Part shown: positions 1 to 64,000 of the stretch, piece by piece | Numbering within the stretch: position 1 is the stretch's first letter | How the letters are laid out: each line of letters begins with the position of its first letter | IMG/VR virus record: IMGVR_UViG_3300012078_000001 | Span: 1 to 64,000 of that record | Direction: 5' to 3' (one strand) | DNA: 64,000 nucleotides | Source: a virus | The notes under the pieces: generated by a model | Seen by the model: only the letters and a program-made list of their open reading frames with translations | What the model was told of the DNA's origin: nothing | The model's database searches: none | Made by a program: the position numbers and the translations under genes

Positions 1-105
1 AACCTTGACAATAATACAGAATTAATTACTGAACTCCAGGAAGAATATGCAGAATTGAAAGCGGAATATCAAACAGAATGGGAGGCAATCATCAATGGCG
101 ACTAA
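1..105 (+). CDS. C-terminal fragment of a virion-module ORF that starts left of the window
   Basis: Frame 1 is open from the window edge to TAA 103-105 (..ELQEEYAELKAEYQTEWEAIINGD*); coiled-coil-like tail. Confidence 0.35.
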   Translation, partial: NLDNNTELITELQEEYAELKAEYQTEWEAIINGD

Positions 106-178
106 GCGTTGTTTTATTTGCGGCTCTAAAGAAGCCGACAAAAAATGCACGAATCAAGATTGTCCGCGTTGCAAGTAA
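95..178 (+). CDS. 27-aa CxxC..CxxC zinc-ribbon mini-protein
   Basis: GGGAGG at 80-85, 9 nt before ATG 95; MATKRCFICGSKEADKKCTNQDCPRCK*; below the 60-aa ORF-track cutoff. Confidence 0.4.
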   Translation: MATKRCFICGSKEADKKCTNQDCPRCK

Positions 179-204
179 TCTTGGAAAGGTCATGGTGATA
201 TATA

Positions 205-1578
205 ATGCCTAAACTTGCAAGTAAACATCAGGGACGAAAAATAGTAATGGCAAATATGGTTGGAGGTATTAATTCATCTACCTCGAACGAATTAATTGCT
301 GATAACGAAATGCAGATATGCAACAACTTTGAATATACAATTGAAGGAAATAAGTTAAAAACCAGAGGGGGGCTATCAATGCCCCTCATTTCTTTTCCAG
401 CAAATATTATGTCTGTTTATTACGATTATGAAATGAATGCTCATTTAGTATTTTTGGTTAACAGGGAGGTTTATAGCACTAATCTTAAAACTTCAACTGT
501 CATAGGAACACTTTCTGGTGTTGAAAAACCAATGTGTTGTAAGTTTGGGAATAAAGTTTTTATTGCTTCTGGCGATAAATTGCAAGTGTTTGACCAGACA
601 AGCTTAATTACTATTGCCAGTAGCCCTTTGTGTAATATTGTTTATGAGCGTTTTGGTCGTGTTGCAGTAGCTAGAGCAGGAAGTGACTATATTTATTATT
701 CTGCTATTGGTTCTGCTGATGATGAAACAACTTCATGGAATGAAGATGTTGAAGATGATAGTTCTATGAAACCTCTTGAAGTTGGCTATCAAGATGGCGG
801 TAATATAGTTGCTATAATTCCACTTGCAACAGATGTAATTGTATTTAAGTCTAATGGAAAGGTATTTCAAGTAGCTAATGAATATCCTGATTGGTCAGTG
901 TATGAAGTTGGTAGAAATGCTGATGTAAATTATCGCTTTGCTGTAATAAATATTGGTAACGAGGTAGTATTTCTTAATGATCGTGGGTTAATGACTCTAC
1001 AAACAGTGCAAAATTATGGCAACATTCACATGAATGAATTAGGAGAGAAGTTTAATAACTTACTTTCAAAAAATGGCACTTATCATCCTACTTTGTGGAA
1101 TATTAAGCGCAAAAAACAACTCCTGATTAGGTCTGTTGAGGGCAATACTATTTGGGCATATCATTACGCCCTTAATGCTGCAACGACTCTTACTTTCCAC
1201 AACCCTGTTACTGATATTATTGAAACTCCTAGTAATACTCTTATAGCTATAGGTAATGCTTTACATACTTGGAGTGACGATTATATTAATGATATTAATA
1301 ATCGCAATATTAATTGTAAAATTGTTTTCAAGAATCAAATTAACCCTGATAAATTCCTAATTAAAGAAATTGAAACTTTTGTTACATCTTTAGTAAGAAA
1401 TGGACAATGTTTGGTTGTAATTGGACGCTTAAATCTCACTATAGTATGGGAGGATGGTGTGATTATGAAACGAATTAAAAAACGCACAAACTACAGTTTA
1501 CCTGAGTTTACAGTCGAATTTAGTTCGTCTTGTCCACTAGCTTTTAATCATATTATAGTGGAGGTCGCAGACATTTAA
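205..1578 (+). CDS. hypothetical virion-module protein (457 aa)
   Basis: Long ORF in the late rightward block, ATGA-coupled to the next ORF; no motif recognised. Confidence 0.6.
   Translation: MPKLASKHQGRKIVMANMVGGINSSTSNELIADNEMQICNNFEYTIEGNKLKTRGGLSMPLISFPANIMSVYYDYEMNAHLVFLVNREVYSTNLKTSTVIGTLSGVEKPMCCKFGNKVFIASGDKLQVFDQTSLITIASSPLCNIVYERFGRVAVARAGSDYIYYSAIGSADDETTSWNEDVEDDSSMKPLEVGYQDGGNIVAIIPLATDVIVFKSNGKVFQVANEYPDWSVYEVGRNADVNYRFAVINIGNEVVFLNDRGLMTLQTVQNYGNIHMNELGEKFNNLLSKNGTYHPTLWNIKRKKQLLIRSVEGNTIWAYHYALNAATTLTFHNPVTDIIETPSNTLIAIGNALHTWSDDYINDINNRNINCKIVFKNQINPDKFLIKEIETFVTSLVRNGQCLVVIGRLNLTIVWEDGVIMKRIKKRTNYSLPEFTVEFSSSCPLAFNHIIVEVADI
1415..1447 (+). promoter_or_regulatory. late promoter-like site, copy a (inside the 3' end of ORF 205-1578)
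   Basis: TTGTAA 1415-1420, 19 nt, TATAGT 1440-1445; core CACTATAGTAT 1437-1447. Confidence 0.45.
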
Positions 1579-1943
1579 TGACAAGAGAAGAATGGATTGC
1601 TTATCACGATAAAAAATCACCTCATGACCCATATACATATGAACCATATCATTGTGAAATGTTCGATGCTGACAATGGTATTATGCGATATACTTTGGAC
1701 GATGAAATCAAAACCATGTATATTACAGAGATTATAGGTAACTTTAAATTTTGGTTGCCTATAATTTGGTTTCTTATTAAAGCTTTTAATATTGAAAAAG
1801 TTGTATGTTGGACACATCGTTCTAATCCTAAACCTGTTGCACGTTTGTTCCTTATGAATACTATAGAGGTTGAAAAAGATGATGAAGGTGGTAAAGTCTA
1901 TAGACTAACAAAGGAGATAAAAAATGAAATTCACATTTGGTAA
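1578..1943 (+). CDS. hypothetical protein (121 aa)
   Basis: ORF coupled to the upstream stop (TAATG); its position is in the virion module. Confidence 0.55.
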   Translation: MTREEWIAYHDKKSPHDPYTYEPYHCEMFDADNGIMRYTLDDEIKTMYITEIIGNFKFWLPIIWFLIKAFNIEKVVCWTHRSNPKPVARLFLMNTIEVEKDDEGGKVYRLTKEIKNEIHIW

Positions 1944-2667
1944 TAGAAGATATTGCGGCGGCAGTAAAACAACTGTTGTAAACCAGCCAGCACAAATCGC
2001 TCCTCCAACAAAAGATCAATTACGCATGGAAAAAATATCTGCTGATTATGCTGAATATATTGCTCCTACCGCGAAAATGTTAGCTAATATGGGTACTTGG
2101 GGCTTTCAAAATAATCAATTAAATCCTAATCCTAATTGGAGTAATTTATATGACTCAGGTAGAAGTCAGATCAACACAGCTAACCAAAGCATTCTTGACG
2201 CTTCTAATGGTTTTGTTAATCAGAATCTTATGAACAACAAGATGGAAACTATCAATCGTGGCGTAAAAAACAGTTTAGGCAACGCTATTACTGGGTTAGC
2301 GAAACGTGGTATTGTTAACAGCGGAACTGCCAATAAGGCATTTGACCAAATTGACAAGAATACACAACAACAAATGAACGATGCTTACGATAGTACGTTA
2401 ACTCAACAATCGCAACTTGCTAATCAACTTATGCAATCTGCTTATCAGCCTACTAGCTTTGCTTCTGCTGCACAAAATGCTTCAATTGATATTCCTGCGA
2501 AATATTATGCCTTAGCAACAGGACAAACCGCTCCTGCAACTGATATGTGGAAAGCATACCTTGGACAGCAAACTTACCTATCTTCTCCTGCACAAAGCCA
2601 TATAGTACAAAAACAAGGTAGCGGTTTTGGTAGTTTCATAGGTGGATTAGCTGGTGGTTTATTTTAG
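1924..2667 (+). CDS. Q/N-rich hypothetical virion protein with a Gly-rich C-terminus
   Basis: 247-aa ORF; low-complexity Q/N composition; GSGFGSFIGGLAGGLF tail. Confidence 0.55.
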   Translation: MKFTFGNRRYCGGSKTTVVNQPAQIAPPTKDQLRMEKISADYAEYIAPTAKMLANMGTWGFQNNQLNPNPNWSNLYDSGRSQINTANQSILDASNGFVNQNLMNNKMETINRGVKNSLGNAITGLAKRGIVNSGTANKAFDQIDKNTQQQMNDAYDSTLTQQSQLANQLMQSAYQPTSFASAAQNASIDIPAKYYALATGQTAPATDMWKAYLGQQTYLSSPAQSHIVQKQGSGFGSFIGGLAGGLF

Positions 2668-2687
2668 AAAACAGAAGGTGATATAAA

Positions 2688-3230
2688 ATGTTAATTCAAG
2701 AAAATCGCAATAGCCCATTTATGGAGTTATTAGGTAAATTAACAGGAAATTTTATTGTTAATAAACAGACTAATGATGCAATTGATAAGCAGAAAAAAAT
2801 TACTGATGTAAATTCTATAGAACATAAGACTGATTTTTTTAAAAACAACCCTAATATAGCCGCTATTAGTGGTGGCGGTGGATTAAGCGACGATATAATT
2901 ACTCAATTTGGAGGTAATCAAGTTGACCATTATAAAAAAACGCGCAATTCATTACAAACATTAGATAATAATTCTAAAGCATGGTACGCAACTAATGACA
3001 TCGAAGAGAGAAATAGACTTCATGCTGAAAACGAACAAATACGCAGCACTCTTAAAGGTCTTGGTTTTAATCTTTTTGGTGCAAATGGCGAAGATATTGA
3101 CCATAATGATTTTAATAAATGGATTGGTACTGACTTTGCTAATAATGCTTATAAAAACTTTCAGCAACAACAAGTTAACGATATTCTTAAACCAAGACGT
3201 GGATTATTAGCAAGAATTCTTAATCTTTAG
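2688..3230 (+). CDS. hypothetical protein (180 aa)
   Basis: ORF with GAAGGTG RBS upstream; virion module. Confidence 0.55.
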   Translation: MLIQENRNSPFMELLGKLTGNFIVNKQTNDAIDKQKKITDVNSIEHKTDFFKNNPNIAAISGGGGLSDDIITQFGGNQVDHYKKTRNSLQTLDNNSKAWYATNDIEERNRLHAENEQIRSTLKGLGFNLFGANGEDIDHNDFNKWIGTDFANNAYKNFQQQQVNDILKPRRGLLARILNL

Positions 3231-3262
3231 TTGTATTTTTCCCATTTTCCTCACTATAGTAT
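3231..3262 (+). promoter_or_regulatory. late promoter-like site, copy b
   Basis: TTGTAT 3231-3236, 18 nt, TATAGT 3255-3260; core CACTATAGTAT 3252-3262; followed by hairpin 3262-3290. Confidence 0.55.
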
Positions 3263-3317
3263 AGGTCTACTTTATATTAGGGTAGACCTATACTTATTTT
3301 ATTAAGGAGGGTGCATA

Positions 3318-4277
3318 TTGGACAATAATCAAATAAAACAAAGACTTACAGACTTAATACAAAAACAAAATGACCCCAATGAACAACCTTACGTTAAAGA
3401 TGCTTCTTTTTACGATAAAATTATTGCAACTCCTGTAGAGAATACCAAAAGAGCAAATTATGACGCAATGCGTGAAATGCTCCCATTAGTAAAGACTCTA
3501 TATGCTAATGGCATGTTAAATAAATCCAGACAAAATGCAATGCCTATTGTTCAATCATTAATGAATGGCTACACTGCTTCTGCTGAACAAGACGCTGTAA
3601 TTCGCAATGAACAATCAAAACGCAATATGGTTGCTCATGTTATGCAAAATATGAAGGATGTTAAAAATCCTGTTGAATATGCTAATATTGCTCAATTAGC
3701 TGGTTTTGACCCTAAGTATCAGTTAATGTATGGTCATACAGCTAAAGATCAAGCTGATAATAATCAAATGAAAGCGTTAACTACATTAGCTTCTATAAAT
3801 GACTCAGAAGAAGGACGTGCATTACAACGCCAACAGCTTGATAATTCACTTGCAATAGCTAGTATGAAAGTTGGTTCTTCTAATGGTATCAGTGGTATTA
3901 ATGGTATATCTAGTTATAAAGATATAATTGCTGCTGAAAAAGAATATAACGCCATAATGACAAGTATAGAACAAGCTAGTAAAGATCCAGAATACCAGAA
4001 AAATCCAGCGGCATTTCAACAACATGTTCATGATCAGTTGCGAATAGCTGAGCATTATGCAGGTGTTTTCCCAAATATCATGATGAAATACTATGGCGAT
4101 AATAATAATGGCGACAGGCAATATTGGATTAACCAATTAAGCCCTAAACAGAAAAATAATTATGCTTTTAAATCTATAAGCCCTAATACCTCTGATTATG
4201 ATACTTCTGATCTTACTGATTATAGTATTTCTGACCTCTCTGAATTTGACCAAAATAAAATTGGCTTTTACGAATAA
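3318..4277 (+). CDS. hypothetical virion protein (319 aa)
   Basis: TTG start 7 nt after AAGGAGG; follows the late promoter-like site at 3231. Confidence 0.55.
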   Translation: MDNNQIKQRLTDLIQKQNDPNEQPYVKDASFYDKIIATPVENTKRANYDAMREMLPLVKTLYANGMLNKSRQNAMPIVQSLMNGYTASAEQDAVIRNEQSKRNMVAHVMQNMKDVKNPVEYANIAQLAGFDPKYQLMYGHTAKDQADNNQMKALTTLASINDSEEGRALQRQQLDNSLAIASMKVGSSNGISGINGISSYKDIIAAEKEYNAIMTSIEQASKDPEYQKNPAAFQQHVHDQLRIAEHYAGVFPNIMMKYYGDNNNGDRQYWINQLSPKQKNNYAFKSISPNTSDYDTSDLTDYSISDLSEFDQNKIGFYE

Positions 4278-4291
4278 AAGGGGGTGGCGTT

Positions 4292-7200
4292 TTGGCTCAA
4301 AAACTTACTAACGAACAATTAATGTCAATATTCGCTAGTCAACGTGATCTTGATGAAACATTAAGTAGAATTAATTATCGCGGTTACGATAATACAACGT
4401 GGGGCAATTTAACCTCTGGTTTTAAGGAGGGTTTAGCTGGAACTGTCGAAGGGTTAGGTGGCTTTGCTAAATTACTAGGTGCAGAAGAATTTGGCGACTA
4501 CACTGTTAATGCTATGCAAAAATATCAAAATTCTTTGCGGCCTTCTGGTTATAATGTTGATGATTTTAGTTTAGGAGAAGCTGTAAATCCTTTTTCCAAG
4601 TTTTGGTCTAGTGGTCAAGGGTTTAGGACTATTGGCTCTGGGTTAGGTTCTCTCGCAACTTTCGCTGTACCTCAGTTAGCTGGTGCTAAGATTGCTTCTG
4701 CTATTGGTGCTACTGGAAAAGCAGCTCAATATGCTGGTAGTATTATCCCATCATTAATTGAAGCTAGTGCGGAAACTGGTGGTGTCTTTAATACTATTGA
4801 AGATGATCTCAAGAGAACTGGTGACTTAGATGAATATGGTAAACAGTTTGCAAAAGAACAGGCTTTACCTACTTTTGGCGCAAACCTTATTTTATCTGGT
4901 GCGAGTAATCTTGGCGGTCTTGCTTTAGCAATGGCTAAACCAGGAGGAAAGGTGTTGGGCAAAGAACTTTCTGACATTACTCAAAAATATAATAAGTCTT
5001 ATATTGCTGGTAAAACACTAGGCGTAGCAGGTACACAAGGCTATGAGGAAGTTATGCAAAGTCGTATTGCTGACGCTGGAGAACGTAGCGTAAACGTATT
5101 AACTAATCCTGGTTACTTGGACTATAACCCTATACCCCAGAGTCCAGAGGAAGGTCTTGACTTCTTTGCTGGTGCTATTATGGGTGGCGGTTTAGGACTT
5201 GGCGGTCATTTTCTTTCACCAAAAAGTGATACTATAGCTAAATCTCAACTTGATCAAAATCAAACTAAAGCAATTAATACCACTCCTTTTACGAACTTAC
5301 CACTACTCGAAGGTACAAACATACCTCTACTTACAGGTTCTACAAACGTACCTCTACTTGGAAGTTCTAGTCATTATGGCGACAATTTTACTATGCGTGG
5401 TAATTCTACCGTTGATCAACATGCATTAGATTTACAAGCACAAGCTGTTAATGAGTATAATGCTGGGCGTATTACTCCAGATGAATTTATACAGATTCTT
5501 AATACTGCTACTCAAAGGTATCAACCTGATCAACCAATTAATATTACGCCCCCTACAAACGTACCACTACTTGGAAGTTCTAGTCATTATGGCGACAATT
5601 TTACTATGCGTGGTAATTCTACTATAGACCAATATGCACTAGATTTACAAACAAAAGCTATTGATGATTTTAAGGCTGGACGAATTACACCAGGGGAGCT
5701 TGCACAAACCCTCAATAATGCTACTCAAAGGTATCAATCTAACCAACCAATTGATATTACACCTTTTATTACTAAAGTACCGCTGCTTGAAAGCACTGGT
5801 TATCAAGGCAATAATTTCACAATGCATAATAAATCCGCTATCAATCCACATGCATTAGACCTACAAACAAATTATAATAATGAATTTAATACTGGACGTA
5901 TTACTCCACAAGAATTTATACAGATTCTTAACCTTGGAACTCAAAAATATCAGTCAGCACCACAAAATAGCAATATTGCCAACAATCAACCCTTAACGCA
6001 AGATAGTAATAATCAATCTAGTGTCCAAAATAGTAATATTATTCTTAAAGAACCTGTAACACAAGATGCTAATATCGCTAAATATCAATCTGTAGCACAA
6101 GATGGCAATATCACTGTTGAACAACCATTTCAACCAAACTTAACTGCTCGTAATCAAGTTGTTGAAAACCAAGTTATTAAAGATCAAAAAACTAGTGACA
6201 CACAAAACCTTAATGTGCAAACACAAGTACAAGAAGATTTTATCAAGCAGTTTATTTATGGGTTGCGGTTTAATCTTGGCGATAAACAACATTCACAAAC
6301 AAAAAAAGCTGCCGCTCTTAAAAGGGCATCTAATCCAAACGAAATAAAGCAAATACTTGTTAATTCTCGCGTATTTAAGGAACACGAAGTAACACCTGAA
6401 CTTATTAACTCTATATATAAAAGAGTTCCTCAGTTAAGAAATTTAGCTATTGGTCAGCAGAATTTACAATTCTCTGAGAGTAAAGTTATGGATAATACTG
6501 CTACTAAACCTGTTATTCCTCCTGCTACTAAAGATGCTTATAGGTCTGTTAATTTATATGGTGAAAAATTAAATATTCGTGATAATCCTAATGATAGCGA
6601 CGAAACTAAATTAGTATCAAAACTAGCTAAGATGTTTAATGCGAATAAGAATGTTAAGTTTTTTACATCTGAAAGCGCAAAATTAAAAGATACTAATGGT
6701 TTTTATAACGCTAGGAATCAAACTATATACATTAATGAGAATAGTCCAAAGGCTTTTCATTGGGTATTTGGTCATGAATTTGCTCACCATATGGAACAAG
6801 TTAATAATGAGGATTGGAATAAAATTAGTGACCACTTGCTTGAATCTCTAGGTGCTAATGTTGAAGAATACAAAGGACTTGAATATCAAGGGCTTATCGA
6901 CGATTATCGTAAATCTGTTGGCGCAACTAAACAAAAAGGTTACATTACTAAAACTGGTGCTAAATACACAGAAGAACGTACTCATAGAGAAATAATTTCT
7001 GATCTTGTTGCTGATAGAATTGCTAATGGTAAATTCCTTGACGATTTAGCGCAAATGGAACAAAAGAGCACAGGTATTTTTACTCGTACTGTTCAGTATA
7101 TCAAAAAAATGCTTTCTCGCATGATTCGTAGTTCTAAGAGTGATTTTGATAAAACTAATTTACAACGTGTACAAAATGAACTGAACGCTAAGATCGATAG

Positions 7201-10200
7201 CGTTCTAGCTGATCTGTCTCAACGTAAATTACATGGTCAATATCCTGATAATATTAAGGAAAGGGAAGGAAAAAAACCTCTCACTAAGAACCTACAAGAA
7301 AGGCAATTCGATGGTAAAGAGAGTGACCCAGAAAATGTTAATAATAAAAAAGGTGAACCACATTATCAACAAACTAAACTAGCTAACAGGAGACAAGTTA
7401 TTCTTAATTCCTTTGAAGTAGATGGCGTTGAGAAACTTGGCGAAGATAAAGTTATGGCAATGGTTAGAGAATTAGATAATATAGAGAATACAGAAAAATC
7501 TCTACCGCCACATAATGGAAAACTTTCTGATCGAACAATTGAAGCTGTTACACAAGCACTAGAACGTAATCGCTTAAAGCATGATGTAGAAGCTGATTTA
7601 ACTAAAACTGGTGTTGAGTCAAATACTTCTAATGCAGAGCTGCAAAAAGGTACAGAAGCACCAGATAGCCAACTTTATGATAAAATAGAATATAAATATG
7701 ACGAACTTCCTACGAATAAAGATTTCTATGACCCATCTATTTATGATTTTGACGAAAATAACACTAAGGACTCTAAGTATAACCCCAAAGATGCCAGTAC
7801 ACGTATTCATAATAAATGGGAAAATGAACCCAAACTAAACACTGCTGAATTAAAAGCGATAAATATGATCGCAAATAACTCCCCTAATGCCCACAAAGCC
7901 AAGCAGTATATATATGATAAATATATTAAACGTGCTGTCGAACATGCTACTAAAAATGTTTACAACGAAGATTTTTTACCAAATTATAGGGCTGACGCTA
8001 ATTCTGCTTTATTAAAATTCTTAGGCAATGAAAATAAACTAGAATTACGTCATGGTAAACATGCTCTATCTGAAAAGGCTAAAAAAGAAGGTAAAACTGA
8101 GAGCACTGCTGCGACCGAAGATTTTAAGAAAGGCTTTAAACCTTATGATTTCAAGTGGCTTGCAAATCAACTCAATAGCGCAGTTAAAGGTTTCTTACGA
8201 CTTAATCCCAATGCCACTAAGGAAGATGTTGATAAATTTCTTTCAAGTAGCGATAATACATTTAGAAATTCATTACTTAATGACTTAGAGCGTAAGGTTA
8301 CTCAAGAACTTTCTGAAACTAAGAAAGAATTTGACGATAACGATATGAGTGGCATTTCTTATGCTGATATTAAGCAATTTAATGACGTTATGAATGAATT
8401 AGTGCAGGATGAAGGACTTACTAAAAGCGGTAAAGAAGCAACTTACCTTGACGCTGCAAAAGTATTAACTAAACAAGGCGTTGAAAAATTTATCGACAAA
8501 TATCATAGAGACTATGGTAAATATCCTTCGCAAAATATGATTACTGCTGAATTTGATAAGATACGCAAGGCTAACAATCGTAAAGCACATGCACTTACTT
8601 CATATTCCTCACGATCATTTTCATTCGAGAGTATGTTTGACAGTAAGGAAAAATCCAGTGACAAAGTAGACACTGCCCTTGATAACGCTAATGATGATAT
8701 TATTGACAATGTTCCAGTTGGTGAGAATATGTTTGCTCTTGACACAAAGGATAATCCTAACTTTCCAGTTTTTAATGCTCTAACAAAATTACTTCCTGGT
8801 GAGTATAATGTTTATCTCGCTAAGTATGCTCCATTAACCAAAAATACACTTGATAATTTAGTTTCCAAATATAAAGAAGCTAAGATTGAAGATAGACCTA
8901 CTATCAAGAAATCTATTGACAAGTTTAAAGAAATGTGGGCATTACAACATAGGTTTAGTAATTTTTCTAAAAGAATCGCAGAATTAAACGACAAAATTGA
9001 CGAACTTACTAAGCTTAATCCTACTGACGAACATATTAAAAATGTCGAGAAGGAAACTGACGTTTTATCTCAGATGTTTCGCAGATACCCTAATGAATAT
9101 CGTGAAAGATTGCGTAGTGAACGTAACAAATTTGAAACATTAATAAAAGCTAAAGATGAATTAGCGAAGGCTAAAAAGGATTTAGACAAGGTTGAGAACA
9201 CTCTTGCGAACAGACTTGGTTACGTTAATGTTGGGGAAATGAAAGAAAATGAAACTACTGGCAAAACTGAGTTAAAGAAGCTATTAAAGAAGCAATTCAG
9301 ACCAGAAAGTAAACTTGGTGGGAATAGTGGAACTCAAGAGAACTATTCTTTTGACGATATTATGTTTTCTGAAAGCACACCTGTTGATGGGTTGTTTAAA
9401 GATACCAGATTAAAACTTGCTAACTCCATCAAAAAGGCATTAGACACCAGAGATATTCCACAAAAAAATAAGCTAGGTATGGTTCAAAGGTTCTTGCGTT
9501 CTCCTCATAAAATAGCTGAGATTTTCCCAGAGTTTAAAAAAGTATATGACTTGGCTGTTGGGTCATTTGAATCAGAGCAACGATTAAAGACTAAATTCTT
9601 TGAGCGTTTAAATCCCATTTTTGATAGCCTTAACGATAACGAAAAGGCTGTGCTGGATGATATTGTACTGGCTGCTAATGCATCTTATAGAGATTTATCT
9701 GATGCTGAGATAAAAAAACTTAATGGCAATGACAATGTTGTTAAAGCCTATCGTGATTTGCGTTCCCACCTTGACACAATACATAAAAACCTTAATCGTA
9801 TCAATAAGTTAATGGGTAGACCGCAAATAGGCTATGTAAGAGGTTACTTCCCTCATATCTGGGATAATTGGTCTGTTGTATCAAATGGTGCTTCACAGTC
9901 ATTTAGGACTCACACAGAAGCATTAGAAGCATTAAAAGAGATAATTAAGACTGACCCTAATGCTGTTATTAAATTTACTGTTCCTCACTTTCATAATAAA
10001 GCTACTTACTCTACTGAAAAGACATATGAGCTAGATAGTGACGCTAGAAATGAAATGTTGCAGGAGTTTACACTTGGTAAAGATGATATTGACGCACTCC
10101 CTACAGAGATTGACAACTTACTTGCGAAACGTGACGATATTCCAACACAACATAGATTCTTTAGCCACCTTTTAAAACGCCAAGGGATGGAAGGATATTC

Positions 10201-11587
10201 TACTGATGTTCGCAGGGTATTATCTCAATATACCAATAGATCTGCTAGATATATGGCACTCGAACCATTTAAGACAAAATCACTTAATGCTTACAATGAA
10301 CATTTTGGCGAATTTGAGAAAGAAAGTAGTGATGCTTTAGCCAAATATACTAAACAGTTTATTCTTGATTTTAATGGTAATCCATCTAATATTGAAGAAT
10401 ATCTAAATAGGGTTATTGGTCAAATTCCTTATCTTGCTGATTTCCTGCGTAAACATAGCTCTTATGGTGATCGTTATGCTGTTGCCTTGGCTAATGGTGC
10501 TACTGAGGTTATGGCTGTTACAACATTGGGCTTCTTTAATCTTGCAACTGCTTTTGTACAACTTGGTCAGTTAATGAATGTATTCTCCCTTGTTGGCAAA
10601 GGAGATATGGTCGATGTAATAAAGCGATATAACAATTTAACCAATACTGACAAGTGGGTACTAAAAGCAAGTGGCGTAGCCTATAACGCGAATATGTCTA
10701 ACACCTCTGGCTATGCTAAAGGGGCTGGAAAAGTAACTTATAATAATAAGTTACAAGCACTTGCAAATAAATCAATGTGGCTCTTTAATAAGGGTGATAC
10801 GTTTACCAGGGAGATAGCTGTTCTTTCAGCTTATCAAAAAGCTTTACGTGAAAATGGCGGCAATAAAAAAGAAGCATTAGCCTACGCTAAAAAAGTAAAT
10901 CGCACCACTAACTTTGATTATAGCGTTACTGACGCAACTGAATTATTTAGGAGTTATTCTGTGCTTGGTCAAGTATTTTTCCAATTTAAGAAATATGGCG
11001 TAAAACAAGGTGAGTTTGTGTATGATATGTTGTTTGATAAGAATAACACTAAAGAACAACGTGCTCGCTTTTTTGGTTCAATGTTTATAATGGCTGGTAT
11101 GATGGGTATTCCTTTTGGCGATTTACTTGATGAACTATTTAAGGGTATCACTGGTAAAGATGTAAATAGCGATATGCGTAATTATTTATTAACTAAAGCT
11201 GGCAATAACGAGTTCCAAAAGGCATTAACTCATCAAGCTATTTATGGTGCAGGTTCGCACGTTGGAATTGATTTATCTAAGCGTATAGGTATCTATAACT
11301 CCTTCCCTGACAGTTTTGCTCCTGCTGTGGTTAAACCTATACAGGCTATGCAATCTCTATTTAAGCATGGTGTAACTTCCCCTGAGTTTCTTGGTAACGT
11401 AGTCCCAACTATAGGTAATATTGCCACTGGCTATCAGGGACACCCAAAAGGAATAAAAAATTTACATTATAACAACTATGAAAAAGTTGTTCGTGCTATG
11501 GGTTTTATTCCACTGCGTGAAAATATTGAGCGAGACAAACGTATTTATGCAATGAAAAAGAAAGAAGAAAAGACAAATGGTAAATAA
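4292..11587 (+). CDS. giant virion-internal/ejection (polyvalent- or tape-measure-like) protein with a zincin motif
   Basis: 2431-aa ORF; Gly/Ala-rich hydrophobic N-terminal segments; 3 tandem ~72-aa repeats; HEFAHH at 6773-6790; long charged coiled-coil middle; hydrophobic helices near the C-terminus. Confidence 0.7.
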   Translation: MAQKLTNEQLMSIFASQRDLDETLSRINYRGYDNTTWGNLTSGFKEGLAGTVEGLGGFAKLLGAEEFGDYTVNAMQKYQNSLRPSGYNVDDFSLGEAVNPFSKFWSSGQGFRTIGSGLGSLATFAVPQLAGAKIASAIGATGKAAQYAGSIIPSLIEASAETGGVFNTIEDDLKRTGDLDEYGKQFAKEQALPTFGANLILSGASNLGGLALAMAKPGGKVLGKELSDITQKYNKSYIAGKTLGVAGTQGYEEVMQSRIADAGERSVNVLTNPGYLDYNPIPQSPEEGLDFFAGAIMGGGLGLGGHFLSPKSDTIAKSQLDQNQTKAINTTPFTNLPLLEGTNIPLLTGSTNVPLLGSSSHYGDNFTMRGNSTVDQHALDLQAQAVNEYNAGRITPDEFIQILNTATQRYQPDQPINITPPTNVPLLGSSSHYGDNFTMRGNSTIDQYALDLQTKAIDDFKAGRITPGELAQTLNNATQRYQSNQPIDITPFITKVPLLESTGYQGNNFTMHNKSAINPHALDLQTNYNNEFNTGRITPQEFIQILNLGTQKYQSAPQNSNIANNQPLTQDSNNQSSVQNSNIILKEPVTQDANIAKYQSVAQDGNITVEQPFQPNLTARNQVVENQVIKDQKTSDTQNLNVQTQVQEDFIKQFIYGLRFNLGDKQHSQTKKAAALKRASNPNEIKQILVNSRVFKEHEVTPELINSIYKRVPQLRNLAIGQQNLQFSESKVMDNTATKPVIPPATKDAYRSVNLYGEKLNIRDNPNDSDETKLVSKLAKMFNANKNVKFFTSESAKLKDTNGFYNARNQTIYINENSPKAFHWVFGHEFAHHMEQVNNEDWNKISDHLLESLGANVEEYKGLEYQGLIDDYRKSVGATKQKGYITKTGAKYTEERTHREIISDLVADRIANGKFLDDLAQMEQKSTGIFTRTVQYIKKMLSRMIRSSKSDFDKTNLQRVQNELNAKIDSVLADLSQRKLHGQYPDNIKEREGKKPLTKNLQERQFDGKESDPENVNNKKGEPHYQQTKLANRRQVILNSFEVDGVEKLGEDKVMAMVRELDNIENTEKSLPPHNGKLSDRTIEAVTQALERNRLKHDVEADLTKTGVESNTSNAELQKGTEAPDSQLYDKIEYKYDELPTNKDFYDPSIYDFDENNTKDSKYNPKDASTRIHNKWENEPKLNTAELKAINMIANNSPNAHKAKQYIYDKYIKRAVEHATKNVYNEDFLPNYRADANSALLKFLGNENKLELRHGKHALSEKAKKEGKTESTAATEDFKKGFKPYDFKWLANQLNSAVKGFLRLNPNATKEDVDKFLSSSDNTFRNSLLNDLERKVTQELSETKKEFDDNDMSGISYADIKQFNDVMNELVQDEGLTKSGKEATYLDAAKVLTKQGVEKFIDKYHRDYGKYPSQNMITAEFDKIRKANNRKAHALTSYSSRSFSFESMFDSKEKSSDKVDTALDNANDDIIDNVPVGENMFALDTKDNPNFPVFNALTKLLPGEYNVYLAKYAPLTKNTLDNLVSKYKEAKIEDRPTIKKSIDKFKEMWALQHRFSNFSKRIAELNDKIDELTKLNPTDEHIKNVEKETDVLSQMFRRYPNEYRERLRSERNKFETLIKAKDELAKAKKDLDKVENTLANRLGYVNVGEMKENETTGKTELKKLLKKQFRPESKLGGNSGTQENYSFDDIMFSESTPVDGLFKDTRLKLANSIKKALDTRDIPQKNKLGMVQRFLRSPHKIAEIFPEFKKVYDLAVGSFESEQRLKTKFFERLNPIFDSLNDNEKAVLDDIVLAANASYRDLSDAEIKKLNGNDNVVKAYRDLRSHLDTIHKNLNRINKLMGRPQIGYVRGYFPHIWDNWSVVSNGASQSFRTHTEALEALKEIIKTDPNAVIKFTVPHFHNKATYSTEKTYELDSDARNEMLQEFTLGKDDIDALPTEIDNLLAKRDDIPTQHRFFSHLLKRQGMEGYSTDVRRVLSQYTNRSARYMALEPFKTKSLNAYNEHFGEFEKESSDALAKYTKQFILDFNGNPSNIEEYLNRVIGQIPYLADFLRKHSSYGDRYAVALANGATEVMAVTTLGFFNLATAFVQLGQLMNVFSLVGKGDMVDVIKRYNNLTNTDKWVLKASGVAYNANMSNTSGYAKGAGKVTYNNKLQALANKSMWLFNKGDTFTREIAVLSAYQKALRENGGNKKEALAYAKKVNRTTNFDYSVTDATELFRSYSVLGQVFFQFKKYGVKQGEFVYDMLFDKNNTKEQRARFFGSMFIMAGMMGIPFGDLLDELFKGITGKDVNSDMRNYLLTKAGNNEFQKALTHQAIYGAGSHVGIDLSKRIGIYNSFPDSFAPAVVKPIQAMQSLFKHGVTSPEFLGNVVPTIGNIATGYQGHPKGIKNLHYNNYEKVVRAMGFIPLRENIERDKRIYAMKKKEEKTNGK
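5339..5965 (+). repeat. three tandem ~215-nt (about 72-aa) coding repeats inside the giant gene
   Basis: NVPLLGSSSHYGDNFTMRGNST..DLQ...GRITP.E..Q.LN.ATQRYQ repeated three times; the first two copies are near-identical at DNA level. Confidence 0.85.
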
Positions 11588-11606
11588 ACCATTTGTCTTT
11601 TCTTTT
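11571..11606 (+). terminator. intrinsic terminator overlapping the stop of the giant gene
   Basis: AGACAAATGG / CCATTTGTCT stem followed by TTTCTTTT. Confidence 0.65.
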
Positions 11607-11622
11607 AAAGGGAGGGTAGATA

Positions 11623-11850
11623 ATGGGAGAGCAGCATGAAGCAGGAACATGTAAAGAGTTAGTCGAGACTCGTATTGAGGTAGCACGTTTAGAAGAAAAC
11701 GTAAAAATTATTCCAGACATTAAAAACAGTGTAGATACATTAATTGAAAAATTAAATGGGCAGACCAGTTTTATCGCAGGTGTATCTGCTACTGTTTCCG
11801 CTGTTGTAACAATGGTTGGTTTATTTTTATCCTGGAAGGGTGGTAAATAG
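11623..11850 (+). CDS. XhlA-like lysis-associated membrane protein
   Basis: 75 aa; N-terminal coiled coil plus a C-terminal TM helix (FIAGVSATVSAVVTMVGLFLSW); first gene of the lysis cassette. Confidence 0.5.
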   Translation: MGEQHEAGTCKELVETRIEVARLEENVKIIPDIKNSVDTLIEKLNGQTSFIAGVSATVSAVVTMVGLFLSWKGGK

Positions 11851-12197
11851 TGTTAATAAATTATCCTGAATATATCTTGGGCTTTATTGTTATTGGTGTA
11901 ATTTTATTATTAAACATAATTGCTATGTTGCTTTTTGTTATTTATGCAAAGTCTACTAGTAGACTTAAAACCTCTATTGAGACTATTATCTACGAACTTG
12001 ATAAATTTGCTGATAATATGTCTAATGAACAAAAAAAATCAAAGGCAATTACTGATATTCAAAGCCTTTTAGGATGGAAAAAGTTTTTTATCCCTCCTAT
12101 AGTTATTGGTTTAATTATTGATCTGCAAGTTGCTGCTATTCGTAAGATGCAAGTTTCTACGAATACACCTAATTTACACAGGGAGGAGGATGAATAA
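11850..12197 (+). CDS. holin (LL-H-family-like)
   Basis: N-terminal TM helix, a central ..EQKKSKAI.. segment, a second hydrophobic helix and a charged tail; lies between the XhlA-like gene and the endolysin. Confidence 0.55.
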   Translation: MLINYPEYILGFIVIGVILLLNIIAMLLFVIYAKSTSRLKTSIETIIYELDKFADNMSNEQKKSKAITDIQSLLGWKKFFIPPIVIGLIIDLQVAAIRKMQVSTNTPNLHREEDE

Positions 12198-12556
12198 TGG
12201 CAAGATATTTTAATGATAGAGAATTCATTTGTAAGTGTGGACAATGTACAGGACTTCCTAGAAATGGCATGGATAAACGACTACTTGAAGTGCTAGATAA
12301 AATTCGTGAGCGAATTGGACAGCCTATTTATGTTACTTCTGGGTATAGGTGTCCTGATTGGAATGAAAAAGTTGGTGGAGTAAGAAACTCCTTCCATTCC
12401 CAAGGTGTCGCATGTGATATTATTTATGATGGGATTGATGTTAACTACTTAGCACAGGTAGCAGAAGAATGTGGTGCTGATGGCATAGGTAAGTATTATT
12501 CTCAATTTTTTGTTCATGTTGACACTAGAGGGTATAATGCCAGATGGGAGGGTTAA
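12197..12556 (+). CDS. peptidase M15 (D-Ala-D-Ala carboxypeptidase-type) endolysin
   Basis: SGYRCPDWNEKVGGVRNSFHSQGVACDI and FVHVD metal-ligand motifs. Confidence 0.8.
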   Translation: MARYFNDREFICKCGQCTGLPRNGMDKRLLEVLDKIRERIGQPIYVTSGYRCPDWNEKVGGVRNSFHSQGVACDIIYDGIDVNYLAQVAEECGADGIGKYYSQFFVHVDTRGYNARWEG

Positions 12557-12560
12557 TTAA

Positions 12561-13067
12561 TTGTTTAACAAATATAAGCCCTTCCTATTTGGAGGGACTT
12601 TGTTTATTTTTGGTGTGGCAATTGGGACGTTAGGTTGCTATTTCTTCTTTCCTAAAACCATCACGAACACTGTTGAAATTGAAAAACCTATCGTACAAGA
12701 AACAGTTAAATATGTTGACAGGACTGAGGTTGTATATGTTCCCAAAGCCTCTCCTGCTGACGCTGATATAGAAATCACTAAAACGCAGCCTGTAGTAAAA
12801 GTTGATGTTAATGGTAAAAACTATGACTTCAAGCTTAACCAAACTGAAAATCATAAGTTTGATAATGGAAAACTAGTTGTCGATCAAGCTGGCGTTATTG
12901 CGATTGACGTGCGAACTAATGAGGACAAAAGAAGGTGGACTTTAAAATTAGGCAAGTCAAACAATAGTGTAGCAGGTGGATTAGATTATAATTTAAATAA
13001 TATTATAAATATTTGGACTTTTTATGATAAAGAGACAATCGCAGGAGGTGTCGGTGTAAAATTTTAA
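12561..13067 (+). CDS. membrane-anchored hypothetical protein, last gene of the late block
   Basis: 168 aa with an N-terminal TM helix (LFGGTLFIFGVAIGTLGCYFFF). Confidence 0.55.
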   Translation: MFNKYKPFLFGGTLFIFGVAIGTLGCYFFFPKTITNTVEIEKPIVQETVKYVDRTEVVYVPKASPADADIEITKTQPVVKVDVNGKNYDFKLNQTENHKFDNGKLVVDQAGVIAIDVRTNEDKRRWTLKLGKSNNSVAGGLDYNLNNIINIWTFYDKETIAGGVGVKF

Positions 13068-13102
13068 TCTATTAGTATATGCGAATATAGGAAAATTTAT
13101 AC

Positions 13103-13132
13103 TTGACAAACATCTGTTTTTTGTTGTATGAT
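13103..13132 (+). promoter_or_regulatory. strong sigma-A-type promoter with no ORF behind it
   Basis: TTGACA 13103-13108, 18-nt spacer, TATGAT 13127-13132. Confidence 0.55.
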
Positions 13133-13138
13133 TTTATG

Positions 13139-13268
13139 TAGATAAGTACATCGGAAAAGGCAAAAACTCGCCCCTATGTCTTGGCTGGACAGGCGAGTTT
13201 AACCAATAAATCTCCCACAACTATTCGTTTTGAGTGGCGAATATCAAGTGGCTTGATTTGTTATTGTC
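13139..13268 (+). ncRNA. candidate small RNA (about 130 nt)
   Basis: Starts behind the 13103 promoter; hairpin CTCGCC 13167-13172 / GGCGAG 13192-13197; hairpin ATCAAG 13243-13248 / CTTGAT 13252-13257 followed by a T-rich tract. Confidence 0.3.
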
Positions 13269-13370
13269 TAATATTATTATACCAAATATAAAAACCATGT
13301 CAAGTGTTTTTTTGCTGGTTTTAATGAAAAAATAGACTTTTTTTCTAAAGACATACGTTGCACAATATAG

Positions 13371-13725
13371 CTTGCCCTCAGATACAAGCGTAACTGAGTC
13401 ACCAAAGGCTTCCGAAAATTTGTACGTCAGGGTTTATTTATGTTTCCCAAGATGCTTACAAGTGTATAACCGCCGTAGTCTGAAACCGCAAGGAAGTAGG
13501 AGGATGATAAGGGAAGTTGGTAAGGCAACGAAAACCATGTGCAGTAAAGCTACGCCTTGGTGCAAGAAAAATCCCTTCCAGAACAGGATAATGGTTCTGG
13601 CTGTTGAGGGTGAGCGCCTATTCGATATGCCCATTCGCGCATATTTAATAGCCTACTTCAAGAGTATCAATCCCTAGTTTCAAGTTACCTGTATTGGTAG
13701 TTTGGAACTAGGGATTTCTCTGTCT
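13371..13725 (+). ncRNA. candidate structured non-coding RNA (class unknown)
   Basis: Visibly GC-richer than its flanks. Only implausible overlapping sense and antisense ORFs. Helices: CCAGAAC 13578-13584 / GTTCTGG 13594-13600; CCCTCA 13375-13380 / TGAGGG 13605-13610; terminal 11-bp stem 13669-13679 / 13706-13716. Confidence 0.4.
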
Positions 13726-13924
13726 CTTGCTCACAACCTTTCTCAATCCCATTTCGCAAGTTTCGTGCCAGAACTTGTACTAGTATGCAATATTTTTACT
13801 ATATACAATGCAAGCATTGTATGAGTATAGTACAAGCATTGTATATTAGTATAAGTATGGAATTTATGTTCGTTCCTTCGCGTAACCCTAAAGAAATTTA
13901 TAAAAACGTAACCTATATGGGCTG

Positions 13925-13986
13925 TGAATATGTGTATATGTGTGTCAGGTAGCGGAGCGTTAGCTGTCCACATATACACATATTCA
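13925..13986. repeat. perfect 18-bp inverted repeat with a 26-nt spacer
   Basis: TGAATATGTGTATATGTG 13925-13942 pairs with CACATATACACATATTCA 13969-13986; abuts the stop of the ORF at 13987. Confidence 0.9.
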
Positions 13987-14409
13987 TCAGCCCTTTCTTG
14001 TGCTATTTTTTGAAAATAGCTTGTCCCAAAAAGAAGGTTTAGGCTGATTTAATATTCTTAACCTTTCATCAATTAAACGATAGTGTTCGACTATTATGTT
14101 CTTCTGTTCTTCTAATATATTTTGTTGCTCAAGTGCTATATCTTTAACGCGCTGTAACTCATATTTTAACTCTATTGTAGATTTTTCAACCTCTGTATTT
14201 ATAGCGTCCTTAACAGCTTCTTTAATTACATGTTGAACAGCATTTTGAATGTCATTAACTGGTATTTTATCAAGTGCCGCCTGCACTAAGTCTTTAGCAC
14301 TTTCTTGAACCGCCTGTCGAACAGCGTTTTGAATATCACCAACTGTTACCTTGGGTTTAGTTTTTTCTGGTGTTTCTTGTTTTGGAACTGTAATAATATC
14401 GCCACTCAT
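13987..14409 (-). CDS. coiled-coil hypothetical protein with an internal duplication
   Basis: 140 aa; DIQNAV(R/Q)..V(Q/K)E..KD motif occurs twice; AGGAGG RBS. Confidence 0.55.
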   Translation of the reverse strand: MSGDIITVPKQETPEKTKPKVTVGDIQNAVRQAVQESAKDLVQAALDKIPVNDIQNAVQHVIKEAVKDAINTEVEKSTIELKYELQRVKDIALEQQNILEEQKNIIVEHYRLIDERLRILNQPKPSFWDKLFSKNSTRKG

Positions 14410-14480
14410 TTATGTTAACCTCCTAATATCAGGTACATAATTATATATATATATTTTGTATTTATATCTAAATTCCTTCT

Positions 14481-14512
14481 GCCACTCTTATAAATGGAGT
14501 GGCAATTTTTTT
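14481..14512 (+). terminator. plus-strand intrinsic terminator in a region with no plus-strand gene
   Basis: GCCACTC 14481-14487 / GAGTGGC 14497-14503 followed by AATTTTTTT. Confidence 0.5.
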
Positions 14513-14523
14513 ATCTTTTAAGT

Positions 14524-14606
14524 TACCCAGGAATTGCCATATTTTACCCAAAAAATAAATTAAATCACCCAAAAAACAAATATTTTTATTTACTTTTTGG
14601 GTAAAA
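14524..14606. promoter_or_regulatory. operator-like cluster of TTACCCAAAAAA motifs
   Basis: TTACCCA 14524; TTACCCAAAAAA 14545-14556; TCACCCAAAAAA 14567-14578; inverted TTTTTGGGTAA 14596-14606. Confidence 0.5.
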
Positions 14607-14618
14607 TAATTTATAATT
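14590..14618 (+). promoter_or_regulatory. early rightward promoter
   Basis: TTTACT 14590-14595, 17-nt spacer containing TTTTGGGTAAAA, TATAAT 14613-14618. Confidence 0.45.
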
Positions 14619-14740
14619 AATATAACAGTGTAGGGGGGGTAATTAATATATTTGAATTATTAGCTATACCAACACTCATTATAAGTCAGTCTACTTGCTT
14701 TGCTCCAAAGCTCAATGTTGATACTGCAATACTTGATGCT

Positions 14741-15058
14741 TTGACAAAACCTAAAGCTATTTTTCGTGAAGTTATGGCGAATGTTTCTGCTTATACAGCC
14801 AGTATTGAAGAATGCGGTAAAAATGATGGAATAACAGCAAGCGGTACTTCTGCTACAGAAGGACGAACTATTGCAATGGATTGTGTTCCATTTGGCACTA
14901 AGGTTGAAATAAATGGGACTGTTTATATTGTTGAAGATCGATTTGGTGGCAACTATCGTAATAGAGTTGATATTTACAAAACAAGTCGTGCTGATGCTTG
15001 TCGTTTTGGTCGTAAACATTTACCTATAAAAATATATGATCAAGGGGTAGAACCATGA
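14741..15058 (+). CDS. 3D-domain (RlpA/DPBB-like) protein
   Basis: IAMDCVPFGTKVEINGTVYIVEDRFGG..RVDIY...A..FG matches 3D-domain signatures. The frame is open back to 14642 (signal-peptide-like LLAIPTLIISQS) with no canonical start there, so the start is uncertain. Confidence 0.6.
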   Translation: MTKPKAIFREVMANVSAYTASIEECGKNDGITASGTSATEGRTIAMDCVPFGTKVEINGTVYIVEDRFGGNYRNRVDIYKTSRADACRFGRKHLPIKIYDQGVEP

Positions 15059-18000
15059 CTACAGATAAAAAAGAAATATTTGTTTCCTTGCATAATCATA
15101 GTGATTATAGTATTTTTGATGCTATAAGTAAGTATAACAATATGATTACCAAAGCTTTGGAGTTTGGTCAAGATGCACTAGGCGTATCTGAACATGGTAC
15201 AACCTCTGGACTATTAGATTTTTACAAACAAGCAACTAAAGCTGGTATTAAGCCCATCTTGGGTTATGAAGGATATATATCCACAAATATTAATATCAAA
15301 GATAGGGGTGATATATATCATATCTGTCTTTATGCTAAAGATTACGAAGGTTATAAAAACCTTAATCGCATAAATTCTTTTGCTCACCAAAATATTTATC
15401 ATAAACCGCGCTTATCAATACCTATTCTGCGTAAATATTCTAAAGGATTAATTTGCACATCAGCGTGTATGGGAGGGTTACTAAAACGTGACGATGCGGA
15501 AAAATGGGCTAGGGTATTGCAAGAGATATTTAATGACGATTTTTACATCGAATTGCAGTTTAACAACCTACAGGGGCAATATGAATACAATCAAAGGGTT
15601 CTTAAAGTGGCTATGGATTTCAATATTAATATTACTATTGGCGTTGATAGCCACTACATCAACCCTAGAGATGCACATATTCATAGGGCATGGAAATTTA
15701 TAAAAGACGATAATCCTTATTATTCCCATGATGATTTCTATATGCATAGTCAAGATCAAGTTATTGAGCGTATTTTAGCACATGGTTTTAACCATCAAAC
15801 AGCAATGATATGGGTTAGTAATACAAGGGAAATCGCTAATAAATGTAACTGTATAATCCCTATCGAAAAGGAAAACTACCCTATATTTCCTGATTGTGAA
15901 GATCAAGAAAAACGTATGCGCGAACTAGCGTTAGCTGGAATGCAAAAAAAACTTATTACACCTTATTCTAATGAAGAAATTGAACGTATGGAAAAGGAAC
16001 TCATTGACTTAACTAATGCGAACTATAATAATTACTTCTTAATTATTGAAGATGCATTAAGGTGGTGTGACGATGTTTCTAAAATAGGGCGCAGTTCTGG
16101 TGGTAGAGGGTCTGTTGTTGGTTCATTTGTCGCTTATCTTCTAAATATTACTGGTATTAATCCTTTGAAGCATGGGCTACTCTTTGAACGCTTTTTAAAT
16201 CCAAGTCGTGTTACTCCTTGCGATATTGATTGCGATTTTGAAAGTGCCAGAAGGGGAGAAGTCATTGAATATCTCAAGCAAAAATATACCCTTGCATACC
16301 AAGTGCGAACTTTTAACCTTGTTGGCGCAAAAGCTGGCATTCAACGTGCAGGGCAGTCCATGGGTCTTGATAACCTTGAACTTGATCGCATAAGTAGTCT
16401 TATTCCTAAAAATGGTACACTAGATAATTTGCCTAAGAAATACAATGGTAAAATACTTACACAAAAACAGTATGATAAGTTGTTGTTTCTCGCATACTCA
16501 TTTCAAGGTATTATTCAATCATATGGTATTCATGCGAGTGCTGTTATGTTGTTCCCTAAAGCGGTTGAAAATTGGTGTTCGATTGAATGTCAAGATGGTA
16601 CGCTTGTAGTAAATTATGACTTCCATTGGTTAGAAGAGCATTGTGGGCTATTAAAACTAGATATACTTGCCCTTAAAACATTAGACGTAATTATAAATAC
16701 TATTAAACAAGTACCAGATTTTCCCCATGATATTAACAACTTACCAGATGCAGACGAACTTACATTTAAAATGCTCTGTAAAGGTAATACTAGAGGTTGC
16801 TTTCAAATTGAAGGGGATGGAATGACGCAGCTTGTAATTAACTTGCAGCCACAAGAATATAAAGACCTTATCCCGTTAGTCGCACTCTATCGCCCTGGTT
16901 GTCTTAAAGCTGGTATGGTTGAACAATTCGTTAAACGTAGAACTGGAAAAGAAGAAGTATCTTATTTATTGCCCTGTCTTGAGTCAGTAATGCAAAATAC
17001 ATATGGCGTTATGCTTTATCAAGAGCAGGTTATGCAAATGGTACAAGTTATGGCAAACTACTCGCTTGGACAAGCTGATCTGTTTCGCAGGGCTATAGGT
17101 CGTAAAGATGAAAAACTAATGCAAGAAATAATACCTCCATTTATTAAAGCCTGCGAGGAAAATAATTACACCCACGAACAAGCACAGCAAGTTGCTAATT
17201 ATATAAATGGTTGCTCTGATTATCTATTTAATATGGGTCATTCTGCTGGTTATGGTTATATCGCATATCAGACAGCGTTTTTAAAAACTCATTATCCTTC
17301 GCAATTTATGTGTTCTCTACTTAATACATATATAGATGATAAGGATAGTCAGACACAGTATATGAAGGATGCCGTGAATATGGGCATTAAAATACTTCAA
17401 CCCAGTATAACTAAAAGCAAAACTCAGTGGTCTGTTACTCCTGATAATCATTTACGTGTTGGTCTTAGTGCTATTCGCAATATAGGAAACTTCAATATTC
17501 CTACTGATATTGAAGAATTCCATGAGTTTATGGCTAAGTACCATATTATTAACAAAAGGGTGTTGGAATATTTAATAAAGGCAGGGTGTTTTGAAGGCGA
17601 TAGAGCATTACAACTCGCACAACTTGAATGGTACAAAGACGACAAAAAAGGTTATAAACGAATGCTTGAGTGTCGTGAGAAAATCGAATATGCAGAAAGC
17701 CAAAGAAACAATAAAAAAATCGCAGAGTGGCAAAATGAACTTTTGGCTATTTCTAGTATTGATGAAGTCAAACCTTTCCAAAGTCAGATTATAGAATGGG
17801 AACGTGATGCATTAGGATTTACGTTCCACGAAATACTTGATCAATATGATTTGTCTTATTGTGATAAAGCGCAAGATGTTGTTAGTGGTGAAATAATTAA
17901 TATTAAACCTTGGTTGACTAAGAAAGGTGAACCAATGGCGTTTATTAAATTAAGGACTAAAATTAATAACCTAGACCTTGTTATTTTTGACGAACACTAT

Positions 18001-18087
18001 AAGAATTTAAAAAATAATTGTGTTTACCTGTTTAGAACACAGGGGAATGTTGTTAAAGACATTGCAATTGCTAAAGCAAAACAATAA
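15055..18087 (+). CDS. dnaE: DNA polymerase III alpha subunit (DnaE-type)
   Basis: 1010 aa; N-terminal PHP motif FVSLHNHSDYSIFDA; polymerase core LLKLDILALKTL, GCFQIEG; C-terminal OB-like region. Confidence 0.9.
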   Translation: MTTDKKEIFVSLHNHSDYSIFDAISKYNNMITKALEFGQDALGVSEHGTTSGLLDFYKQATKAGIKPILGYEGYISTNINIKDRGDIYHICLYAKDYEGYKNLNRINSFAHQNIYHKPRLSIPILRKYSKGLICTSACMGGLLKRDDAEKWARVLQEIFNDDFYIELQFNNLQGQYEYNQRVLKVAMDFNINITIGVDSHYINPRDAHIHRAWKFIKDDNPYYSHDDFYMHSQDQVIERILAHGFNHQTAMIWVSNTREIANKCNCIIPIEKENYPIFPDCEDQEKRMRELALAGMQKKLITPYSNEEIERMEKELIDLTNANYNNYFLIIEDALRWCDDVSKIGRSSGGRGSVVGSFVAYLLNITGINPLKHGLLFERFLNPSRVTPCDIDCDFESARRGEVIEYLKQKYTLAYQVRTFNLVGAKAGIQRAGQSMGLDNLELDRISSLIPKNGTLDNLPKKYNGKILTQKQYDKLLFLAYSFQGIIQSYGIHASAVMLFPKAVENWCSIECQDGTLVVNYDFHWLEEHCGLLKLDILALKTLDVIINTIKQVPDFPHDINNLPDADELTFKMLCKGNTRGCFQIEGDGMTQLVINLQPQEYKDLIPLVALYRPGCLKAGMVEQFVKRRTGKEEVSYLLPCLESVMQNTYGVMLYQEQVMQMVQVMANYSLGQADLFRRAIGRKDEKLMQEIIPPFIKACEENNYTHEQAQQVANYINGCSDYLFNMGHSAGYGYIAYQTAFLKTHYPSQFMCSLLNTYIDDKDSQTQYMKDAVNMGIKILQPSITKSKTQWSVTPDNHLRVGLSAIRNIGNFNIPTDIEEFHEFMAKYHIINKRVLEYLIKAGCFEGDRALQLAQLEWYKDDKKGYKRMLECREKIEYAESQRNNKKIAEWQNELLAISSIDEVKPFQSQIIEWERDALGFTFHEILDQYDLSYCDKAQDVVSGEIINIKPWLTKKGEPMAFIKLRTKINNLDLVIFDEHYKNLKNNCVYLFRTQGNVVKDIAIAKAKQ

Positions 18088-18106
18088 GGAGGGGCTATCC
18101 CCTCCT
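18087..18106. terminator. bidirectional hairpin between dnaE and the repressor gene
   Basis: AGGAGGGG ctat CCCCTCCT; lies between convergent genes; no strong T-run. Confidence 0.5.
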
Positions 18107-18110
18107 AGTG

Positions 18111-18446
18111 TTAGGAATTTATTTTTTCTTTTAATTGCTTTTCTTTCCATTTAATATATGCCCATTCAATATATTCTGCATTTTCTGGATTTGTAGCAAA
18201 ATCACGAATTTTTTCTGGTAGATGTGAAACTGAAGAATTTGTAAGATAACCAGGATTTACACCTAATGCTATAGCTAGTTTTTCAAAAACATCTACTGGC
18301 GGTCTTTTGAACTCGTTGCGTTCAAGGCGTTGTAAGGTGGATTGGCTAATACCTACAAGTTTACACAATTCATCTTGGGATAACCCCTTTAACAATCTAA
18401 GTTCTTTAATTTTTTCACCAGAAGTTTTACCCATTAAAAACATCAC
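18111..18446 (-). CDS. XRE-family HTH repressor (cI-like)
   Basis: IKELRLLKGLSQDELCKLVGISQSTLQRLER HTH; divergent from the early operon; exact start uncertain (GTG, ATG and ATG within 5 codons). Confidence 0.85.
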   Translation of the reverse strand: MMFLMGKTSGEKIKELRLLKGLSQDELCKLVGISQSTLQRLERNEFKRPPVDVFEKLAIALGVNPGYLTNSSVSHLPEKIRDFATNPENAEYIEWAYIKWKEKQLKEKINS

Positions 18447-18480
18447 CTCCTATTATTAGTTAATGAGTTAATCTATATGG

Positions 18481-18509
18481 ATTATAGCATAATTATAAAC
18501 TATTTGCAA
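18481..18509 (-). promoter_or_regulatory. repressor promoter
   Basis: Minus strand: TTGCAA (18509-18504), 17 nt, TATAAT (18486-18481). Confidence 0.6.
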
Positions 18510-18541
18510 TTCAAAAAACGAATAAAATCAGTCATTATATA

Positions 18542-18552
18542 CCCCGCAGGGG
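18542..18552 (+). repeat. C-GNA-G type mini-hairpin CCCCGCAGGGG
   Basis: 4-bp GC stem with a 3-nt GCA loop; upstream of the leftward repressor unit. Confidence 0.6.
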
Positions 18553-18554
18553 AG

Positions 18555-18586
18555 CATTATTTGGGTAATTAATTCATTATTTGGGT
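18555..18586 (+). promoter_or_regulatory. two direct CATTATTTGGGT operator-like repeats
   Basis: 18555-18566 and 18575-18586, spaced 20 nt apart, between divergent promoters. Confidence 0.55.
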
Positions 18587-18596
18587 GGTTTTAATC

Positions 18597-18625
18597 TTGT
18601 AAAAATTTGTTTTTTAGTGTATAAT
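18597..18625 (+). promoter_or_regulatory. rightward early promoter (PR-like)
   Basis: TTGTAA 18597-18602, 17 nt, TATAAT 18620-18625. Confidence 0.65.
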
Positions 18626-18683
18626 TACCGTAGAAACAAACAAGTGTTTTGGATTAATTATTATTTAGAGGGTGAGGTTTTTT

Positions 18684-18851
18684 ATGCTAAGATTGGAAGT
18701 TGGGGTATGTGTGATTATCTGGAAAGAGGAAGGAGAAGATGGTTATTGCTGTCAAGTTGCGTCTAGCCTAACTGATGCCAAGCAGTTTTTAACTGAAATG
18801 AAAGAACTTGGGTATAATAATACTAATACAAAAATCATTGCTATCTCATAG
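18684..18851 (+). CDS. 55-aa early protein (cro position)
   Basis: GAGGGTGAGG RBS; MLRLEVGVCVIIWKEEGEDGYCCQV...; preferred over the overlapping track ORF 18581-18766, which lacks an RBS. Confidence 0.4.
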   Translation: MLRLEVGVCVIIWKEEGEDGYCCQVASSLTDAKQFLTEMKELGYNNTNTKIIAIS

Positions 18852-18859
18852 CTATATAT

Positions 18860-18888
18860 CCCCTTGTTGCGCTTCAAGGGGGTCTTTT
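18860..18888 (+). terminator. intrinsic terminator
   Basis: CCCCTTG 18860-18866 / CAAGGGG 18875-18881 followed by GTCTTTT. Confidence 0.6.
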
Positions 18889-18897
18889 ATCTAAAAA

Positions 18898-18943
18898 TTA
18901 ACCCAAAAAATGGGTCAAAGAGGTTGAAAAATGGGTGAAAATA
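18898..18943 (+). promoter_or_regulatory. ACCCAAAAAATGGGT motif unit
   Basis: TTAACCCAAAAAATGGGTCAAAGAGGTTGAAAAATGGGTGAAAAT, overlapping the start of ORF 18931. Confidence 0.5.
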
Positions 18944-19221
18944 TATTATTTATGCCAAGCCATATCCTAAGAAACCCTTCAATATCACCAATTGGGAAAG
19001 TGGTCTATATGGTTTTGCGTAGTTATACTGTTGAAACAGACTATTGCTCGCCTAAAATATGCGAATTATGTGCTGTTGTTGGTGCTACTGCAAAACCCAT
19101 TAATAGAGCTATTGACGAATTAATTGACCACAAATTAGTAAAACGCAAACAAATTGGACTTGGAAAACCAAATTGTTATACTTTATTACCTATATACAGG
19201 GAGGGGTTCAATGGAAACTAA
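18931..19221 (+). CDS. winged-helix DNA-binding protein (possible origin-binding/replication organiser)
   Basis: 96 aa; pattern ..SPIGKVVYMVLRSY....ICELCAVVGATAKPINRAIDELIDHKLV resembles the wHTH of RepA_N/DnaD-like proteins. Confidence 0.5.
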   Translation: MGENILFMPSHILRNPSISPIGKVVYMVLRSYTVETDYCSPKICELCAVVGATAKPINRAIDELIDHKLVKRKQIGLGKPNCYTLLPIYREGFNGN

Positions 19222-19585
19222 AACTTATGAAATGTACACAGAATCACAAATTTTATATGGCGTAACAGTTGCTTATATTTTATATTGCACTAACCATTCC
19301 CACCCTAAACTTAATAACCGTAATATGACTAAAGATTTCTATATACTACGAAACTTTTTTAAACGCGATAAGGTAAATCTAAGAAAATTATCTGAATATG
19401 CAACGCGTCTTGCAGAAAAGGGTGAAAAGCGGATAATGTCTGTTGGTGATTTTTACAAAAGAGCAGAAGCGTACTATCAATGGCAAAGAAGTGAAGTAGA
19501 GAAAAAGATTGCACAGGAAATTCTTAAAGATGTGGAAATACCAGTGCAACGCAAATTCACTCTTGCAGATTTAATGAAATTATAG
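19211..19585 (+). CDS. hypothetical protein
   Basis: Start moved to ATG 19211, behind GGGAGGGG; 124 aa. Confidence 0.5.
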   Translation: METKTYEMYTESQILYGVTVAYILYCTNHSHPKLNNRNMTKDFYILRNFFKRDKVNLRKLSEYATRLAEKGEKRIMSVGDFYKRAEAYYQWQRSEVEKKIAQEILKDVEIPVQRKFTLADLMKL

Positions 19586-19686
19586 GGGAGTTACTTATGT
19601 AGGGAGGAAAAACATATTCCATGAGTCCAGAAGAATTCAACAAGATATATGAGAAGGTAGGAGAATAGCGAAGCGTTTTAACTTAG

Positions 19687-21735
19687 ATGGAAAGGTGTTT
19701 AAATTTGAGTTTAGTATCTGTAATACGCAATAAGAGTGATATTGTTGAGTATATTCACTCTCATGGAATTGGTGAACTAGAGCGTTCTGGCTCTACAATT
19801 CGTGGTTGCTGTCCTATTTGTAATGGTGATAACCCTACTGAATTTGTGGCTAATGAACGTGTCTTTCATTGTCATAAATGCAAGTGTGGCGGCAATATTA
19901 TTAACTTTGTTCAATACTATTATAAAATGTCGTATTCTCAAGCTATCGAAAAAATTGCTGACGAACTGAATATTGACTATGCCAATAGTCCTCAGTATCA
20001 AGCTGAAAGAAATTTAGTTAAAACATATCAGCCTTTTGTAGATGATTGTGCCAAAAGGATTCATCTTATCCAAAATTATCTTGAAGCTGAGCGTAAAATT
20101 CCTATCGAGGTGGCTGTAGAATTTGATTTAGGTTATACAAAAGAGGGTGCTATATGTATACCAATTCATGATGTATATGGTAGGGTTGTTGCTATAGCAA
20201 GGCGACAATTTGACAAGAAACCTAAATATATCAATTCTAAAAACAATATCCTTTTTGAAAAGGCAAGCACTTTATTTAATCTTCATAGGGCAAGACTGTT
20301 GCTTCATAATACTTTGTACGTTACAGAGGGCTACTTTGATAGTATGGCTGGACACGCAGAGGGGCTACCAGTTGTAGCCTATTTGGGGTCTGAATTAACT
20401 AAGGCGCAAATAGGTTTGATTAAATCAGTGTGTATAAACCCTGAGACTACAGTTGTAATTTGTGCTGATAATGATGATGCAGGATTAGCCAGTATTAAAC
20501 GAACCAGGGAAAATTTTCGCAGTATTGCTCCTAGTCTTTCAGTTCGTGTAATTGTAATGCCTACTGAAAACCATCCATTTTTAGACTATCAAACAGGTAT
20601 AGTAAATTATAGACCTATCAAAGACCTTAACGACTTACGCCTACAGGGTATTTCTATTGCCAGTGTTCCTACAAAGCATATTGATCAATTTTGTTTAGAA
20701 GAAATTCTAGCAAAATGTCCTGATATACAAACTCAATATGTAGCTGTTGGTGAATTTATTAAGAGTGTACAAAATCCAATGATACGCAATGATATTGCTA
20801 AATTCTTAGCTGTAAAATGGGAACAAGACATTGGCGACATTAAAAAATGGTTTGCTGTTGTTGATAAACCAGAGGACGATGCTAATTTATTTAAAACTGC
20901 AACTCAATGTTTACAACAACTTGAGGAAGAAATATCTGCTGGTTTCCTACCTCTAGGTTTTCCAATCCTTGATAAATCTTTAAAAGGTTTACGAAAAAAA
21001 GATGTGTTATTAATTGGAGCGTACCCAAGTACAGGCAAGACTTTCTTTGCAGGGCAGTTATTGTTAAATTTTGTACTTTCACTTAAAATGCGCGTATTAT
21101 TTTTTTCTCTGGAAATGTCTGGTGGTGGATTAATGGAACGACTAGCTGCTTGTTTAATGGGAATATCTACAGACGAACTTATTCGCAGGGTACAATCTGG
21201 TGAACTTGCTGAAACATATGAAAAAATCAAGGCATTGTTAGAAAAATATATACGCGTTATAGATGATACTGGTTTAACTAGCCAAGACATTGATCGTATT
21301 ATTAAGCAAGCAAACATGACACAGTTTTCTCAACCTGTAGATATTATTATTATTGATTATTTACAGATTATGGGTAATACTGCTACATTTGAAGCCAAAG
21401 AAGCTAATGCTCAAAGCTTAAAACCTCTTGCTAAGAACAATAACGTGCTTTGTATTGCTTTGTCACAATTATCAAGAGGTACAGAAGTATGGCAACGTCC
21501 CACGATGAATAAATTAAAGGGTGGCGGCTCAAATGAAGCTGTTGGAGATTTCATATTAATGCTTTATAAAAAATGTGAAAACCCTACAATAAGCTTAGAA
21601 AAACAAAACGAATTAAAAGATACTATCACAGTATCCATTGAAAAAGGCAGACGAGGTTACAACATTAAAGAAGTTGATATAAAAATCGATCAAAATACTA
21701 CAACCATGTCAGAAATACCTATAAAGACCAACTGA
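19687..21735 (+). CDS. bifunctional DNA primase / DnaB-family helicase
   Basis: CHC2 zinc finger (CCPICNG..FHCHKCKCGGNIINF), Toprim (VTEGYFD, ADNDDAG), C-terminal Walker A GAYPSTGKT and DYLQ. TTG 19705 is an alternative start. Confidence 0.85.
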   Translation: MERCLNLSLVSVIRNKSDIVEYIHSHGIGELERSGSTIRGCCPICNGDNPTEFVANERVFHCHKCKCGGNIINFVQYYYKMSYSQAIEKIADELNIDYANSPQYQAERNLVKTYQPFVDDCAKRIHLIQNYLEAERKIPIEVAVEFDLGYTKEGAICIPIHDVYGRVVAIARRQFDKKPKYINSKNNILFEKASTLFNLHRARLLLHNTLYVTEGYFDSMAGHAEGLPVVAYLGSELTKAQIGLIKSVCINPETTVVICADNDDAGLASIKRTRENFRSIAPSLSVRVIVMPTENHPFLDYQTGIVNYRPIKDLNDLRLQGISIASVPTKHIDQFCLEEILAKCPDIQTQYVAVGEFIKSVQNPMIRNDIAKFLAVKWEQDIGDIKKWFAVVDKPEDDANLFKTATQCLQQLEEEISAGFLPLGFPILDKSLKGLRKKDVLLIGAYPSTGKTFFAGQLLLNFVLSLKMRVLFFSLEMSGGGLMERLAACLMGISTDELIRRVQSGELAETYEKIKALLEKYIRVIDDTGLTSQDIDRIIKQANMTQFSQPVDIIIIDYLQIMGNTATFEAKEANAQSLKPLAKNNNVLCIALSQLSRGTEVWQRPTMNKLKGGGSNEAVGDFILMLYKKCENPTISLEKQNELKDTITVSIEKGRRGYNIKEVDIKIDQNTTTMSEIPIKTN

Positions 21736-21755
21736 TAGGGATTTTTCGCCCTTTC

Positions 21756-21797
21756 TTACCCAAAAAACGGGTAAAATGGTTTAAAAAATGGGTAAAG
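21756..21797 (+). promoter_or_regulatory. ACCCAAAAAACGGGT motif unit, copy 1
   Basis: TTACCCAAAAAACGGGTAAAATGGTTTAAAAAATGGGTAAAG. Confidence 0.5.
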
Positions 21798-21871
21798 TAT
21801 GGTAAACTATAAATATAGTTAAGAGATTAATATGTAAAGGAGGAAATATTAAAGGAATATTTTATCCTATT

Positions 21872-21930
21872 TTACCCAAATAACGGGTAAAATGCTTTAA
21901 AAAATAAGTAATTTATATTAAAAATGGGTT
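21872..21930 (+). promoter_or_regulatory. ACCCAAATAACGGGT motif unit, copy 2
   Basis: TTACCCAAATAACGGGTAAAATGCTTTAAAAAATAAGTAAT ... AAAAATGGGTT. Confidence 0.5.
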
Positions 21931-21957
21931 ACAACAAAAAAACAAGGAGTGAAATAT

Positions 21958-22731
21958 TTGGCATTAAAATTACCAACAGAAAAAAGCCAACCAAAACCAA
22001 ACTTGGAGGATTATACTGTATTGCTTTATGGTAGTCCTAAGATTGGCAAAACAACATTCTGTTCACAGATGAACAACCCCTTATTCTTAGCAACAGAAGC
22101 AGGCACAAACGCTCTTTCTGTGTTTGAAGTTCCTATTTCAAGTTGGGAGGACTTCATTGAAGTTGTTAAACTTGTCATTACTGGTCTAAAAAACGAAAAA
22201 GCAGGTGGAGAGAAATTCCCTTACAGGACACTTGTAATTGATACGATTGATAATCTTATCAAGTTCTGCACTGAGTATGTCTTAAAGCAAAATGAAATAA
22301 CCCACGAAGGGGACTTACCCTTTGGTAAGGGCTATACATTGGTCAAAGAGGAGTTGCGTAAGGCAATTGTAAGGTTGTCATTACTGCCTATTGGTTTAGT
22401 AGTAATTTCCCATGAAAAGATCGAAGAAATTAAAACCAGAACAAGCGTAATTAATAAGGCTGTACCAACAATGCCTAAATCTCATCGTGAGATTATTTTA
22501 GGTATGGCAGACATTATTCTGTATGCTCATTCAATTCAACGTCACACAGATAAAGGCATTGAAGAAGTTAGAGTGCTGCGGACTAAAGGAACTGAGAATT
22601 GGGAAGCGGGCGATAGAACTGGTAAGTTACCTGCAACCTTAGAATTTAATTATCCAGTATTTAAAAAATCATGGGACAATCTACCAACAGAAAACACAAA
22701 AACAGAAAAGACAGCGGAGGTTAAAAAGTAA
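21958..22731 (+). CDS. Sak4-like RecA-fold AAA ATPase
   Basis: Walker A YGSPKIGKTTF, Walker B LVIDTIDN. TTG 21958 lies 8 nt after AAGGAG; the track start GTG 21949 overlaps the RBS. Confidence 0.7.
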   Translation: MALKLPTEKSQPKPNLEDYTVLLYGSPKIGKTTFCSQMNNPLFLATEAGTNALSVFEVPISSWEDFIEVVKLVITGLKNEKAGGEKFPYRTLVIDTIDNLIKFCTEYVLKQNEITHEGDLPFGKGYTLVKEELRKAIVRLSLLPIGLVVISHEKIEEIKTRTSVINKAVPTMPKSHREIILGMADIILYAHSIQRHTDKGIEEVRVLRTKGTENWEAGDRTGKLPATLEFNYPVFKKSWDNLPTENTKTEKTAEVKK

Positions 22732-23207
22732 TGTTTGATAAAGATGCAATATTTAACAATGATGATGATTTAGCAACTCTGTGGGGCGATACTCCTGCGG
22801 AAGAACTTAAATACGTTGAAGTGCCAGATGGTAAATATGAAGCGACTGTAAACACTGTTCGTTTTGAAAATTCCAAGGCTGGCAAGCCTATGATCAAATG
22901 GGATTTAATTATTAAAAATAATGGTCAAGAAGGGCGACATGTATTCTTGAATCAAATGATTACTGATCAAAAGCAAGTTGGGTTTGTGAAAGGTCAACTG
23001 CAATCAATTGGTTTAAATGTATCTAGTTTGCAATCAATCAAAGAGGATTTAGCAGAATTATTAGATGCCACTCTTGCGATTACTCTTAAAACCAGACCTG
23101 CAACTGCTGAGTATGAAGCACGACAAAATGTGTACCTTAATATGATTATTGAACGTAAGCAAAATAATCTTTCTAATGTCTTTGCTGACGATGATCTTCC
23201 GTTTTAA
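22731..23207 (+). CDS. DUF669-like phage ssDNA-binding/annealing partner with an SSB-type C-terminal tip
   Basis: Follows the Sak4-like ATPase (ATGA-type coupling) and ends in ..ADDDLPF. Confidence 0.55.
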   Translation: MFDKDAIFNNDDDLATLWGDTPAEELKYVEVPDGKYEATVNTVRFENSKAGKPMIKWDLIIKNNGQEGRHVFLNQMITDQKQVGFVKGQLQSIGLNVSSLQSIKEDLAELLDATLAITLKTRPATAEYEARQNVYLNMIIERKQNNLSNVFADDDLPF

Positions 23208-23656
23208 TGAAAGGCTATATTGGAGTTAAACTTATTGAAGCCACGCCAATGACCAGGGGTGATTACAACAATTACAGAGGGTGGACTATTCCAGCTAATG
23301 AAAACCCTGCGGATGAAGGTTATTTAGTATATTATACTGACGATTATTTTTCATGGTCGCCTAAAGGTGTTTTTGATGGTGCTTATCATGAGATTGAAGG
23401 TCAAAACAATTCCATTTCACAGCAGGATGTTGATAATTTTATCGTTGACATTAAATCTATACAGTTTGGCGATAAAACTACAGTGGTTAAAGCTACGTTG
23501 GCAAATGGCTATGTTTTAGTGGAGAGCAGCTCTTGTGTCGATATTGCTAATTTTAGCATGAATGTAGGGCGTGAAATTTGTATAGAGAAAATCAAAGATA
23601 AAGTATGGGCTTTACTTGGTTTTCTGTTGCAATGTGCAAATAAGGGGTTGAAGTAA
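23207..23656 (+). CDS. Gp49-like (N4 gp49 / Sf6 gp66 family) protein
   Basis: KLIEATPMTRGDYNNYRGW...DEGYLVYYTDDYFSWSPKGVFDGAY signature. Confidence 0.55.
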   Translation: MKGYIGVKLIEATPMTRGDYNNYRGWTIPANENPADEGYLVYYTDDYFSWSPKGVFDGAYHEIEGQNNSISQQDVDNFIVDIKSIQFGDKTTVVKATLANGYVLVESSSCVDIANFSMNVGREICIEKIKDKVWALLGFLLQCANKGLK

Positions 23657-23814
23657 TGAGAAAAATCTCTTTCTTCGCTGTGATCGGCAATCATACCCAT
23701 AAGAGCGAGGTATTTGAATACGATAATGATGCGACTTTGGAAGATCTTAATGTGGAAATAAATGATTGGATATTAGATCAGATTAAAGAGAAGGGTTGGA
23801 TTATAGAAAACTAA
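23656..23814 (+). CDS. 52-aa hypothetical protein
   Basis: TAATG coupling to the upstream gene; MRKISFFAVIGNHTHKSEVFEYDNDATLEDL...; below the track cutoff. Confidence 0.4.
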   Translation: MRKISFFAVIGNHTHKSEVFEYDNDATLEDLNVEINDWILDQIKEKGWIIEN

Positions 23815-23829
23815 AAATGGAGGTTCAAT

Positions 23830-24750
23830 TTGCCTTATACAAAATTTGTTTGTCCTGATTGGAACTCCTGTAGCATTGATGATTGCCTTAAAGAGTGTCG
23901 CTTAAAAGATAAATTACCTGCTGAAAGGTGCTTGTCTCTTAGAACTCTAATGGCGATAGCTGAACAAAGGGTATGGAATGGCATACCCTCAACCACTCAG
24001 CTTTTAAGGGGTACTCGTGAGAGTTATTTGTGCCTGACAACTGAGTATGAAGTAGACCCACAAGATATGCTCTTTGCTTTATATGGCACTAAAGTCCATG
24101 CAAAATTAGAGGAATATCAACCTAGCGGTAGTTCTACTGAAATACGACTGTTCGACGAAATATCAAGCGGTGCATACGACTTTTATATGGATGGTATTCT
24201 GTATGATCTTAAAACATATGGTTCGTATGCAGTAGCTAAAACTCTTGGGATTCACGCTATCGAAATGCCAGATGGAGTTTATAAATCAACTCATAAAGAT
24301 GGTAAATATAAAAAGGGCGATCCCAAATTCAAGAAGGTTTATGTAGAGGGGGGGCTTAAAAAAAGGTTTGACTTAGCAGTGCAACTTAATGACTATCGCA
24401 TGAAACTTCAACGAATTGCAAAGCTGCCAGTGCGAAAAATGATCTGCGAAATGCTTGTTCGTGATGGTGGCACTTATATCGCAAAGAGTAGAGGTGTAAT
24501 GCGAAGGGGCGAGCTGGCTGTTATTAATAAAATAAGTGATATATGGATAGAGCGTTTCATGCGAAAGAAATGGTATTTACTTAAACATCACTTAGAAACT
24601 GAAACAATCCCACCTGTATGTAGACCTAGAGAGCGTTGGTATGATTCTAAAACAGGCAAATCGCTGAAATGTTCAGCCTATTGTCATGCAAGAAATAATT
24701 GCGACTTTGGAAAACGAGAAATAGCAATAGGGGTAGATAAAGTTGATTAA
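23830..24750 (+). CDS. PD-(D/E)XK exonuclease with Cys clusters (Cas4-like)
   Basis: N-terminal CPDWNSCSIDDCLKEC, D..DLK core (ILYDLKTYGSY), C-terminal C..C...C cluster. Confidence 0.65.
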   Translation: MPYTKFVCPDWNSCSIDDCLKECRLKDKLPAERCLSLRTLMAIAEQRVWNGIPSTTQLLRGTRESYLCLTTEYEVDPQDMLFALYGTKVHAKLEEYQPSGSSTEIRLFDEISSGAYDFYMDGILYDLKTYGSYAVAKTLGIHAIEMPDGVYKSTHKDGKYKKGDPKFKKVYVEGGLKKRFDLAVQLNDYRMKLQRIAKLPVRKMICEMLVRDGGTYIAKSRGVMRRGELAVINKISDIWIERFMRKKWYLLKHHLETETIPPVCRPRERWYDSKTGKSLKCSAYCHARNNCDFGKREIAIGVDKVD

Positions 24751-24912
24751 AAAAAACAACAGAAATAAAAAAAGAAGCAGAAATAAAAGAGAAGGAGTAT
24801 GGAAACTACATCAACTTGTTAGGTTTAGGCTTACTAAAAATGTAGACCTAGACCTTATGGGTATGGTCGCAGATGTATTAAATAGATACGCAAGATAAAA
24901 AGAGGTGAAATT

Positions 24913-25155
24913 ATGTTAAAAATCCAGCAAAAAATTGAAGTCTTGTCTGATGGTGAATTAAAAAAATGCAACCATGTCTACATACCAAGACATAAAAATG
25001 GAAAATTATCATTTTTTAAACTTCAACATGTAATGGAGCATGTTTGCTTTAGTTGTGGTAGGCATGAGGTTGTTATTACGAAAATTGTTCGTGAAGGTAA
25101 TCCATTTACTTTTAATAAAACTGTTGAGCGTTTCCTCCAAAAAGGAACAGAGTAA
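24913..25155 (+). CDS. hypothetical protein (80 aa)
   Basis: AGAGGTGA RBS; no motif recognised. Confidence 0.5.
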   Translation: MLKIQQKIEVLSDGELKKCNHVYIPRHKNGKLSFFKLQHVMEHVCFSCGRHEVVITKIVREGNPFTFNKTVERFLQKGTE

Positions 25156-25518
25156 ATGAATATTAGTAAAATTAACGAGCCACTAGAACATAGCTCACCA
25201 ATAATTAAAGGTGTTGGTGTTGACGCTCCAATGACTATTAATGAACATGGCGGCAAACAAAGTCAAGTATTGTATGCTTTTGATGCACTCGATGCTAAGA
25301 CTATGTTCGCAATGTGTAAGGTACTGCACGAAGGTCGCTTAAAATATGGGAGTGATGAAAACTGGCGGTTAATTCCTCCTGTAGAACATCTTAATCACTT
25401 ACTAATTCATGCCTTTGCATATATGGCTGGCGACAAGTCAGACGAACACCTTTCACACATTCTTTGTAGAGCAATGTTCTTGTATGCGACTGAATATAAA
25501 ACAAAGGAGATAAAATGA
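25156..25518 (+). CDS. dATP/dGTP diphosphohydrolase-like (DUF5664-type) protein
   Basis: HGGKQS....FD......MFAMCKVLHEGRLKYGSDENWR....H..H...H signature remembered for this family. Confidence 0.5.
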   Translation: MNISKINEPLEHSSPIIKGVGVDAPMTINEHGGKQSQVLYAFDALDAKTMFAMCKVLHEGRLKYGSDENWRLIPPVEHLNHLLIHAFAYMAGDKSDEHLSHILCRAMFLYATEYKTKEIK

Positions 25519-25820
25519 ACAGAACAATACAAGAAAATATAATAACTCTTACCAATTGTTTCCCACGAGCAAAAAGTGATTATAGCTATTTAGTGCGCCA
25601 GTATTGGATACATATTGATGGACTTAAATCACTAAATGACAGAAACATAAACCTTACTCCTTGCGAAAGCATAACTCGCACATTTAGGTATTTAGTAGCC
25701 AACGGAGCTATTCAATTACCTATCACAGTTAAAAATAGGCGAAAAAAACTAGCCGCTATGATCAGCAGAGCATTATCGCCACACATCAAAAAGGCAAAGC
25801 GTGATTGTTCTTCTTGGTAG
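25515..25820 (+). CDS. hypothetical protein (101 aa)
   Basis: ATGA-coupled ORF. Confidence 0.45.
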   Translation: MNRTIQENIITLTNCFPRAKSDYSYLVRQYWIHIDGLKSLNDRNINLTPCESITRTFRYLVANGAIQLPITVKNRRKKLAAMISRALSPHIKKAKRDCSSW

Positions 25821-26172
25821 ACCTGTTCCTAAAAAGAACAATAGTCGAATTGTAAGGCGTGGAAGGTTTGTGAGTGTTATTCCCTCTAAGGCGTTTGTAA
25901 CCTATGAAGAATCATGCCTAAAGCAATTAAAGTCTTACACAGAAAAACACAATGGCATTATGTGGGTGAAATGTCAGTATTGGTTGCCTGACAAAAGGTG
26001 GTATCCTGATTTAGTAAATCTTCTTTCTGCTTCGCATGACATATTAGAAAAGGCAGGCATTATTGATAATGACCGCAACATCATTAGTGTTGATGGTAGT
26101 CAAATAATGGGATTCGATAAAGAAAATCCCAGAGCGGAGATAACAATAATATCGCTAAGTGACCATGTATGA
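25801..26172 (+). CDS. rusA: RusA-family Holliday junction resolvase
   Basis: GRPVPKKNN..., DLVNLLSASHDILEKAGIIDNDRNI acidic catalytic region. Confidence 0.7.
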   Translation: MIVLLGRPVPKKNNSRIVRRGRFVSVIPSKAFVTYEESCLKQLKSYTEKHNGIMWVKCQYWLPDKRWYPDLVNLLSASHDILEKAGIIDNDRNIISVDGSQIMGFDKENPRAEITIISLSDHV

Positions 26173-26285
26173 GTTTAATTGAAGTTGTATGTAGAAAGTG
26201 TGGTAAGGTGATTTGTTGGTCATTACCTAATACCACAATACTTTGTCCTAAATGTAAAATATGGAACAAAGATAAATCAAAATAA
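26169..26285 (+). CDS. 38-aa zinc-ribbon mini-protein
   Basis: ATGA overlap with the rusA stop; MSLIEVVCRKCGKVICWSLPNTTILCPKCKIW... Confidence 0.4.
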   Translation: MSLIEVVCRKCGKVICWSLPNTTILCPKCKIWNKDKSK

Positions 26286-26422
26286 TTAAGACTAAGGGGA
26301 GAAAAACAATAAACAAAAAGAGAGGGACAGAATGCTCAATTTTATTGCAATTATTCTAATTATATTGGCGTGTGCAAAATATCTTGGGTGGTTCTAAGTC
26401 CTAGATATTGGAGGGTAATATT

Positions 26423-28342
26423 TTGAAAATAAATTATTCGTACACACCAGATTTTATAGACTTCTTTAAGGGATTACAAAGTATTTCTTATGGTAAAGAA
26501 TTAGCTAATCTTGATGGAATTGGAAAACAACTTGATATAGCTGAATTTTCAAGACAGTTTTTTGGCAAAGTTGGTGATAATGGTACAACTGCTGATATTA
26601 GCATTGATGCAAATTCAAATGTGGATGATGTTAGTATAATTGCCTATGAAGCAGAAATAGCTAAACCAATAGGCAAGCTTAACGCTTATTATTTCTTATA
26701 TACAACTGCAAAAGAATTATACGGCGAAAATACTGCAAGAGAAATTATTTGTGGTCAGTTTTCTAAAGATTATTATATAAATGATTTCTTTGCTTTCAAT
26801 AAGCCTTATTGTTTCAATTTTAGTTGTGTTGATGTTATGTTTAGCGGCTTACCTTTTGTACAGAAGATTAAATCTAATCCACCAAAACATTTAAGTTCCT
26901 TTATGGGACAAATGATACAGTTTATAACATATGCGTCAAACAGTGTGGCTGGTGCTGTTGGTCTTGCTGACCTAATAATTTGTGCATCATTTTATGTAGA
27001 GAAAATGTTAAAAGAAAGCAAAGGCGTTCCCAAAGCGTACCTCTGGAAAAGTATTAAGCAAGAATTTCAAAGCTTTATCTATAGCGTCAACCAACCTTTT
27101 AGGGGTGGCAATCAATCTGCATTTACAAATATAAGTGTTTACGATGATTACTTTCTGGACAGTCTGTGTGAACAATATTATATGCCAGATGGAAGTCAAC
27201 CTAATAAAGCATTAATCAAAAAACTGCAAATTCTATTCCTTGATCTTATGAATGAAACACTGGCTCAAACCCCTGCAACTTTCCCTGTAACTACTGCTTG
27301 CTTTAGTGTTACTGATAATCGCAAAGTTCGCGACAAGAAATTTCTAAAGATGATCATGAAGAAAAACATCAAATTTGGATTTATCAATCTTTATGCAGGG
27401 AAAACAAGCACACTTTCTTCATGTTGTCGTTTGCGGTCTGAAAGCGACAATGAGTATTTTAATGCTTTTGGTAGTGGTGGTACTAAGATTGGCTCGTTAG
27501 GTGTTGTAACGCTTAATCTTCCGCGATTAGCTGTTAGTGCAGATGGTGATATTGATACATTTCTACAATCACTATCGCATTATACTTCATTAGCTGCAAA
27601 AATAAACCATGCAAAGCGAACATTAATTAGTGAACGAATTGCAAATGGTAACTTACCACTCTACACATTAGGATTCATGGATATTAACAAACAGTATAGC
27701 ACCTGCGGTTTGGTTGGTATTAATGAAGCATGTGAAATAATGGGTATGCCACTAATTCGTAATGATGGGGCAATTAATAAAGATGGCGTAGAAATGGTTA
27801 AACGTATTTTGGAAATTGTCAATGGTACTAATAAATATTATCAAAACAAATTTAAAACACCTCACAATTGCGAACAAACACCTTCTGAAAACTCAGCGAT
27901 TAAGTTGGCACAAGCAGATAAATTGCTAGGATTTCAACAAAGATTTGACTTATATAGTAATCAGTTTATTCCTCTTACTACTCAGGCTGCAATGATGGAC
28001 AGGCTAAAGTTACAAGGGAAGTTTGACCAATATATGACTGGTGGTGCAATCTGTCATATTAATATTGCTGACGAACCTAACGAAAATCATATTCCCTTTA
28101 TGATGAAAGTTTTCCAAAAAGCTGTTGAATATGGTGTGATCTACTGCGCTTACAACTACAATATGCAGCGTTGTAGCGAGGGACATATTAGTGTTGGAAA
28201 GCGTGATATGTGTCCTCTTTGTGGAAAGGAAATTCAAGAAAATTTTACAAGAGTTGTTGGTTTTTTAGTTAATGTTAAAAACTGGCACAAGGTAAGGCGT
28301 GATCAGGATTATCCTAATCGTCAGTTCTATACTGGAGGTTAA
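26423..28342 (+). CDS. nrdD: anaerobic ribonucleoside-triphosphate reductase
   Basis: About 640 aa; C-terminal Zn site CSEGH...CPLCG and glycyl-radical region RVVGFL. Start set to TTG 26423, behind GGAGGG; the track start 26408 overlaps the RBS. Confidence 0.9.
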   Translation: MKINYSYTPDFIDFFKGLQSISYGKELANLDGIGKQLDIAEFSRQFFGKVGDNGTTADISIDANSNVDDVSIIAYEAEIAKPIGKLNAYYFLYTTAKELYGENTAREIICGQFSKDYYINDFFAFNKPYCFNFSCVDVMFSGLPFVQKIKSNPPKHLSSFMGQMIQFITYASNSVAGAVGLADLIICASFYVEKMLKESKGVPKAYLWKSIKQEFQSFIYSVNQPFRGGNQSAFTNISVYDDYFLDSLCEQYYMPDGSQPNKALIKKLQILFLDLMNETLAQTPATFPVTTACFSVTDNRKVRDKKFLKMIMKKNIKFGFINLYAGKTSTLSSCCRLRSESDNEYFNAFGSGGTKIGSLGVVTLNLPRLAVSADGDIDTFLQSLSHYTSLAAKINHAKRTLISERIANGNLPLYTLGFMDINKQYSTCGLVGINEACEIMGMPLIRNDGAINKDGVEMVKRILEIVNGTNKYYQNKFKTPHNCEQTPSENSAIKLAQADKLLGFQQRFDLYSNQFIPLTTQAAMMDRLKLQGKFDQYMTGGAICHINIADEPNENHIPFMMKVFQKAVEYGVIYCAYNYNMQRCSEGHISVGKRDMCPLCGKEIQENFTRVVGFLVNVKNWHKVRRDQDYPNRQFYTGG

Positions 28343-28343
28343 T

Positions 28344-28544
28344 ATGAAAATTATAACTCGCAATTCTACCTACGAAATTAAGGGAAATACCCTTCTTCGC
28401 AATGGCGAAGTCTATACTGATAAAATTCTTTTTCATAATAGTAACCCAGCAATTGGCGGTAGGTTGTATGTTGAATATGAAGATTCTAATGGTTGTCGTT
28501 ACTATATGAATACCTCTGCAATTCAAGATGTGATAGCGGATTGA
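28344..28544 (+). CDS. 66-aa hypothetical protein between nrdD and nrdG
   Basis: GGAGG RBS then ATG 28344. Confidence 0.5.
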   Translation: MKIITRNSTYEIKGNTLLRNGEVYTDKILFHNSNPAIGGRLYVEYEDSNGCRYYMNTSAIQDVIAD

Positions 28545-28996
28545 ACATTGCTGGTGAACAATTCCCTACCTTTAATGCCTATAATGGCAAGGTAGCTTAT
28601 GAAATTTTTGTGTCTGGTTGTGACAACCATTGTTTTGGTTGTCACAACCCAGAACTACAAAACTTTCAACATGGAACATCTGTTGAAAGATATGTTTATG
28701 AACTATATAAACGCATGAATGAAGCGCGAAATATGTTTGATATTATCGCAATCCTTGGTGGTGACTTACATAGTCAAAATGTCTTAGATGCTGCATTATT
28801 TATTATGTTTTTGCGTACTAAATTTCATGATAAAGAGTTTTGGCTATTTACTGGTTGTGAATTAGATAATTTACACGAGTATGAAAAAGATATGTTCGAC
28901 GTTATAAAAACAGGTAAATACATTCAAGAACTACATCAGGAAGGGTTTCCAGCGTCAAGTAATCAAAAAATATTGCGAAAAGGCGTTGATTATTAA
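28541..28996 (+). CDS. nrdG: anaerobic RNR activating radical-SAM protein
   Basis: CDNHCFGCHN (CxxxCxxC) cluster; TTG 28541 overlaps the upstream TGA; start uncertain (track TTG 28493). Confidence 0.8.
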   Translation: MNIAGEQFPTFNAYNGKVAYEIFVSGCDNHCFGCHNPELQNFQHGTSVERYVYELYKRMNEARNMFDIIAILGGDLHSQNVLDAALFIMFLRTKFHDKEFWLFTGCELDNLHEYEKDMFDVIKTGKYIQELHQEGFPASSNQKILRKGVDY

Positions 28997-29219
28997 TGAA
29001 GAAATGGTATGAAAAATGGGCTAAAAAAATAGATTTACCATAAATAAAGATAACGAAAAATTGATTTTATCTGGTCTTGTGGCAAATCAGGATAAACATG
29101 GAGCAACATTTTGTCCCTGTAAGACTGAATTAATCGCCGACAATATTTGTCCATGTGATCAAATTCGCACATTAAGAGAATGCCACTGCGGATTATTCGT
29201 AGAACTGGAAAAGAAGTAA
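28996..29219 (+). pseudogene. ferredoxin-thioredoxin-reductase catalytic-subunit-like gene split by a -1 frame change at an A7 run
   Basis: MKKWYEKWAKK (frame of 28996) stops at 29041. The -1 frame continues NRFTINKDNEKLILSGLVANQDKHGATFCPCK..ICPCD..CHCGLF to TAA 29217-29219. A-run at 29023-29029. Confidence 0.6.
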
Positions 29220-29235
29220 GGAGTGTAAATAATTA

Positions 29236-29877
29236 TTGATTAATGTATTAAATGCTGGATATGTTAAACTCTTAGACTCAATGGGTGGCGATAAGTCTAT
29301 TGTCGAAGGTGCAAGAGTCTGTTTTAATACTGGGGGCAACAATCTTGCAGATCGTAAATTAATACAAATGCTTATTCGTGAGAAACATAACTCACCCCTC
29401 GAACATTGCACAATGACTTTTGAAGTTAAACTTCCGCTTTTTGTTCGTGATCACTGGGTTAGACACAGAATAGGCATGTCTTACAATATTAAATCATTGC
29501 GATATTGCGAAGCAGAACCAGAATTTTTTATTCCACAAGAGTTAAAAATAGGCTCAGAGGAATATAAGCAATGGGTTACTGCTAGTGAAAGTAGTATTAA
29601 TGATTATCTTACTTGGGTGGAATGTTTTTTTAAAAAAGGTATGTCAAATTTAAGATCAAGAGAACTTGCCAGGACAAAGTTGCCAACTGAAATATATACT
29701 AAGATGATAGTTACAATGAATGCAGCAAGTTTAATTCACTTTTTGAACTTACGCGATAATGCTCATGCACAGCCTGAGACACAATTGTATGCAAAAGCAT
29801 TACTTCAATTAGCTAAAAGGGTAGCTCCTGTTACTTTTACTTCGTATGAAATGTTGAAACTCAAGAGGGAGATTTAG
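29236..29877 (+). CDS. thyX: flavin-dependent thymidylate synthase
   Basis: ThyX motif RHRIGMSYNIKSLRY; TTG start. Confidence 0.9.
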   Translation: MINVLNAGYVKLLDSMGGDKSIVEGARVCFNTGGNNLADRKLIQMLIREKHNSPLEHCTMTFEVKLPLFVRDHWVRHRIGMSYNIKSLRYCEAEPEFFIPQELKIGSEEYKQWVTASESSINDYLTWVECFFKKGMSNLRSRELARTKLPTEIYTKMIVTMNAASLIHFLNLRDNAHAQPETQLYAKALLQLAKRVAPVTFTSYEMLKLKREI

Positions 29878-30318
29878 ATGCTTAGAAAATATGTAATAAA
29901 GAATATTGCTACTGGTGAATTTAGAATAAGACTATATACAAAAGAAGAAGCTATCCAGCAAATTAATAAATTACTTATATATCAACCTCATAGTAAATTT
30001 GCTATTCACGCAATAACTGAAAAGCCAGTATATGCTATAGAAGATAAACTGGTTGCTACAATTCCTGGACTTCCTGAGTATAGTGACGATGAATCTAAAG
30101 AATATATAGTTACTGCTAAGTCAAAAGATGGTCAAGACATTTTTATTATAGACTCTGGCTTAACAAAAACAGAAGCGATTAAAACTGCAAAGAAAGTAGC
30201 TTTAAAGCAGTTAGACTATCAACATGCAGTTTTATCATTGTATGGCGGTCATGCTCATGAAGTTCTTGTGGAAAATCATTATTACTTAGAGGAGTTTAAA
30301 AATAATGAAGCTATCTAA
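29878..30318 (+). CDS. hypothetical protein, two copies of a ~45-aa T(K/R)EEA...YP... module
   Basis: Paralogous to the next two ORFs. Confidence 0.5.
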   Translation: MLRKYVIKNIATGEFRIRLYTKEEAIQQINKLLIYQPHSKFAIHAITEKPVYAIEDKLVATIPGLPEYSDDESKEYIVTAKSKDGQDIFIIDSGLTKTEAIKTAKKVALKQLDYQHAVLSLYGGHAHEVLVENHYYLEEFKNNEAI

Positions 30319-30523
30319 TACTTACAGTATATTTAATAAATTAGCAGGAAATTATGTTAAAAAAGATGGGAAAACTCTATTAACTAAAAATGAAGCTATT
30401 ACACATGCTAAGTATTTAAAAAGAAATTATCCAGAAATAGAATTCCAAGTATTTGAAATCTCCAGTTATTATCCTGTTCATATGACGACTGTTGCGAAAG
30501 TTGAGGGTATGCCAAATGCGTAA
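30305..30523 (+). CDS. hypothetical protein, same small-module family
   Basis: LTKNEAITHAKYLKRNYPEIEFQVFEI. Confidence 0.5.
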   Translation: MKLSNTYSIFNKLAGNYVKKDGKTLLTKNEAITHAKYLKRNYPEIEFQVFEISSYYPVHMTTVAKVEGMPNA

Positions 30524-30749
30524 AGATTTTATAGTTACTTGCATGGATGAAAAAGACGACGAAAAGAAAATTCTACTGTTGGATTTTGGCGATAACCAAT
30601 TTCAAGCAACTAGAGAAGAAGCCTTGTATTATGCTTGTGAATTAGCTAAACAATACCCTCATGTTAGCTACATGGTTATGTCTTTGCGTGGTTGTAAGCC
30701 ACATAAGGTAGTACAACATGATATATTAACTGTAGAGGGACTTGAATAA
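30516..30749 (+). CDS. hypothetical protein, same small-module family
   Basis: Start moved to ATG 30516, behind GAGGG; ATREEALYYACELAKQYPHVSYMVMSL. Confidence 0.5.
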   Translation: MRKDFIVTCMDEKDDEKKILLLDFGDNQFQATREEALYYACELAKQYPHVSYMVMSLRGCKPHKVVQHDILTVEGLE

Positions 30750-31027
30750 TGTTTGACGTTCTAGGTAGAGAAGTAAAAGAAAATGATCTAGTTCTTGGTA
30801 TGGTTATTAGTCGCGATAGTGATGGTATCCGCTTTGGTGTGTCTGATGGGAAAAGCGTTACTTGGTCTACGCGTAATTGTGGGTGTACTTTTAAAAGTGT
30901 CATGAGTAATATATACCTTATCGAAAATCCATCAGAGAAAGAACTTGAAATTAAGCAACAAATTGTTTGTTTAATTGAGAAATCTAAACAAGAGCAATTA
31001 GAAAAAAACTCAAAAGAAAAGCGGTAA
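30749..31027 (+). CDS. hypothetical protein (92 aa)
   Basis: TAATG-coupled ORF. Confidence 0.45.
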   Translation: MFDVLGREVKENDLVLGMVISRDSDGIRFGVSDGKSVTWSTRNCGCTFKSVMSNIYLIENPSEKELEIKQQIVCLIEKSKQEQLEKNSKEKR

Positions 31028-31047
31028 AGCGAATACCTACTAAAGAA

Positions 31048-31383
31048 TTGGTTATTGGCGGTTCTTATGCTGATGATAGAGGTTGCGAATATATCTATCT
31101 TGGTAAAGGTAGTGTTTATAGTGACCATGATGATAAATTTTTAGAAGGGTATATATATTTATACAGTTTACATGATTATAATAGTGAAACTGATATTTTC
31201 ACTTATTTACCTTGTGTTAATGTGTTAAAAAACCCTAGAAAATTAATTAAGGAAATAGATCCACCTCTAACTAGTTATCAATTTATTAAAAACGAATTTA
31301 CTTTAATTAGCGAACACCGCCGCTTTACTCCCAATAGAACAATTAAAAGAACACTAAAATTTAAATTGGAGGGTCTTAAATAA
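31048..31383 (+). CDS. hypothetical protein (111 aa)
   Basis: ORF in the operon; TTG start uncertain. Confidence 0.4.
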
Positions 31384-31901
31384 TGGAAAGCACAAATGAA
31401 CTCACCAATCCTGCTGATGCACCTATAAAGCCTAAAAAACGTATAGCTAAAGCTGAACAAACTATGAACACTGCTTTAGAAATTAAAGTTAAGTATTTTG
31501 ATCAGGCGTGTAAACTAGAAAAGATTGAAAAGGGCGATTGGATTGACGTTCGTTCTGCGGTTACTAAGCAATATGTGCGCGGTGAATTTTTCCTTATTCC
31601 ACTTGGTTTCGCTTGCGAACTACCAACAGGATATGAAGCTCATGTTGCTCCCAGAGGTTCGACTTTTAAGAACTATGGCATTATTGAAACTAATTCTGTA
31701 GGTGTGGTTGATGAAAGCTATAAAGGTGATAACGATCAATGGTTTATGCCAGTTCTCGCTATGCGTGATGGTGTGATTTACAAGGGCGAACGTGTTGGGC
31801 AATTTCGCTTAGTAGAAAAAATGCCACCTGTTAAAATTACTGAGGTCGAACATCTTGGTAATAATGATAGGGGTGGACATGGAAGTACAGGGGTTAAGTA
31901 A
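31383..31901 (+). CDS. dut: trimeric dUTPase
   Basis: [19 protein letters not shown] and C-terminal RGGHGSTG motifs. Confidence 0.85.
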
Positions 31902-31904
31902 TAT

Positions 31905-32210
31905 TTGATATATTATTTTCTAGTAGATTTCAACAACAAGGGACATTATTATAAATTTGGTATTGAAACTGACGAAAGCAAAGAAGTTGTTGAAAAATAT
32001 CTACAAGGATTTTCCCATGATGTGCGGTTTCTAAAAGAACAAAAGGAACGCACTAGGAAAGATAGGGGTGATCGTCTGTGTCCTGTAGGGGTAATATGTT
32101 TCTGTAAGTATCAGTACGATAAATATAACACCTTTCTCAAAAATGTAACTAAGTCCAATATTGATAATCGTCACACTATAGTAATCACACAGGATGAACA
32201 AGATGGATAG
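31905..32210 (+). CDS. hypothetical protein (101 aa)
   Basis: ORF in the operon. Confidence 0.45.
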   Translation: MIYYFLVDFNNKGHYYKFGIETDESKEVVEKYLQGFSHDVRFLKEQKERTRKDRGDRLCPVGVICFCKYQYDKYNTFLKNVTKSNIDNRHTIVITQDEQDG

Positions 32211-32925
32211 ATTGGCAAAACTCATTGATAATTATAATTGCGGCATAATCCCTCTTGAGCGATTACAAAGCGAACTAGAATTTGCACAATGGCAAGAGGA
32301 AACAGAGCAAGGTCGTAAGCGTGATGCTATTGTGCTGATGATAAAGAATAACATGTACAATTCTCTGAGTGTCTTAACTACTAAGACACCAGAGGAAATT
32401 GTACTTGAAGAAGAAAAGCAATCTGAAATTCTTGAAATGTTATCTAGTATTCGTGAAGTAATTGGCGATAGGGATTATAAAATTCTTACTCTCTATGTTG
32501 TTGATAAATTAACGCAACAAAGAATTGCAAAGTCCTTTAACCTGACTCAGCAACAGGTAAATAAAATTCTTCTCTATAGTATTAAGAGAAGAATTAACCA
32601 AAAGAGATGTAATTATCCTCAATATTTCACTATATTATGTAGGGAAAATTTACTGCCAAAGCAAAGTCAACTAGAAGCACGTTCACCTGAGACAAAGGGT
32701 TATCCTTTTGAATTCTTACAGAAGGTATCTGTATCTGGGAGTTGGCAAATTCGTCAGAAAAAATATGCTATAACACTTCAAAATGGCAATACTGTTAAGG
32801 GTAAAATTGGTAAACGAACATATGTTTCTAATAGTATATGTCTACTCCCTGAGTATTTTAAAGAATCCTTTCGCGATAAAAAAACTGTCTGTCCTATCTG
32901 TGATAAATGTAAGCGTCAAATATAG
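32194..32925 (+). CDS. sigma-70-family-like transcription factor with a C-terminal CxxC..CxxC tail
   Basis: Region-4-like HTH LTQQRIAKSFNLTQQQVNKILLYSIKRRI; ends CPICDKCKRQI. Confidence 0.5.
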   Translation: MNKMDRLAKLIDNYNCGIIPLERLQSELEFAQWQEETEQGRKRDAIVLMIKNNMYNSLSVLTTKTPEEIVLEEEKQSEILEMLSSIREVIGDRDYKILTLYVVDKLTQQRIAKSFNLTQQQVNKILLYSIKRRINQKRCNYPQYFTILCRENLLPKQSQLEARSPETKGYPFEFLQKVSVSGSWQIRQKKYAITLQNGNTVKGKIGKRTYVSNSICLLPEYFKESFRDKKTVCPICDKCKRQI

Positions 32926-32936
32926 GGAGGATTATA

Positions 32937-33680
32937 TTGGCAAAACAATATTCAAAACAGCAAATACATATTGATAATAAATATGATTGGACTGTTAAAC
33001 AGTTATATGATTCAACAACAAGTGATAGGTTTTATGGTCAGCTTGATCATCGCCAACTAGAAGCGTATGCATGTCTTATAGGTAAACAATATAATATAAT
33101 TATATTTGACGAAAAGGCAGGCTGCGGTAAAACAACTCTTGCATTCCTTGCAGGACTTAATATGCTTAGAACAGGTAAAGTTGCTAAAATTATATATATA
33201 AGAATACCAGACGAACGTGCTTTAAGATTAGGTTATGTTCCTGGTGAACTTAATGAAAAAGAAGCAATATTTATGTTTCCTGCATATGACGCACTCTTGG
33301 TTAATGGGTTACAGCCTTATGCTGTAGATACCTTAAAATCAAAAGGGTTAATTGAGTTCTGTACTGACACTACAATGCGTGGGCGTAACTTAGAAAACGC
33401 TTATGTTATTATAGATGAGCCACAAAATGCAGACCTAGAAACACTCAAATTACTACTTACACGCCTACATGATAACTGTAAGTGTGTCTTGTCTGGGCAT
33501 TCTGGACAAGTGGACAGTAAGTTACCCAAATATGGCATACAAGGGTATAATGCGTTTAAAGTATATCAGGCACATTTATTACAAAAACCTTGGGCTATCA
33601 AGTGTGTCTTACCTATTAATTACAGAGGTAAAGTGTCTCGATGGGCTGACGAAGTTGACGAAACAGTAAAGTTCCTATAA
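32937..33680 (+). CDS. phoH: PhoH-family ATPase
   Basis: Walker A DEKAGCGKTTLA, Walker B VIIDEPQN. Confidence 0.85.
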   Translation: MAKQYSKQQIHIDNKYDWTVKQLYDSTTSDRFYGQLDHRQLEAYACLIGKQYNIIIFDEKAGCGKTTLAFLAGLNMLRTGKVAKIIYIRIPDERALRLGYVPGELNEKEAIFMFPAYDALLVNGLQPYAVDTLKSKGLIEFCTDTTMRGRNLENAYVIIDEPQNADLETLKLLLTRLHDNCKCVLSGHSGQVDSKLPKYGIQGYNAFKVYQAHLLQKPWAIKCVLPINYRGKVSRWADEVDETVKFL

Positions 33681-33737
33681 AAACAAAAACAACCCCTCCA
33701 ACCTCAATTAAGAGAAAGGAGGGGTTGTTTTTGTTTT
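33681..33737. terminator. bidirectional terminator between phoH and the accessory arm
   Basis: AAACAAAAACAACCCCTCC / GGAGGGGTTGTTTTTGTTTT long stem. Confidence 0.75.
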
Positions 33738-34720
33738 TATGCCGCCAATTGTTTGATAACTTTATACGTTTTATCAAGTAAATCATGACCTATTACAATT
33801 CTTTCAAAATGTAATTCTTTAGTTCTTATAGTTGGTTTTTTAACTGTTACTACATGGTCAGCGAAGTCAGCAACAGCATTTATAACGCCCCATGTATTAT
33901 TACGATGATTTGCAAGGTTATCTACCTTCAATCGTTCCCATACTTGGTAACGCTGTAGCTCAATATTCTTTTTAGCTTGGTCTGCCTTGTCTGAATCAGG
34001 AATAGGTAGAATTGTTTCAACTATCTTTTGAATTTGATCATCATTAACTTTAATACCAGCTAATACCTCTGCTTCTTTCTGTAGGGCAGTTTTATAGCTG
34101 TTAGAAATTGACAAGATGCGTTTTGCTTCGTTAATCTTCTCTTGAATATCGCCAGTGTGTCTTATTTTTACCGCACGAACTGCGGTATTGAGAGCAAAGT
34201 TAAGTGTATTCATACAAACAACTCTAATGGGCGTAAGTAATACTCTAGCACTTGAACTCCCATCGTGAGCGTTCATCATGACAATGTATTGAGCAGTATC
34301 ATCACCTAATAGTTCATAATTAGGTAACTTTGCGGTCATCCAGACCTTTTTACCTTTTTGCAAACTACCTGCTGTTTCGTAAACTAGTCCATCTCCTAGT
34401 AGAGCGTCCATAAAGCTAAAGCATTCATGATTTTGAATTGGTTCATATCTACCACGAACAATACCTAGAATAGATGCGTCTGATTGACGAACTACTGCAC
34501 TATAATCTTCAATCACTTGTGGTCTTGGTTCTAGTTTTCCATTTTCGACATAGCCATGATTATATACATACATATTTTGTAATTTAACTATCCAATCAAG
34601 ACCTGCCACAACTAAGGCTTTATCTGATGTTGGGGCTTCTGAAACCTCAGTACCCAGACCATGCCAAGGTGTTTGTCCGAAGTAAAACATGTTTTCAAGT
34701 TCGTGCGCCATTATTGACAT
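33737..34720 (-). CDS. DUF932 / phage-plasmid-like protein (TIGR03299-type)
   Basis: N-terminal HELENMFYFGQTPWHGLGTEV...AGLDW.V signature; 327 aa. Confidence 0.7.
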   Translation of the reverse strand: MSIMAHELENMFYFGQTPWHGLGTEVSEAPTSDKALVVAGLDWIVKLQNMYVYNHGYVENGKLEPRPQVIEDYSAVVRQSDASILGIVRGRYEPIQNHECFSFMDALLGDGLVYETAGSLQKGKKVWMTAKLPNYELLGDDTAQYIVMMNAHDGSSSARVLLTPIRVVCMNTLNFALNTAVRAVKIRHTGDIQEKINEAKRILSISNSYKTALQKEAEVLAGIKVNDDQIQKIVETILPIPDSDKADQAKKNIELQRYQVWERLKVDNLANHRNNTWGVINAVADFADHVVTVKKPTIRTKELHFERIVIGHDLLDKTYKVIKQLAA

Positions 34721-34800
34721 ACCTCCCTAATAATACTACTATCACCTAATTATAACATTCATATATAATGTGGGTCAAACGTGTTTTTAATAAAAATATT

Positions 34801-34829
34801 AAGGGAGAAGGACTGACATCCTCTCCCTT
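34801..34829 (-). terminator. terminator after the DUF262 gene
   Basis: AAGGGAGA(A)GGA / TCCTCTCCCTT stem. Confidence 0.55.
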
Positions 34830-34842
34830 AAAAGTGCGTATT

Positions 34843-36222
34843 CTATTCAAATTCGACTTCTGCGTCTGGGTCAATCACTGCTGTTCCCTCAGTATTTTGT
34901 TCTGTTTGTTGGAACATGTCAGTGCCTAATATTTCCTCAGTTTTGATTGCTTCTGTTTTAATTTCCTGAGTTACTTCTGGGACTACTGTGTCAGCAACTT
35001 CATCTATCGTAATTTCTTCGTAAGTAACTTCCCAGGGGGTAGAAGGGTAGTTGAAAAATGAGAAGTATTCTTTGATTTGTTCTAGGCGAATTTTGACATT
35101 GGTACTCTGTGCAACACCAGCAGCGCAAGCATTCTTATAAGCCTGACCTCTGTTTTTAAACCAATCAATGATATTATCAGCAGTGCGAGCAGGGTCAACC
35201 ACTGGATTAAGAACAGTAAACAACATTGGAATATGCGTTGTGCGATAAATTTTCTTGCGATCTTTTTCAGCAAGTGGAATATTACCCAGATAATTTGTAA
35301 TTGCTATTAATTTTTCAATCGTATTAACATGTATATCTGAGTGGATACCAGTGTCGCGCAACCACTTTGCATATGAGCCTATATTGTCGATACTTAATTC
35401 AGTTTCATCATTAAGTATCATCATAGTTGCTAGAATAACTTGATGCGAAACGAAATGCGTACGCTCTCTTGCAGTCCATGCAGCTAACTCAGACCAGAAC
35501 TTCATCTTGGCAACTTGATCAACAAATTCCATTACCTCTGTTCCAATTTCTGCACGAATTTTCTCGAATTTTGTTAGTTGAGTACCATTATTAAGACGAA
35601 TAAATATATCAGTAATAATATTTGGGTCTTGGTCACGACAAATTTGAAAGTCAATGCTGTAGCTTAGAATTTCATCTTGAAGATTAGGGTGAAGTTCGCT
35701 GAACAGTTTACCAGCAATTTCACAACTAAATACAGCAGGTGTTTTCTTGTCTAGGCGAAAACCATCATTGAGGAAATTTATGATTGTAGTTAAACGCTGT
35801 TTACCATCTAAGATATGTAGAACATCGTTGCGGTCTTTGTCCCAGGCAAATACTTGGGGAATAGGAAAATTAACAATAAGTGAATTGATAAATAGTGACA
35901 TTTGGAATGAATTCCAAACTTCGCCGCGCTGAATCGCAAGATCAAAATTAAGTTCTCCTGCATCTGATTTGGTTTTTACTTTCCTAATAGTTAAGTTTTG
36001 GTTATTTCTGTTCATAGCTTTTTTATGAGCCATTGCTTCTACAAAATCAGGCACTTCTTCAACGAAACCAGTTGCGAGTTCCTCTGCTTCTGTATTTTCA
36101 ATACCTACAGTTAGTTCTTGATCAGGGTCAATAATAAGGGTAGCTTCGCGACTTTTGATTACCTCGTTTGCTTTCTTGTTGATCATAGTAACTTTGTTGT
36201 TGTTCTTTTTAGCCATTGACAA
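34843..36222 (-). CDS. DUF262 (ParB-like nuclease fold) protein without a recognisable DUF1524/HNH half
   Basis: IQRGEVW ... LDGKQRLTTI motifs; 459 aa; acidic tail. Confidence 0.75.
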   Translation of the reverse strand: MSMAKKNNNKVTMINKKANEVIKSREATLIIDPDQELTVGIENTEAEELATGFVEEVPDFVEAMAHKKAMNRNNQNLTIRKVKTKSDAGELNFDLAIQRGEVWNSFQMSLFINSLIVNFPIPQVFAWDKDRNDVLHILDGKQRLTTIINFLNDGFRLDKKTPAVFSCEIAGKLFSELHPNLQDEILSYSIDFQICRDQDPNIITDIFIRLNNGTQLTKFEKIRAEIGTEVMEFVDQVAKMKFWSELAAWTARERTHFVSHQVILATMMILNDETELSIDNIGSYAKWLRDTGIHSDIHVNTIEKLIAITNYLGNIPLAEKDRKKIYRTTHIPMLFTVLNPVVDPARTADNIIDWFKNRGQAYKNACAAGVAQSTNVKIRLEQIKEYFSFFNYPSTPWEVTYEEITIDEVADTVVPEVTQEIKTEAIKTEEILGTDMFQQTEQNTEGTAVIDPDAEVEFE

Positions 36223-36304
36223 TCAACTCTCCTTTTAGCTATTCGCCACTCAATTTAGATAATCCGCATGAAAATTATAACATATGGATTTCGTTATATC
36301 AATA

Positions 36305-36315
36305 CCCCGAAGGGG
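36305..36315 (+). repeat. C-GNA-G mini-hairpin CCCCGAAGGGG
   Basis: Upstream of the DUF262 unit; followed by AAAATA. Confidence 0.6.
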
Positions 36316-36380
36316 AAAATAAGCTTTTACTCTCCCCTTTGGTAAAGTTGTTTTTTTGATATTTTTATATATGAGCATTA

Positions 36381-36782
36381 TCACTCCATTTCTTGATTTT
36401 GAACGTAGGCTATAAGTTCATCAATAGCGTTACTACCTGCACCTATGAAATAACCTCTACCCCAACCTTGCCAGTTAGGGTTAATCCTACGCATTATTGG
36501 TGTCGTGCAGCCTTTAATATATCTAGCAATTTGCATAGGAGAGAGGGTAACGTCAGATTGAACTACAAGGTGTACATGATCTTTCTTTCTAATGCCACCT
36601 GCTTTTAGCTCTGTGTCTCCAACATTACCCTCTAAGATAGTAATAGGATATTTAGTTATTGCTTGGCGAATGTATCCTATAACTTCATCAGGAATATTCT
36701 CACGCCTATACTTTTTAGTGATTACAAAATGGTAAACTATACAACATACTGAATGATTATGGTGGATAGGTTTAATCTGCAT
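36381..36782 (-). CDS. tnpA: IS200/IS605-family Y1 (HUH) transposase homologue, orphan
   Basis: Aligns end to end with IS608-type TnpA by eye: YHFVITKKYRR, KDHVHLVV (HUH), C-terminal AYVQNQ catalytic Tyr; 133 aa. Confidence 0.8.
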   Translation of the reverse strand: MQIKPIHHNHSVCCIVYHFVITKKYRRENIPDEVIGYIRQAITKYPITILEGNVGDTELKAGGIRKKDHVHLVVQSDVTLSPMQIARYIKGCTTPIMRRINPNWQGWGRGYFIGAGSNAIDELIAYVQNQEME

Positions 36783-36792
36783 AGTTTCCTCC

Positions 36793-38538
36793 TTAATATA
36801 GATAGCCTATTTCTTTTGCAATCTTGGCTTGTGCCTGCATATGTGCTAGAGTGTTATCCTTAGTATCATATAGTAAATGTGCTAATTCATGTGATATTGT
36901 GTCACTTGCCCTTAGTATAAAGCGTAAATCCTCTAGGCTGATATGTTCGCTTGTCCAGTTTTTTACTGTAAAGTCACCTAATTTTAGACTTTTGCGATCT
37001 AGGTATATTTTACCTTGTGTACATACACCTTCAATAATATTATCTGGGGATTGTAACTCCTTATCATCGAACTGTGAAACTATCTTCATGGTAATGTTGC
37101 AAATATTAAATGTCTCGCCAATCTTATAATATTCCTCAATTCGACGAAGTAGGAATAATGCCCTTTTTTCTTTTAAGGTTCTTGTTCCAATATCAGTAAA
37201 TTTGTGTTGTTTCTTAATATTGTCAACAAGATAAGATATATGCGGCACACTGTATTCATTAAACACTCGTTCGTATAACTCATTGACAGCAATTATACCT
37301 TTAAATCCATAGTATTCCATATTAGTGATAGTCTCTTTACTAGCATTTAATTCGTTTGGACTTACCCAGAATAACTTATTAGATTTAGCAATAGATACAA
37401 TACTGTTTTTTCTTGCTCTAGGATTAATAGACTTTACTGCACTTAATACAGTGTTTTGGTTATAGTTTTCAGTAGGAGGGAAGGAGTGTTCAGTTTCATA
37501 GCTTTGTTCGTACATGTCTGTGTTGTAATTAAATATGTCTAGTTTTGGTTTAAGGACTTCGTCTTTAATTTTATTCTCTTTTGGGTTAATATATTCATCT
37601 TCATCATTGACATGAACTTTAAACATATCATCGTCAATTTCTAGTAAATCTTCGTATTCTTTTACATTAAGAATACTTGCAATGGGATGGGAAAATTCAT
37701 CAATTAAGTTATTGTCAGCAAGTTTAATAAATTCGCGGTATAATTTCTTAGTATCTTTTTCAAGCTGGTCTTTAAAGTTGCGATATTTTCCATCATTAAT
37801 AATCGCTTTGCGATCTGGCGCTTTTAAATTACCTGCATTTTGTTTTAATATGATATTGCCTGAGACACCTGTTAGCCACTCTTTGCATACTTCTCTGTTT
37901 TCATAGTAAACCATGCAATCATATCCCCATTCCAGAGGGGTTAAATATGCTGTATATAATTTATTATCAAAGGTTTTAATGAAATCTGTTGTTCCATCTA
38001 TATTTGATAAATCTTTCTTAAAAACGAGAGTATTATTAACATAACAATTCATAGGCAGTAATGACGCAGAGTATTTTAAGAAGTTTGTTATTTCTTCGAT
38101 ATTTTCCTCAATTTTTTCACCCTGTATAGTTACCTCAAAGCCTTGTGAATAGTCAGTTTCTTCTTTGTATGAATATGTTAAATTACGTTCTTGTAACATT
38201 TTAGCTACATTAAGATTAACTGACCATTTATGTGAGCGAACTTTGATAATGTCTGCTACTGTATAGACTGAGGTAAATCCTTCGCCAAACCCTTCGTTTG
38301 TACTGTCCCAAGCTGACCTATCTATAGTAAATAGTTCGTCTGGGTCTTTACAACCAACCCCATCATCAATAATTGTTAGGTAATTATCTTTAATGAAGCA
38401 ATGGATTGTCTTGGCTTTTGCACGTTGGCAGTTCTGGAGAAGTTCACTAACAACTGAGGTTATAGAATTATAGACTACACCTTGACGAATCTTGGCGAGC
38501 CTACTAACTACATCTGAGGTAATTTGTCTTGTATTCAT
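36793..38538 (-). CDS. GHKL (Bergerat-fold) ATPase fused to a C-terminal HExxH zincin-like motif
   Basis: ELLQNCQRA (N-box), DDGVGC, GFGEGFTS; SHELAHL at 36877-36894; the stop overlaps the RBS of tnpA. Confidence 0.7.
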   Translation of the reverse strand: MNTRQITSDVVSRLAKIRQGVVYNSITSVVSELLQNCQRAKAKTIHCFIKDNYLTIIDDGVGCKDPDELFTIDRSAWDSTNEGFGEGFTSVYTVADIIKVRSHKWSVNLNVAKMLQERNLTYSYKEETDYSQGFEVTIQGEKIEENIEEITNFLKYSASLLPMNCYVNNTLVFKKDLSNIDGTTDFIKTFDNKLYTAYLTPLEWGYDCMVYYENREVCKEWLTGVSGNIILKQNAGNLKAPDRKAIINDGKYRNFKDQLEKDTKKLYREFIKLADNNLIDEFSHPIASILNVKEYEDLLEIDDDMFKVHVNDEDEYINPKENKIKDEVLKPKLDIFNYNTDMYEQSYETEHSFPPTENYNQNTVLSAVKSINPRARKNSIVSIAKSNKLFWVSPNELNASKETITNMEYYGFKGIIAVNELYERVFNEYSVPHISYLVDNIKKQHKFTDIGTRTLKEKRALFLLRRIEEYYKIGETFNICNITMKIVSQFDDKELQSPDNIIEGVCTQGKIYLDRKSLKLGDFTVKNWTSEHISLEDLRFILRASDTISHELAHLLYDTKDNTLAHMQAQAKIAKEIGYLY

Positions 38539-38876
38539 TCTCTATCACTCCATCTAAATTGTTTGAAACTACACTCATCTACACGCCAGGGTATTTTATT
38601 AATTAGATAATTGAGCATTTCTACATGAGACATACCATCCCAGAAATCAACTGATTGGTCGAACGTAGACATATTTTTACGATAGAAAAAATCATAGACC
38701 TTGACAATTGATCGTGTAGGATTGTAGATGTATATTTCTAATCCGCAATAATCATATATTTGATTGAGTGTCAGAAGATAACCTGCATTAGAATTTTCTT
38801 CATCAAGCTTAATATAAAGTGTATCTGTAGTATCAGAATTATTATTTTTTAAAATACAATCTCTTGTAATTGGCAT
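38535..38876 (-). CDS. hypothetical protein (113 aa), first gene of the GHKL operon
   Basis: ATGA overlap with the GHKL gene; AAGGAGGAG RBS. Confidence 0.55.
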   Translation of the reverse strand: MPITRDCILKNNNSDTTDTLYIKLDEENSNAGYLLTLNQIYDYCGLEIYIYNPTRSIVKVYDFFYRKNMSTFDQSVDFWDGMSHVEMLNYLINKIPWRVDECSFKQFRWSDRE

Positions 38877-38960
38877 AAATTACTCCTCCTTGAATCTAGC
38901 TGCGCAGTAAAACTACAATTATTATATAGTAATTTTACCACGCATGTCAAAGATTAGTAA

Positions 38961-39089
38961 TTACATAGTTAGCGCAAAAGATAACACTTTTACAAATTTC
39001 TCTTTAGGTGCATTTAATGGGAGAATAAAAGAAACTCCCTTATATGTGTAAGTGATAGTGCTGTTCTTAATATCAAGTTTTACTCTCAT
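38961..39089 (-). CDS. 42-aa hypothetical protein
   Basis: AAAGGAG RBS 7 nt before ATG 39089; MRVKLDIKNSTITYTYKGVSFILPLNAPKEKF... Confidence 0.4.
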   Translation of the reverse strand: MRVKLDIKNSTITYTYKGVSFILPLNAPKEKFVKVLSFALTM

Positions 39090-39140
39090 ATTCGCCACTC
39101 CTTTTAATACAGTGGTAAGTGTTTGCCAGACACTTTCACC

Positions 39141-39599
39141 TTAGAATGAAATTTCTTCTTCGTCTGGTGTTTCGCTTGGTAATTCTAATCTATTCTGTGA
39201 AGTGTTCTGATTAGGACTGTCCATCACTACACAACTAGTAGCATTAATAAATAAATTAATACCATTCTTATATTCGCCTGTAGCTCTATCTGTAGATTCC
39301 CAAATGCGAGGACGAATATTATCTGTTGTTATAGCAACTAATCTACCTTTACTGAGTATTTTACCTACTCCTGACAACTTACCCCAACATGACACATCAA
39401 AGTCAACATCACCGCCAAAATCTTGAGATATACGAATAGGAAAGTTGGTTACATATTTAATGTTGGTGAGGTTAGGTCGATTAGTGTCTGTGACTTTTAC
39501 AGTTTTATTATCTTTGTTGACACCTACTTCCATTATAGTAGGATTAGTTAGTAAACGTCCTATTAGTGTTATTTGAATAAGGTTTTTAGCTTTTGACAT
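39141..39599 (-). CDS. ssb: single-stranded DNA-binding protein (OB fold, acidic tip)
   Basis: NLIQITLIGRLLTNP, SCWGKLSGVGKILSKGRLV, C-terminal PDEEEISF. Start moved to ATG 39599, behind AAGGAGG. Confidence 0.75.
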   Translation of the reverse strand: MSKAKNLIQITLIGRLLTNPTIMEVGVNKDNKTVKVTDTNRPNLTNIKYVTNFPIRISQDFGGDVDFDVSCWGKLSGVGKILSKGRLVAITTDNIRPRIWESTDRATGEYKNGINLFINATSCVVMDSPNQNTSQNRLELPSETPDEEEISF

Positions 39600-39654
39600 T
39601 GGATTACTCCTCCTTGTCCTCATAGGGACTAAAGTTATTATTAATTAATAAACA

Positions 39655-39665
39655 CTCCGCAGGAG
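39655..39665 (+). repeat. C-GNA-G mini-hairpin CTCCGCAGGAG
   Basis: 56 nt upstream of the ssb start; a second hairpin CTCCGC/GCGGAG lies at 39713-39730. Confidence 0.6.
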
Positions 39666-39742
39666 AATATATTTTAATAAGTATTGAATCTGCAAAATAC
39701 AATTTAATTTGACTCCGCAAGACTGCGGAGCGACAATAAAAC

Positions 39743-39776
39743 AAAAAAGGAGGGACTAGTTTAATAACTAGTCCCT
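39743..39776 (-). terminator. cassette terminator T1 (AGGGACTAGTT stem)
   Basis: 39751-39761 pairs with 39766-39776; T-run on the minus strand (39743-39749). Confidence 0.75.
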
Positions 39777-39836
39777 TATAATTAGTAGAATTTTATTTGC
39801 CCTCCTTATCTACCTTGTAGAATGCTATCCTAGTGC

Positions 39837-40034
39837 CTAATTCAGAGTCAAGATAATAGAGAGAAGCGTTAATACTTTTCTCCATGTACTCAATAGTTGT
39901 ATGGTTACATATGCCCCAAAACACCACCCATTAGCGATATGTCGAGGGTTTACTTTATTCCCAACTATATAACCTCTCCATTCCCCTTTGGCACGTATAG
40001 TAGCCTTTACCTGTGCTTTTGTGACTTTAATCAT
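39837..40034 (-). CDS. hypothetical small protein (possible frame problem)
   Basis: 65-aa ORF. The -1 frame stays open to TAA 39793-39795, next to T1. Confidence 0.4.
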   Translation of the reverse strand: MIKVTKAQVKATIRAKGEWRGYIVGNKVNPRHIANGWCFGAYVTIQLLSTWRKVLTLLSIILTLN

Positions 40035-40061
40035 TTATGTAATTCCCCCTAATTTTAATAT

Positions 40062-40098
40062 TAAAATAAAAAGAGACTAGTTTAAACACTAGTCTCTT
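40062..40098 (-). terminator. cassette terminator T2 (AAGAGACTAGT stem)
   Basis: 40071-40081 pairs with 40088-40098; overlaps the stop of the ORF at 40089. Confidence 0.8.
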
Positions 40099-40355
40099 TG
40101 TTGGGTAAGGTTTTTGTTGTTTTGTTTTATATCATACCTTACTAAGCCCTTTTTATAGTTATAATCTGTAACGCCGAAATCTAAAGCATCAACAACTGCG
40201 ACACTTATTCTATAGCCATTCGCTTTTTCTGTTGACCTTGCTCGTTCAATTGCTTCTGTCATAGAGCAGCCTGCACAATTTTTTAACCAATTACCATCAA
40301 CTGTCGAATCACTGTTTACATTTCCAACTACTAATAACGAATACCTTTTGTTCAT
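40089..40355 (-). CDS. hypothetical protein (88 aa)
   Basis: AGGAGG RBS; the stop codon lies inside the terminator stem. Confidence 0.55.
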   Translation of the reverse strand: MNKRYSLLVVGNVNSDSTVDGNWLKNCAGCSMTEAIERARSTEKANGYRISVAVVDALDFGVTDYNYKKGLVRYDIKQNNKNLTQQRD

Positions 40356-40375
40356 TAATCATTCCTCCTATATAA

Positions 40376-41017
40376 TTAATATTTGACACTTATGATTCTT
40401 TCGCGCTCATAGCCTTTTAACTTTCCTTCGGCAGCATGGCAGCGGATTTTTATATGCTCGTCGGTCATTTCCATAACAGATATGACCGAATATTTCTCAT
40501 TGCAAATCTTTTTAAATTCGGCATCGACAGTGTCATAGGCTGCTTTCCTGGCAGCGGTACGAGGTCTATTAACGACATGATCTTCCATGCAGTTATAGCG
40601 AGCAATACCTTCGCTGTCGCGCCCTGCATGTACTCTGTAATCCTCAAAATCGTCTAATACTTCTAAATCTGTAAAGCTGCAATCTAAATTTTCGTTAATC
40701 CACCTTAGAACGCTGTTCTTTCCATATGAAACTCTTCTAGTTTCTTCAAAGTAAATATCAATATACTTTTCGCTTTTTCCACCATAAGTTGATATAATAT
40801 CAGCGTATATATGCAATCCCCAATCATTATCTGGATTGTCTCTCTGTTCTATTTTTGTCTGTAAATGCTGTTTAAGGCATCTTTTAATTTCAAGATATAT
40901 CTTTTTGCCTTTATCGTTGGTAAATACTGTTCGGCATCTATAGTTACCGATGTCGCTATAAGGATGTATTTCATAGCTCATTCCTGCACCTTCCATAAGT
41001 AAAACACGTTGTTTCAT
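40376..41017 (-). CDS. hypothetical protein (213 aa)
   Basis: Start moved to ATG 41017, behind AGGAGGG and 1 nt after the upstream stop. Confidence 0.55.
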   Translation of the reverse strand: MKQRVLLMEGAGMSYEIHPYSDIGNYRCRTVFTNDKGKKIYLEIKRCLKQHLQTKIEQRDNPDNDWGLHIYADIISTYGGKSEKYIDIYFEETRRVSYGKNSVLRWINENLDCSFTDLEVLDDFEDYRVHAGRDSEGIARYNCMEDHVVNRPRTAARKAAYDTVDAEFKKICNEKYSVISVMEMTDEHIKIRCHAAEGKLKGYERERIISVKY

Positions 41018-41018
41018 A

Positions 41019-41339
41019 TTAATTACCCTCCTTAGTATTTTCCATATTAGGGCGAATATAGCTAGAATCTTCAAATTGATTGTCAGCTTTTAATATTGCT
41101 TTTTTCGCTAATTTACTATAGCGATATAGGTTATCGTAAGGATGATAAAACAAGCCTAAAATAAAACTACTATCAGGCTTTAAGCTTGCCCATCCTCCAA
41201 TTTGTTCGCCATAATATTTTTGTCCTTCTTTGACAATTTCTATTTTATCGCCAAAAGTCAATATTGCTTCACCATTAATTAATACTTGTGCTTCACCTTG
41301 TGTTACACTATGTCGAATCCGTTTTACCTCAATAATCAT
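41019..41339 (-). CDS. hypothetical protein (106 aa)
   Basis: GGAGG RBS; coupled to the next gene. Confidence 0.55.
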   Translation of the reverse strand: MIIEVKRIRHSVTQGEAQVLINGEAILTFGDKIEIVKEGQKYYGEQIGGWASLKPDSSFILGLFYHPYDNLYRYSKLAKKAILKADNQFEDSSYIRPNMENTKEGN

Positions 41340-41371
41340 TTGCTATTCCTCCAGTTATTAATTTTAAAAAT

Positions 41372-41400
41372 AAAAAGAGACTAGTTAATTACTAATCTCT
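41372..41400 (-). terminator. cassette terminator T3 (AGAGACTAGT stem, 1 mismatch)
   Basis: 41376-41385 pairs with 41391-41400; preceded by an A-run on the plus strand. Confidence 0.7.
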
Positions 41401-41894
41401 TTGTTGCTATTGATTATTTCCGCTAACTCTGTCATATGTGACGCAAGCAAATTGTCAAATTCATATTGTTTTCTCTGTGCAAACATTAATGCTTCTTCCT
41501 TAGTTTTGAAAATTATAGTTTCAGGCTTAAATATTTTATCCATAAAATAGGAATTGCTACAATAATTATAATTGTCGTTTGCGTTAACGAAAACCTCATA
41601 TTTATCACGCTTCTTATTTGGTCTATCTTTTACTACTATTTTTATAGAGTGTTTTGGTGTATCAAATCTATATGCAATCCATAGATTATGACCATATGCG
41701 GTATCTTCTTTAATTTTCCATGTTGGAACACTTGTATAGTATTTTTGAATACTTTTAAGGTATTCTATTTCCTTTTGTATTTCATCTCTTTTACTGTTGA
41801 CCTTTTGTTTAGCTTCTTCTAATTCCCAAGTTTCATCATATAGTTTGTTGTCTACTTCTTTTAGTTCTTTAATTCTGTTTTCTAGTTTAGTCAT
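41385..41894 (-). CDS. hypothetical protein with an N-terminal coiled coil (169 aa)
   Basis: Start moved to ATG 41894, behind GGAGGAG. Confidence 0.55.
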   Translation of the reverse strand: MTKLENRIKELKEVDNKLYDETWELEEAKQKVNSKRDEIQKEIEYLKSIQKYYTSVPTWKIKEDTAYGHNLWIAYRFDTPKHSIKIVVKDRPNKKRDKYEVFVNANDNYNYCSNSYFMDKIFKPETIIFKTKEEALMFAQRKQYEFDNLLASHMTELAEIINSNKEISN

Positions 41895-41944
41895 TTTAAA
41901 CTCCTCCAATTATAAATTTGAAATATAAATACCGCGATAGCGGA

Positions 41945-41977
41945 AAAAAAAAGAGACTAGCTCGTTACTAGTCTCTT
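41945..41977 (-). terminator. cassette terminator T4 (AAGAGACTAG stem)
   Basis: 41951-41960 pairs with 41968-41977; A9 run on the plus strand. Confidence 0.8.
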
Positions 41978-41991
41978 GATCATTTATATAG

Positions 41992-42366
41992 TTAAATAAT
42001 TTCTTTAATTTTTGCCCTTCGGATAAATTCAATTTCAGCAGCATTATGAGCGCAATCTGCCGATAAATTACGAATCGCTATTTTCTGGATTGTTTGTTCT
42101 TTCTCAACACTCTCAGCAAGTCGATATGATTTTTCACAAAGTTCAAGTATAGCTTGATCTGCTTCTTTAAGGTTACGAATTTCATTTTTAAGATCACGAA
42201 TATCTTCTTTAAGTTCAGTTTTCATGGAACTTATCTCGGTTTTAATGGAACTCATCTCAGTTTTAATGGAACTTATCTCAGTTTTCATATCTGATTTTAT
42301 AGAAGCTATATCTGATTCCATACTTACTAATTTTGTAAATATTTTATCTAACAGTTCTTCGCTCAT
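41992..42366 (-). CDS. coiled-coil paralogue A (7-aa repeat protein)
   Basis: MSEELLDKIFTKLVSMESDIASIKSDMKTEISSIKTEMSSIKTEISSMK...; 21-nt DNA repeats at 42212-42295. Confidence 0.55.
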   Translation of the reverse strand: MSEELLDKIFTKLVSMESDIASIKSDMKTEISSIKTEMSSIKTEISSMKTELKEDIRDLKNEIRNLKEADQAILELCEKSYRLAESVEKEQTIQKIAIRNLSADCAHNAAEIEFIRRAKIKEII

Positions 42367-42371
42367 ATGAA

Positions 42372-42749
42372 TCACTCCTCATTATTTATTATATCATAGT
42401 TTTGAATGGTTTGACTTGGCTCTTTAGGTTTTGAGTCAAGCATTATTATATTATTAACATTGATATAATTATTGATTCCTGACTTATTGTTTGCGTTCCA
42501 TGTTTTCTGTGAAAAATCACTTGATGTAACACACACTAAGCGTCCAATTGATAGGTTTTTAACAGCTACTTCTGCTAATTGATTCCACGCAGCACATTCA
42601 AATGATATAGTTTCTTTAGTACCATTTGTACTCCTGTTAGTCAGTATGCGAAAATTTGTCACCTGACTGTTTTTATTATTTCTAAAAGTTGGTTCATTAG
42701 CTACCCTTCCAATAACTGTAAGTTGTACCATTTGCATCCTTATTGACAT
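42372..42749 (-). CDS. SSB-like OB-fold protein lacking the acidic tip
   Basis: VQLTVIGRVANEPTFR, ECAAWNQLAEVAVKNLSIGRLV; start uncertain (ATG 42749 or 42731). Confidence 0.6.
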   Translation of the reverse strand: MSIRMQMVQLTVIGRVANEPTFRNNKNSQVTNFRILTNRSTNGTKETISFECAAWNQLAEVAVKNLSIGRLVCVTSSDFSQKTWNANNKSGINNYINVNNIIMLDSKPKEPSQTIQNYDIINNEE

Positions 42750-42792
42750 GTGTGTGATCTACTCCTTTTAGCTTAAATTTAAAAAAAAAATC

Positions 42793-42803
42793 CTACGAAG
42801 TAG
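42793..42803 (+). repeat. C-GNA-G mini-hairpin CTACGAAGTAG
   Basis: About 45 nt upstream of the SSB-like gene; followed by AAAATA. Confidence 0.55.
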
Positions 42804-42869
42804 AAAATAGACATAATTAGTCGCTCATAAGCAGGAAATTTTAACTAGTTGTCGAATACTCTATAAAAA

Positions 42870-43070
42870 TAAATATGGTCTACCAGGACGGTAATCCTGG
42901 TAGACCTACCTGTTGACTGTAAGACGCAGCCAGCAAGTTACCTGTTGACTGAAACAAGCAGCCAACAAGCTTGGATATACATTTGTATATTATTATATAT
43001 AAGTGTATTCGATTTTGCAAGTCAAAATCCTGCTTTTAACAGTTAACAGGCACAGAATTTTTCTGTGTCT
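42870..43070. ncRNA. sRNA module copy 1 (overlapping divergent promoters, two terminators)
   Basis: Minus-strand TTGCAA (43015-43020), 17 nt, TATAAT (42992-42997) leading to terminator GGTCTACCAGG/CCTGGTAGACC 42877-42906. Plus-strand TTGGAT, 17 nt, TATATA leading to hairpin 43041-43057 and a T-run. Confidence 0.5.
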
Positions 43071-43075
43071 GTTTT

Positions 43076-43119
43076 TAATTAAAAAGTGTTTGTAAAAGTG
43101 TTTGTAAAGTAATAAGAGA
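43076..43119. promoter_or_regulatory. GTGTTTGTAAA(A/G) repeat cluster, left
   Basis: Direct copies at 43076-43087 and 43088-43099; inverted AACAAACAC at 43111-43119. Confidence 0.5.
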
Positions 43120-43179
43120 TAACAAACACATTGACTAGTGAAACTTACATATTTATCACGTTGAATAATCCCATAAAAA

Positions 43180-43380
43180 GAGAAAAGGTCTACCAGGATT
43201 AGCCGTCCCGATAGACCTACCTGTTGGCCTGTCCACACTAACAGACAACAGCTTGCACACGCGCGCACACTTAAAAGATCGAATACATATTAAATTATAC
43301 TTTATTGTGTTCGACATTGCAAGCTGAATTCCTGCTAGTGACAGCCAACAGGCATAGATTTTTTTCTATGTCTCTTTTAA
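43180..43380. ncRNA. sRNA module copy 2 / rep leader with attenuator-like hairpin
   Basis: Minus-strand TTGCAA (43317-43322), 17 nt, TATAAT (43294-43299) leading to a degenerate GGTCTACC hairpin 43187-43217. Plus-strand hairpin CATAGA/TCTATG 43353-43370 with a T-tract lies 35 nt before the rep RBS. Confidence 0.5.
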
Positions 43381-43412
43381 TTTCTTGAAAATTAAAAGGA
43401 GTTGGAGAAATT

Positions 43413-44408
43413 ATGGCAGAAATGAGATTTTTTAAAGCGAATGAAATCGATGATCAAATATTTTATCAAGTCCCTAAATCATTATTCAATAACCCTCGGT
43501 ATCAAGAAAATAAGGACTTGAAACGCAAAGCCTTAAGTCTTGAAGGTAAAATGGTTTATTCTATTTTAAGAGATAGGATGAATCTTTCACTAAAAAACGG
43601 ATGGATTAATGAAAATGATGAAGTTTTTCTGAAATTCAAGCGATCAGACTTAATGCAACTTCTTGAGTGTGGTTGGGAAAAAATAACGAAAGTCATGAAA
43701 GAACTTAACGATTATGAATTGATTTATGAAAAAAAATTAGGGCGTGGCATGACCAATGAAATTTACATTTGCCATGTTAAATTAAAAGAAAAAACACCTT
43801 CCAGCCCAGTAAATTCAACAGAAAACAATAGAACTTCGAAAATCGAAGAACAAGAACTTCGAAAATCGAAGAACAAGAACTTCGAAAATCGTAGTTCAAG
43901 AACTTCGAAAATCGAAGGCTATAGTAATACTGATATTAGTAATACTGATATTAGTAATACTGATATTAATAAAACAACAACAACAAAAGCTGCTGTTGTT
44001 GTTCCTTCGGCTACGCCTGTAGAGACGGACAAGCATAATAAAGTTATCGCCAAAGCAGAAGCTTGCGGCGTTAAAAAAACTACTGTCAAAAAACATATTA
44101 AACAAAAAGGATTATCCGCTGTTGCAGATCAAGTTACTAATTTAGAAAAAGCTATTGCCGAAGGTATTAAAAATAGAAAGCCAATATTAAGCCCTGGTGC
44201 ATGGTTACATACTGCATTACAAGAAGGATTTGTAGATACTAAGACTATTCGCGATCAAGAGAAAGCAATAGCGCAAGAGAAAGCTGCTGATATGCGGAAA
44301 GCTGCGGAGGAAATTTTATTAGCTGAAAGCGAACAATTCTTGCCTATTGATTATTCTACTAGCTTGTTTGCAATGAGAGCACCATTAGGTGTATTACAGG
44401 CTGTCTAG
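43413..44408 (+). CDS. repA: RepA_N-family plasmid replication initiator
   Basis: FFKANEIDDQIFYQVPKSLF..LSLEGKMVYSILRDRMNLSLKNGWINENDEVFLKF...ITKVMKELNDYELIYEKKLGRGMTNEIYI. Confidence 0.85.
   Translation: MAEMRFFKANEIDDQIFYQVPKSLFNNPRYQENKDLKRKALSLEGKMVYSILRDRMNLSLKNGWINENDEVFLKFKRSDLMQLLECGWEKITKVMKELNDYELIYEKKLGRGMTNEIYICHVKLKEKTPSSPVNSTENNRTSKIEEQELRKSKNKNFENRSSRTSKIEGYSNTDISNTDISNTDINKTTTTKAAVVVPSATPVETDKHNKVIAKAEACGVKKTTVKKHIKQKGLSAVADQVTNLEKAIAEGIKNRKPILSPGAWLHTALQEGFVDTKTIRDQEKAIAQEKAADMRKAAEEILLAESEQFLPIDYSTSLFAMRAPLGVLQAV
43830..43920 (+). repeat. four 23-nt direct repeats (iterons) inside repA
   Basis: AGAACTTCGAAAATCGAAGAACA x4. The period is not a multiple of 3, and each unit contains the CTTCGA..TCGAAG palindrome. 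Confidence 0.85.
43923..43967 (+). repeat. three 15-nt direct repeats inside repA
   Basis: AGTAATACTGATATT x3 (encodes SNTDI x3). Confidence 0.85.
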
Positions 44409-44536
44409 CGAATGGTTTCTTGCTATTCATCTTCGATCAGATCAGCAGTTGCTTTTTAACTTCATCTTGGTTATCGAAACGATCTGTAGTGCCGTTTTTA
44501 GCTCCATCACAAGGTTTTTATTACTGATACATAGTT

Positions 44537-45187
44537 TTACTTGTCCAACGTATTAAAAGACTTGTATTGGCTGTTTGCTTGTTTATATTCTTCGTCTAAT
44601 TGCTTTGATAATTTGTAGAATGTATTTTTTTTCACGTCTGCTTTTTCCATAGCTTTAACTGCGGTAATGTAACCTTTCTTCCATTCCAGGTAGGCATTGC
44701 GTAGCTGTTCTGTGATCTTAGCTTTCGGTCTGCCGAAGTTTTGTTTCTTGGCTAGGGCTAAATCAATTCCTTCGCGCTGCCGTTGTAGTAATTTATTTCT
44801 TTCCTGTTCGGCAAGATAACTGAGTAAACTAAGAAATTGATCTTCCATGAGTTTACCAATGTCACCCATTGCTTTAAACTTCCGACTATCGAAAAGACTC
44901 TCTTGATCTAATATGACAATGTCAGCTTGTAGATCGCGAGTGATTTCTTTCCACTCCTTAATAATTCCCTCGTAGTTTCTCCCCAGCCGATCTAAGGAGT
45001 CGATATAGATTAAGTCACCTTCTCTAATGATACGCTTCATAGCTTGGTATTCTGGTCGATCAAAGTCTTTGCCGCTTTGTTTGTCTACAAAGATAAAGCG
45101 TTCTAGTATACCTAATTCTTTTAGTTTTTTAATTTGTCTTTCTGGATTTTGACTTCGATCTGAAACACGCACATACCCCATTTCCAT
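44537..45187 (-). CDS. small serine recombinase (resolvase/invertase family)
   Basis: MEMGYVRVSDRSQNPERQ catalytic-Ser motif; C-terminal HTH; 216 aa. Confidence 0.9.
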   Translation of the reverse strand: MEMGYVRVSDRSQNPERQIKKLKELGILERFIFVDKQSGKDFDRPEYQAMKRIIREGDLIYIDSLDRLGRNYEGIIKEWKEITRDLQADIVILDQESLFDSRKFKAMGDIGKLMEDQFLSLLSYLAEQERNKLLQRQREGIDLALAKKQNFGRPKAKITEQLRNAYLEWKKGYITAVKAMEKADVKKNTFYKLSKQLDEEYKQANSQYKSFNTLDK

Positions 45188-45239
45188 TTTTTTGCTCCGA
45201 TCAATAAAAATAAGAATACTTGTATTAATTATATCGTTT

Positions 45240-45344
45240 ATGTTTGTAAAGTCCTATACTTTTACAAACATGTTTGTAAAGTCGATTTATACACATTTAC
45301 AAACGCAAAAAAGGGGCGTTTGTAAAGTACACTTTTACAAACAC
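45240..45344. promoter_or_regulatory. res-like site: three inverted-repeat pairs of (A/C)TGTTTGTAAAG
   Basis: Half-sites at 45240-45251/45259-45271, 45270-45281/45294-45305 and 45318-45328/45332-45344, directly upstream of the recombinase gene. Confidence 0.6.
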
Positions 45345-45353
45345 TTTCACAAG

Positions 45354-45384
45354 AAAAAATAGAGACTAGCAAGTGCTAGTCCCT
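45354..45384 (-). terminator. cassette terminator T5 (AGAGACTAGC stem, 1 mismatch)
   Basis: 45361-45370 pairs with 45375-45384; overlaps the stop of the ORF at 45376. Confidence 0.7.
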
Positions 45385-45606
45385 GTATGTTTTCCAATGT
45401 TTTACTGTTACGGTTTTGAATTTACCATTTGAATATAATTTTACTTCACCATTAGTTTCATTAAAAACATAAATCCCTTCAAAAGCCCTAAGATGAATTT
45501 CGTTCACTCCGATGCGTATTGCTTTAGAATAATTGTCCTTGTCAATATAATAAGTTGCTGCTTCATCGTCGTTCCAATCTATGTGTAACATTTCTTGTTG
45601 TTGCAT
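45376..45606 (-). CDS. hypothetical protein sharing only its first ~8 codons with the coiled-coil paralogues
   Basis: Start ATG 45606, behind GGAG; MQQQEMLHIDWNDDEAATYY... Confidence 0.55.
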   Translation of the reverse strand: MQQQEMLHIDWNDDEAATYYIDKDNYSKAIRIGVNEIHLRAFEGIYVFNETNGEVKLYSNGKFKTVTVKHWKTYRD

Positions 45607-45635
45607 TTGATTCACTCCTGGTAGTTAGTCCTTTG

Positions 45636-45902
45636 TTAATATAAGTTTTTGAAGATGTTCTTCTCGCCTTCTTCGATTTTGCGATATGTGTTCTCGCAAG
45701 CCTTAATCATAGCTTGATTTGCTTCTTTGAGGTTACGAATATCTTCTTTAGTAGCCATATTGGATTCGATAAAAGTAATTCGTGACTCCATAGAGTTAAT
45801 CTTTGAGTCCATAGAATTAATTCGTGAGTCCATAGAATTAATTTTTGATTCCATAGATATTAGCTTTTCAAATATTTTGGTTAACATTTCTTCTTGTTGC
45901 AT
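45636..45902 (-). CDS. coiled-coil paralogue B
   Basis: MQQEEMLTKIFEKLISMESKINSMDSRINSMDSKINSMESRI...; 21-nt repeats at 45771-45855. Confidence 0.55.
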   Translation of the reverse strand: MQQEEMLTKIFEKLISMESKINSMDSRINSMDSKINSMESRITFIESNMATKEDIRNLKEANQAMIKACENTYRKIEEGEKNIFKNLY

Positions 45903-45940
45903 TTGATGCACTCCTAGTTATTAATAATACTAGTTTCAAC

Positions 45941-45971
45941 ACAAGAGACTAGCATTATACTAGTCTCTTGT
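45941..45971 (-). terminator. cassette hairpin T6 (ACAAGAGACTAG stem, no T-run)
   Basis: 45941-45952 pairs with 45960-45971. Confidence 0.55.
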
Positions 45972-45980
45972 ATTGGTTAA

Positions 45981-46331
45981 TTAAGCTGTCTCTCTTTTTT
46001 CTCTTTCGTCTTTAAGTAAATCGATTTCAACAGCATTTTGCGTACAATCCACTGTCAGTCTGCGTAACCATGCTGAATGAAGCTTTTGTTCTTTTTGTAT
46101 ATTCTCAACTTCTTGATATGTTTTCTCGCAAATCTTAATTATAGCTTGATCTGCTTCTTTAAGGTGGCGAACATCTTCTTTAAGATCGCGAATATCTTCT
46201 TTGGTAGCCATATTTTGTTTAATATCTTTAACTTCTGATTCCATAGAATTAATTCGTGATTCCATAGAGTTAATCTTTGATTCCATAGATACTAGCTTTT
46301 CAAATATTTTGGTTAGCATTTCTTCTTGCAC
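45981..46331 (-). CDS. coiled-coil paralogue C
   Basis: GTG 46331, 9 nt after AAGGAG; VQEEMLTKIFEKLVSMESKINSMESRINSMESEV...; the C-terminal half is similar to paralogue A. Confidence 0.55.
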   Translation of the reverse strand: MQEEMLTKIFEKLVSMESKINSMESRINSMESEVKDIKQNMATKEDIRDLKEDVRHLKEADQAIIKICEKTYQEVENIQKEQKLHSAWLRRLTVDCTQNAVEIDLLKDEREKRETA

Positions 46332-46370
46332 ATTGACCATCTCCTTAATATTAATTATACCATACACATC

Positions 46371-46381
46371 CTGCGGAGCAG
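46371..46381 (+). repeat. C-GNA-G mini-hairpin CTGCGGAGCAG
   Basis: About 40 nt upstream of paralogue C; followed by AAAATA. Confidence 0.6.
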
Positions 46382-46391
46382 AAAATAATTA

Positions 46392-46574
46392 TCATACTTG
46401 CTGAGATGTACCTCTCGCTATATTTGCTAGACGCTCCTCTACTTCTTTTAGTTCTTCTTCATCTAATTCTTCAAGGAACTTTTTGGTATCCTGCCATTCT
46501 TCTGCATTTTTCTCTGCATTCTCATATTCAATTAAGGCTGCTTCGACAGCGGCTACTATGCTTTTCTCTGTCAT
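46392..46574 (-). CDS. 60-aa acidic hypothetical protein, third gene of the brnTA unit
   Basis: Start ATG 46574; MTEKSIVAAVEAALIEYENAEKNAEEWQD... Confidence 0.45.
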   Translation of the reverse strand: MTEKSIVAAVEAALIEYENAEKNAEEWQDTKKFLEELDEEELKEVEERLANIARGTSQQV

Positions 46575-46670
46575 TCCCCTGCCACGCCATATACTGCGTC
46601 TACCTCCATCACATACCACCTTGACAATTGCAGGGTCATGGTATTCTGTCCAGCTATTGCAATGCGTTAT

Positions 46671-46937
46671 TCATTTTTGTAATTCCTTTTGTAGTTTTTC
46701 AGCAATCCAACTACGAACCATAGTTTGATATGGAATATCTTTTTTAGCTGCTATTTCTTTTAATGATTCAATTTGATTATTTCTTAGACGTATTGTGATA
46801 GGTCGTAAATTCTTTTGTAGAGCAGGGTCAAGTGTTACTTCTATTTCCTTAGTTTCGTCAATGAGTTCGACAGTATTAGCGGTAGACCAGAATTCTACTT
46901 CTTCTTCCAGGTTGTTAAATTTAATTTCTTTAGTCAC
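46671..46937 (-). CDS. brnA: BrnA-type (RHH/CopG-like) antitoxin
   Basis: C-terminal ITIRLRNNQIESLKEIAAKKDIPYQTMVRSWIAEKL; ATGA-type overlap with the toxin gene. Confidence 0.7.
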   Translation of the reverse strand: MTKEIKFNNLEEEVEFWSTANTVELIDETKEIEVTLDPALQKNLRPITIRLRNNQIESLKEIAAKKDIPYQTMVRSWIAEKLQKELQK

Positions 46938-47236
46938 TATATACCCCTCCTGTTTTTGTAGTAATATCGCTTTTCTTCTTGCTCCATTTCTCTAGCTGTG
47001 ATGATCGTAATTTCATTTATGTTCTCAATTTCATATACTACGACTAACAATCTTCCTTGATCAGTCTCACCATATGCTAAGTATCGTCGTTTATTGTTAG
47101 CGACAATTTTAGAGACTTTGTATACTGGATAATTCCAGAATACTTCCTCTGCTTCATACTTATCTACGTTGTGTTTCCAGTCAGCATGCCAGGATTTAAT
47201 AAAGTTGATTGTTTTGATTCGCAAGTAATGTACCAT
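46937..47236 (-). CDS. brnT: BrnT-type (DUF497) toxin
   Basis: W.ADWKHNVDKY.AEEVF...YGETDQGRLLVVVYE...ITIITAREMEQEEKRYY. Start moved to ATG 47236. Confidence 0.7.
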   Translation of the reverse strand: MVHYLRIKTINFIKSWHADWKHNVDKYEAEEVFWNYPVYKVSKIVANNKRRYLAYGETDQGRLLVVVYEIENINEITIITAREMEQEEKRYYYKNRRGI

Positions 47237-47304
47237 TTGATCACAACCTCTGCTATTATAGTTTATCATTTTGTATGTACAATGTAAATACATTAAAATA
47301 AACC

Positions 47305-47315
47305 CTGCGAAGCAG
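47305..47315 (+). repeat. C-GNA-G mini-hairpin CTGCGAAGCAG (contains GCGAAGC)
   Basis: About 70 nt upstream of brnT; no leftward gene lies upstream of it. Confidence 0.6.
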
Positions 47316-47376
47316 AAATATTTCAAGTTAAAAGTTAATAATTTATGAAAATAAAAATAAAAATTGACAAAACTTG

Positions 47377-47409
47377 TTGACTAAAATACGTTTTTTTGCA
47401 CTATAGTAT
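47377..47409 (+). promoter_or_regulatory. late promoter-like site, copy c (before terS)
   Basis: TTGACT 47377-47382, 19 nt, TATAGT 47402-47407; core CACTATAGTAT 47399-47409. Confidence 0.55.
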
Positions 47410-47444
47410 AGGGATTAATTCAAAGGTAGAAAGAAGGTGAAAAC

Positions 47445-47939
47445 ATGACAGATGAGGAGATATTGAATGCTAGACCTAAATATAATCGTAATGGAGGATG
47501 TAATAAAAAGCCTGGAAGAAAGAGAGCAAAACCTTTAAAATTAAAGCCTAGAGAGGATAAGTTTGTACAGGTATTTCTTGATACAGGAAGTCAAAGTATT
47601 GCTAAGAAAGAAGCAGGATATAGTAAAGATTACCAACCTCTAGGTAATAAGGATATTGCTAAGGCTGTGACTGAAAAAAGACAAGAATTATGGGATAAAT
47701 TTGTAGAAAATGCAGAAGAAGCAATACAAATACAATTAATGATTATGAGAAGCGATAGCGCAAGCTATAAGACTAGACTTGATGCTACCAACAGCGTACT
47801 TGATAGGGCTGGATTAAAGCCTGCTGAAAGGAAGGAAATCACTGGTGCAGATGGAGGTGCTGTACAAGTTGAGAACAAGGTTACTGCTGAGATGGCTCAA
47901 AGAGCTAGGATGCTATTGGTGGAGAAAGGTGAAATATAG
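47445..47939 (+). CDS. terS: terminase small subunit (Terminase_2/P27-like)
   Basis: LKPREDKFVQVFLDTGSQSIAKKEAGYSKDY HTH signature; position is upstream of terL. Confidence 0.8.
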   Translation: MTDEEILNARPKYNRNGGCNKKPGRKRAKPLKLKPREDKFVQVFLDTGSQSIAKKEAGYSKDYQPLGNKDIAKAVTEKRQELWDKFVENAEEAIQIQLMIMRSDSASYKTRLDATNSVLDRAGLKPAERKEITGADGGAVQVENKVTAEMAQRARMLLVEKGEI

Positions 47940-47954
47940 TGCTTGCTCCTAAGA

Positions 47955-47975
47955 CCCCCTAGTTTATCTAGGGGG
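47955..47975 (+). terminator. hairpin after terS
   Basis: CCCCCTAG 47955-47962 / CTAGGGGG 47968-47975. Confidence 0.6.
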
Positions 47976-47992
47976 ATATTTATTGAAACCAT

Positions 47993-48046
47993 CGTCGTAA
48001 CCCTCGTAACCCTCGTAACCCTCGTAACCCTCGTAACCTCTCGTAC
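47993..48046 (+). repeat. tandem 9-mer array CGTAACCCT x4 plus degenerate copies
   Basis: Perfect copies at 47996-48031, flanked by partial copies. Confidence 0.9.
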
Positions 48047-48051
48047 TACCT

Positions 48052-48099
48052 AGGGGTGGGGCTTCTATATGTGTACCCCTATGAAGCTTACCCCACCCC
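48052..48099. other. GC-rich long hairpin next to the 9-mer array
   Basis: AGGGGTGGGGCTTC 48052-48065 pairs with GAAGC 48083-48087 and CCCCACCCC 48091-48099. Confidence 0.7.
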
Positions 48100-48250
48100 C
48101 AATATAAACAAGCTTACTCAAAAATATTTTTCTCATATTTAATTCCCCAAAAAAATTTTTTACAAATTTTAGCACAAACCTATTTAGACTTTGAAAATAA
48201 AAACGACTATATAATCTGTAAAGTGGGCGAAGTGGAGGAAATAAAACTTA

Positions 48251-48433
48251 ATGAAATCTAATTTACCTGTTCAAAATCAACCTTCAATATATATACTAGT
48301 TCATGTTAATTTTGGGATGGTATTGTCTGTTTATAATAATTTGCGAAGTGCTAAATTTCGTAAAAATCAACTTGCTAAAGGTAAATACAAAATCCTAAAA
48401 GTAACTGGTGTGGAGGAAATTACTTGTGACTAA
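48251..48433 (+). CDS. hypothetical protein (60 aa)
   Basis: GGAGG RBS upstream; small basic protein. Confidence 0.4.
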   Translation: MKSNLPVQNQPSIYILVHVNFGMVLSVYNNLRSAKFRKNQLAKGKYKILKVTGVEEITCD

Positions 48434-48590
48434 AAATTTTATTCATCACAATTGCTCGAACTTACCACCTGTAGCGGAAATATATCACGAGATCTCAACA
48501 AATGAATTTTTATTTAGAATTGGTGATTATATCGTGCTTGAGGTAGATTATTGCCCTTATTGTGGCAATAAATTAAGTATCGAAATGTGA
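48426..48590 (+). CDS. hypothetical small protein with a C-terminal CPYCG motif
   Basis: GTG 48426, 9 nt after GGAGG; the track start 48408 overlaps the RBS. Confidence 0.4.
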   Translation: MTKNFIHHNCSNLPPVAEIYHEISTNEFLFRIGDYIVLEVDYCPYCGNKLSIEM

Positions 48591-48822
48591 TTTTAATAAA
48601 AAATCAAGGGGATAAATAAATGTATATTACACTTGAAACACTATTTTTTCTTTGGTTCGTAGGTGGTATAGTTTTCGCGTATATTGTAAAAAAATACTTG
48701 GACTTTGAAGATGAAAGCATAACTAAATAATCCTTAATATGAGTATCATTCTTTACATATGGCTTTTTGTATGGCTTTTTCTCTGTATTTTAGTAAACAT
48801 TAACAAAGGAAGTGATTAATTT

Positions 48823-48990
48823 ATGAGATGTTGTAATCGAGACATGACCTATACCTATGAGTATAACGAAAATCCAATACCAATTACCACAATTCGCAGT
48901 AAATGTCCAGGTTGTGGGCGTGTAGCTGTTACCAGTGTTCGTGGTAGGCATATTGATGATGTACTTATCACTGAAAACATAGAGGAATAA
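48823..48990 (+). CDS. 55-aa zinc-ribbon-like protein
   Basis: AAAGGAAGTGA RBS; MRCCNRDMTYTYEYNENPIPITTIRSKCPGCGRVAV...; replaces the spurious minus ORF 48790-48996. Confidence 0.45.
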   Translation: MRCCNRDMTYTYEYNENPIPITTIRSKCPGCGRVAVTSVRGRHIDDVLITENIEE

Positions 48991-49072
48991 TGACAAGAAT
49001 ATGTCCAGAATGCAAATAAAAAAGACGTAAAAAAAATTTAAAAAAATATTTTAAATTTTTTTCTAAAACAGG

Positions 49073-49104
49073 TTGTATTTTGGGGTAGTTTTTCACTATA
49101 GTAT
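49073..49104 (+). promoter_or_regulatory. late promoter-like site, copy d (before the terL leader)
   Basis: TTGTAT 49073-49078, 18 nt, TATAGT 49097-49102; core CACTATAGTAT 49094-49104. Confidence 0.55.
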
Positions 49105-49107
49105 GTA

Positions 49108-49489
49108 ATGTGTTAATTTGTATTATATATATTATATATTAGTAATATCTCTCGAACAGTGATAACTAAACAAGGGGAGACGAAGGGATAACCCTTGATG
49201 GAAAATTATAGAAAATAGTAATAGAATTGCTTTATTCCCTCAACTTTCCCCTAATTTGATAGTGTTGGGACGTAGCAGACCACAGATGCATATGTGGTAA
49301 ATCAATGGCAGGCTACGACGAAAGGACAGCGAAGAACATTCATTAAGTAATGATTGGATAGAATGTGGAGGGGCTGTTACTACCATAGGTAGATTAGCTA
49401 CTTGTGGAGACTCAACGAACGCTGGGAGAATAATCTGTGTTCCCTTTGCGGTTGGTGGTTAAATCGCAAAATAACAAAAAGGAGAAACA
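49108..49489 (+). ncRNA. long structured 5' leader of terL (function unknown)
   Basis: About 380 nt with no ORF longer than 13 codons. Helices: CAAGGG 49171-49176 / CCCTTG 49192-49197; CGTAGC 49271-49276 / GCTACG 49312-49317 enclosing CCACA 49280-49284 / TGTGG 49293-49297; CTACC/GGTAG 49380-49392. Confidence 0.4.
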
Positions 49490-50935
49490 ATGCCGCCAGA
49501 AGTAAGCGAAATTGAAATGATTGCTAAAGCCTATGAATTAGGCGAGAAGTCAATCATAGATTTTAGACGCTTATTCCTACCCTCTGATGATGATGTAGAA
49601 CCAGCTTGGTTTCACTACAAATGGGATAAAATTCTAAGGGAAGGTAATAAGCATTATGCTATTGAAGCCTTTCGTGAGAGTGCAAAGTCTCAGATAGTAA
49701 TTAGAGGGTTTTCACTCTATCGACTTGTATATCCAGTTTTACATCAATCATATATCGTTCTTTTAAAGGCGAATCAAACAGAAGCAAGTAAGAAACTAAA
49801 AGAAGTATCAACTGAATATCAAACTAACCCTTGGCTCTGCTCAAACCTTGTTAAAATTAACGAGGACAATGGCAGAGCTTTTGATTTGGACGTTAAGGAT
49901 AAGCATGGAAAAGTCATTAACATACGAATCGAAGCCTATGGTAAAGGTGCAAGTATTCGCGGTATTTCATATTTTAACAAGCGTCCTCATATCATCATTG
50001 CTGACGACTTACAAGACTTAAAAGATAGTCAATCTGAGACAATTCAAAAGGACGATTGGAACTGGTTTACATCTGACGTAATATTCCTTGGCAAGAGAAC
50101 ACGCATATTTATGATTGGTAACAATCTAGGGTCTGCCTGTTTAATAGAAAGGGTAGCAGATGGTGCAAAAAGCTTAAAATTTGAGTTTGATCGAATACCT
50201 ATATTAGATGCAACAGGTAAGTCTAATTGGGAAACATTTTGGTCTACTGAAAGTATTTTTGAAGAACGCGAAGGCTACAGAAAAGAAGGACTTATATCTA
50301 ACTGGACAAGAGAAAAAATGTGTATTGCAGTTGCTCCTGAGAAGCAAATATTCAAGAAAGAGTATTTCAAGTATTATAATCTAAAGGATTTAGATTTAAC
50401 CAAGCTATCTGTTTACACTATTGTTGACTTGGCTATAAGTCAATCTGATAAAGCTGATTTTACTTCAATTTGTACAATTGGGGTAAATACTGAAAATCAC
50501 TGGTTTATACTTGATATTGACTATGAAAGATATAACCCTAGCGAACAAGTTGATCATGTATTTAATGCTGTTCGCAAATGGAAACCTATATGTGTTGGCG
50601 TAGAAAAGGTTGCTTACCAAGCAAGTTTTGAGCATTATCTTTATAAAGAAATGCCTATGCGTAATGTGTTCTTTCGTATACAACCACTCGAACATGCTAA
50701 AAAGAAGGAAGTTCGTATTGAGACTATGCAGCCACGCTTTGTAGCTGGCACTGTTTGGTTTCCTTATGAAGCTATGTTCTTAGCTGAGTTAGAGCAAGAG
50801 TTGTTAACTTTCCCTAAATGCTTACATGATGATTTAATTGATAGTTTAGCATATATGGAACAAATAGCATTGCCGCCTGTTGGTGGGTGGGGTAGTTCAA
50901 GCGATATAGATATTCCATATGCAGGGGCTATGTAG
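49490..50935 (+). CDS. terL: terminase large subunit
   Basis: 481 aa; Walker-A-like AIEAFRESAKSQ; IIADDLQD Walker B; C-terminal nuclease-like DLAIS.../HDDLIDS acidic motifs. Confidence 0.85.
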   Translation: MPPEVSEIEMIAKAYELGEKSIIDFRRLFLPSDDDVEPAWFHYKWDKILREGNKHYAIEAFRESAKSQIVIRGFSLYRLVYPVLHQSYIVLLKANQTEASKKLKEVSTEYQTNPWLCSNLVKINEDNGRAFDLDVKDKHGKVINIRIEAYGKGASIRGISYFNKRPHIIIADDLQDLKDSQSETIQKDDWNWFTSDVIFLGKRTRIFMIGNNLGSACLIERVADGAKSLKFEFDRIPILDATGKSNWETFWSTESIFEEREGYRKEGLISNWTREKMCIAVAPEKQIFKKEYFKYYNLKDLDLTKLSVYTIVDLAISQSDKADFTSICTIGVNTENHWFILDIDYERYNPSEQVDHVFNAVRKWKPICVGVEKVAYQASFEHYLYKEMPMRNVFFRIQPLEHAKKKEVRIETMQPRFVAGTVWFPYEAMFLAELEQELLTFPKCLHDDLIDSLAYMEQIALPPVGGWGSSSDIDIPYAGAM

Positions 50936-50952
50936 GAGGTGGCTAAGTTATA

Positions 50953-53016
50953 TTGGACGATAATGATTTAGAAGAATATATAAAACAACGACTTAACGAA
51001 GATATTGCTGACTGCGAAAATTATCAGGCAAGTATAATTAAACCTGCGATTAGGCGCAGGTATGAAAAATACTACGCTGACGAAAATCATTATAAAAAGT
51101 TATTCCCTAAAATATCTAAGTCTAGCAACTTAGTTGACACTAGCGTTGCAGATACAATTGAATGGGCATTACCTTCACTTATGCGTCAGTTTTTAGGAAC
51201 AGAAAACCCCTGTATAATTACAGGGGTTTACGACAATGATCAACGTAATGCTGAAATTATGCAAGACTTGATTACCTATCAATTAATGCGTAATAATAAT
51301 TCATTCCTCACTTTCTATAATTGGTTTAAAGATGCAATGATTACTGGTTTAGGTGTAGTTAAATGTAGTTGGGATAGAGAAGAAAAGGTTCAACAAGAAG
51401 CTGTCGTTGTTAATTATCAAAACTACATTAATATTGTAAATAACCCAAACCCTAATTTTACTGTAGTTGGTGCTGAATCTGCTGACGAATTTGGCAATAT
51501 GAAAGTTACCTTTGAAAGCACCTTTTATTCCAAAAACTCTCCTAAAGTTGAGAATATACTTATTTCAGAATTTTTGTTTCCATCGAACTGTAAAAATCTT
51601 ATTGATGCTCATTTTGTCGCCCATAAAAAGAAGGTAACTATGAGTTATCTTCGACAAAAGGAAAAAGAGGGCGTGTATACTAACATCAATATGATCAAAC
51701 CGCAAAACCACCATGCTATTGAGGATGATTTAGAACAGGAAATGAACGATAATTATTCGTTAGGTTTTTATCGTCAGTCAATGGAAGAAGCAAGGCGCGA
51801 AGTGGTTTTATATGAGTGTTATGTCAAAATAGACATTAACCAAGATGGTATACTTGAAGATATGATTATTACAAAATGCGAAGATGTTATTCTTCGTATG
51901 GAGGAAAATGTCTTTGGCAGACATCCATTTTTTAATTTATCCCCTGTTCGTGATCCACATAGAATATTTCCTAAACGCAGTTTCGCGGAAATGATTGGTC
52001 AATTACAGGACTTGAAAACCGCTTTAATTCGTCAAATTATGATTAATATAGCACTTAGTAATGACCCAAGAGTTATTATGAGTGAAGATGCTTTAAATAT
52101 TGATGATTATATTCAAGGACGCTCTGTTATTCGCAAGAAGCCTGGATATGCAATGAGTGATGTTGTTATGCCTGTGCCAATTCAACCACTTCATCCCTGG
52201 ACATTTCAATTCCTAGAATATGTCGAGGGACAGAAAGAAAACAGAACTGGTATAACTCGTTATAATCAAGGGCTAGATGGTTCAAGTCTTAATAAGACTG
52301 CAACTGGAATTTCTGCGATAATGTCTGCGTCAAACCAAAGGCTTGAATTAATTGCGCGAATGTTTGCTGAGACAGGTATCTCAGAATTATTTCGCTTCAT
52401 TATTTCTCTTAATCAGAAGTTTATAGATAAGGCTACTGTTGTTCGTATTACTGATAGAGAACTAACTATAACCCCAGACGATTTAGCTGGCGAAATGGAT
52501 TTAGTTGTTAGTGCAGGTGTCTCTACAAAAGAGCAGAACATGATGATTTTACAAACCTTAATGACAGCTATTTTGCAAGTAACTCAGTCTGGAATACCTG
52601 TTGCTACTCCAACTAATGTATTTAATTTAATGAAGAAATGGATGGTTGAAGCAGGTATTAAAAACACTGGTGACTACTTAACTGACCCTGCTGTTGTTCA
52701 GCAGCGTATGATGGTTGATATGCAGTTGCGTCAACAAGTGCTTGCTACCTTGCCATTACCTATTCAGCAGGAGTATATGGCTACTGGTACATTAAGACCA
52801 GAAATTATGCAGCAGTTATCACCAGAAATTCAGCAAATTCTAGGAGGATTTAATTTTGGAACAATCACGCAAGGAAGTGCTACTCAGGGAACTGGAACAG
52901 GCGAATTTGGTGGAGGTGCTACTGGCGTATCTGGAGGGCTGGCTACAGGCGTATCAGGCATGGATAATCGCAAACCTAAAGGGATGCAACCAAGCAGACC
53001 TGAATCAATGGCGTAG
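50953..53016 (+). CDS. portal protein
   Basis: 687-aa ORF immediately after terL; Gly-rich disordered C-terminus. Call rests on position and size. Confidence 0.75.
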   Translation: MDDNDLEEYIKQRLNEDIADCENYQASIIKPAIRRRYEKYYADENHYKKLFPKISKSSNLVDTSVADTIEWALPSLMRQFLGTENPCIITGVYDNDQRNAEIMQDLITYQLMRNNNSFLTFYNWFKDAMITGLGVVKCSWDREEKVQQEAVVVNYQNYINIVNNPNPNFTVVGAESADEFGNMKVTFESTFYSKNSPKVENILISEFLFPSNCKNLIDAHFVAHKKKVTMSYLRQKEKEGVYTNINMIKPQNHHAIEDDLEQEMNDNYSLGFYRQSMEEARREVVLYECYVKIDINQDGILEDMIITKCEDVILRMEENVFGRHPFFNLSPVRDPHRIFPKRSFAEMIGQLQDLKTALIRQIMINIALSNDPRVIMSEDALNIDDYIQGRSVIRKKPGYAMSDVVMPVPIQPLHPWTFQFLEYVEGQKENRTGITRYNQGLDGSSLNKTATGISAIMSASNQRLELIARMFAETGISELFRFIISLNQKFIDKATVVRITDRELTITPDDLAGEMDLVVSAGVSTKEQNMMILQTLMTAILQVTQSGIPVATPTNVFNLMKKWMVEAGIKNTGDYLTDPAVVQQRMMVDMQLRQQVLATLPLPIQQEYMATGTLRPEIMQQLSPEIQQILGGFNFGTITQGSATQGTGTGEFGGGATGVSGGLATGVSGMDNRKPKGMQPSRPESMA

Positions 53017-53170
53017 TCTATTAGTTGCTAGTGATTCTTTTAGGTCTAAACTAATGGCTGATATTTCAAGGCGTGATGAAGATAAGCAGGAACTTCAACT
53101 TTTATATGAAAACGAAGAAGAAGATGCTAAACCTGACAATTCTGATGAATATTGGTCATAGGAGATATTA

Positions 53171-53506
53171 ATGCTAAAACTACCTAAAAGTGTAAAAGTT
53201 GCAGGTTTCACCTATAAAATTATACCTGTAGCAAGCAAAGATGAAGTTGAAAATGAAGTAAAAGGTGCTTGTGGCTATGTTGATTTTCGCAAACAAGAAA
53301 TTATTATCTGTACCGCATATTCTAACGAACGTCAATTAGAAACATTACTGCACGAAATTCTTCATACTGTACATTTTCATTACCATATTGAAAGTGTTGT
53401 TAGTGACCCTGATATTGAGGAACACCTTACTACGAAAGTGTCAGAAGGTATTTTCCAAGTATTCAAAGATAATCCAGAAGTTCTCCCCTTATTTAAAAGA
53501 GTGTAG
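53171..53506 (+). CDS. small HExxH-motif protein between portal and scaffold
   Basis: 111 aa; LLHEILHTVHFHY. Confidence 0.5.
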   Translation: MLKLPKSVKVAGFTYKIIPVASKDEVENEVKGACGYVDFRKQEIIICTAYSNERQLETLLHEILHTVHFHYHIESVVSDPDIEEHLTTKVSEGIFQVFKDNPEVLPLFKRV

Positions 53507-53530
53507 TATAACTGCACTCTTTTGTTTTTT
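53495..53530 (+). terminator. intrinsic terminator
   Basis: AAAAGAGTG 53495-53503 / CACTCTTTT 53515-53523 followed by GTTTTTT. Confidence 0.7.
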
Positions 53531-53602
53531 ATATAATATTAATTTAGCTAATTGGGAACAAGCCCTTGGTAGCACTCCCATAGCATATAAATGGAGGAAA
53601 TA

Positions 53603-54625
53603 ATGAAAGAAACTCTGCAATTTGATTTACAACTATTTAATGATGGTGTACAACCTAATGCGGACACACCAGAAGGACAAACAGTAGAACAAGCAGTAGA
53701 ACAAGCAGCAGAAACTGCCCCTGCTGAACAAACACCTGCGGCAGAGGGTAATAAAGCACCTAAGTTTGAATTTTCGCTTGATGAAAATGGAAATCTTATT
53801 TGGAATGATGAATTTGCGACTGAGGAAGAAACTACTCAACAACAAGAATTCTATACACCAGAAGAAATTCAACAGATTGGGATTGATAAGTTAGACCCTA
53901 ATAAAATCCCTCCTGAGTTAGTGCCATTTTACAAGCATATGCAAGCAGATTATACTCGCAAGACCCAAGAACTTAGCAATAAGTCAAAAGACCTGGAAAC
54001 TAAGATTGCAGAACTTAACAATCCAAAGCCACAAGAAGCACCAAAGGTAGAAGTACCTACACAACAGGTTGACCCTACTCAACAGCAGCGTCAATACTAT
54101 GAACATGTTTTTAATATAGCTAGGGAAAATGTTGAGAAAGCACTTGGGCAACCATTTGATGAAATTAGCACTTTACATCAAGTGGCGTTAGCTGACGAAG
54201 TTGCTAGTATTAAGGCTTATGTGGTTCAAGAACAAATGCGCCAACAACAACTTAATCAGGTTATTGGTAAGTATTCTATAGACCCTGAGTGGCAAGCCAT
54301 TCAAGAATATTCTAAGAAAGTCTTAAACACACTTCCTTACGAACATTCTTTTGTTATTCGCCAAAGACTTGAAAGTGGCGATATAGGTTTCTTAGATCAA
54401 TTTCTTACCACTAGTAGAGAAGAATACTATAAGACTAAAAACCCTACCCCACCACAAACAATTCAAACAACAGTTAAGCCTGTCGTGAAGCCACCAGTAG
54501 TCGAAGCAGCAGGAACAGGCGTAACAACCCCTGACCTAAAAAACTTTGATACTAAGAAATTAGGGCGAATGACTAATGATGCTCAAGCTGACATGTTTGT
54601 GAGATTAGGGTTAACTAATTTATAA
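53603..54625 (+). CDS. scaffolding protein
   Basis: Acidic, Q- and P-rich 340-aa helical protein directly upstream of the capsid gene. Start ATG 53603, behind GGAGG. Confidence 0.6.
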   Translation: MKETLQFDLQLFNDGVQPNADTPEGQTVEQAVEQAAETAPAEQTPAAEGNKAPKFEFSLDENGNLIWNDEFATEEETTQQQEFYTPEEIQQIGIDKLDPNKIPPELVPFYKHMQADYTRKTQELSNKSKDLETKIAELNNPKPQEAPKVEVPTQQVDPTQQQRQYYEHVFNIARENVEKALGQPFDEISTLHQVALADEVASIKAYVVQEQMRQQQLNQVIGKYSIDPEWQAIQEYSKKVLNTLPYEHSFVIRQRLESGDIGFLDQFLTTSREEYYKTKNPTPPQTIQTTVKPVVKPPVVEAAGTGVTTPDLKNFDTKKLGRMTNDAQADMFVRLGLTNL

Positions 54626-54649
54626 GATTTATAATGGAGGAATCCCATA

Positions 54650-55771
54650 ATGGCTGATACAATTATGATGAAAAATGCAAACAGGGAAGATTTAATTGAT
54701 ATTATTACTAATATCTCCCCTGACGAAAACTTTCTACAAGGTAAATTTGGGCGCACTACTGTACAAGGTATGTCTCACGATTGGTTATGTGACAGCATTA
54801 GACCTGCTGGCTCTAATCGCCAAAAGGAAGATGCTGACTTTGCGACAGCAGAAGGTGTTGCTCGTATTCGTATGAACAACTATATTCAACATTTTATGGT
54901 TGGTTATAAGGTTACTGACGCGCAAGAAGCTGTATTGAAAGCTGGCGTAAAATCTGAGGTTGCATATCAAATGGTAAAAGCGTCCAAAGAACTTTCTCGC
55001 GACCTTGAATATGCAATAGTTAGAAATGAAAAAGCTATTGCTGGTGTTGCGAATCAAGGTGGACAATTTGGCGGCGTTCGTTACTTTAATGGTGGTGACG
55101 CTGTTCCGCTAAGTCAAACATCTGGCACTATCAAGTTTGCTAATCACAAGTTACAAACTGGCGGTGCTGTAGTTTTCCATATTCCAACTGGTGGAACTAT
55201 GCCAGAAGGATTAGTGGCTAATAAATTGTATTTTGTGCGTGTTGTTAATGACGAATCCTTTAAGATTTACACCACACCACAAGATGCACAAAGCGATACT
55301 TCACCTATTGTACCTAAAGATAATGGCACTAAGGTAAATGTTACTCGCTCTAACGTAATTTCTTTAAATGGCGCACTCACTGAGGACGCTTTAAATAATA
55401 TTATGGAAATGTGCTGGAAACAAGGTGCTAAAATTGAGAGTGCTGTTATGTCTGGTAAAAATAAGCGGACTGTATCTAGCTTTACCGCTGGCGTTCAAAA
55501 GATTGCTGATATGGGTGAAACCAAGCGCAAAGCTGTCGTTGACGTATGGGAAACAGATTTTGGTCTTATTAACCTAGAAGCCCATCGTCAGGCAGACGAT
55601 GATCGTATTGACTTTTTCGAGTATCAATATTGGAAACTGGCTTTCCTCAAACCTTTCGCTGTTGAAGATGTACCGCGCAAAGGTACTTATACTGAAAAGG
55701 TTATTACTGGCATGGTGACTATTGAAAACAGAAGTCCTGTGTCTAATGGTACTGTAATTGGTATAGCATAA
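54650..55771 (+). CDS. major capsid protein
   Basis: 373 aa; position after the scaffold; strong terminator downstream; GGAGG RBS. Confidence 0.75.
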   Translation: MADTIMMKNANREDLIDIITNISPDENFLQGKFGRTTVQGMSHDWLCDSIRPAGSNRQKEDADFATAEGVARIRMNNYIQHFMVGYKVTDAQEAVLKAGVKSEVAYQMVKASKELSRDLEYAIVRNEKAIAGVANQGGQFGGVRYFNGGDAVPLSQTSGTIKFANHKLQTGGAVVFHIPTGGTMPEGLVANKLYFVRVVNDESFKIYTTPQDAQSDTSPIVPKDNGTKVNVTRSNVISLNGALTEDALNNIMEMCWKQGAKIESAVMSGKNKRTVSSFTAGVQKIADMGETKRKAVVDVWETDFGLINLEAHRQADDDRIDFFEYQYWKLAFLKPFAVEDVPRKGTYTEKVITGMVTIENRSPVSNGTVIGIA

Positions 55772-55777
55772 TTAACT

Positions 55778-55810
55778 GAGGGAAGGTGTTAAGCCTTCCC
55801 TCTTTTTTTT
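55778..55810 (+). terminator. strong intrinsic terminator after the capsid gene
   Basis: GAGGGAAGG 55778-55786 / CCTTCCCTC 55794-55802 followed by T8. Confidence 0.85.
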
Positions 55811-55833
55811 ATATCTAAAGAGGGAGGAAACAT

Positions 55834-56154
55834 ATGAGTGAAAGTGGATTTTTAAAGAATCAATACCTGGACGTTGACGAAAAGACAGGTAATGTTGAGT
55901 TAATTAATCATATGAATGATGATGAATTACTTAAAGAGGTTAAACAGGAACGCAATAGCAATACAAACAATGGTATGACTGAAAAGAAAACCATGCGTCA
56001 TGTTGCCCAAATACCAAGTTTTCTATTTTACCACGAACCATTACTTATGGAATATCATAAAACTATTAGCGAAAACCCAGAGTATGCTAAAAAATGCCTG
56101 CGTACATGGCTATCTTTACATTCTGAGTATAAATGCAACTATGGGAATATCTAA
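55834..56154 (+). CDS. hypothetical head/neck-module protein (106 aa)
   Basis: GAGGGAGG RBS. Confidence 0.55.
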   Translation: MSESGFLKNQYLDVDEKTGNVELINHMNDDELLKEVKQERNSNTNNGMTEKKTMRHVAQIPSFLFYHEPLLMEYHKTISENPEYAKKCLRTWLSLHSEYKCNYGNI

Positions 56155-56157
56155 TTT

Positions 56158-56679
56158 ATGTTAGTACAGGACTTTATTAATTCAGTGCGTTATCCTTTGG
56201 GCGACCCACAAATATTAACATATAGTGACCCTCATATTCTTGATGCTCTTAATACAGTTCTTAGTGTTGTTAATACTGCTCTAATTAAATTAAACAGCAA
56301 TCTTCCTGTTAAAGATGCAACACTATCGCTACCTAATGGAAGTGCTGATTTACCTTATGACTTTATATCTATTAAAGATGTTATTTATGGTGGAGAGGAT
56401 TATTACGACTACAAAATTATGGGTGAAAAAATATATGCACCTGTTGATACTCTGGATATATATTATCGTCATTCTTATTATTATGTAAGTCAAGATAATC
56501 ACTTACCTACACCTGACTATTTTGTTCCACTGTTAAAACGATTAGTAATTATGATAATCACAAACAAAATGTCCGCGCATGATAGAGAGTTCTTTGAAAT
56601 GGTTTACAGTGATCTCTCCGCTGTAATTTCTGGTAGAGAATACGCAGCACTCGAACAGCCTATTCCATTTATAATATAA
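56158..56679 (+). CDS. virion protein, paralogue 1 of 3
   Basis: N-terminal VRYPLGDPQILTYSDPHILDALNTVL motif shared with the next two ORFs. Confidence 0.55.
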   Translation: MLVQDFINSVRYPLGDPQILTYSDPHILDALNTVLSVVNTALIKLNSNLPVKDATLSLPNGSADLPYDFISIKDVIYGGEDYYDYKIMGEKIYAPVDTLDIYYRHSYYYVSQDNHLPTPDYFVPLLKRLVIMIITNKMSAHDREFFEMVYSDLSAVISGREYAALEQPIPFII

Positions 56680-56691
56680 GGAGGTAAAAAT

Positions 56692-57198
56692 ATGGCTACA
56701 GTTAATGATATTCTTATTCGTGTTCGCCAGCGTGTAGGTGACACTCAAAAAACTACCTATTCTGATGAAGAATTAATTGGTTTTCTCAATGATGCTATGA
56801 ACTTCCTTTCTAGCGAACTAATTAGCATAAAAGATCCAGAAATGGTTAAAGAATTTACTGTCACCCTGGGTACTACTGGTGTAGTTATTCCTAGTGATTT
56901 TTATTCTTTTGTTGGTGCTTACCCTGTATTTATTAAGTCTGATGGTAAAATCTATCATTTAAATAAAGATTTTTCTGGCAGTATGATTGTTCGTTATTTT
57001 GCGTATAAACCAAATGTAAATAACGTAAGTGATACTATTCCTTTTTTAAATCCTGTTTATCATACTTTGTTAAATCAGTTAACTTCTATTTATACTCTTA
57101 ATCGCACTGCCGCGTCAGGTGTTGTACAAGATGCTCAACTCGTCGAACAAATTCGTGCTCTAATTCGTAGCGGCAAAGGAAATAGCGGGGTTAAGTAA
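56692..57198 (+). CDS. virion protein, paralogue 2 of 3
   Basis: VRQRVGDTQKTTYSDEELIGFLNDAMNFL. Confidence 0.55.
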   Translation: MATVNDILIRVRQRVGDTQKTTYSDEELIGFLNDAMNFLSSELISIKDPEMVKEFTVTLGTTGVVIPSDFYSFVGAYPVFIKSDGKIYHLNKDFSGSMIVRYFAYKPNVNNVSDTIPFLNPVYHTLLNQLTSIYTLNRTAASGVVQDAQLVEQIRALIRSGKGNSGVK

Positions 57199-57662
57199 TG
57201 TTAGTTAGCGATCTACTTACAAAAGTTCGTTTGCGTATTCGCGATAAAGATAGCGTTGAATATACTGATAACGAGCTGTTAGGATATGTTAACGATGCTA
57301 TTTTGTTAATTGGTTACGAACTTATTGCTATGCAGGACGCAGAAATGATTGTCGATCTATCTCTTGAATCAGCTTCCACACTTAAACCTGCTAACTTTTT
57401 GAGGTTTACAGGTGCTTTACCAGTTATGGTGCAGGGTAATAATCTTGTGGTGTATGGTAAATTACCTTGCATTACACGCTACTTTAAAAAACCTACCCTG
57501 GTTTCCACTATTGATGAAACCTTACCATTTACTAATGAAGGGTACAATCAAATTATGACACAGATTGTTAGTATGATTGCTCTTAATCGCAATGAATTTG
57601 ATGTTTCGCAAGATAAAGCCTTAATTGATGAGGTGCGTAAGTTAATATCCACAGCAAGTTAG
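57198..57662 (+). CDS. virion protein, paralogue 3 of 3
   Basis: VRLRIRDKDSVEYTDNELLGYVNDAILLI. Confidence 0.55.
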   Translation: MLVSDLLTKVRLRIRDKDSVEYTDNELLGYVNDAILLIGYELIAMQDAEMIVDLSLESASTLKPANFLRFTGALPVMVQGNNLVVYGKLPCITRYFKKPTLVSTIDETLPFTNEGYNQIMTQIVSMIALNRNEFDVSQDKALIDEVRKLISTAS

Positions 57663-57672
57663 AGGTGATAAA

Positions 57673-60600
57673 GTGGCTCTAAAACTACCAAAATTACCAA
57701 ACTCTATTAGTGGTGATGGAAGGACGTTCCTGAGTGTTCTTAGGAACGTCCTTTCTGATGTTGCCCATACCATTAATAATAATGTACAAGCTACTGCTAA
57801 ATGGCAAGTAACTGATTTAAAAGCGGTTGAGGAATGCAACAAAAGTGGCATTACCACTATTGCTATTACCTTTAATCCTTCTGAAATTGAAGATTATAAT
57901 TATTCTGAGGTTTTTATTCGCAGAGGCCTTGATAAAGGCTGGCAATTTGCTGACATAGCTCAGAATTCTTTAATTCTTAAAGATGTTTCAATTGGCGAAC
58001 ATTATTCCTTTAAAGTAATAGCTGTAAACAAATATGGTATTAAGTCTGAATTTGAAAATGCCCCTAGTGTAAGTATAGATGTTATTGGTATACGTTCTAT
58101 AATATCTACTCCTAAAAATTTTGCAGTTACCTTTAATAAAAGTGGTATGATTGCTCAATGGGATAAGGTTTCAGATTTAGACTTTTTTGAATTTGAAGTT
58201 AGAACGAATACTTTCTATGGTAGTGACAATGGTTTATTATATAAGGGCAAGAGAACTAGAGCCACTATATTTCCAACTAATCGTGCTGGTACTGTGTATG
58301 TATATGCTATTAATTATGGTGGTTTTTACAGTTTGCCAACTACCTGTAATTACGCAAAACCTGTGCCTTATTCTCCTAAAAATGTAACTGTAACAAAATC
58401 ACAAGACGATGTATATATTTCTTTTTCTAATATACCTGACGATTGTTCTGGGGCTAATCTTATTATTAATAATAAAACTTATGTTGTTACTGATAACACG
58501 TTTCAACATACAGGTAATGATAGAGTCGTGAGTGTTCAAGTAGCTTACTTTGATATTTTTGGCGAAGGTGTATATTCTAAAATTCTCAACATTGAACCCC
58601 CTAATGTTACTGGACTTACTGCTATTCAGTTAGACACTGATAGAAGTATTGTTAAACTAGAGTGGAATCCTGTAATTGACGATAATCTATCATATTATGA
58701 GGTAAGACTTGGGACTGATTGGGATAGTGCTGCTATAATTGCCACGCGATTAAAAGTAACAACCTTTAACTATAAGGCTTCTTCTGAATACTCGCATACT
58801 TTCCTAGTTCGCTGTTTTAATATTTTTGGTTATGATAGTTCTATATCTAATAGTAAGACTGTTATTATAACCCTTCGCCCTTTACCACCTGAATTAAATA
58901 TGCCTGTACAACTCTCTACTGATAGAGCAACTATAGATATTTCTTGGTCTGCTTCTGATAAGCAGGATATTGATTACTATGAGATTAGACATGGTGAAAA
59001 TTGGGACAAGGGTACTTTAATTGGTAAAACAAAAGAAACTTCCATTCGATACAGACTATTCCCTGCAAGCACTTATAATATAATGATTAGAGCGGTAACT
59101 GTTTCAAATTGGAGTAGTGTTGTTGCTAATAAGTATTATAGTCATGTTTTATATCCGCAAAATGTAACAGGATTCACTATTATTGGTAATATATCTGATC
59201 GCAGATATATTACTCTTTCATGGACACCTGTTATTGATATGGATTTACTTGGCTACGATATTAGATGCGGTACAAATTGGGATACCGCAATACCTGTAGC
59301 AACAGCGGTTAAAGGTAATAACTTAACTCTTAGTTTTAAGGGTGGTTCAGCTACTTACTTAATTAAAGCTATTACTATATCGAACTATGCTTCTGAAATT
59401 GCTTGTAGTGGAGATATTTATGTCCCTATATTTCCTAATACTCCTCCGCTTGGGTCTGCTATAGCAGACCCAAATAATAGATATAAAATCAACTTAGCAT
59501 GGAGTGCTAGTGGTGATACTGACCTTAAATATTACGAGATACGCAAAGGAACTAAGTGGAACAGTGCTACGCTTTTAGGTACAACTATTGATTTAACCTT
59601 TTCAGACATTGTAGCTACAGGTAGTCAACATGATTATCTTGTTGCGGCTGTAACTATTGGTAATCAAGTATCTGCTCCAAGACATTTAAGTTGTACTATA
59701 GTTCCAGAGCCTAGCGACATTAAAGGTTTTAATGGAACTCAGGATAAATTTACTCGCAGGGTAACACTAGCCTGGACGCATATTGGCGACCCTGATTGGT
59801 CACATTACGAAATAAGAAAAGGTACAAGTTTTTCAGATACTTTACTTGCAACAAATATTAAAACTCCTGCATTTAGTTATTTACCAAGTATTGAGGAAAC
59901 AGCTACTTATTGGATTAAAGCTGTTACTACTAATGGTAATTACTCTGCTTCTGCAACTTCTTGCCAGGTGATGATTGCTCTTGTTCCTACTAAACCTAAG
60001 AAAAAGGGTGATACTGGTATTACGTTTGACCCTAGAGATAAGCGAAAAATAAGAGTTGAATGGTTACCTATAGGTGACGAAGATCTATTAAATTATGAGT
60101 TATGTATTGGTACGAACTGGGTTGAAAATAATAAGATTATAATTAAAGAAACATTTTTTGATCATACCCTTACAACTGGTGGCACTGTAAACTTTTTAGT
60201 TCGCTCTAAAAATACAAGTCTCAATATTTCTCAAGCTTTATTACTTACTGACAATATTAATATTTATCCTGCTGATATTAATTATTTTAGTGCTGCTCAA
60301 TATCAAGAAGATAAAAGCAAGGTAAAGCTTTCATGGTCAGAGGGTGATTTAGATGTTGCTTATTTTGAGATTAGAGAAGGTGTTTCGTGGGACAATTATA
60401 ATTTTGTAGTTGCTACTCGTATTACAGGTATTACAATTGATACCTTTGTTAATGAAGAAAGAAATTACAACTACTGGATTAAAGCCTTTAGTGTAGCACA
60501 TAAACCTTCCCAAAACGCCTTTCCTTCTGGCTCGATTATAATGAACATGAACCCTAGTAGACCTGAGAATATTACTGTTGTACGCGACCCTAACGATAAG

Positions 60601-62247
60601 ACAAAAGTTAATATATCGTGGTCTGCTATCTCTGATAATGATATTAAGGAATATGAGGTTAGGGTTGGTAATGATTGGAATAATGCTGATATAATTGCTA
60701 TCACTAAAGAACTCAAAACTGTATGGTATCCACCACAAAGTATTGAGTATAATTTTATGGTTATAGCAAGAAATTTCAGCAATTTTAATTCTGATTTACG
60801 TTCGACTATCCATGTCGCTAAAATTGAGCCTAGTAATATAGAAGGGTTTCATGGCGTACAGAATGGCGCAAACTCTTTGCTTGTATGGTCAAAAGTTAAT
60901 GAAAGCGATATTGTTGGTTATGAAATTCGCGAAGGGTCTAATTTCGATAATGGTGCTTTAATTATTACTGGCATTAATACTTTAACTTATCAAGTTCCTG
61001 TTGATACAGAGAGAACTTATAGGTATCATATTAAAGCTATCAATAGGGCAGGAAAATACTCTTTAGATGCTTCTCTGTGTGAAGTAACTATTACTGGGCT
61101 ACCAGTCAAGAATGTGATTCAGTCTTTTGATGAAATTACATTACAATCTGGAGTACACAATAATACTGAGTTTGGTCAATCGCTTATTAATCTTAGTAAC
61201 TTTCCAGGAAGATTTTCAGATTATCCTAATACTAAATTTGAAGAAGTTGGCGGTCATACAGTTCTTAAAATACAACCTAAAAGCCTTATTACAGACTGTT
61301 GTTTTGACAATGATATTGATAATACTTTATGGTTTGAGTATGCCACTAAAACAGGCTCAATCACAAAGAACGCAAGAGGGAATCTACTTCACACCATAGG
61401 TGCAAATCTTGGAACAGGGATAGTCTTTAAAGTCTCTACACTTGAAAGGAACACTACTTATGTTGTGGAGTACAAATTTAAATCTTCTAAAGATAATCGT
61501 ACCAATGGATTTATTGGTAGTTCTGGCGGTTACAATGGAGGACAGTGTAACCCCACAAACAGGGCGACAAATAACAAGGTTAATACATGGACTACTGTAG
61601 TTCAAGAGTTTACCACTCCAGATAGTGGTGTCGAACCAGCAGCTTTTCTATTTGCCTATGGTGCTTATGTTGAAGGTGACACGATAGAAATTGAATATGC
61701 TAAGATACATAAGAAGCCTGGACAAACTGGTATCTATACTTATTGGGATAATGCTAATTACCTTTGTGAACGCAAAGATTTAGGCTCTATTATAACTGCT
61801 AACCTTTCTAGTGCATTTTCTTCTACTATCCTTTTGACCGCAGGTGTAAACGCTAAACTACAATATCGTATTAGTCGTGATGGTATTAATTTTACTGATT
61901 GGACTGACTTTAAACCTGTAATAACTACATTTAGATATGTAGATTTTAGGATTTTATTATCTACAAGTGATAACACGAAAACACCAGAAGTAAACATCTT
62001 ACAAGGAATTATTGATATGCCTGATATTGACAAATCAGGTACAGCACAAATATCAGCAAGCGGAACTACTGTTAAATATGGCTACACTTTTTGGGTGAAT
62101 CCTTCTGTAATTCCTACTGCAATAGGTGAGGGTTTATATGCTGATCTGGTTAGTATTGATAAGTCTAGCTTTTCAGTAAAAGTAAAGCGTGTAAGTGATA
62201 ATGTTGCTGTCGCAGGGACAATATCATGGGTGGCAAGGGGCTATTAA
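57673..62247 (+). CDS. large tail/host-recognition protein with about ten FN3-like modules and a distinct C-terminal domain
   Basis: 1524 aa; recurring W.....D.D...YE(I/V)R.G..W..A module, ten times by eye; GTG start behind AGAGGTGA. Confidence 0.7.
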   Translation: MALKLPKLPNSISGDGRTFLSVLRNVLSDVAHTINNNVQATAKWQVTDLKAVEECNKSGITTIAITFNPSEIEDYNYSEVFIRRGLDKGWQFADIAQNSLILKDVSIGEHYSFKVIAVNKYGIKSEFENAPSVSIDVIGIRSIISTPKNFAVTFNKSGMIAQWDKVSDLDFFEFEVRTNTFYGSDNGLLYKGKRTRATIFPTNRAGTVYVYAINYGGFYSLPTTCNYAKPVPYSPKNVTVTKSQDDVYISFSNIPDDCSGANLIINNKTYVVTDNTFQHTGNDRVVSVQVAYFDIFGEGVYSKILNIEPPNVTGLTAIQLDTDRSIVKLEWNPVIDDNLSYYEVRLGTDWDSAAIIATRLKVTTFNYKASSEYSHTFLVRCFNIFGYDSSISNSKTVIITLRPLPPELNMPVQLSTDRATIDISWSASDKQDIDYYEIRHGENWDKGTLIGKTKETSIRYRLFPASTYNIMIRAVTVSNWSSVVANKYYSHVLYPQNVTGFTIIGNISDRRYITLSWTPVIDMDLLGYDIRCGTNWDTAIPVATAVKGNNLTLSFKGGSATYLIKAITISNYASEIACSGDIYVPIFPNTPPLGSAIADPNNRYKINLAWSASGDTDLKYYEIRKGTKWNSATLLGTTIDLTFSDIVATGSQHDYLVAAVTIGNQVSAPRHLSCTIVPEPSDIKGFNGTQDKFTRRVTLAWTHIGDPDWSHYEIRKGTSFSDTLLATNIKTPAFSYLPSIEETATYWIKAVTTNGNYSASATSCQVMIALVPTKPKKKGDTGITFDPRDKRKIRVEWLPIGDEDLLNYELCIGTNWVENNKIIIKETFFDHTLTTGGTVNFLVRSKNTSLNISQALLLTDNINIYPADINYFSAAQYQEDKSKVKLSWSEGDLDVAYFEIREGVSWDNYNFVVATRITGITIDTFVNEERNYNYWIKAFSVAHKPSQNAFPSGSIIMNMNPSRPENITVVRDPNDKTKVNISWSAISDNDIKEYEVRVGNDWNNADIIAITKELKTVWYPPQSIEYNFMVIARNFSNFNSDLRSTIHVAKIEPSNIEGFHGVQNGANSLLVWSKVNESDIVGYEIREGSNFDNGALIITGINTLTYQVPVDTERTYRYHIKAINRAGKYSLDASLCEVTITGLPVKNVIQSFDEITLQSGVHNNTEFGQSLINLSNFPGRFSDYPNTKFEEVGGHTVLKIQPKSLITDCCFDNDIDNTLWFEYATKTGSITKNARGNLLHTIGANLGTGIVFKVSTLERNTTYVVEYKFKSSKDNRTNGFIGSSGGYNGGQCNPTNRATNNKVNTWTTVVQEFTTPDSGVEPAAFLFAYGAYVEGDTIEIEYAKIHKKPGQTGIYTYWDNANYLCERKDLGSIITANLSSAFSSTILLTAGVNAKLQYRISRDGINFTDWTDFKPVITTFRYVDFRILLSTSDNTKTPEVNILQGIIDMPDIDKSGTAQISASGTTVKYGYTFWVNPSVIPTAIGEGLYADLVSIDKSSFSVKVKRVSDNVAVAGTISWVARGY

Positions 62248-62279
62248 TTTAGTCCCTTATTTTTGAAAGGAGTGGTGAC

Positions 62280-64000
62280 ATGGCATTTAATATACTAAAT
62301 CCTGCTGATAATCAATTTATAAGCGTTGCCCCTGCGGAATTACGAGAAAACTTTAGAGCATTAAAAGAAGATAAGATTGTCAATGCTGGTAAATTAAATG
62401 ATAAAAACTATGGTAACAAAAGCGGCGATATTGCTCTGAACAATGGTGTTCTTAATACTAATTTAGTTGCTCAGTATTTAGGTGATACCTCTACGACTAA
62501 AAATAGCTTTGCCCCTGCTGGTTGGATACCTCCTGTAGCGACAAAATCCTCTAATGGCAGCTTGAGTAACACTGATAAAACTAAACTTGATAGTATTGCT
62601 AGTGGCGCAGAAGTTAACCAGTATACTTTTGCAAATGTTAAAGTTGGTACAAATACAATACAAGCTGATGTAAAACAAGATACTCTCGAATTTGTTGGTG
62701 ATAATTCTATAACACTTACCGCAAATACTGAATTAGATAAAATTACATTCTCTGTTCCTGCTAGTGGTCATGTACACGATAATGTTGTTGCAGGTGGAGT
62801 AAGCGGTTTGATAACTGGTGCTATGGCAAAGAAATTAAATGGTATTGCTGATGGCGCAGAAGTTAATCAAAATACTTTTACAACTATTGTAGCAGGTGGT
62901 AAATCTATTGTCGCTGACGCTAAAACAGATACATTTACTGTAAATGCAGGTAAAGGTATTACTATTACTGGTGACGATACAAATGACGCTATGACAATTG
63001 CTATCACTCAAGATGGTCATACTCATGCTGTCGCTAATGATTCTACCGCTGGTTTTATGGGTACTACTGAGTTCAATAAGTTAAACGGTATCGCTAATAA
63101 CGCAGAGGTTAATCAGATGGCATTCAGCAATGTAAAAGTTGGTAATACTACTATCGCCGCAGATAGTAAAACAGATACACTCGAACTTATTGCTGGTGCT
63201 AATATTGCATTAATCCCTAACGCTACAAATGATAATGTTACTATTAATGTAACTGGAACTGTAGAAAGTGCTAAAAATGCAAATACAGTTGGTGGTAAAA
63301 GTGCTGGTGAATTTGCACCTAGTAACTTTGGGTTAGGAACTACCTGTAAAATAGTAACAGGTGATTGGAATAAGGTTTTGACTACGGGTTTTTATATGGG
63401 ACACAACTTAACAAATGCGCCTACGAATAGTGAACATCATTGGTATTTTGTAATAGTAAGTAGACATAATGACCTATATACTTGTCAATTAGCTATGGGA
63501 TTTAGTGCTTCTCCAAGTAAAATGTGGTTTAGACGACAACAAGATGGTGCATGGACAGCTTGGTTAGAAATATCTATGAGCAATCACACGCATTCTTATC
63601 TTTACGGCATTCCTGATACTCGCTCAGAGGGAAGTAAACCTAATGACTACAACGTGTCTTTAAGACCATCATTTAGACTCAATTCGGTAATCGGAAAGCC
63701 TGACACTTCAACCTTTTCTTCCGTGCTAGGCTTGAGGTCATGGGTTGATTCAAGTGGCGGTAATGCCCATGAATTAGCCTTTACGGGCAATGGCGATTTA
63801 TTCCATCGAAGTGGAGCTACAACAGATTGGAATGCATGGAGACAAATTATTACATCAGACAAAAATCCAGTTATCGATAGAAGTTTTGGTATTGGAGAAG
63901 CAGATTGGAATATCTTTAGAACAGCAGGGGTGTACAGTGTTAATCAAGCTCACACAGGAGCAAATAGTGCTCTAACATCAAGTAATACTGCTGAAATATA
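62280..64000 (+). CDS. tail fibre protein (5' part; runs off the window)
   Basis: AAAGGAG RBS; open to the window end; three ~82-aa repeats L(D/N)(S/G)IA..AEVNQ; HxH motifs; C-terminal knob-like GFY..W.F....Q.A...W segment. Confidence 0.7.
   Translation, partial: MAFNILNPADNQFISVAPAELRENFRALKEDKIVNAGKLNDKNYGNKSGDIALNNGVLNTNLVAQYLGDTSTTKNSFAPAGWIPPVATKSSNGSLSNTDKTKLDSIASGAEVNQYTFANVKVGTNTIQADVKQDTLEFVGDNSITLTANTELDKITFSVPASGHVHDNVVAGGVSGLITGAMAKKLNGIADGAEVNQNTFTTIVAGGKSIVADAKTDTFTVNAGKGITITGDDTNDAMTIAITQDGHTHAVANDSTAGFMGTTEFNKLNGIANNAEVNQMAFSNVKVGNTTIAADSKTDTLELIAGANIALIPNATNDNVTINVTGTVESAKNANTVGGKSAGEFAPSNFGLGTTCKIVTGDWNKVLTTGFYMGHNLTNAPTNSEHHWYFVIVSRHNDLYTCQLAMGFSASPSKMWFRRQQDGAWTAWLEISMSNHTHSYLYGIPDTRSEGSKPNDYNVSLRPSFRLNSVIGKPDTSTFSSVLGLRSWVDSSGGNAHELAFTGNGDLFHRSGATTDWNAWRQIITSDKNPVIDRSFGIGEADWNIFRTAGVYSVNQAHTGANSALTSSNTAEI

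Follow-up and report, generated by a model that had tools for sequence, protein, structure and literature searches.

The segment at positions 13371–13725 of the phage sequence analyzed here is likely to specify a structured noncoding RNA, a divergent member of the EGFOA family (Rfam RF02955), judging from the homology of its core and from its fold. As such it belongs to an orphan family that was already known and does not represent a new class. The window, that is, the whole stretch of 64,000 nt that was analyzed, is the first part of a virus record of 65,147 bases which has direct terminal repeats and is rated complete. An original prediction, made by reading the letters, had proposed a structured RNA without a credible ORF for this segment, and a plus-strand RNA with an EGFOA-homologous core in which the family's helices are kept bears this out. 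It had also correctly described the segment as richer in G+C than its surroundings: its GC content is 0.439, that of the window 0.348 on average, and only 0.35% of 355-nt stretches reach the former value. The features of the RNA and of its neighborhood are collected in Table 1.

Rfam was scanned at gathering thresholds over the 64-kb window, where nothing was listed, and with permissive filters at E ≤ 10 over the 1.3 kb between 12900 and 14200. The second search gave a full-length match to EGFOA on the plus strand at 13442–13579 (model positions 1–108, E 0.0036) with a score of 29.8 bits, which is under the Rfam gathering cut-off of 37.7 bits. For comparison we assembled a set of approximately 27 bona fide EGFOA RNAs of bacterial, metagenomic and viral-contig origin. 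Pattern scans supplied members from the genomes of three bacteria (Lysinibacillus, Solibacillus and Paenibacillus, 58–83 bits), from two viral contigs (68.9 bits) and from three further metagenome contigs. Another five viral contigs, which score 57–100 bits with a covariance model, R1, came from a less strict pattern. R1 itself was built from an alignment of 20 members from which the window was left out. Applied to 13439–13580 on the plus strand it gives 26.6 bits (rough E ~1.6e-5), while the next-best match in the 64 kb, both strands having been searched with the filters off, is 7.1 bits; 13439–13580 is the sole outlier. The best spurious matches to R1 in unrelated viral loci, 260 kb in all, are partial and do not exceed 13.9 bits.

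Table 1. Features of the EGFOA-like RNA and of its surroundings in the window.
Feature	Position	Strand	Basis or remark
2431-aa virion protein	5' of gap	+	
Two small membrane-type ORFs	5' of gap	+	
Endolysin	5' of gap	+	phrog_894, E 2.5e-36
168-aa protein	5' of gap	+	PHROG without assigned function
Stronger promoter-like site, 11/12	13103–13132	+	consensus match only
Nearest upstream promoter-like site, TTGATT-16-TATTAT, 9/12	13253–13280	+	consensus match only
101-aa TTG ORF	13372–13677	+	rejected as a gene
66-aa antisense frame	13434–13634	-	ORF list
Divergent EGFOA core, 142 nt	13439–13580	+	Rfam RF02955 and model R1
Pseudoknot 1, CCAAG with CUUGG	13447–13451 with 13556–13560	+	5/5 standard pairs
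Pseudoknot 2, CGUAGU with GCUACG	13474–13479 with 13549–13554	+	four scored pairs standard
P1 hairpin, elongated (outer UCU...GGA, inner CC-GCAA-GG, GNRA tetraloop)	13479–13501	+	model alignments and sequence
P2, AAGGGA with UCCCUU, enclosing P3 and P4	13509–13514 with 13572–13577 (span 13509–13577)	+	R1 alignment and sequence
P3	13517–13520 with 13535–13538	+	R1 alignment and sequence
P4, UGCA with UGCA	13540–13543 with 13561–13564	+	R1 alignment and sequence
P4 loop, 17 nt, GUAAAGCUACGCCUUGG	13544–13560	+	3' strand of both pseudoknots
3' flank, lineage-specific (hairpin 13578–13600 and an imperfect one at ~13600–13666)	13578–13666	+	fold z -2.09
20-pair hairpin (13670–13715) and U-rich tail	13670–13725	+	terminator scan, fold z -6.49
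140-aa orphan ORF	13987–14409	-	3' of gap, convergent with the RNA
105-aa peptidase-like ORF, then DnaE-type polymerase	beyond the 140-aa ORF	+	
238-aa resolvase-like ORF, sole recombinase-type gene of the phage	44744–45178	-	N-terminal domain E 1.5e-24

The order of the elements in the window is that of EGFOA, namely a 5' CC.AG, then CCG.C.UAGU, P1, AGG, and P2 around P3 and P4. The helices P1–P4 are present with five to six pairs in P2, three in P3 and four in P4; P3 and P4 are each mismatched at the closing position. At columns 133/157 of the alignment, in P4, the window has U-A in the place of a C-G pair which is otherwise invariant in EGFOA. P1 is a variable hairpin with a tetraloop cap among the members; in the window it consists of three outer pairs and an inner CC/GG on a GCAA loop. 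The window also keeps the 17-nt P4 loop, in which conservation across EGFOA is highest. Of the conserved single-stranded letters (CCG.C.UAGU, AGG and GUAAAGCUA..CCU.GG) all but one are retained, reading CCGCCGUAGU, AGG and GUAAAGCUACGCCUUGG in the window; the exception is a U-to-C change by which the near-invariant CCGUC becomes CCGCC. The window copy further differs from the family in its longer P1 and P3, in a pseudoknot 1 of the form CCAAG/CUUGG, and in the A-rich junction before P2', which is AGAAAAA here and U.GA in EGFOA. Its three insertions fall at sites where EGFOA is variable, that is, in the hairpin after CCCAG, in P1 and in P3. The large gene-free gap that goes with the family is found here as well: approximately 920 nt without a credible gene (13068–13986) contain the segment, and the gaps around the members measure 470–1490 nt or more when ORFs are called mechanically.

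Two pseudoknots, which covariance models cannot score, were derived here by covariation in the 20 members. In the first a 5' segment pairs with the P4 loop in the forms CCCAG/CUGGG, CUCAG/CUGAG, UCCAG/CUGGA or CCCAU/AUGGG. In the second [N]UAG pairs with CUA[N'], where N/N' is G/C, C/G or A/U, and one subgroup has ACGG/CCGU. Among the members alone, pseudoknot 1 is 95% paired with changes on both sides at three of its five pairs, and pseudoknot 2 is about 97.5–98% paired with such changes at three of four; no shuffle or slid register of the member alignment approaches this pairing. Aligned to R1, the window forms nine of the nine scored pseudoknot pairs. At columns 11/151, in pseudoknot 1, an A-U pair replaces C-G, and this change on both sides is a compensatory one unique to the window. 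For divergent copies of EGFOA these pseudoknots, which the models leave unscored, are the best discriminator.

Since the Rfam score is under threshold one might suppose that the resemblance to EGFOA arose by chance, and that the segment is a mere regulatory spacer between late and early genes, with its terminators and promoters. The gap clearly does hold promoters, operator-like palindromes and terminators, we found no relatives that would show conservation, and the 142-nt core considered as a nested fold has no excess stability (z +1.43 against shuffles). The last of these can be accounted for since the fold depends on its pseudoknots. A coincidence would further have to produce nearly 20 bits of separation from the best R1 background match over a search space of 128 kb, the retention of all helices, two intact pseudoknots with a compensatory double change, insertions limited to the variable sites of EGFOA, and a GC content in the top 0.35% of the window. 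Because 13439–13580 is an outlier with R1, its pseudoknots are intact and its insertions are where the family tolerates them, we think a chance resemblance quite improbable despite the low Rfam score, and we treat the core as homologous to EGFOA.

A coding function for the segment is highly improbable. An open frame does exist, and an automatic pipeline called a gene of 57 aa within it, so that a small basic protein specified either by the 101-aa ORF or by this inner gene call might be entertained. The larger frame, which begins with TTG, and the 66-aa antisense frame are as the original prediction had described them, and its opinion that the former is implausible as a gene has held: among 5.8 billion proteins the only homologue is the 57-aa call of the same contig, there is no match to a PHROG family, and the frame overlaps a conserved RNA fold whose members share no ORF. 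We have for these reasons rejected 13372–13677 as a gene.

The suggestion that the size and phage context of the segment are compatible with the ROOL/GOLLD class did not hold up, as neither the scan of the 64 kb at gathering scores nor that of 12900–14200 at E ≤ 10 returned these families. The ROOL, GOLLD, HEARO and raiA models, to which the original prediction had pointed, were all without a match in the Rfam scan, in which EGFOA, below its threshold, did match. A large ornate RNA, a HEARO/omega RNA or a raiA RNA would have the phage context and the high GC in its favor and nothing else; permissive filters recovered none of them, no IscB/TnpB-type gene adjoins the segment, and the probability of such an RNA is almost negligible. 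ROOL and GOLLD resemble the RNA described here in being orphan structured RNAs of phages and prophages of Gram-positive bacteria. They form RNA-only multimers, as do the EGFOA members that have been solved. They differ in size, approximately 600–800 nt as opposed to a core of 142 nt, and share neither sequence nor structure with it.

When the whole segment was folded and compared with shuffles, z was -3.9 for the plus strand and -2.1 for the minus strand. The plus-strand signal is located mainly in the 3' hairpins: 13661–13725 gave -6.49 and 13581–13668 gave -2.09, as compared with -0.29 for 13340–13438. The five complementary pairs listed by the original prediction are all found in the sequence, and their standing differs from pair to pair. 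The terminal stem exists; it is, however, not of 11 bp but a hairpin of 20 pairs at 13670–13715. CCAGAAC/GTTCTGG (13578–13600) is a plausible local hairpin. CTTG/CAAG (13556–13566) and TTGTA..GGG..CCC..TACAA (13419–13460) are also real complementarities, but probably not part of the functional fold, with which they compete at the conserved P4 and pseudoknot 1 helices. The long-range CCCTCA/TGAGGG is complementary too, with nothing that supports its pairing.

The hairpin at 13670–13715 is followed by UUCUCUGUCU and, on the basis of the terminator scan, is probably an intrinsic terminator which would set the 3' end of the RNA. A transcript of ~350–580 nt, beginning from the promoter-like site at 13103–13132 or that at 13253–13280 and ending at this hairpin, is a possible prediction. 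The natural EGFOA RNA of bacteria is probably ~350–400 nt in length, and conservation among the bacterial members reaches far past the 108-nt Rfam model. Over some 95 nt upstream they have three hairpins with covarying stems, CCGUGG, and loops such as AGAACACGUUAAAAA and GUUAGAK; downstream, over at least 150 nt, a UAGG..ACCUCA..CAC box occurs twice, each time followed by a GC hairpin. In the bacterial loci L033–L048 the conserved region extends past the Rfam match by ~100 nt on the upstream side and by 200 nt on the downstream side.

These bacterial domains are undetectable in the flanks of the window copy. R2, a model of the bacterial 5' domain, gave 2.1 bits at 13298–13355 and had its top matches elsewhere, nhmmer with a profile of the bacterial 3' flank found no match in the window, and blastn of the window against the EGFOA loci showed the P4-loop region as the only shared sequence, with no similarity in the flanks. 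Certain likenesses seen by eye were dropped on these grounds: in the 5' flank CUA...UAG around ACGUU, GCUUG...CAAGC and ACGUCAGGG (R2, 2.1 bits), and in the 3' flank AUAGCCUACUUCA and CUCUGU..UCACA (no nhmmer match). Since the flanks match no family profile and blastn is limited to the P4-loop region, only the 142-nt core is demonstrably homologous.

It is nevertheless a tentative possibility, which would add to rather than replace the assignment to EGFOA, that the core is one domain of a larger structured RNA of ~380–580 nt running from either of the two plus-strand promoter-like sites to the hairpin at 13670–13715. The original prediction would then have been right about size and not about class. 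The covarying hairpins conserved on both sides of the bacterial members suggest as much, as do the promoter-like sites upstream and the terminator-like hairpin downstream of the window copy, and 13581–13725 folds better than shuffles. Such an RNA has to be reconciled, however, with flanks that fail the 5'-domain model, the 3'-flank profile and blastn, and with 13340–13438, which has no excess structure. Furthermore the strong plus-strand promoter is separated from the core by hairpins and by a perfect minus-strand promoter (13303 to 13276), an arrangement that points to separate units.

The phage genes on the 5' side of the gap include those for a virion protein and an endolysin, and beyond the gap the DnaE-type polymerase has its nearest relatives, at ~31% identity, in gut phages, a Moorella phage and Bacillus phages. 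Because of these relatives the host is probably a member of the Bacillota. No ORF co-oriented with the RNA occurs downstream before 14741. Neither tRNA nor tmRNA genes are present in the window. No tyrosine integrase was found in the phage, which may for this reason not integrate, and the resolvase-like ORF is 31 kb from the RNA. Were the genome temperate, the position of the RNA at the boundary of the lysis genes and the early region would be the neighborhood of attP and int.

Relatives from which covariation could be drawn were sought in several ways. The gap had no blastn match among 50,697 phage records, and viral contigs contained neither relatives of the 168-aa protein nor the exact 23-mer of the P4 loop region; the DnaE search yielded one distant partial match. 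The neighboring 140-aa ORF has no relatives. A pattern tailored to the CCGCC variant had 24 matches, all of which failed R1. There were no look-alikes of the window sequence in the other genomes of the same survey, nor any close relative of the phage in the collections searched.

The EGFOA motif is reportedly due to Weinberg et al. in 2017. Its members are putative small RNAs which lie in unusually large gene-free intergenic regions (bioRxiv 10.64898/2026.07.01.735769), and two of them have been seen by cryo-EM as a trimer and as a strand-swapped dimer (bioRxiv 10.64898/2026.07.01.735769). A phage-borne RNA of the same cryo-EM study, the manA motif (RF01745), also self-assembles (bioRxiv 10.64898/2026.07.01.735769). 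It is like the present RNA a short structured phage RNA, and unlike it has an unrelated fold and is described as a 5' UTR element; it gave no Rfam match in the window.

Family searches in sampled genomes, which also supplied members for the comparison, found single copies in 7/151 genomes of one class and 9/151 of one family (roughly 5–6%). Its genomic context was studied in 17 bacterial loci with ~9 kb on each side. In ten of these a serine recombinase gene, either divergent upstream or co-oriented downstream, lies 0.47–1.6 kb from EGFOA; in an eleventh the serine recombinase gene is decayed and precedes one for an rlmCD-like methyltransferase, and two more have a tyrosine integrase within 1 kb. 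The serine recombinase neighborhood is also seen on the viral contigs L051 and L053 and on the metagenome contig L012. At least seven viral contigs carry canonical EGFOA. Two of these, from separate metagenome samples, have identical copies (L003, 659–783; L004, 12149–12273) situated ~300 nt upstream of the large terminase (terL) and an SU10-type portal gene, a position that differs from the recombinase-adjacent one. These neighborhoods of recombinase, integrase and phage genes show that EGFOA is cargo of phages and integrating elements, usually located near the end of the element. The present copy agrees with this picture in its large gene-free region, in being carried by a phage, and in that the nearest relatives of this phage infect Bacillota. 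It departs from it in that no recombinase adjoins it, the nearest resolvase-like ORF being 31 kb away, and in that the phage carrying it is complete, has direct terminal repeats and is without a tyrosine integrase.

The bacterial loci with a large serine recombinase gene are L035, L037–L045 and L047, and together with L012, L051 and L053 their distances to EGFOA range over 0.5–2 kb. In several loci of the Paenibacillaceae the recombinase gene is directly followed by an rlmCD-like gene, which has TRAM and tRNA U5-methyltransferase domains and is likely to be the integration site. A c-di-GMP-I-GGC riboswitch (63.8 bits; L007, 1793–1893) lies ~3 kb from the EGFOA of Paenibacillus sediminis, probably by coincidence.

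As to how the RNA might work, the 17-nt P4 loop would fold back on two single-stranded 5' segments and so form the two pseudoknots and a compact tertiary fold. The many invariant unpaired letters together with the double pseudoknot suggest that this fold binds itself or a partner. The core probably lies within a longer noncoding transcript which would end at the hairpin 13670–13715. Because the next gene is convergent and the RNA is followed by a terminator-like hairpin, a leader or riboswitch role in this phage is disfavored; most likely the RNA is a product in its own right and does not regulate in cis. By analogy with its solved relatives it would probably act in trans, as a folded molecule that possibly assembles with itself and binds a factor of the phage or the host. 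EGFOA is carried as accessory cargo, at the boundaries of modules, by phages and integrating elements of the Bacillota.

Any specific biological role is proposed with far less confidence than the family assignment. EGFOA may be a widespread self-assembling particle of ~350–400 nt tied to the life cycle of the element, whether as a cofactor, as a regulator of integration and excision by large serine recombinases, or as a decoy between phage and host, though we consider this rather unlikely. The window copy would in that case be a stripped-down, recombinase-independent form, and its presence in a phage in which no integrase gene was found would point to a role beyond integration. What the window adds to the family is a copy that diverges strongly, sits beside a convergent gene and belongs to a phage whose genome is complete; the evidence does not of itself reveal a new kind of system. 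EGFOA is an orphan which is conserved and doubly pseudoknotted and forms RNA-only oligomers, and its family context helps to direct experiments.

The gap holds several other features. Upstream of the EGFOA core, 13103–13303 may specify a pair of small antisense RNAs. Here a perfect minus-strand promoter (13303 to 13276; TTGACA-16-TATAAT with TG) is directed into a structured stretch of ~110 nt (fold z -2.5) which ends on the minus strand in a hairpin plus UUUUU near 13160, and this stretch fully overlaps the RNA predicted from the plus-strand promoter at 13103–13132 (fold z -3.7). Downstream of the segment, at 13787–13850, a palindromic box occurs twice, as ACAATGCAAGCATTGT and ACAAGCATTGTAT, and overlaps promoter-like sites which face each other (13802–13831 on the plus strand, 13845 to 13816 on the minus strand). 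Boxes and promoters together look like the operators of an early-region switch; spurious matches to microRNA-type Rfam families stem from this arrangement. Finally, a long near-perfect hairpin at 13915–13997 abuts the stop codon of the 140-aa ORF and is followed by T-rich sequence on the plus strand; it probably terminates transcription in both directions where the late module meets the early one.

Follow-up and report, generated by a model that had tools for sequence, protein, structure and literature searches.

The window, i.e., the whole stretch of 64,000 nucleotides analysed, is a nearly complete genome of a tailed phage of around 65 kb and encodes terminase, portal, major head protein, DNA polymerase, primase-helicase and NrdD; the phage probably infects a bacterium of the Negativicutes. 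Three of its genes, here called ORF1, ORF2 and ORF3 (Table 1), are situated within a block of small minus-strand accessory genes comprising BrnT, a resolvase, two SSBs, a ParB/GmrSD_N-like gene and DUF932. This is probably an early, gene-shuffled region of the phage genome, its being early suggested by position and promoters. The SSB paralogue and the 42-aa ORF which the original prediction had placed upstream of the trio on the same strand are both present, the former matching phrog_44 (E=2e-4) and clustering in BLAST comparisons with the PF00436 SSBs of relatives. Megablast of the region against phage and plasmid collections yielded no match, and the Rfam and tRNA scans were empty, with no IS-associated RNA of Rfam among their results.

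Table 1. Positions of the genes, protein domains, motifs and regulatory elements at the locus (numbering of the window).
Feature	Positions	Strand	Description
SSB paralogue	39141-39623	same as trio	upstream of the trio
42/45-aa ORF	38961-39098	same as trio	upstream of the trio
Promoter TTGACA-N18-TATAAT	38921-38950	-	sigma-70-type, 5' of ORF1; 12/12 consensus; putative function
ORF1	38535-38876	-	113 aa; uncharacterised, lineage-specific
ORF2	36793-38538	-	581 aa; Hsp90/rIIA-like GHKL ATPase with C-terminal HExxH-motif domain
ORF2 residues 1-312	37603-38538	-	GHKL (Bergerat) ATPase domain and Hsp90-type middle domain
ORF2 residues 313-377	37408-37602	-	disordered linker of variable length; pLDDT <50
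ORF2 residues 378-581	36796-37407	-	alpha/beta domain, no recognisable fold match; domain model pLDDT 88.8
HELAH (H550-H554) and D561 of ORF2	36856-36891	-	HExxH-x6-D, candidate metal site
ORF3	36381-36782	-	133 aa; solo IS200-type Y1 HUH endonuclease (by sequence) outside any IS
HUH motif H69-V-H71 of ORF3	36570-36578	-	aligns with the HUH of solved IS200-family TnpAs
Catalytic Tyr126 and Gln130 (YVQNQ) of ORF3	36393-36407	-	aligns with Y...Q of the IS608 TnpA and Sulfolobus TnpA structures
Stem-loop AAGGGGAGAGTAA...TTATTTTCCCCTT	36310-36340	-	3' of ORF3; from folding of the 170 nt downstream of ORF3
Promoter TTGATA-N17-TATAAT with TG	36274-36302	-	11/12 matches; begins a separate unit with the ParB/GmrSD_N-like gene

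The stop codon of ORF1 overlaps the start codon of ORF2 in the motif ATGA (38535-38538), and the TAA stop codon of ORF2 is followed by GGAGGAAACT and then by the ATG of ORF3, the gap being 10 nt and the AAGGAGG ribosome binding site of ORF3 spanning the ORF2 stop codon, which confirms at the sequence level the predicted layout of the three minus-strand ORFs. The predicted promoter upstream of ORF1 is present as well (38950-38921 on the minus strand); it is the top-scoring site in a scan of 7 kb (33500-40500), and ORF1, ORF2 and ORF3 are probably co-transcribed from this one strong promoter in the window phage. The stem-loop downstream of ORF3, which was missed by the terminator scan because it has no T-tract and which has no counterpart in relatives, probably constitutes the end of the transcription unit, and the next promoter forms the downstream boundary of the unit. 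All three ORFs are real genes, since they have homologues elsewhere and pN is well below pS. The motifs listed in the original prediction (ELLQNCQRA, DDGVGC, GFGEGFTS and SHELAHL in ORF2, HVH and AYVQNQ in ORF3) were all found, although SHELAHL spans positions 36874-36894 and not 36877-36894.

Concerning ORF2, the N-terminal part identifies the protein as a genuine GHKL ATPase. With its AF2 model (pLDDT 80.5), Foldseek retrieves Hsp90, TRAP1 and HtpG at E~1e-14, and the N+M fragments of TRAP1 align over 350-390 columns with an rmsd of 4.5-5 A. Viral Foldseek neighbours (E~1e-10) comprise Hsp90-like proteins, many rIIA proteins and type II topoisomerase ATPase, the top viral structural match being a giant-virus Hsp90. 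Within the ORF2 family, E32/N36, D58xGxG62 and G83FGxGF88 are invariant or almost so, including the conserved glycines of the G2 box (G83-G85-G87); strict patterns recover the N-box in 119 and the G1 box in 126 of 146 representatives, and R215 as well as P241-D242-R243 are invariant across 72 diverse members. HATPase_c_3 is matched by 43 of 72 family members (best E 1.6e-7); the ORF2 of the window, taken alone, stays below the threshold (HATPase_c, 21 bits vs 26.4), as do its other Pfam and NCBIfam matches, which are to generic GHKL families and sacsin. The Bergerat fold previously proposed from the motifs is upheld by the structural matches to Hsp90 together with the HATPase_c_3 matches of the family.

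This family is large, phage-borne and wholly unannotated; it counts 216 representatives (clusters at 50% identity) at E<=1e-30, a number that rises to 889 at E<=1e-10. ORF2 found no match by tblastn among 50,697 phage records, by phmmer among PDB sequences, or in PHROGs at E<=0.01, and a phage protein combining GHKL with HExxH was not encountered in our literature search. The clades of the family have no conserved neighbour of ORF2 in common. Like Hsp90, HtpG and TRAP1, ORF2 possesses an N-terminal Bergerat ATPase with its ATP-binding motifs and the middle-domain fold, whereas sequence identity amounts to around 10-13%, Pfam HSP90 is not matched, such that membership in the Hsp90 family fails by sequence, and the C-terminal domain is unlike the Hsp90 dimerisation domain. 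Furthermore, ORF2 is phage-borne and contains a long disordered linker, which is the most gapped and length-variable stretch of the family alignment. The T4 rIIA-type proteins are, equally to ORF2, phage-encoded, combine an N-terminal GHKL ATPase with a differing C-terminal module, and are found among accessory or conflict genes; however, ORF2 exhibits no relation to T4 rIIA at the sequence level (neither a PHROG nor a tblastn match), the TM-score is 0.3-0.36, and ORF2 differs by its C-terminal HExxH-x6-D and by having no rIIB-like or other conserved partner.

The C-terminal domain of ORF2 found no PDB neighbour in Foldseek (best E 0.42, TM <0.2), and for this reason a zincin fold is unconfirmed. 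In the domain model, a beta-sheet is followed by a long helix, the end of which carries HExxH. Among 27 family members bearing the motif, H, E, H and D never vary; of 146 full-length representatives, 114 retain HExxH and 32 (22%) lack it. When a profile with the HExxH motif was compared to the PDB, the sole matches were active-site helices of zincins, at non-significant E-values of 0.27-1.3; the profile of the complete 204-aa domain had bZIP as its sole match, which is spurious. Pfam matches below threshold to Peptidase_M78, SprT-like and WLM were obtained in 3-4 of 10 family members. Peptidase_M78 is matched by 7 of 72 members (best E 8e-4) and SprT-like by 4 of 10 (E 0.014), both below threshold. 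To judge from the motif only, the domain is probably a small metallopeptidase. Of the HExxH zincin put forward in the original prediction, the conserved motif stands, but the fold has found no confirmation. Minimal zincins (Peptidase_M78 IrrE/ImmA, SprT-like, WLM) likewise carry HExxH on a helix after a small beta-sheet, followed beyond a turn by another conserved residue that is acidic or His, whereas ORF2 reaches none of these family thresholds, its HExxH-x6-D spacing corresponds exactly to none of them, and its family has lost the motif in the said fraction of representatives.

ORF3 is, by its sequence, a full-length IS200-type Y1 HUH protein with intact catalytic residues that lies outside any IS. 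It matches PF01797 (Y1_Tnp; E 1.6e-13, 51.3 bits vs a cutoff of 23), NCBIfam NF033573 (transpos_IS200; 58.5 bits vs a cutoff of 55) and, over the full length, PDB 2f4f and 2ec2, and the earlier whole-length alignment to TnpA with HUH and Tyr holds. The HUH motif is invariant in 19/19 aligned proteins of the subfamily and outgroup, and among the relatives of ORF3, Y126 is invariant and Q130 nearly so. Orthologues in four related genomes (L012, L011, L001 and L002) are 40-66% identical, and the identities of ORF3 (66/50/51/40%) track those of ORF2 (72/57/58/46%). For ORF3, pN is 0.12-0.40 and pS 0.64-0.95, of which only the qualitative relation (pN well below pS) is used, as synonymous sites are saturated and a numerical dN/dS is mostly not computable. 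Purifying selection acts on ORF3, which has diverged in parallel with ORF2 and is vertically inherited.

A word-indexed search with ORF3 alone recovered two proteins, and a profile search was needed to reveal the Y1 subfamily of 17 proteins to which it belongs. This subfamily is distinct (at least 139 bits, vs at most 80 bits for generic TnpAs) and is marked by the N-terminal signature IKPIHHNHSVC. Only three copies exist in 2 of 185,579 species genomes, two of them, from one MAG, within two larger related elements; a scan of IMG/VR for Y1 orthologues found none, and the window contains one copy. RadC is located near the Y1 gene in five loci, not generally in the clade of the window. Nor did our literature search bring up any account of solo Y1 genes in phages.

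In the window, L012, L001 and L002, there is no room for IS ends at the Y1 gene: the upstream gap is 10 nt in the window, L012 has 45 nt (containing a terminator) and 13 nt, and in L002 the gene overlaps the genes on both sides. The loci have no flanking hairpin in common, and homology between different Y1 contexts is limited to the coding sequence and about 16 nt. As predicted, no tnpB exists in the window region, which is no argument by itself, because elements of the IS200 group carry tnpA only. The view that ORF3 is domesticated and not part of an IS is borne out: ends would have no room, flanks are not conserved, copies are few, and the gene is inherited vertically under purifying selection. 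ORF3 shares with the TnpAs of IS200/IS605 (2f4f, 2ec2, 2a6m, 2vhg) full-length homology, HUH, Tyr and Gln. Unlike them, it lies outside any IS, is without subterminal hairpin ends, occurs in single or low copy, descends vertically both in a phage clade and in integrative islands, and forms its own subfamily.

Domesticated Y1 transposases tied to REP repeats are described as TnpA-REP or RAYT (PMC3333891, PMC8266576). Like ORF3, RAYTs are Y1 HUH enzymes off the transposon lifestyle, with low copy number and purifying selection; however, they are chromosomal and flanked by REP/BIME repeats, whereas ORF3 has no flanking repeat family and is found on phages and integrative islands. Flanks, copy number and synteny led to the rejection of a RAYT-like arrangement of ORF3. 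The sole repeated hairpin family of the window consists of five GACTAG stem-loops at 3-9.5 kb from ORF3. The suggestion that the repeated hairpins of the window are linked to the Y1 protein did not hold, since these stem-loops are absent from 56/56 related loci, including all Y1-bearing relatives; for this reason, and because they resemble terminators, they were rejected as Y1 substrates.

ORF1 had no match in PHROGs, PADLOC or NCBIfam and none above threshold in Pfam; its homologues exist only in L001 (44%) and L011 (40%). Thus it occurs in 3 of 5 clade members, the window included, and is missing from L002 and L012, where the genes upstream of ORF2 are unrelated to it according to hhalign. 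After the latter result, the idea that ORF2 has in ORF1 an obligate partner which evolves fast was rejected.

The Y1 gene is linked to ORF2 only inside the clade formed by the window, L001, L002, L011 and L012. All five genomes carry ORF2 within 5 kb of the Y1 gene, and the two are immediate neighbours in the window and in L012, in the latter separated by an intrinsic terminator. One gene intervenes in L011 and seven (2.3 kb) in L001, whereas in L002 the Y1 gene is situated 4.5 kb upstream of ORF2, i.e., in reversed order; the window, L012 and L001 share the collinear order ORF2, Y1, ParB-like gene. As the five genomes are related, linkage by descent and linkage by function are not separable in them. 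Outside this clade, the Y1 gene and ORF1 were found in none of 45 other ORF2-family loci, 24 of which extend 3 kb or more beyond the gene on one side (306 kb of flank in total for the 45); many of these contigs are short, such that a Y1 gene beyond a few kb would go unseen, and very divergent Y1 genes might escape the profile, which was built from the window clade. Conversely, ORF2 was found in none of six other neighbourhoods of the Y1 subfamily, and neither gene has a conserved partner beyond lineage-level synteny. In PADLOC-DB v2, ORF1, ORF2 and ORF3 have no match at E<=1, in agreement with the earlier expectation that PADLOC would return no hit, and only the downstream ParB/GmrSD_N-like gene matches (NsnA).

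No conserved system of adjacent genes thus extends across divergent genomes. The functional three-gene module that had been proposed finds no support, given the clade-restricted link with variable spacing, the 45 and six loci without the respective other gene, and the patchy presence of ORF1; co-occurrence of the trio elsewhere was largely not found. A version restricted to the clade, in which the ATPase would be sensor or motor, adducts (e.g., the phosphotyrosyl intermediate between Y1 and DNA) would be processed by the HExxH domain and the Y1 protein would be the effector of an ssDNA-targeting conflict or establishment module, is considered quite improbable. It would account for the single promoter and the tight gene junctions in the window, for the proximity of the Y1 gene and ORF2 in all clade genomes and their parallel divergence, and for the SSB genes nearby, and the weak SprT-like match would suit adduct processing. 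However, spacing and order vary, with unrelated genes in between and a reversal in L002, a terminator separates the two genes in L012, each of them occurs without the other elsewhere, ORF1 is not conserved even within the clade, the SprT-like match is no better than that to M78, and no zincin fold was detected. That the domesticated Y1 protein was recruited in this phage clade as an ssDNA-directed establishment or counter-defence effector, cooperating with an ORF2 whose metallopeptidase-like domain could resolve the Y1-DNA adduct, and that the subfamily has a similar role beside RadC in integrative islands, is likewise considered improbable; its targets might be, e.g., hairpin-forming ssDNA of the host or of a defence system.

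Regarding ORF2 as a phage chaperone of the Hsp90 type for folding or assembly of phage proteins, with a structural or non-catalytic HExxH, appears unlikely. The best structural matches are bona fide Hsp90s over the N and M domains, the giant-virus Hsp90 leads the viral ones, the C-terminal domain persists in those representatives from which HExxH is missing, and the lack of a detected zincin fold would fit as well; against this, ORF2 fails sequence membership in the Hsp90 family, having only sub-threshold generic GHKL and sacsin matches, its C-terminal domain bears no relation to the one by which Hsp90 dimerises, the gene lies among accessory or conflict-type genes outside the morphogenesis module, and most of the family shows no variation at H, E, H and D. 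Least credible is a plain IS200-group insertion (tnpA only) downstream of ORF2, active or recently dead. ORF3 does clear the Pfam and NCBIfam cutoffs for such transposases, IS200-group elements without tnpB exist, and true IS200/IS605 copies are found in phage genomes, but ORF3 begins only 10 nt after the ORF2 stop codon, the ORF2 C-terminus is conserved to the last residue in relatives without an adjacent Y1 gene, and the orthologues in L012, L001 and L002 are collinear and tightly packed. Flanking hairpins are moreover unshared, homology between contexts ends at the coding sequence, no IS-associated RNA of Rfam was detected, and low copy number, co-divergence with ORF2 and purifying selection also speak against it.

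We therefore regard it as likely that ORF1, ORF2 and ORF3 are neighbouring, independent accessory genes and not parts of one machine. ORF1 is a small protein limited to this lineage, and in the window phage its translation is coupled to that of ORF2. ORF2 would stand alone and act like other GHKL clamps: ATP binding would close the N-terminal domains of a dimer, and the conformational cycle would bring the C-terminal domain, during early infection, into place on a protein of the host or the phage. This clamp model follows the general logic proposed for counter-defence by rIIA-type proteins, in which an N-terminal GHKL ATPase is joined to C-terminal domains that vary (Iyer et al. 2021, PMC7824862). 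ORF3 derives from an IS200-type transposase, has lost the transposon ends and keeps all catalytic residues; independently of ORF2, it may still cut, and possibly rejoin, ssDNA at a hairpin via a 5'-phosphotyrosyl intermediate.

With the failure of the three-gene conflict system, follow-up effort on it is spared, and each of the three genes is moderately interesting alone. The ORF2 family couples an Hsp90-like GHKL ATPase to an HExxH-x6-D domain without detectable structural relative, and it widens the range of rIIA-like GHKL proteins, a poorly understood group with a supposed role in phage counter-defence. The ORF3 subfamily consists of single, end-less Y1 genes under purifying selection on Negativicutes phages and integrative islands, and it would constitute, besides RAYT/REP, a second route of Y1 transposase domestication, in this case on mobile elements.

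The window is a nearly complete genome of a tailed dsDNA phage (the source record comprises 65,209 nt), and no DNA sequence shared with it was found among isolate phages and plasmids. The three genes of interest are situated within a minus-strand block of small accessory genes (33.7-47.3 kb) and are present as originally described.

Features of the phage genome, with positions in the window and supporting matches
Feature	Position (nt)	Region	Match or length
Large terminase	49490-50935		PHROG match
Portal	50953-53016		PHROG match
Major head protein	54650-55771		PHROG match
DNA polymerase	15055-18087		PHROG match
Primase-helicase	19687-21735		PHROG match
NrdD	26408-28342		PHROG match
DnaD-like loader	43413-44408		PHROG match
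ORF1	38535-38876	accessory block	113 aa
ORF2	36793-38538	accessory block	581 aa
ORF3	36381-36782	accessory block	133 aa
BrnT-like ribonuclease toxin homologue	46937-47326	accessory block	PF04365, E 6.5e-11
Serine resolvase/invertase	44537-45187	accessory block	PF00239, E 6.4e-23
True SSB	42372-42749	accessory block	
SSB paralogue	39141-39623	accessory block	
ParB/GmrSD_N-like gene	34843-36222	accessory block	PADLOC NsnA at 4.5e-30; phrog_2598
DUF932/TIGR03299 'phage/plasmid-like protein'	33737-34720	accessory block	
GACTAG...CTAGTC stem-loops	39754-39773, 40075-40094, 41955-41973, 45364-45381, 45947-45965	accessory block	

ORF1 and ORF2 share an ATGA overlap (38535-38538), and at the ORF2-ORF3 junction the TAA stop of ORF2 is followed by GGAGGAAACT and then by the ATG of ORF3. 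The promoter scan recovers the predicted TTGACA-N18-TATAAT promoter upstream (38950-38921, 12/12 matches); the next strong promoters (36302-36274 and 34778-34749) each precede one of the two downstream genes, and a stem-loop is located at about 36310-36340, between ORF3 and the next promoter. Given this stem-loop, the single upstream promoter and the separate downstream promoters, co-transcription of the trio in this phage is plausible.

All motifs originally quoted for ORF2 and ORF3 are present, and the assignment of ORF2 as a GHKL ATPase is borne out by conserved motifs, by HATPase_c_3 matches within its family and by structural matches to Hsp90. Taken alone, ORF2 gives only sub-threshold GHKL matches (SACS 1.4e-4, HATPase_c 4.9e-4, NCBIfam sacsin ATP-binding domain 1.8e-6). 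A word-indexed search yields 12 relatives, and an exhaustive profile search 2155 representatives at E<=1e-3, of which 889 pass E<=1e-10 and 216 pass E<=1e-30, with an end-to-end profile match in most of the 150 representatives listed. HATPase_c_3 is matched by 43 of 72 diverse family members (best E 1.6e-7), and the family keeps the Bergerat motifs (E32, N36, D58xGxG62, G83FGxGF88) as well as the middle-domain residues R215 and P241-D242-R243. The AlphaFold model (pLDDT 80.5, residues 313-377 disordered) is matched at E~1e-14 by Hsp90, TRAP1 and HtpG, and superposition with N+M fragments gives 4.5-5 A across 350-390 columns. Among viral proteins, its structural neighbours (E~1e-10) comprise many rIIA proteins, type II topoisomerase ATPase subunits and one Hsp90 of a giant virus; a sequence relationship of ORF2 to rIIA was sought and not found.

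Concerning the C-terminal part of ORF2, predicted to be an HExxH zincin, the motif is indeed conserved, but the zincin assignment is unconfirmed. HELAH (H550-H554) and D561 are invariant across the HExxH-bearing members, and 114 of 146 full-length representatives possess HExxH, the others having lost it. Modelled alone, the last 204 residues give a confident fold (pLDDT 88.8), for which no structural neighbour was found in the PDB (best E 0.42). Weak matches were obtained to Peptidase_M78 (4/10 and 7/72 family members, best E 8e-4), to SprT-like (4/10) and to WLM (3/10), and the motif region has five non-significant PDB matches, all of them zincin active-site helices. As these matches are weak support for a peptidase, the domain is a putative zincin at most.

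ORF3 exceeds the cutoffs of Pfam Y1_Tnp (51 bits vs 23) and NCBIfam transpos_IS200 (58.5 bits vs 55), and solved IS200-family TnpAs align with it end to end; H69, H71 and Y126 do not vary, and Q130 varies little if at all. Its distinct subfamily numbers 17 proteins, which score 139 bits or more (vs at most 80 bits for other TnpAs) and have an N-terminal signature of their own. That this Y1 enzyme was recruited and is not part of an IS is well supported by its packing, flanks, copy number, collinearity and substitution pattern. The gap to ORF2 is just 10 nt, and the C-terminus of ORF2 is kept to the last residue in relatives without an adjacent Y1, and in three related loci of the phage clade (L012, L001 and L002) Y1 is tightly packed between coding sequences. 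No flanking hairpin common to different Y1 loci was found, and DNA homology across unrelated contexts comprises the coding sequence plus about 16 nt, no more. Among 185,579 species genomes the subfamily occurs in Sporomusa malonica (one copy) and in one Veillonellaceae MAG (two copies, each within a larger related element). Gene order is collinear, the identity of ORF3 to its orthologues parallels that of ORF2, and pN, at 0.12-0.40, stays below a saturated pS (0.64-0.95). The absence of tnpB, also adduced against an IS, does not count as an argument, since tnpA is the sole gene of IS200-group elements.

In integrative islands of Negativicutes, the solo Y1 subfamily recurs in one arrangement: Y1 is followed by an opposite-strand gene of about 500 aa, then by an HTH gene, RadC and a tyrosine integrase (L050, 10001-13681; L055, 9432-13560; L057 and L058, 6001-9780), the integrase lying within 4-6 kb; a 138-aa opposite-strand gene precedes Y1 in three of these four loci. 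In the phage locus L001, RadC is located 1.5 kb from Y1.

The original prediction united the trio in one ssDNA-targeting system, yet Y1 is arranged differently in each of the four clade relatives (at least 46% ORF2 identity), and outside the clade the genes occur independently. In L012, Y1 adjoins the ORF2 homologue with a canonical intrinsic terminator between them (2884-2928, ACCGC-TGGC-GCGGT then T7); in L011 one gene intervenes; in L001, Y1 is seven genes (2.3 kb) away; and in L002 it lies 4.5 kb upstream, in reversed order. Homologues of ORF1 exist in L001 and L011 only; L002 and L012 have small genes next to ORF2 that are unrelated to ORF1. When every retrieved locus was scanned with profiles, no Y1 and no ORF1 turned up in the remaining 45 ORF2-family loci (in 24 of them the flank on one side reaches 3 kb or more, and the flanks sum to 306 kb), and no conserved ORF2 neighbour was found across the clades of the family. 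Conversely, relatives of ORF2 or ORF1 were not found within 6-10 kb of Y1 in six distinct other neighbourhoods (integrase-bearing islands and a Sporomusa chromosome).

This is the pattern expected of a shuffled accessory region, where collinear vertical descent is broken by gene insertions and deletions and the families are independent outside the clade. The proposed three-gene system is thus not a real unit. A functional link between ORF2 and ORF3 restricted to the clade, all four relatives of which carry both genes, is quite improbable considering their varying arrangement.

Five GACTAG-loop-CTAGTC stem-loops (0.01 expected by chance) span 39754-45965. All are intergenic within the accessory block; with runs of T on the minus strand they look terminator-like, and they resemble the repeated promoter/terminator stem-loops that mark the borders of gene shuffling in other phages. 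None occurs in any of the 56 related loci, Y1-bearing ones included, and none flanks ORF3, for which reasons they were rejected as Y1 substrates.

The ParB/GmrSD_N-like and DUF932/TIGR03299 genes possess one 11/12 promoter apiece and, together with the two SSBs, resemble leading regions of conjugative elements; in L001 and L002 the region matching 33737-36222 also contains ArdC, RadC, DUF3846 and Tad2-like genes. Three paralogous small coiled-coil genes (41992-42375, 45636-45911 and 45981-46367) have in common repeats of 100-118 nt with an internal 21-nt periodicity (families D2, D3 and D13). The loader gene contains two adjoining repeat arrays, one of a 23-nt unit, AGAACTTCGAAAATCGAAGAACA (3.8 copies, 43830-43917), directly followed by one of a 15-nt unit (3.4 copies, 43922-43972). 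These iteron-like repeats suggest that the replication origin may lie inside the phage's own initiator gene, as in lambda. Directly downstream of the primase-helicase gene, an intergenic 70-nt direct repeat (21737-21806 and 21853-21922) bears a TTACCC...GGGTAA hairpin in each copy. A 2431-aa ORF (4292-11587) with three tandem copies of about 213 nt (5340-5979, 70-84% identical) probably encodes a giant protein of the tail or a fibre, in which domains are repeated.

ORF2 would most likely form a dimeric GHKL clamp, the ATP cycle of which may bring the C-terminal HExxH domain onto a protein target in early infection. For ORF3, the activity most likely retained is hairpin-guided cleavage or joining of ssDNA through a 5'-phosphotyrosyl intermediate, which is established for the TnpAs of IS608 and ISDra2. 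The two proteins probably act independently. The searchable literature holds no description of a component of either type. ORF2 is a phage GHKL protein of rIIA/Hsp90-like type, its C-terminal domain being undescribed, and ORF3 is a Y1 enzyme that has been domesticated and resides on mobile elements.
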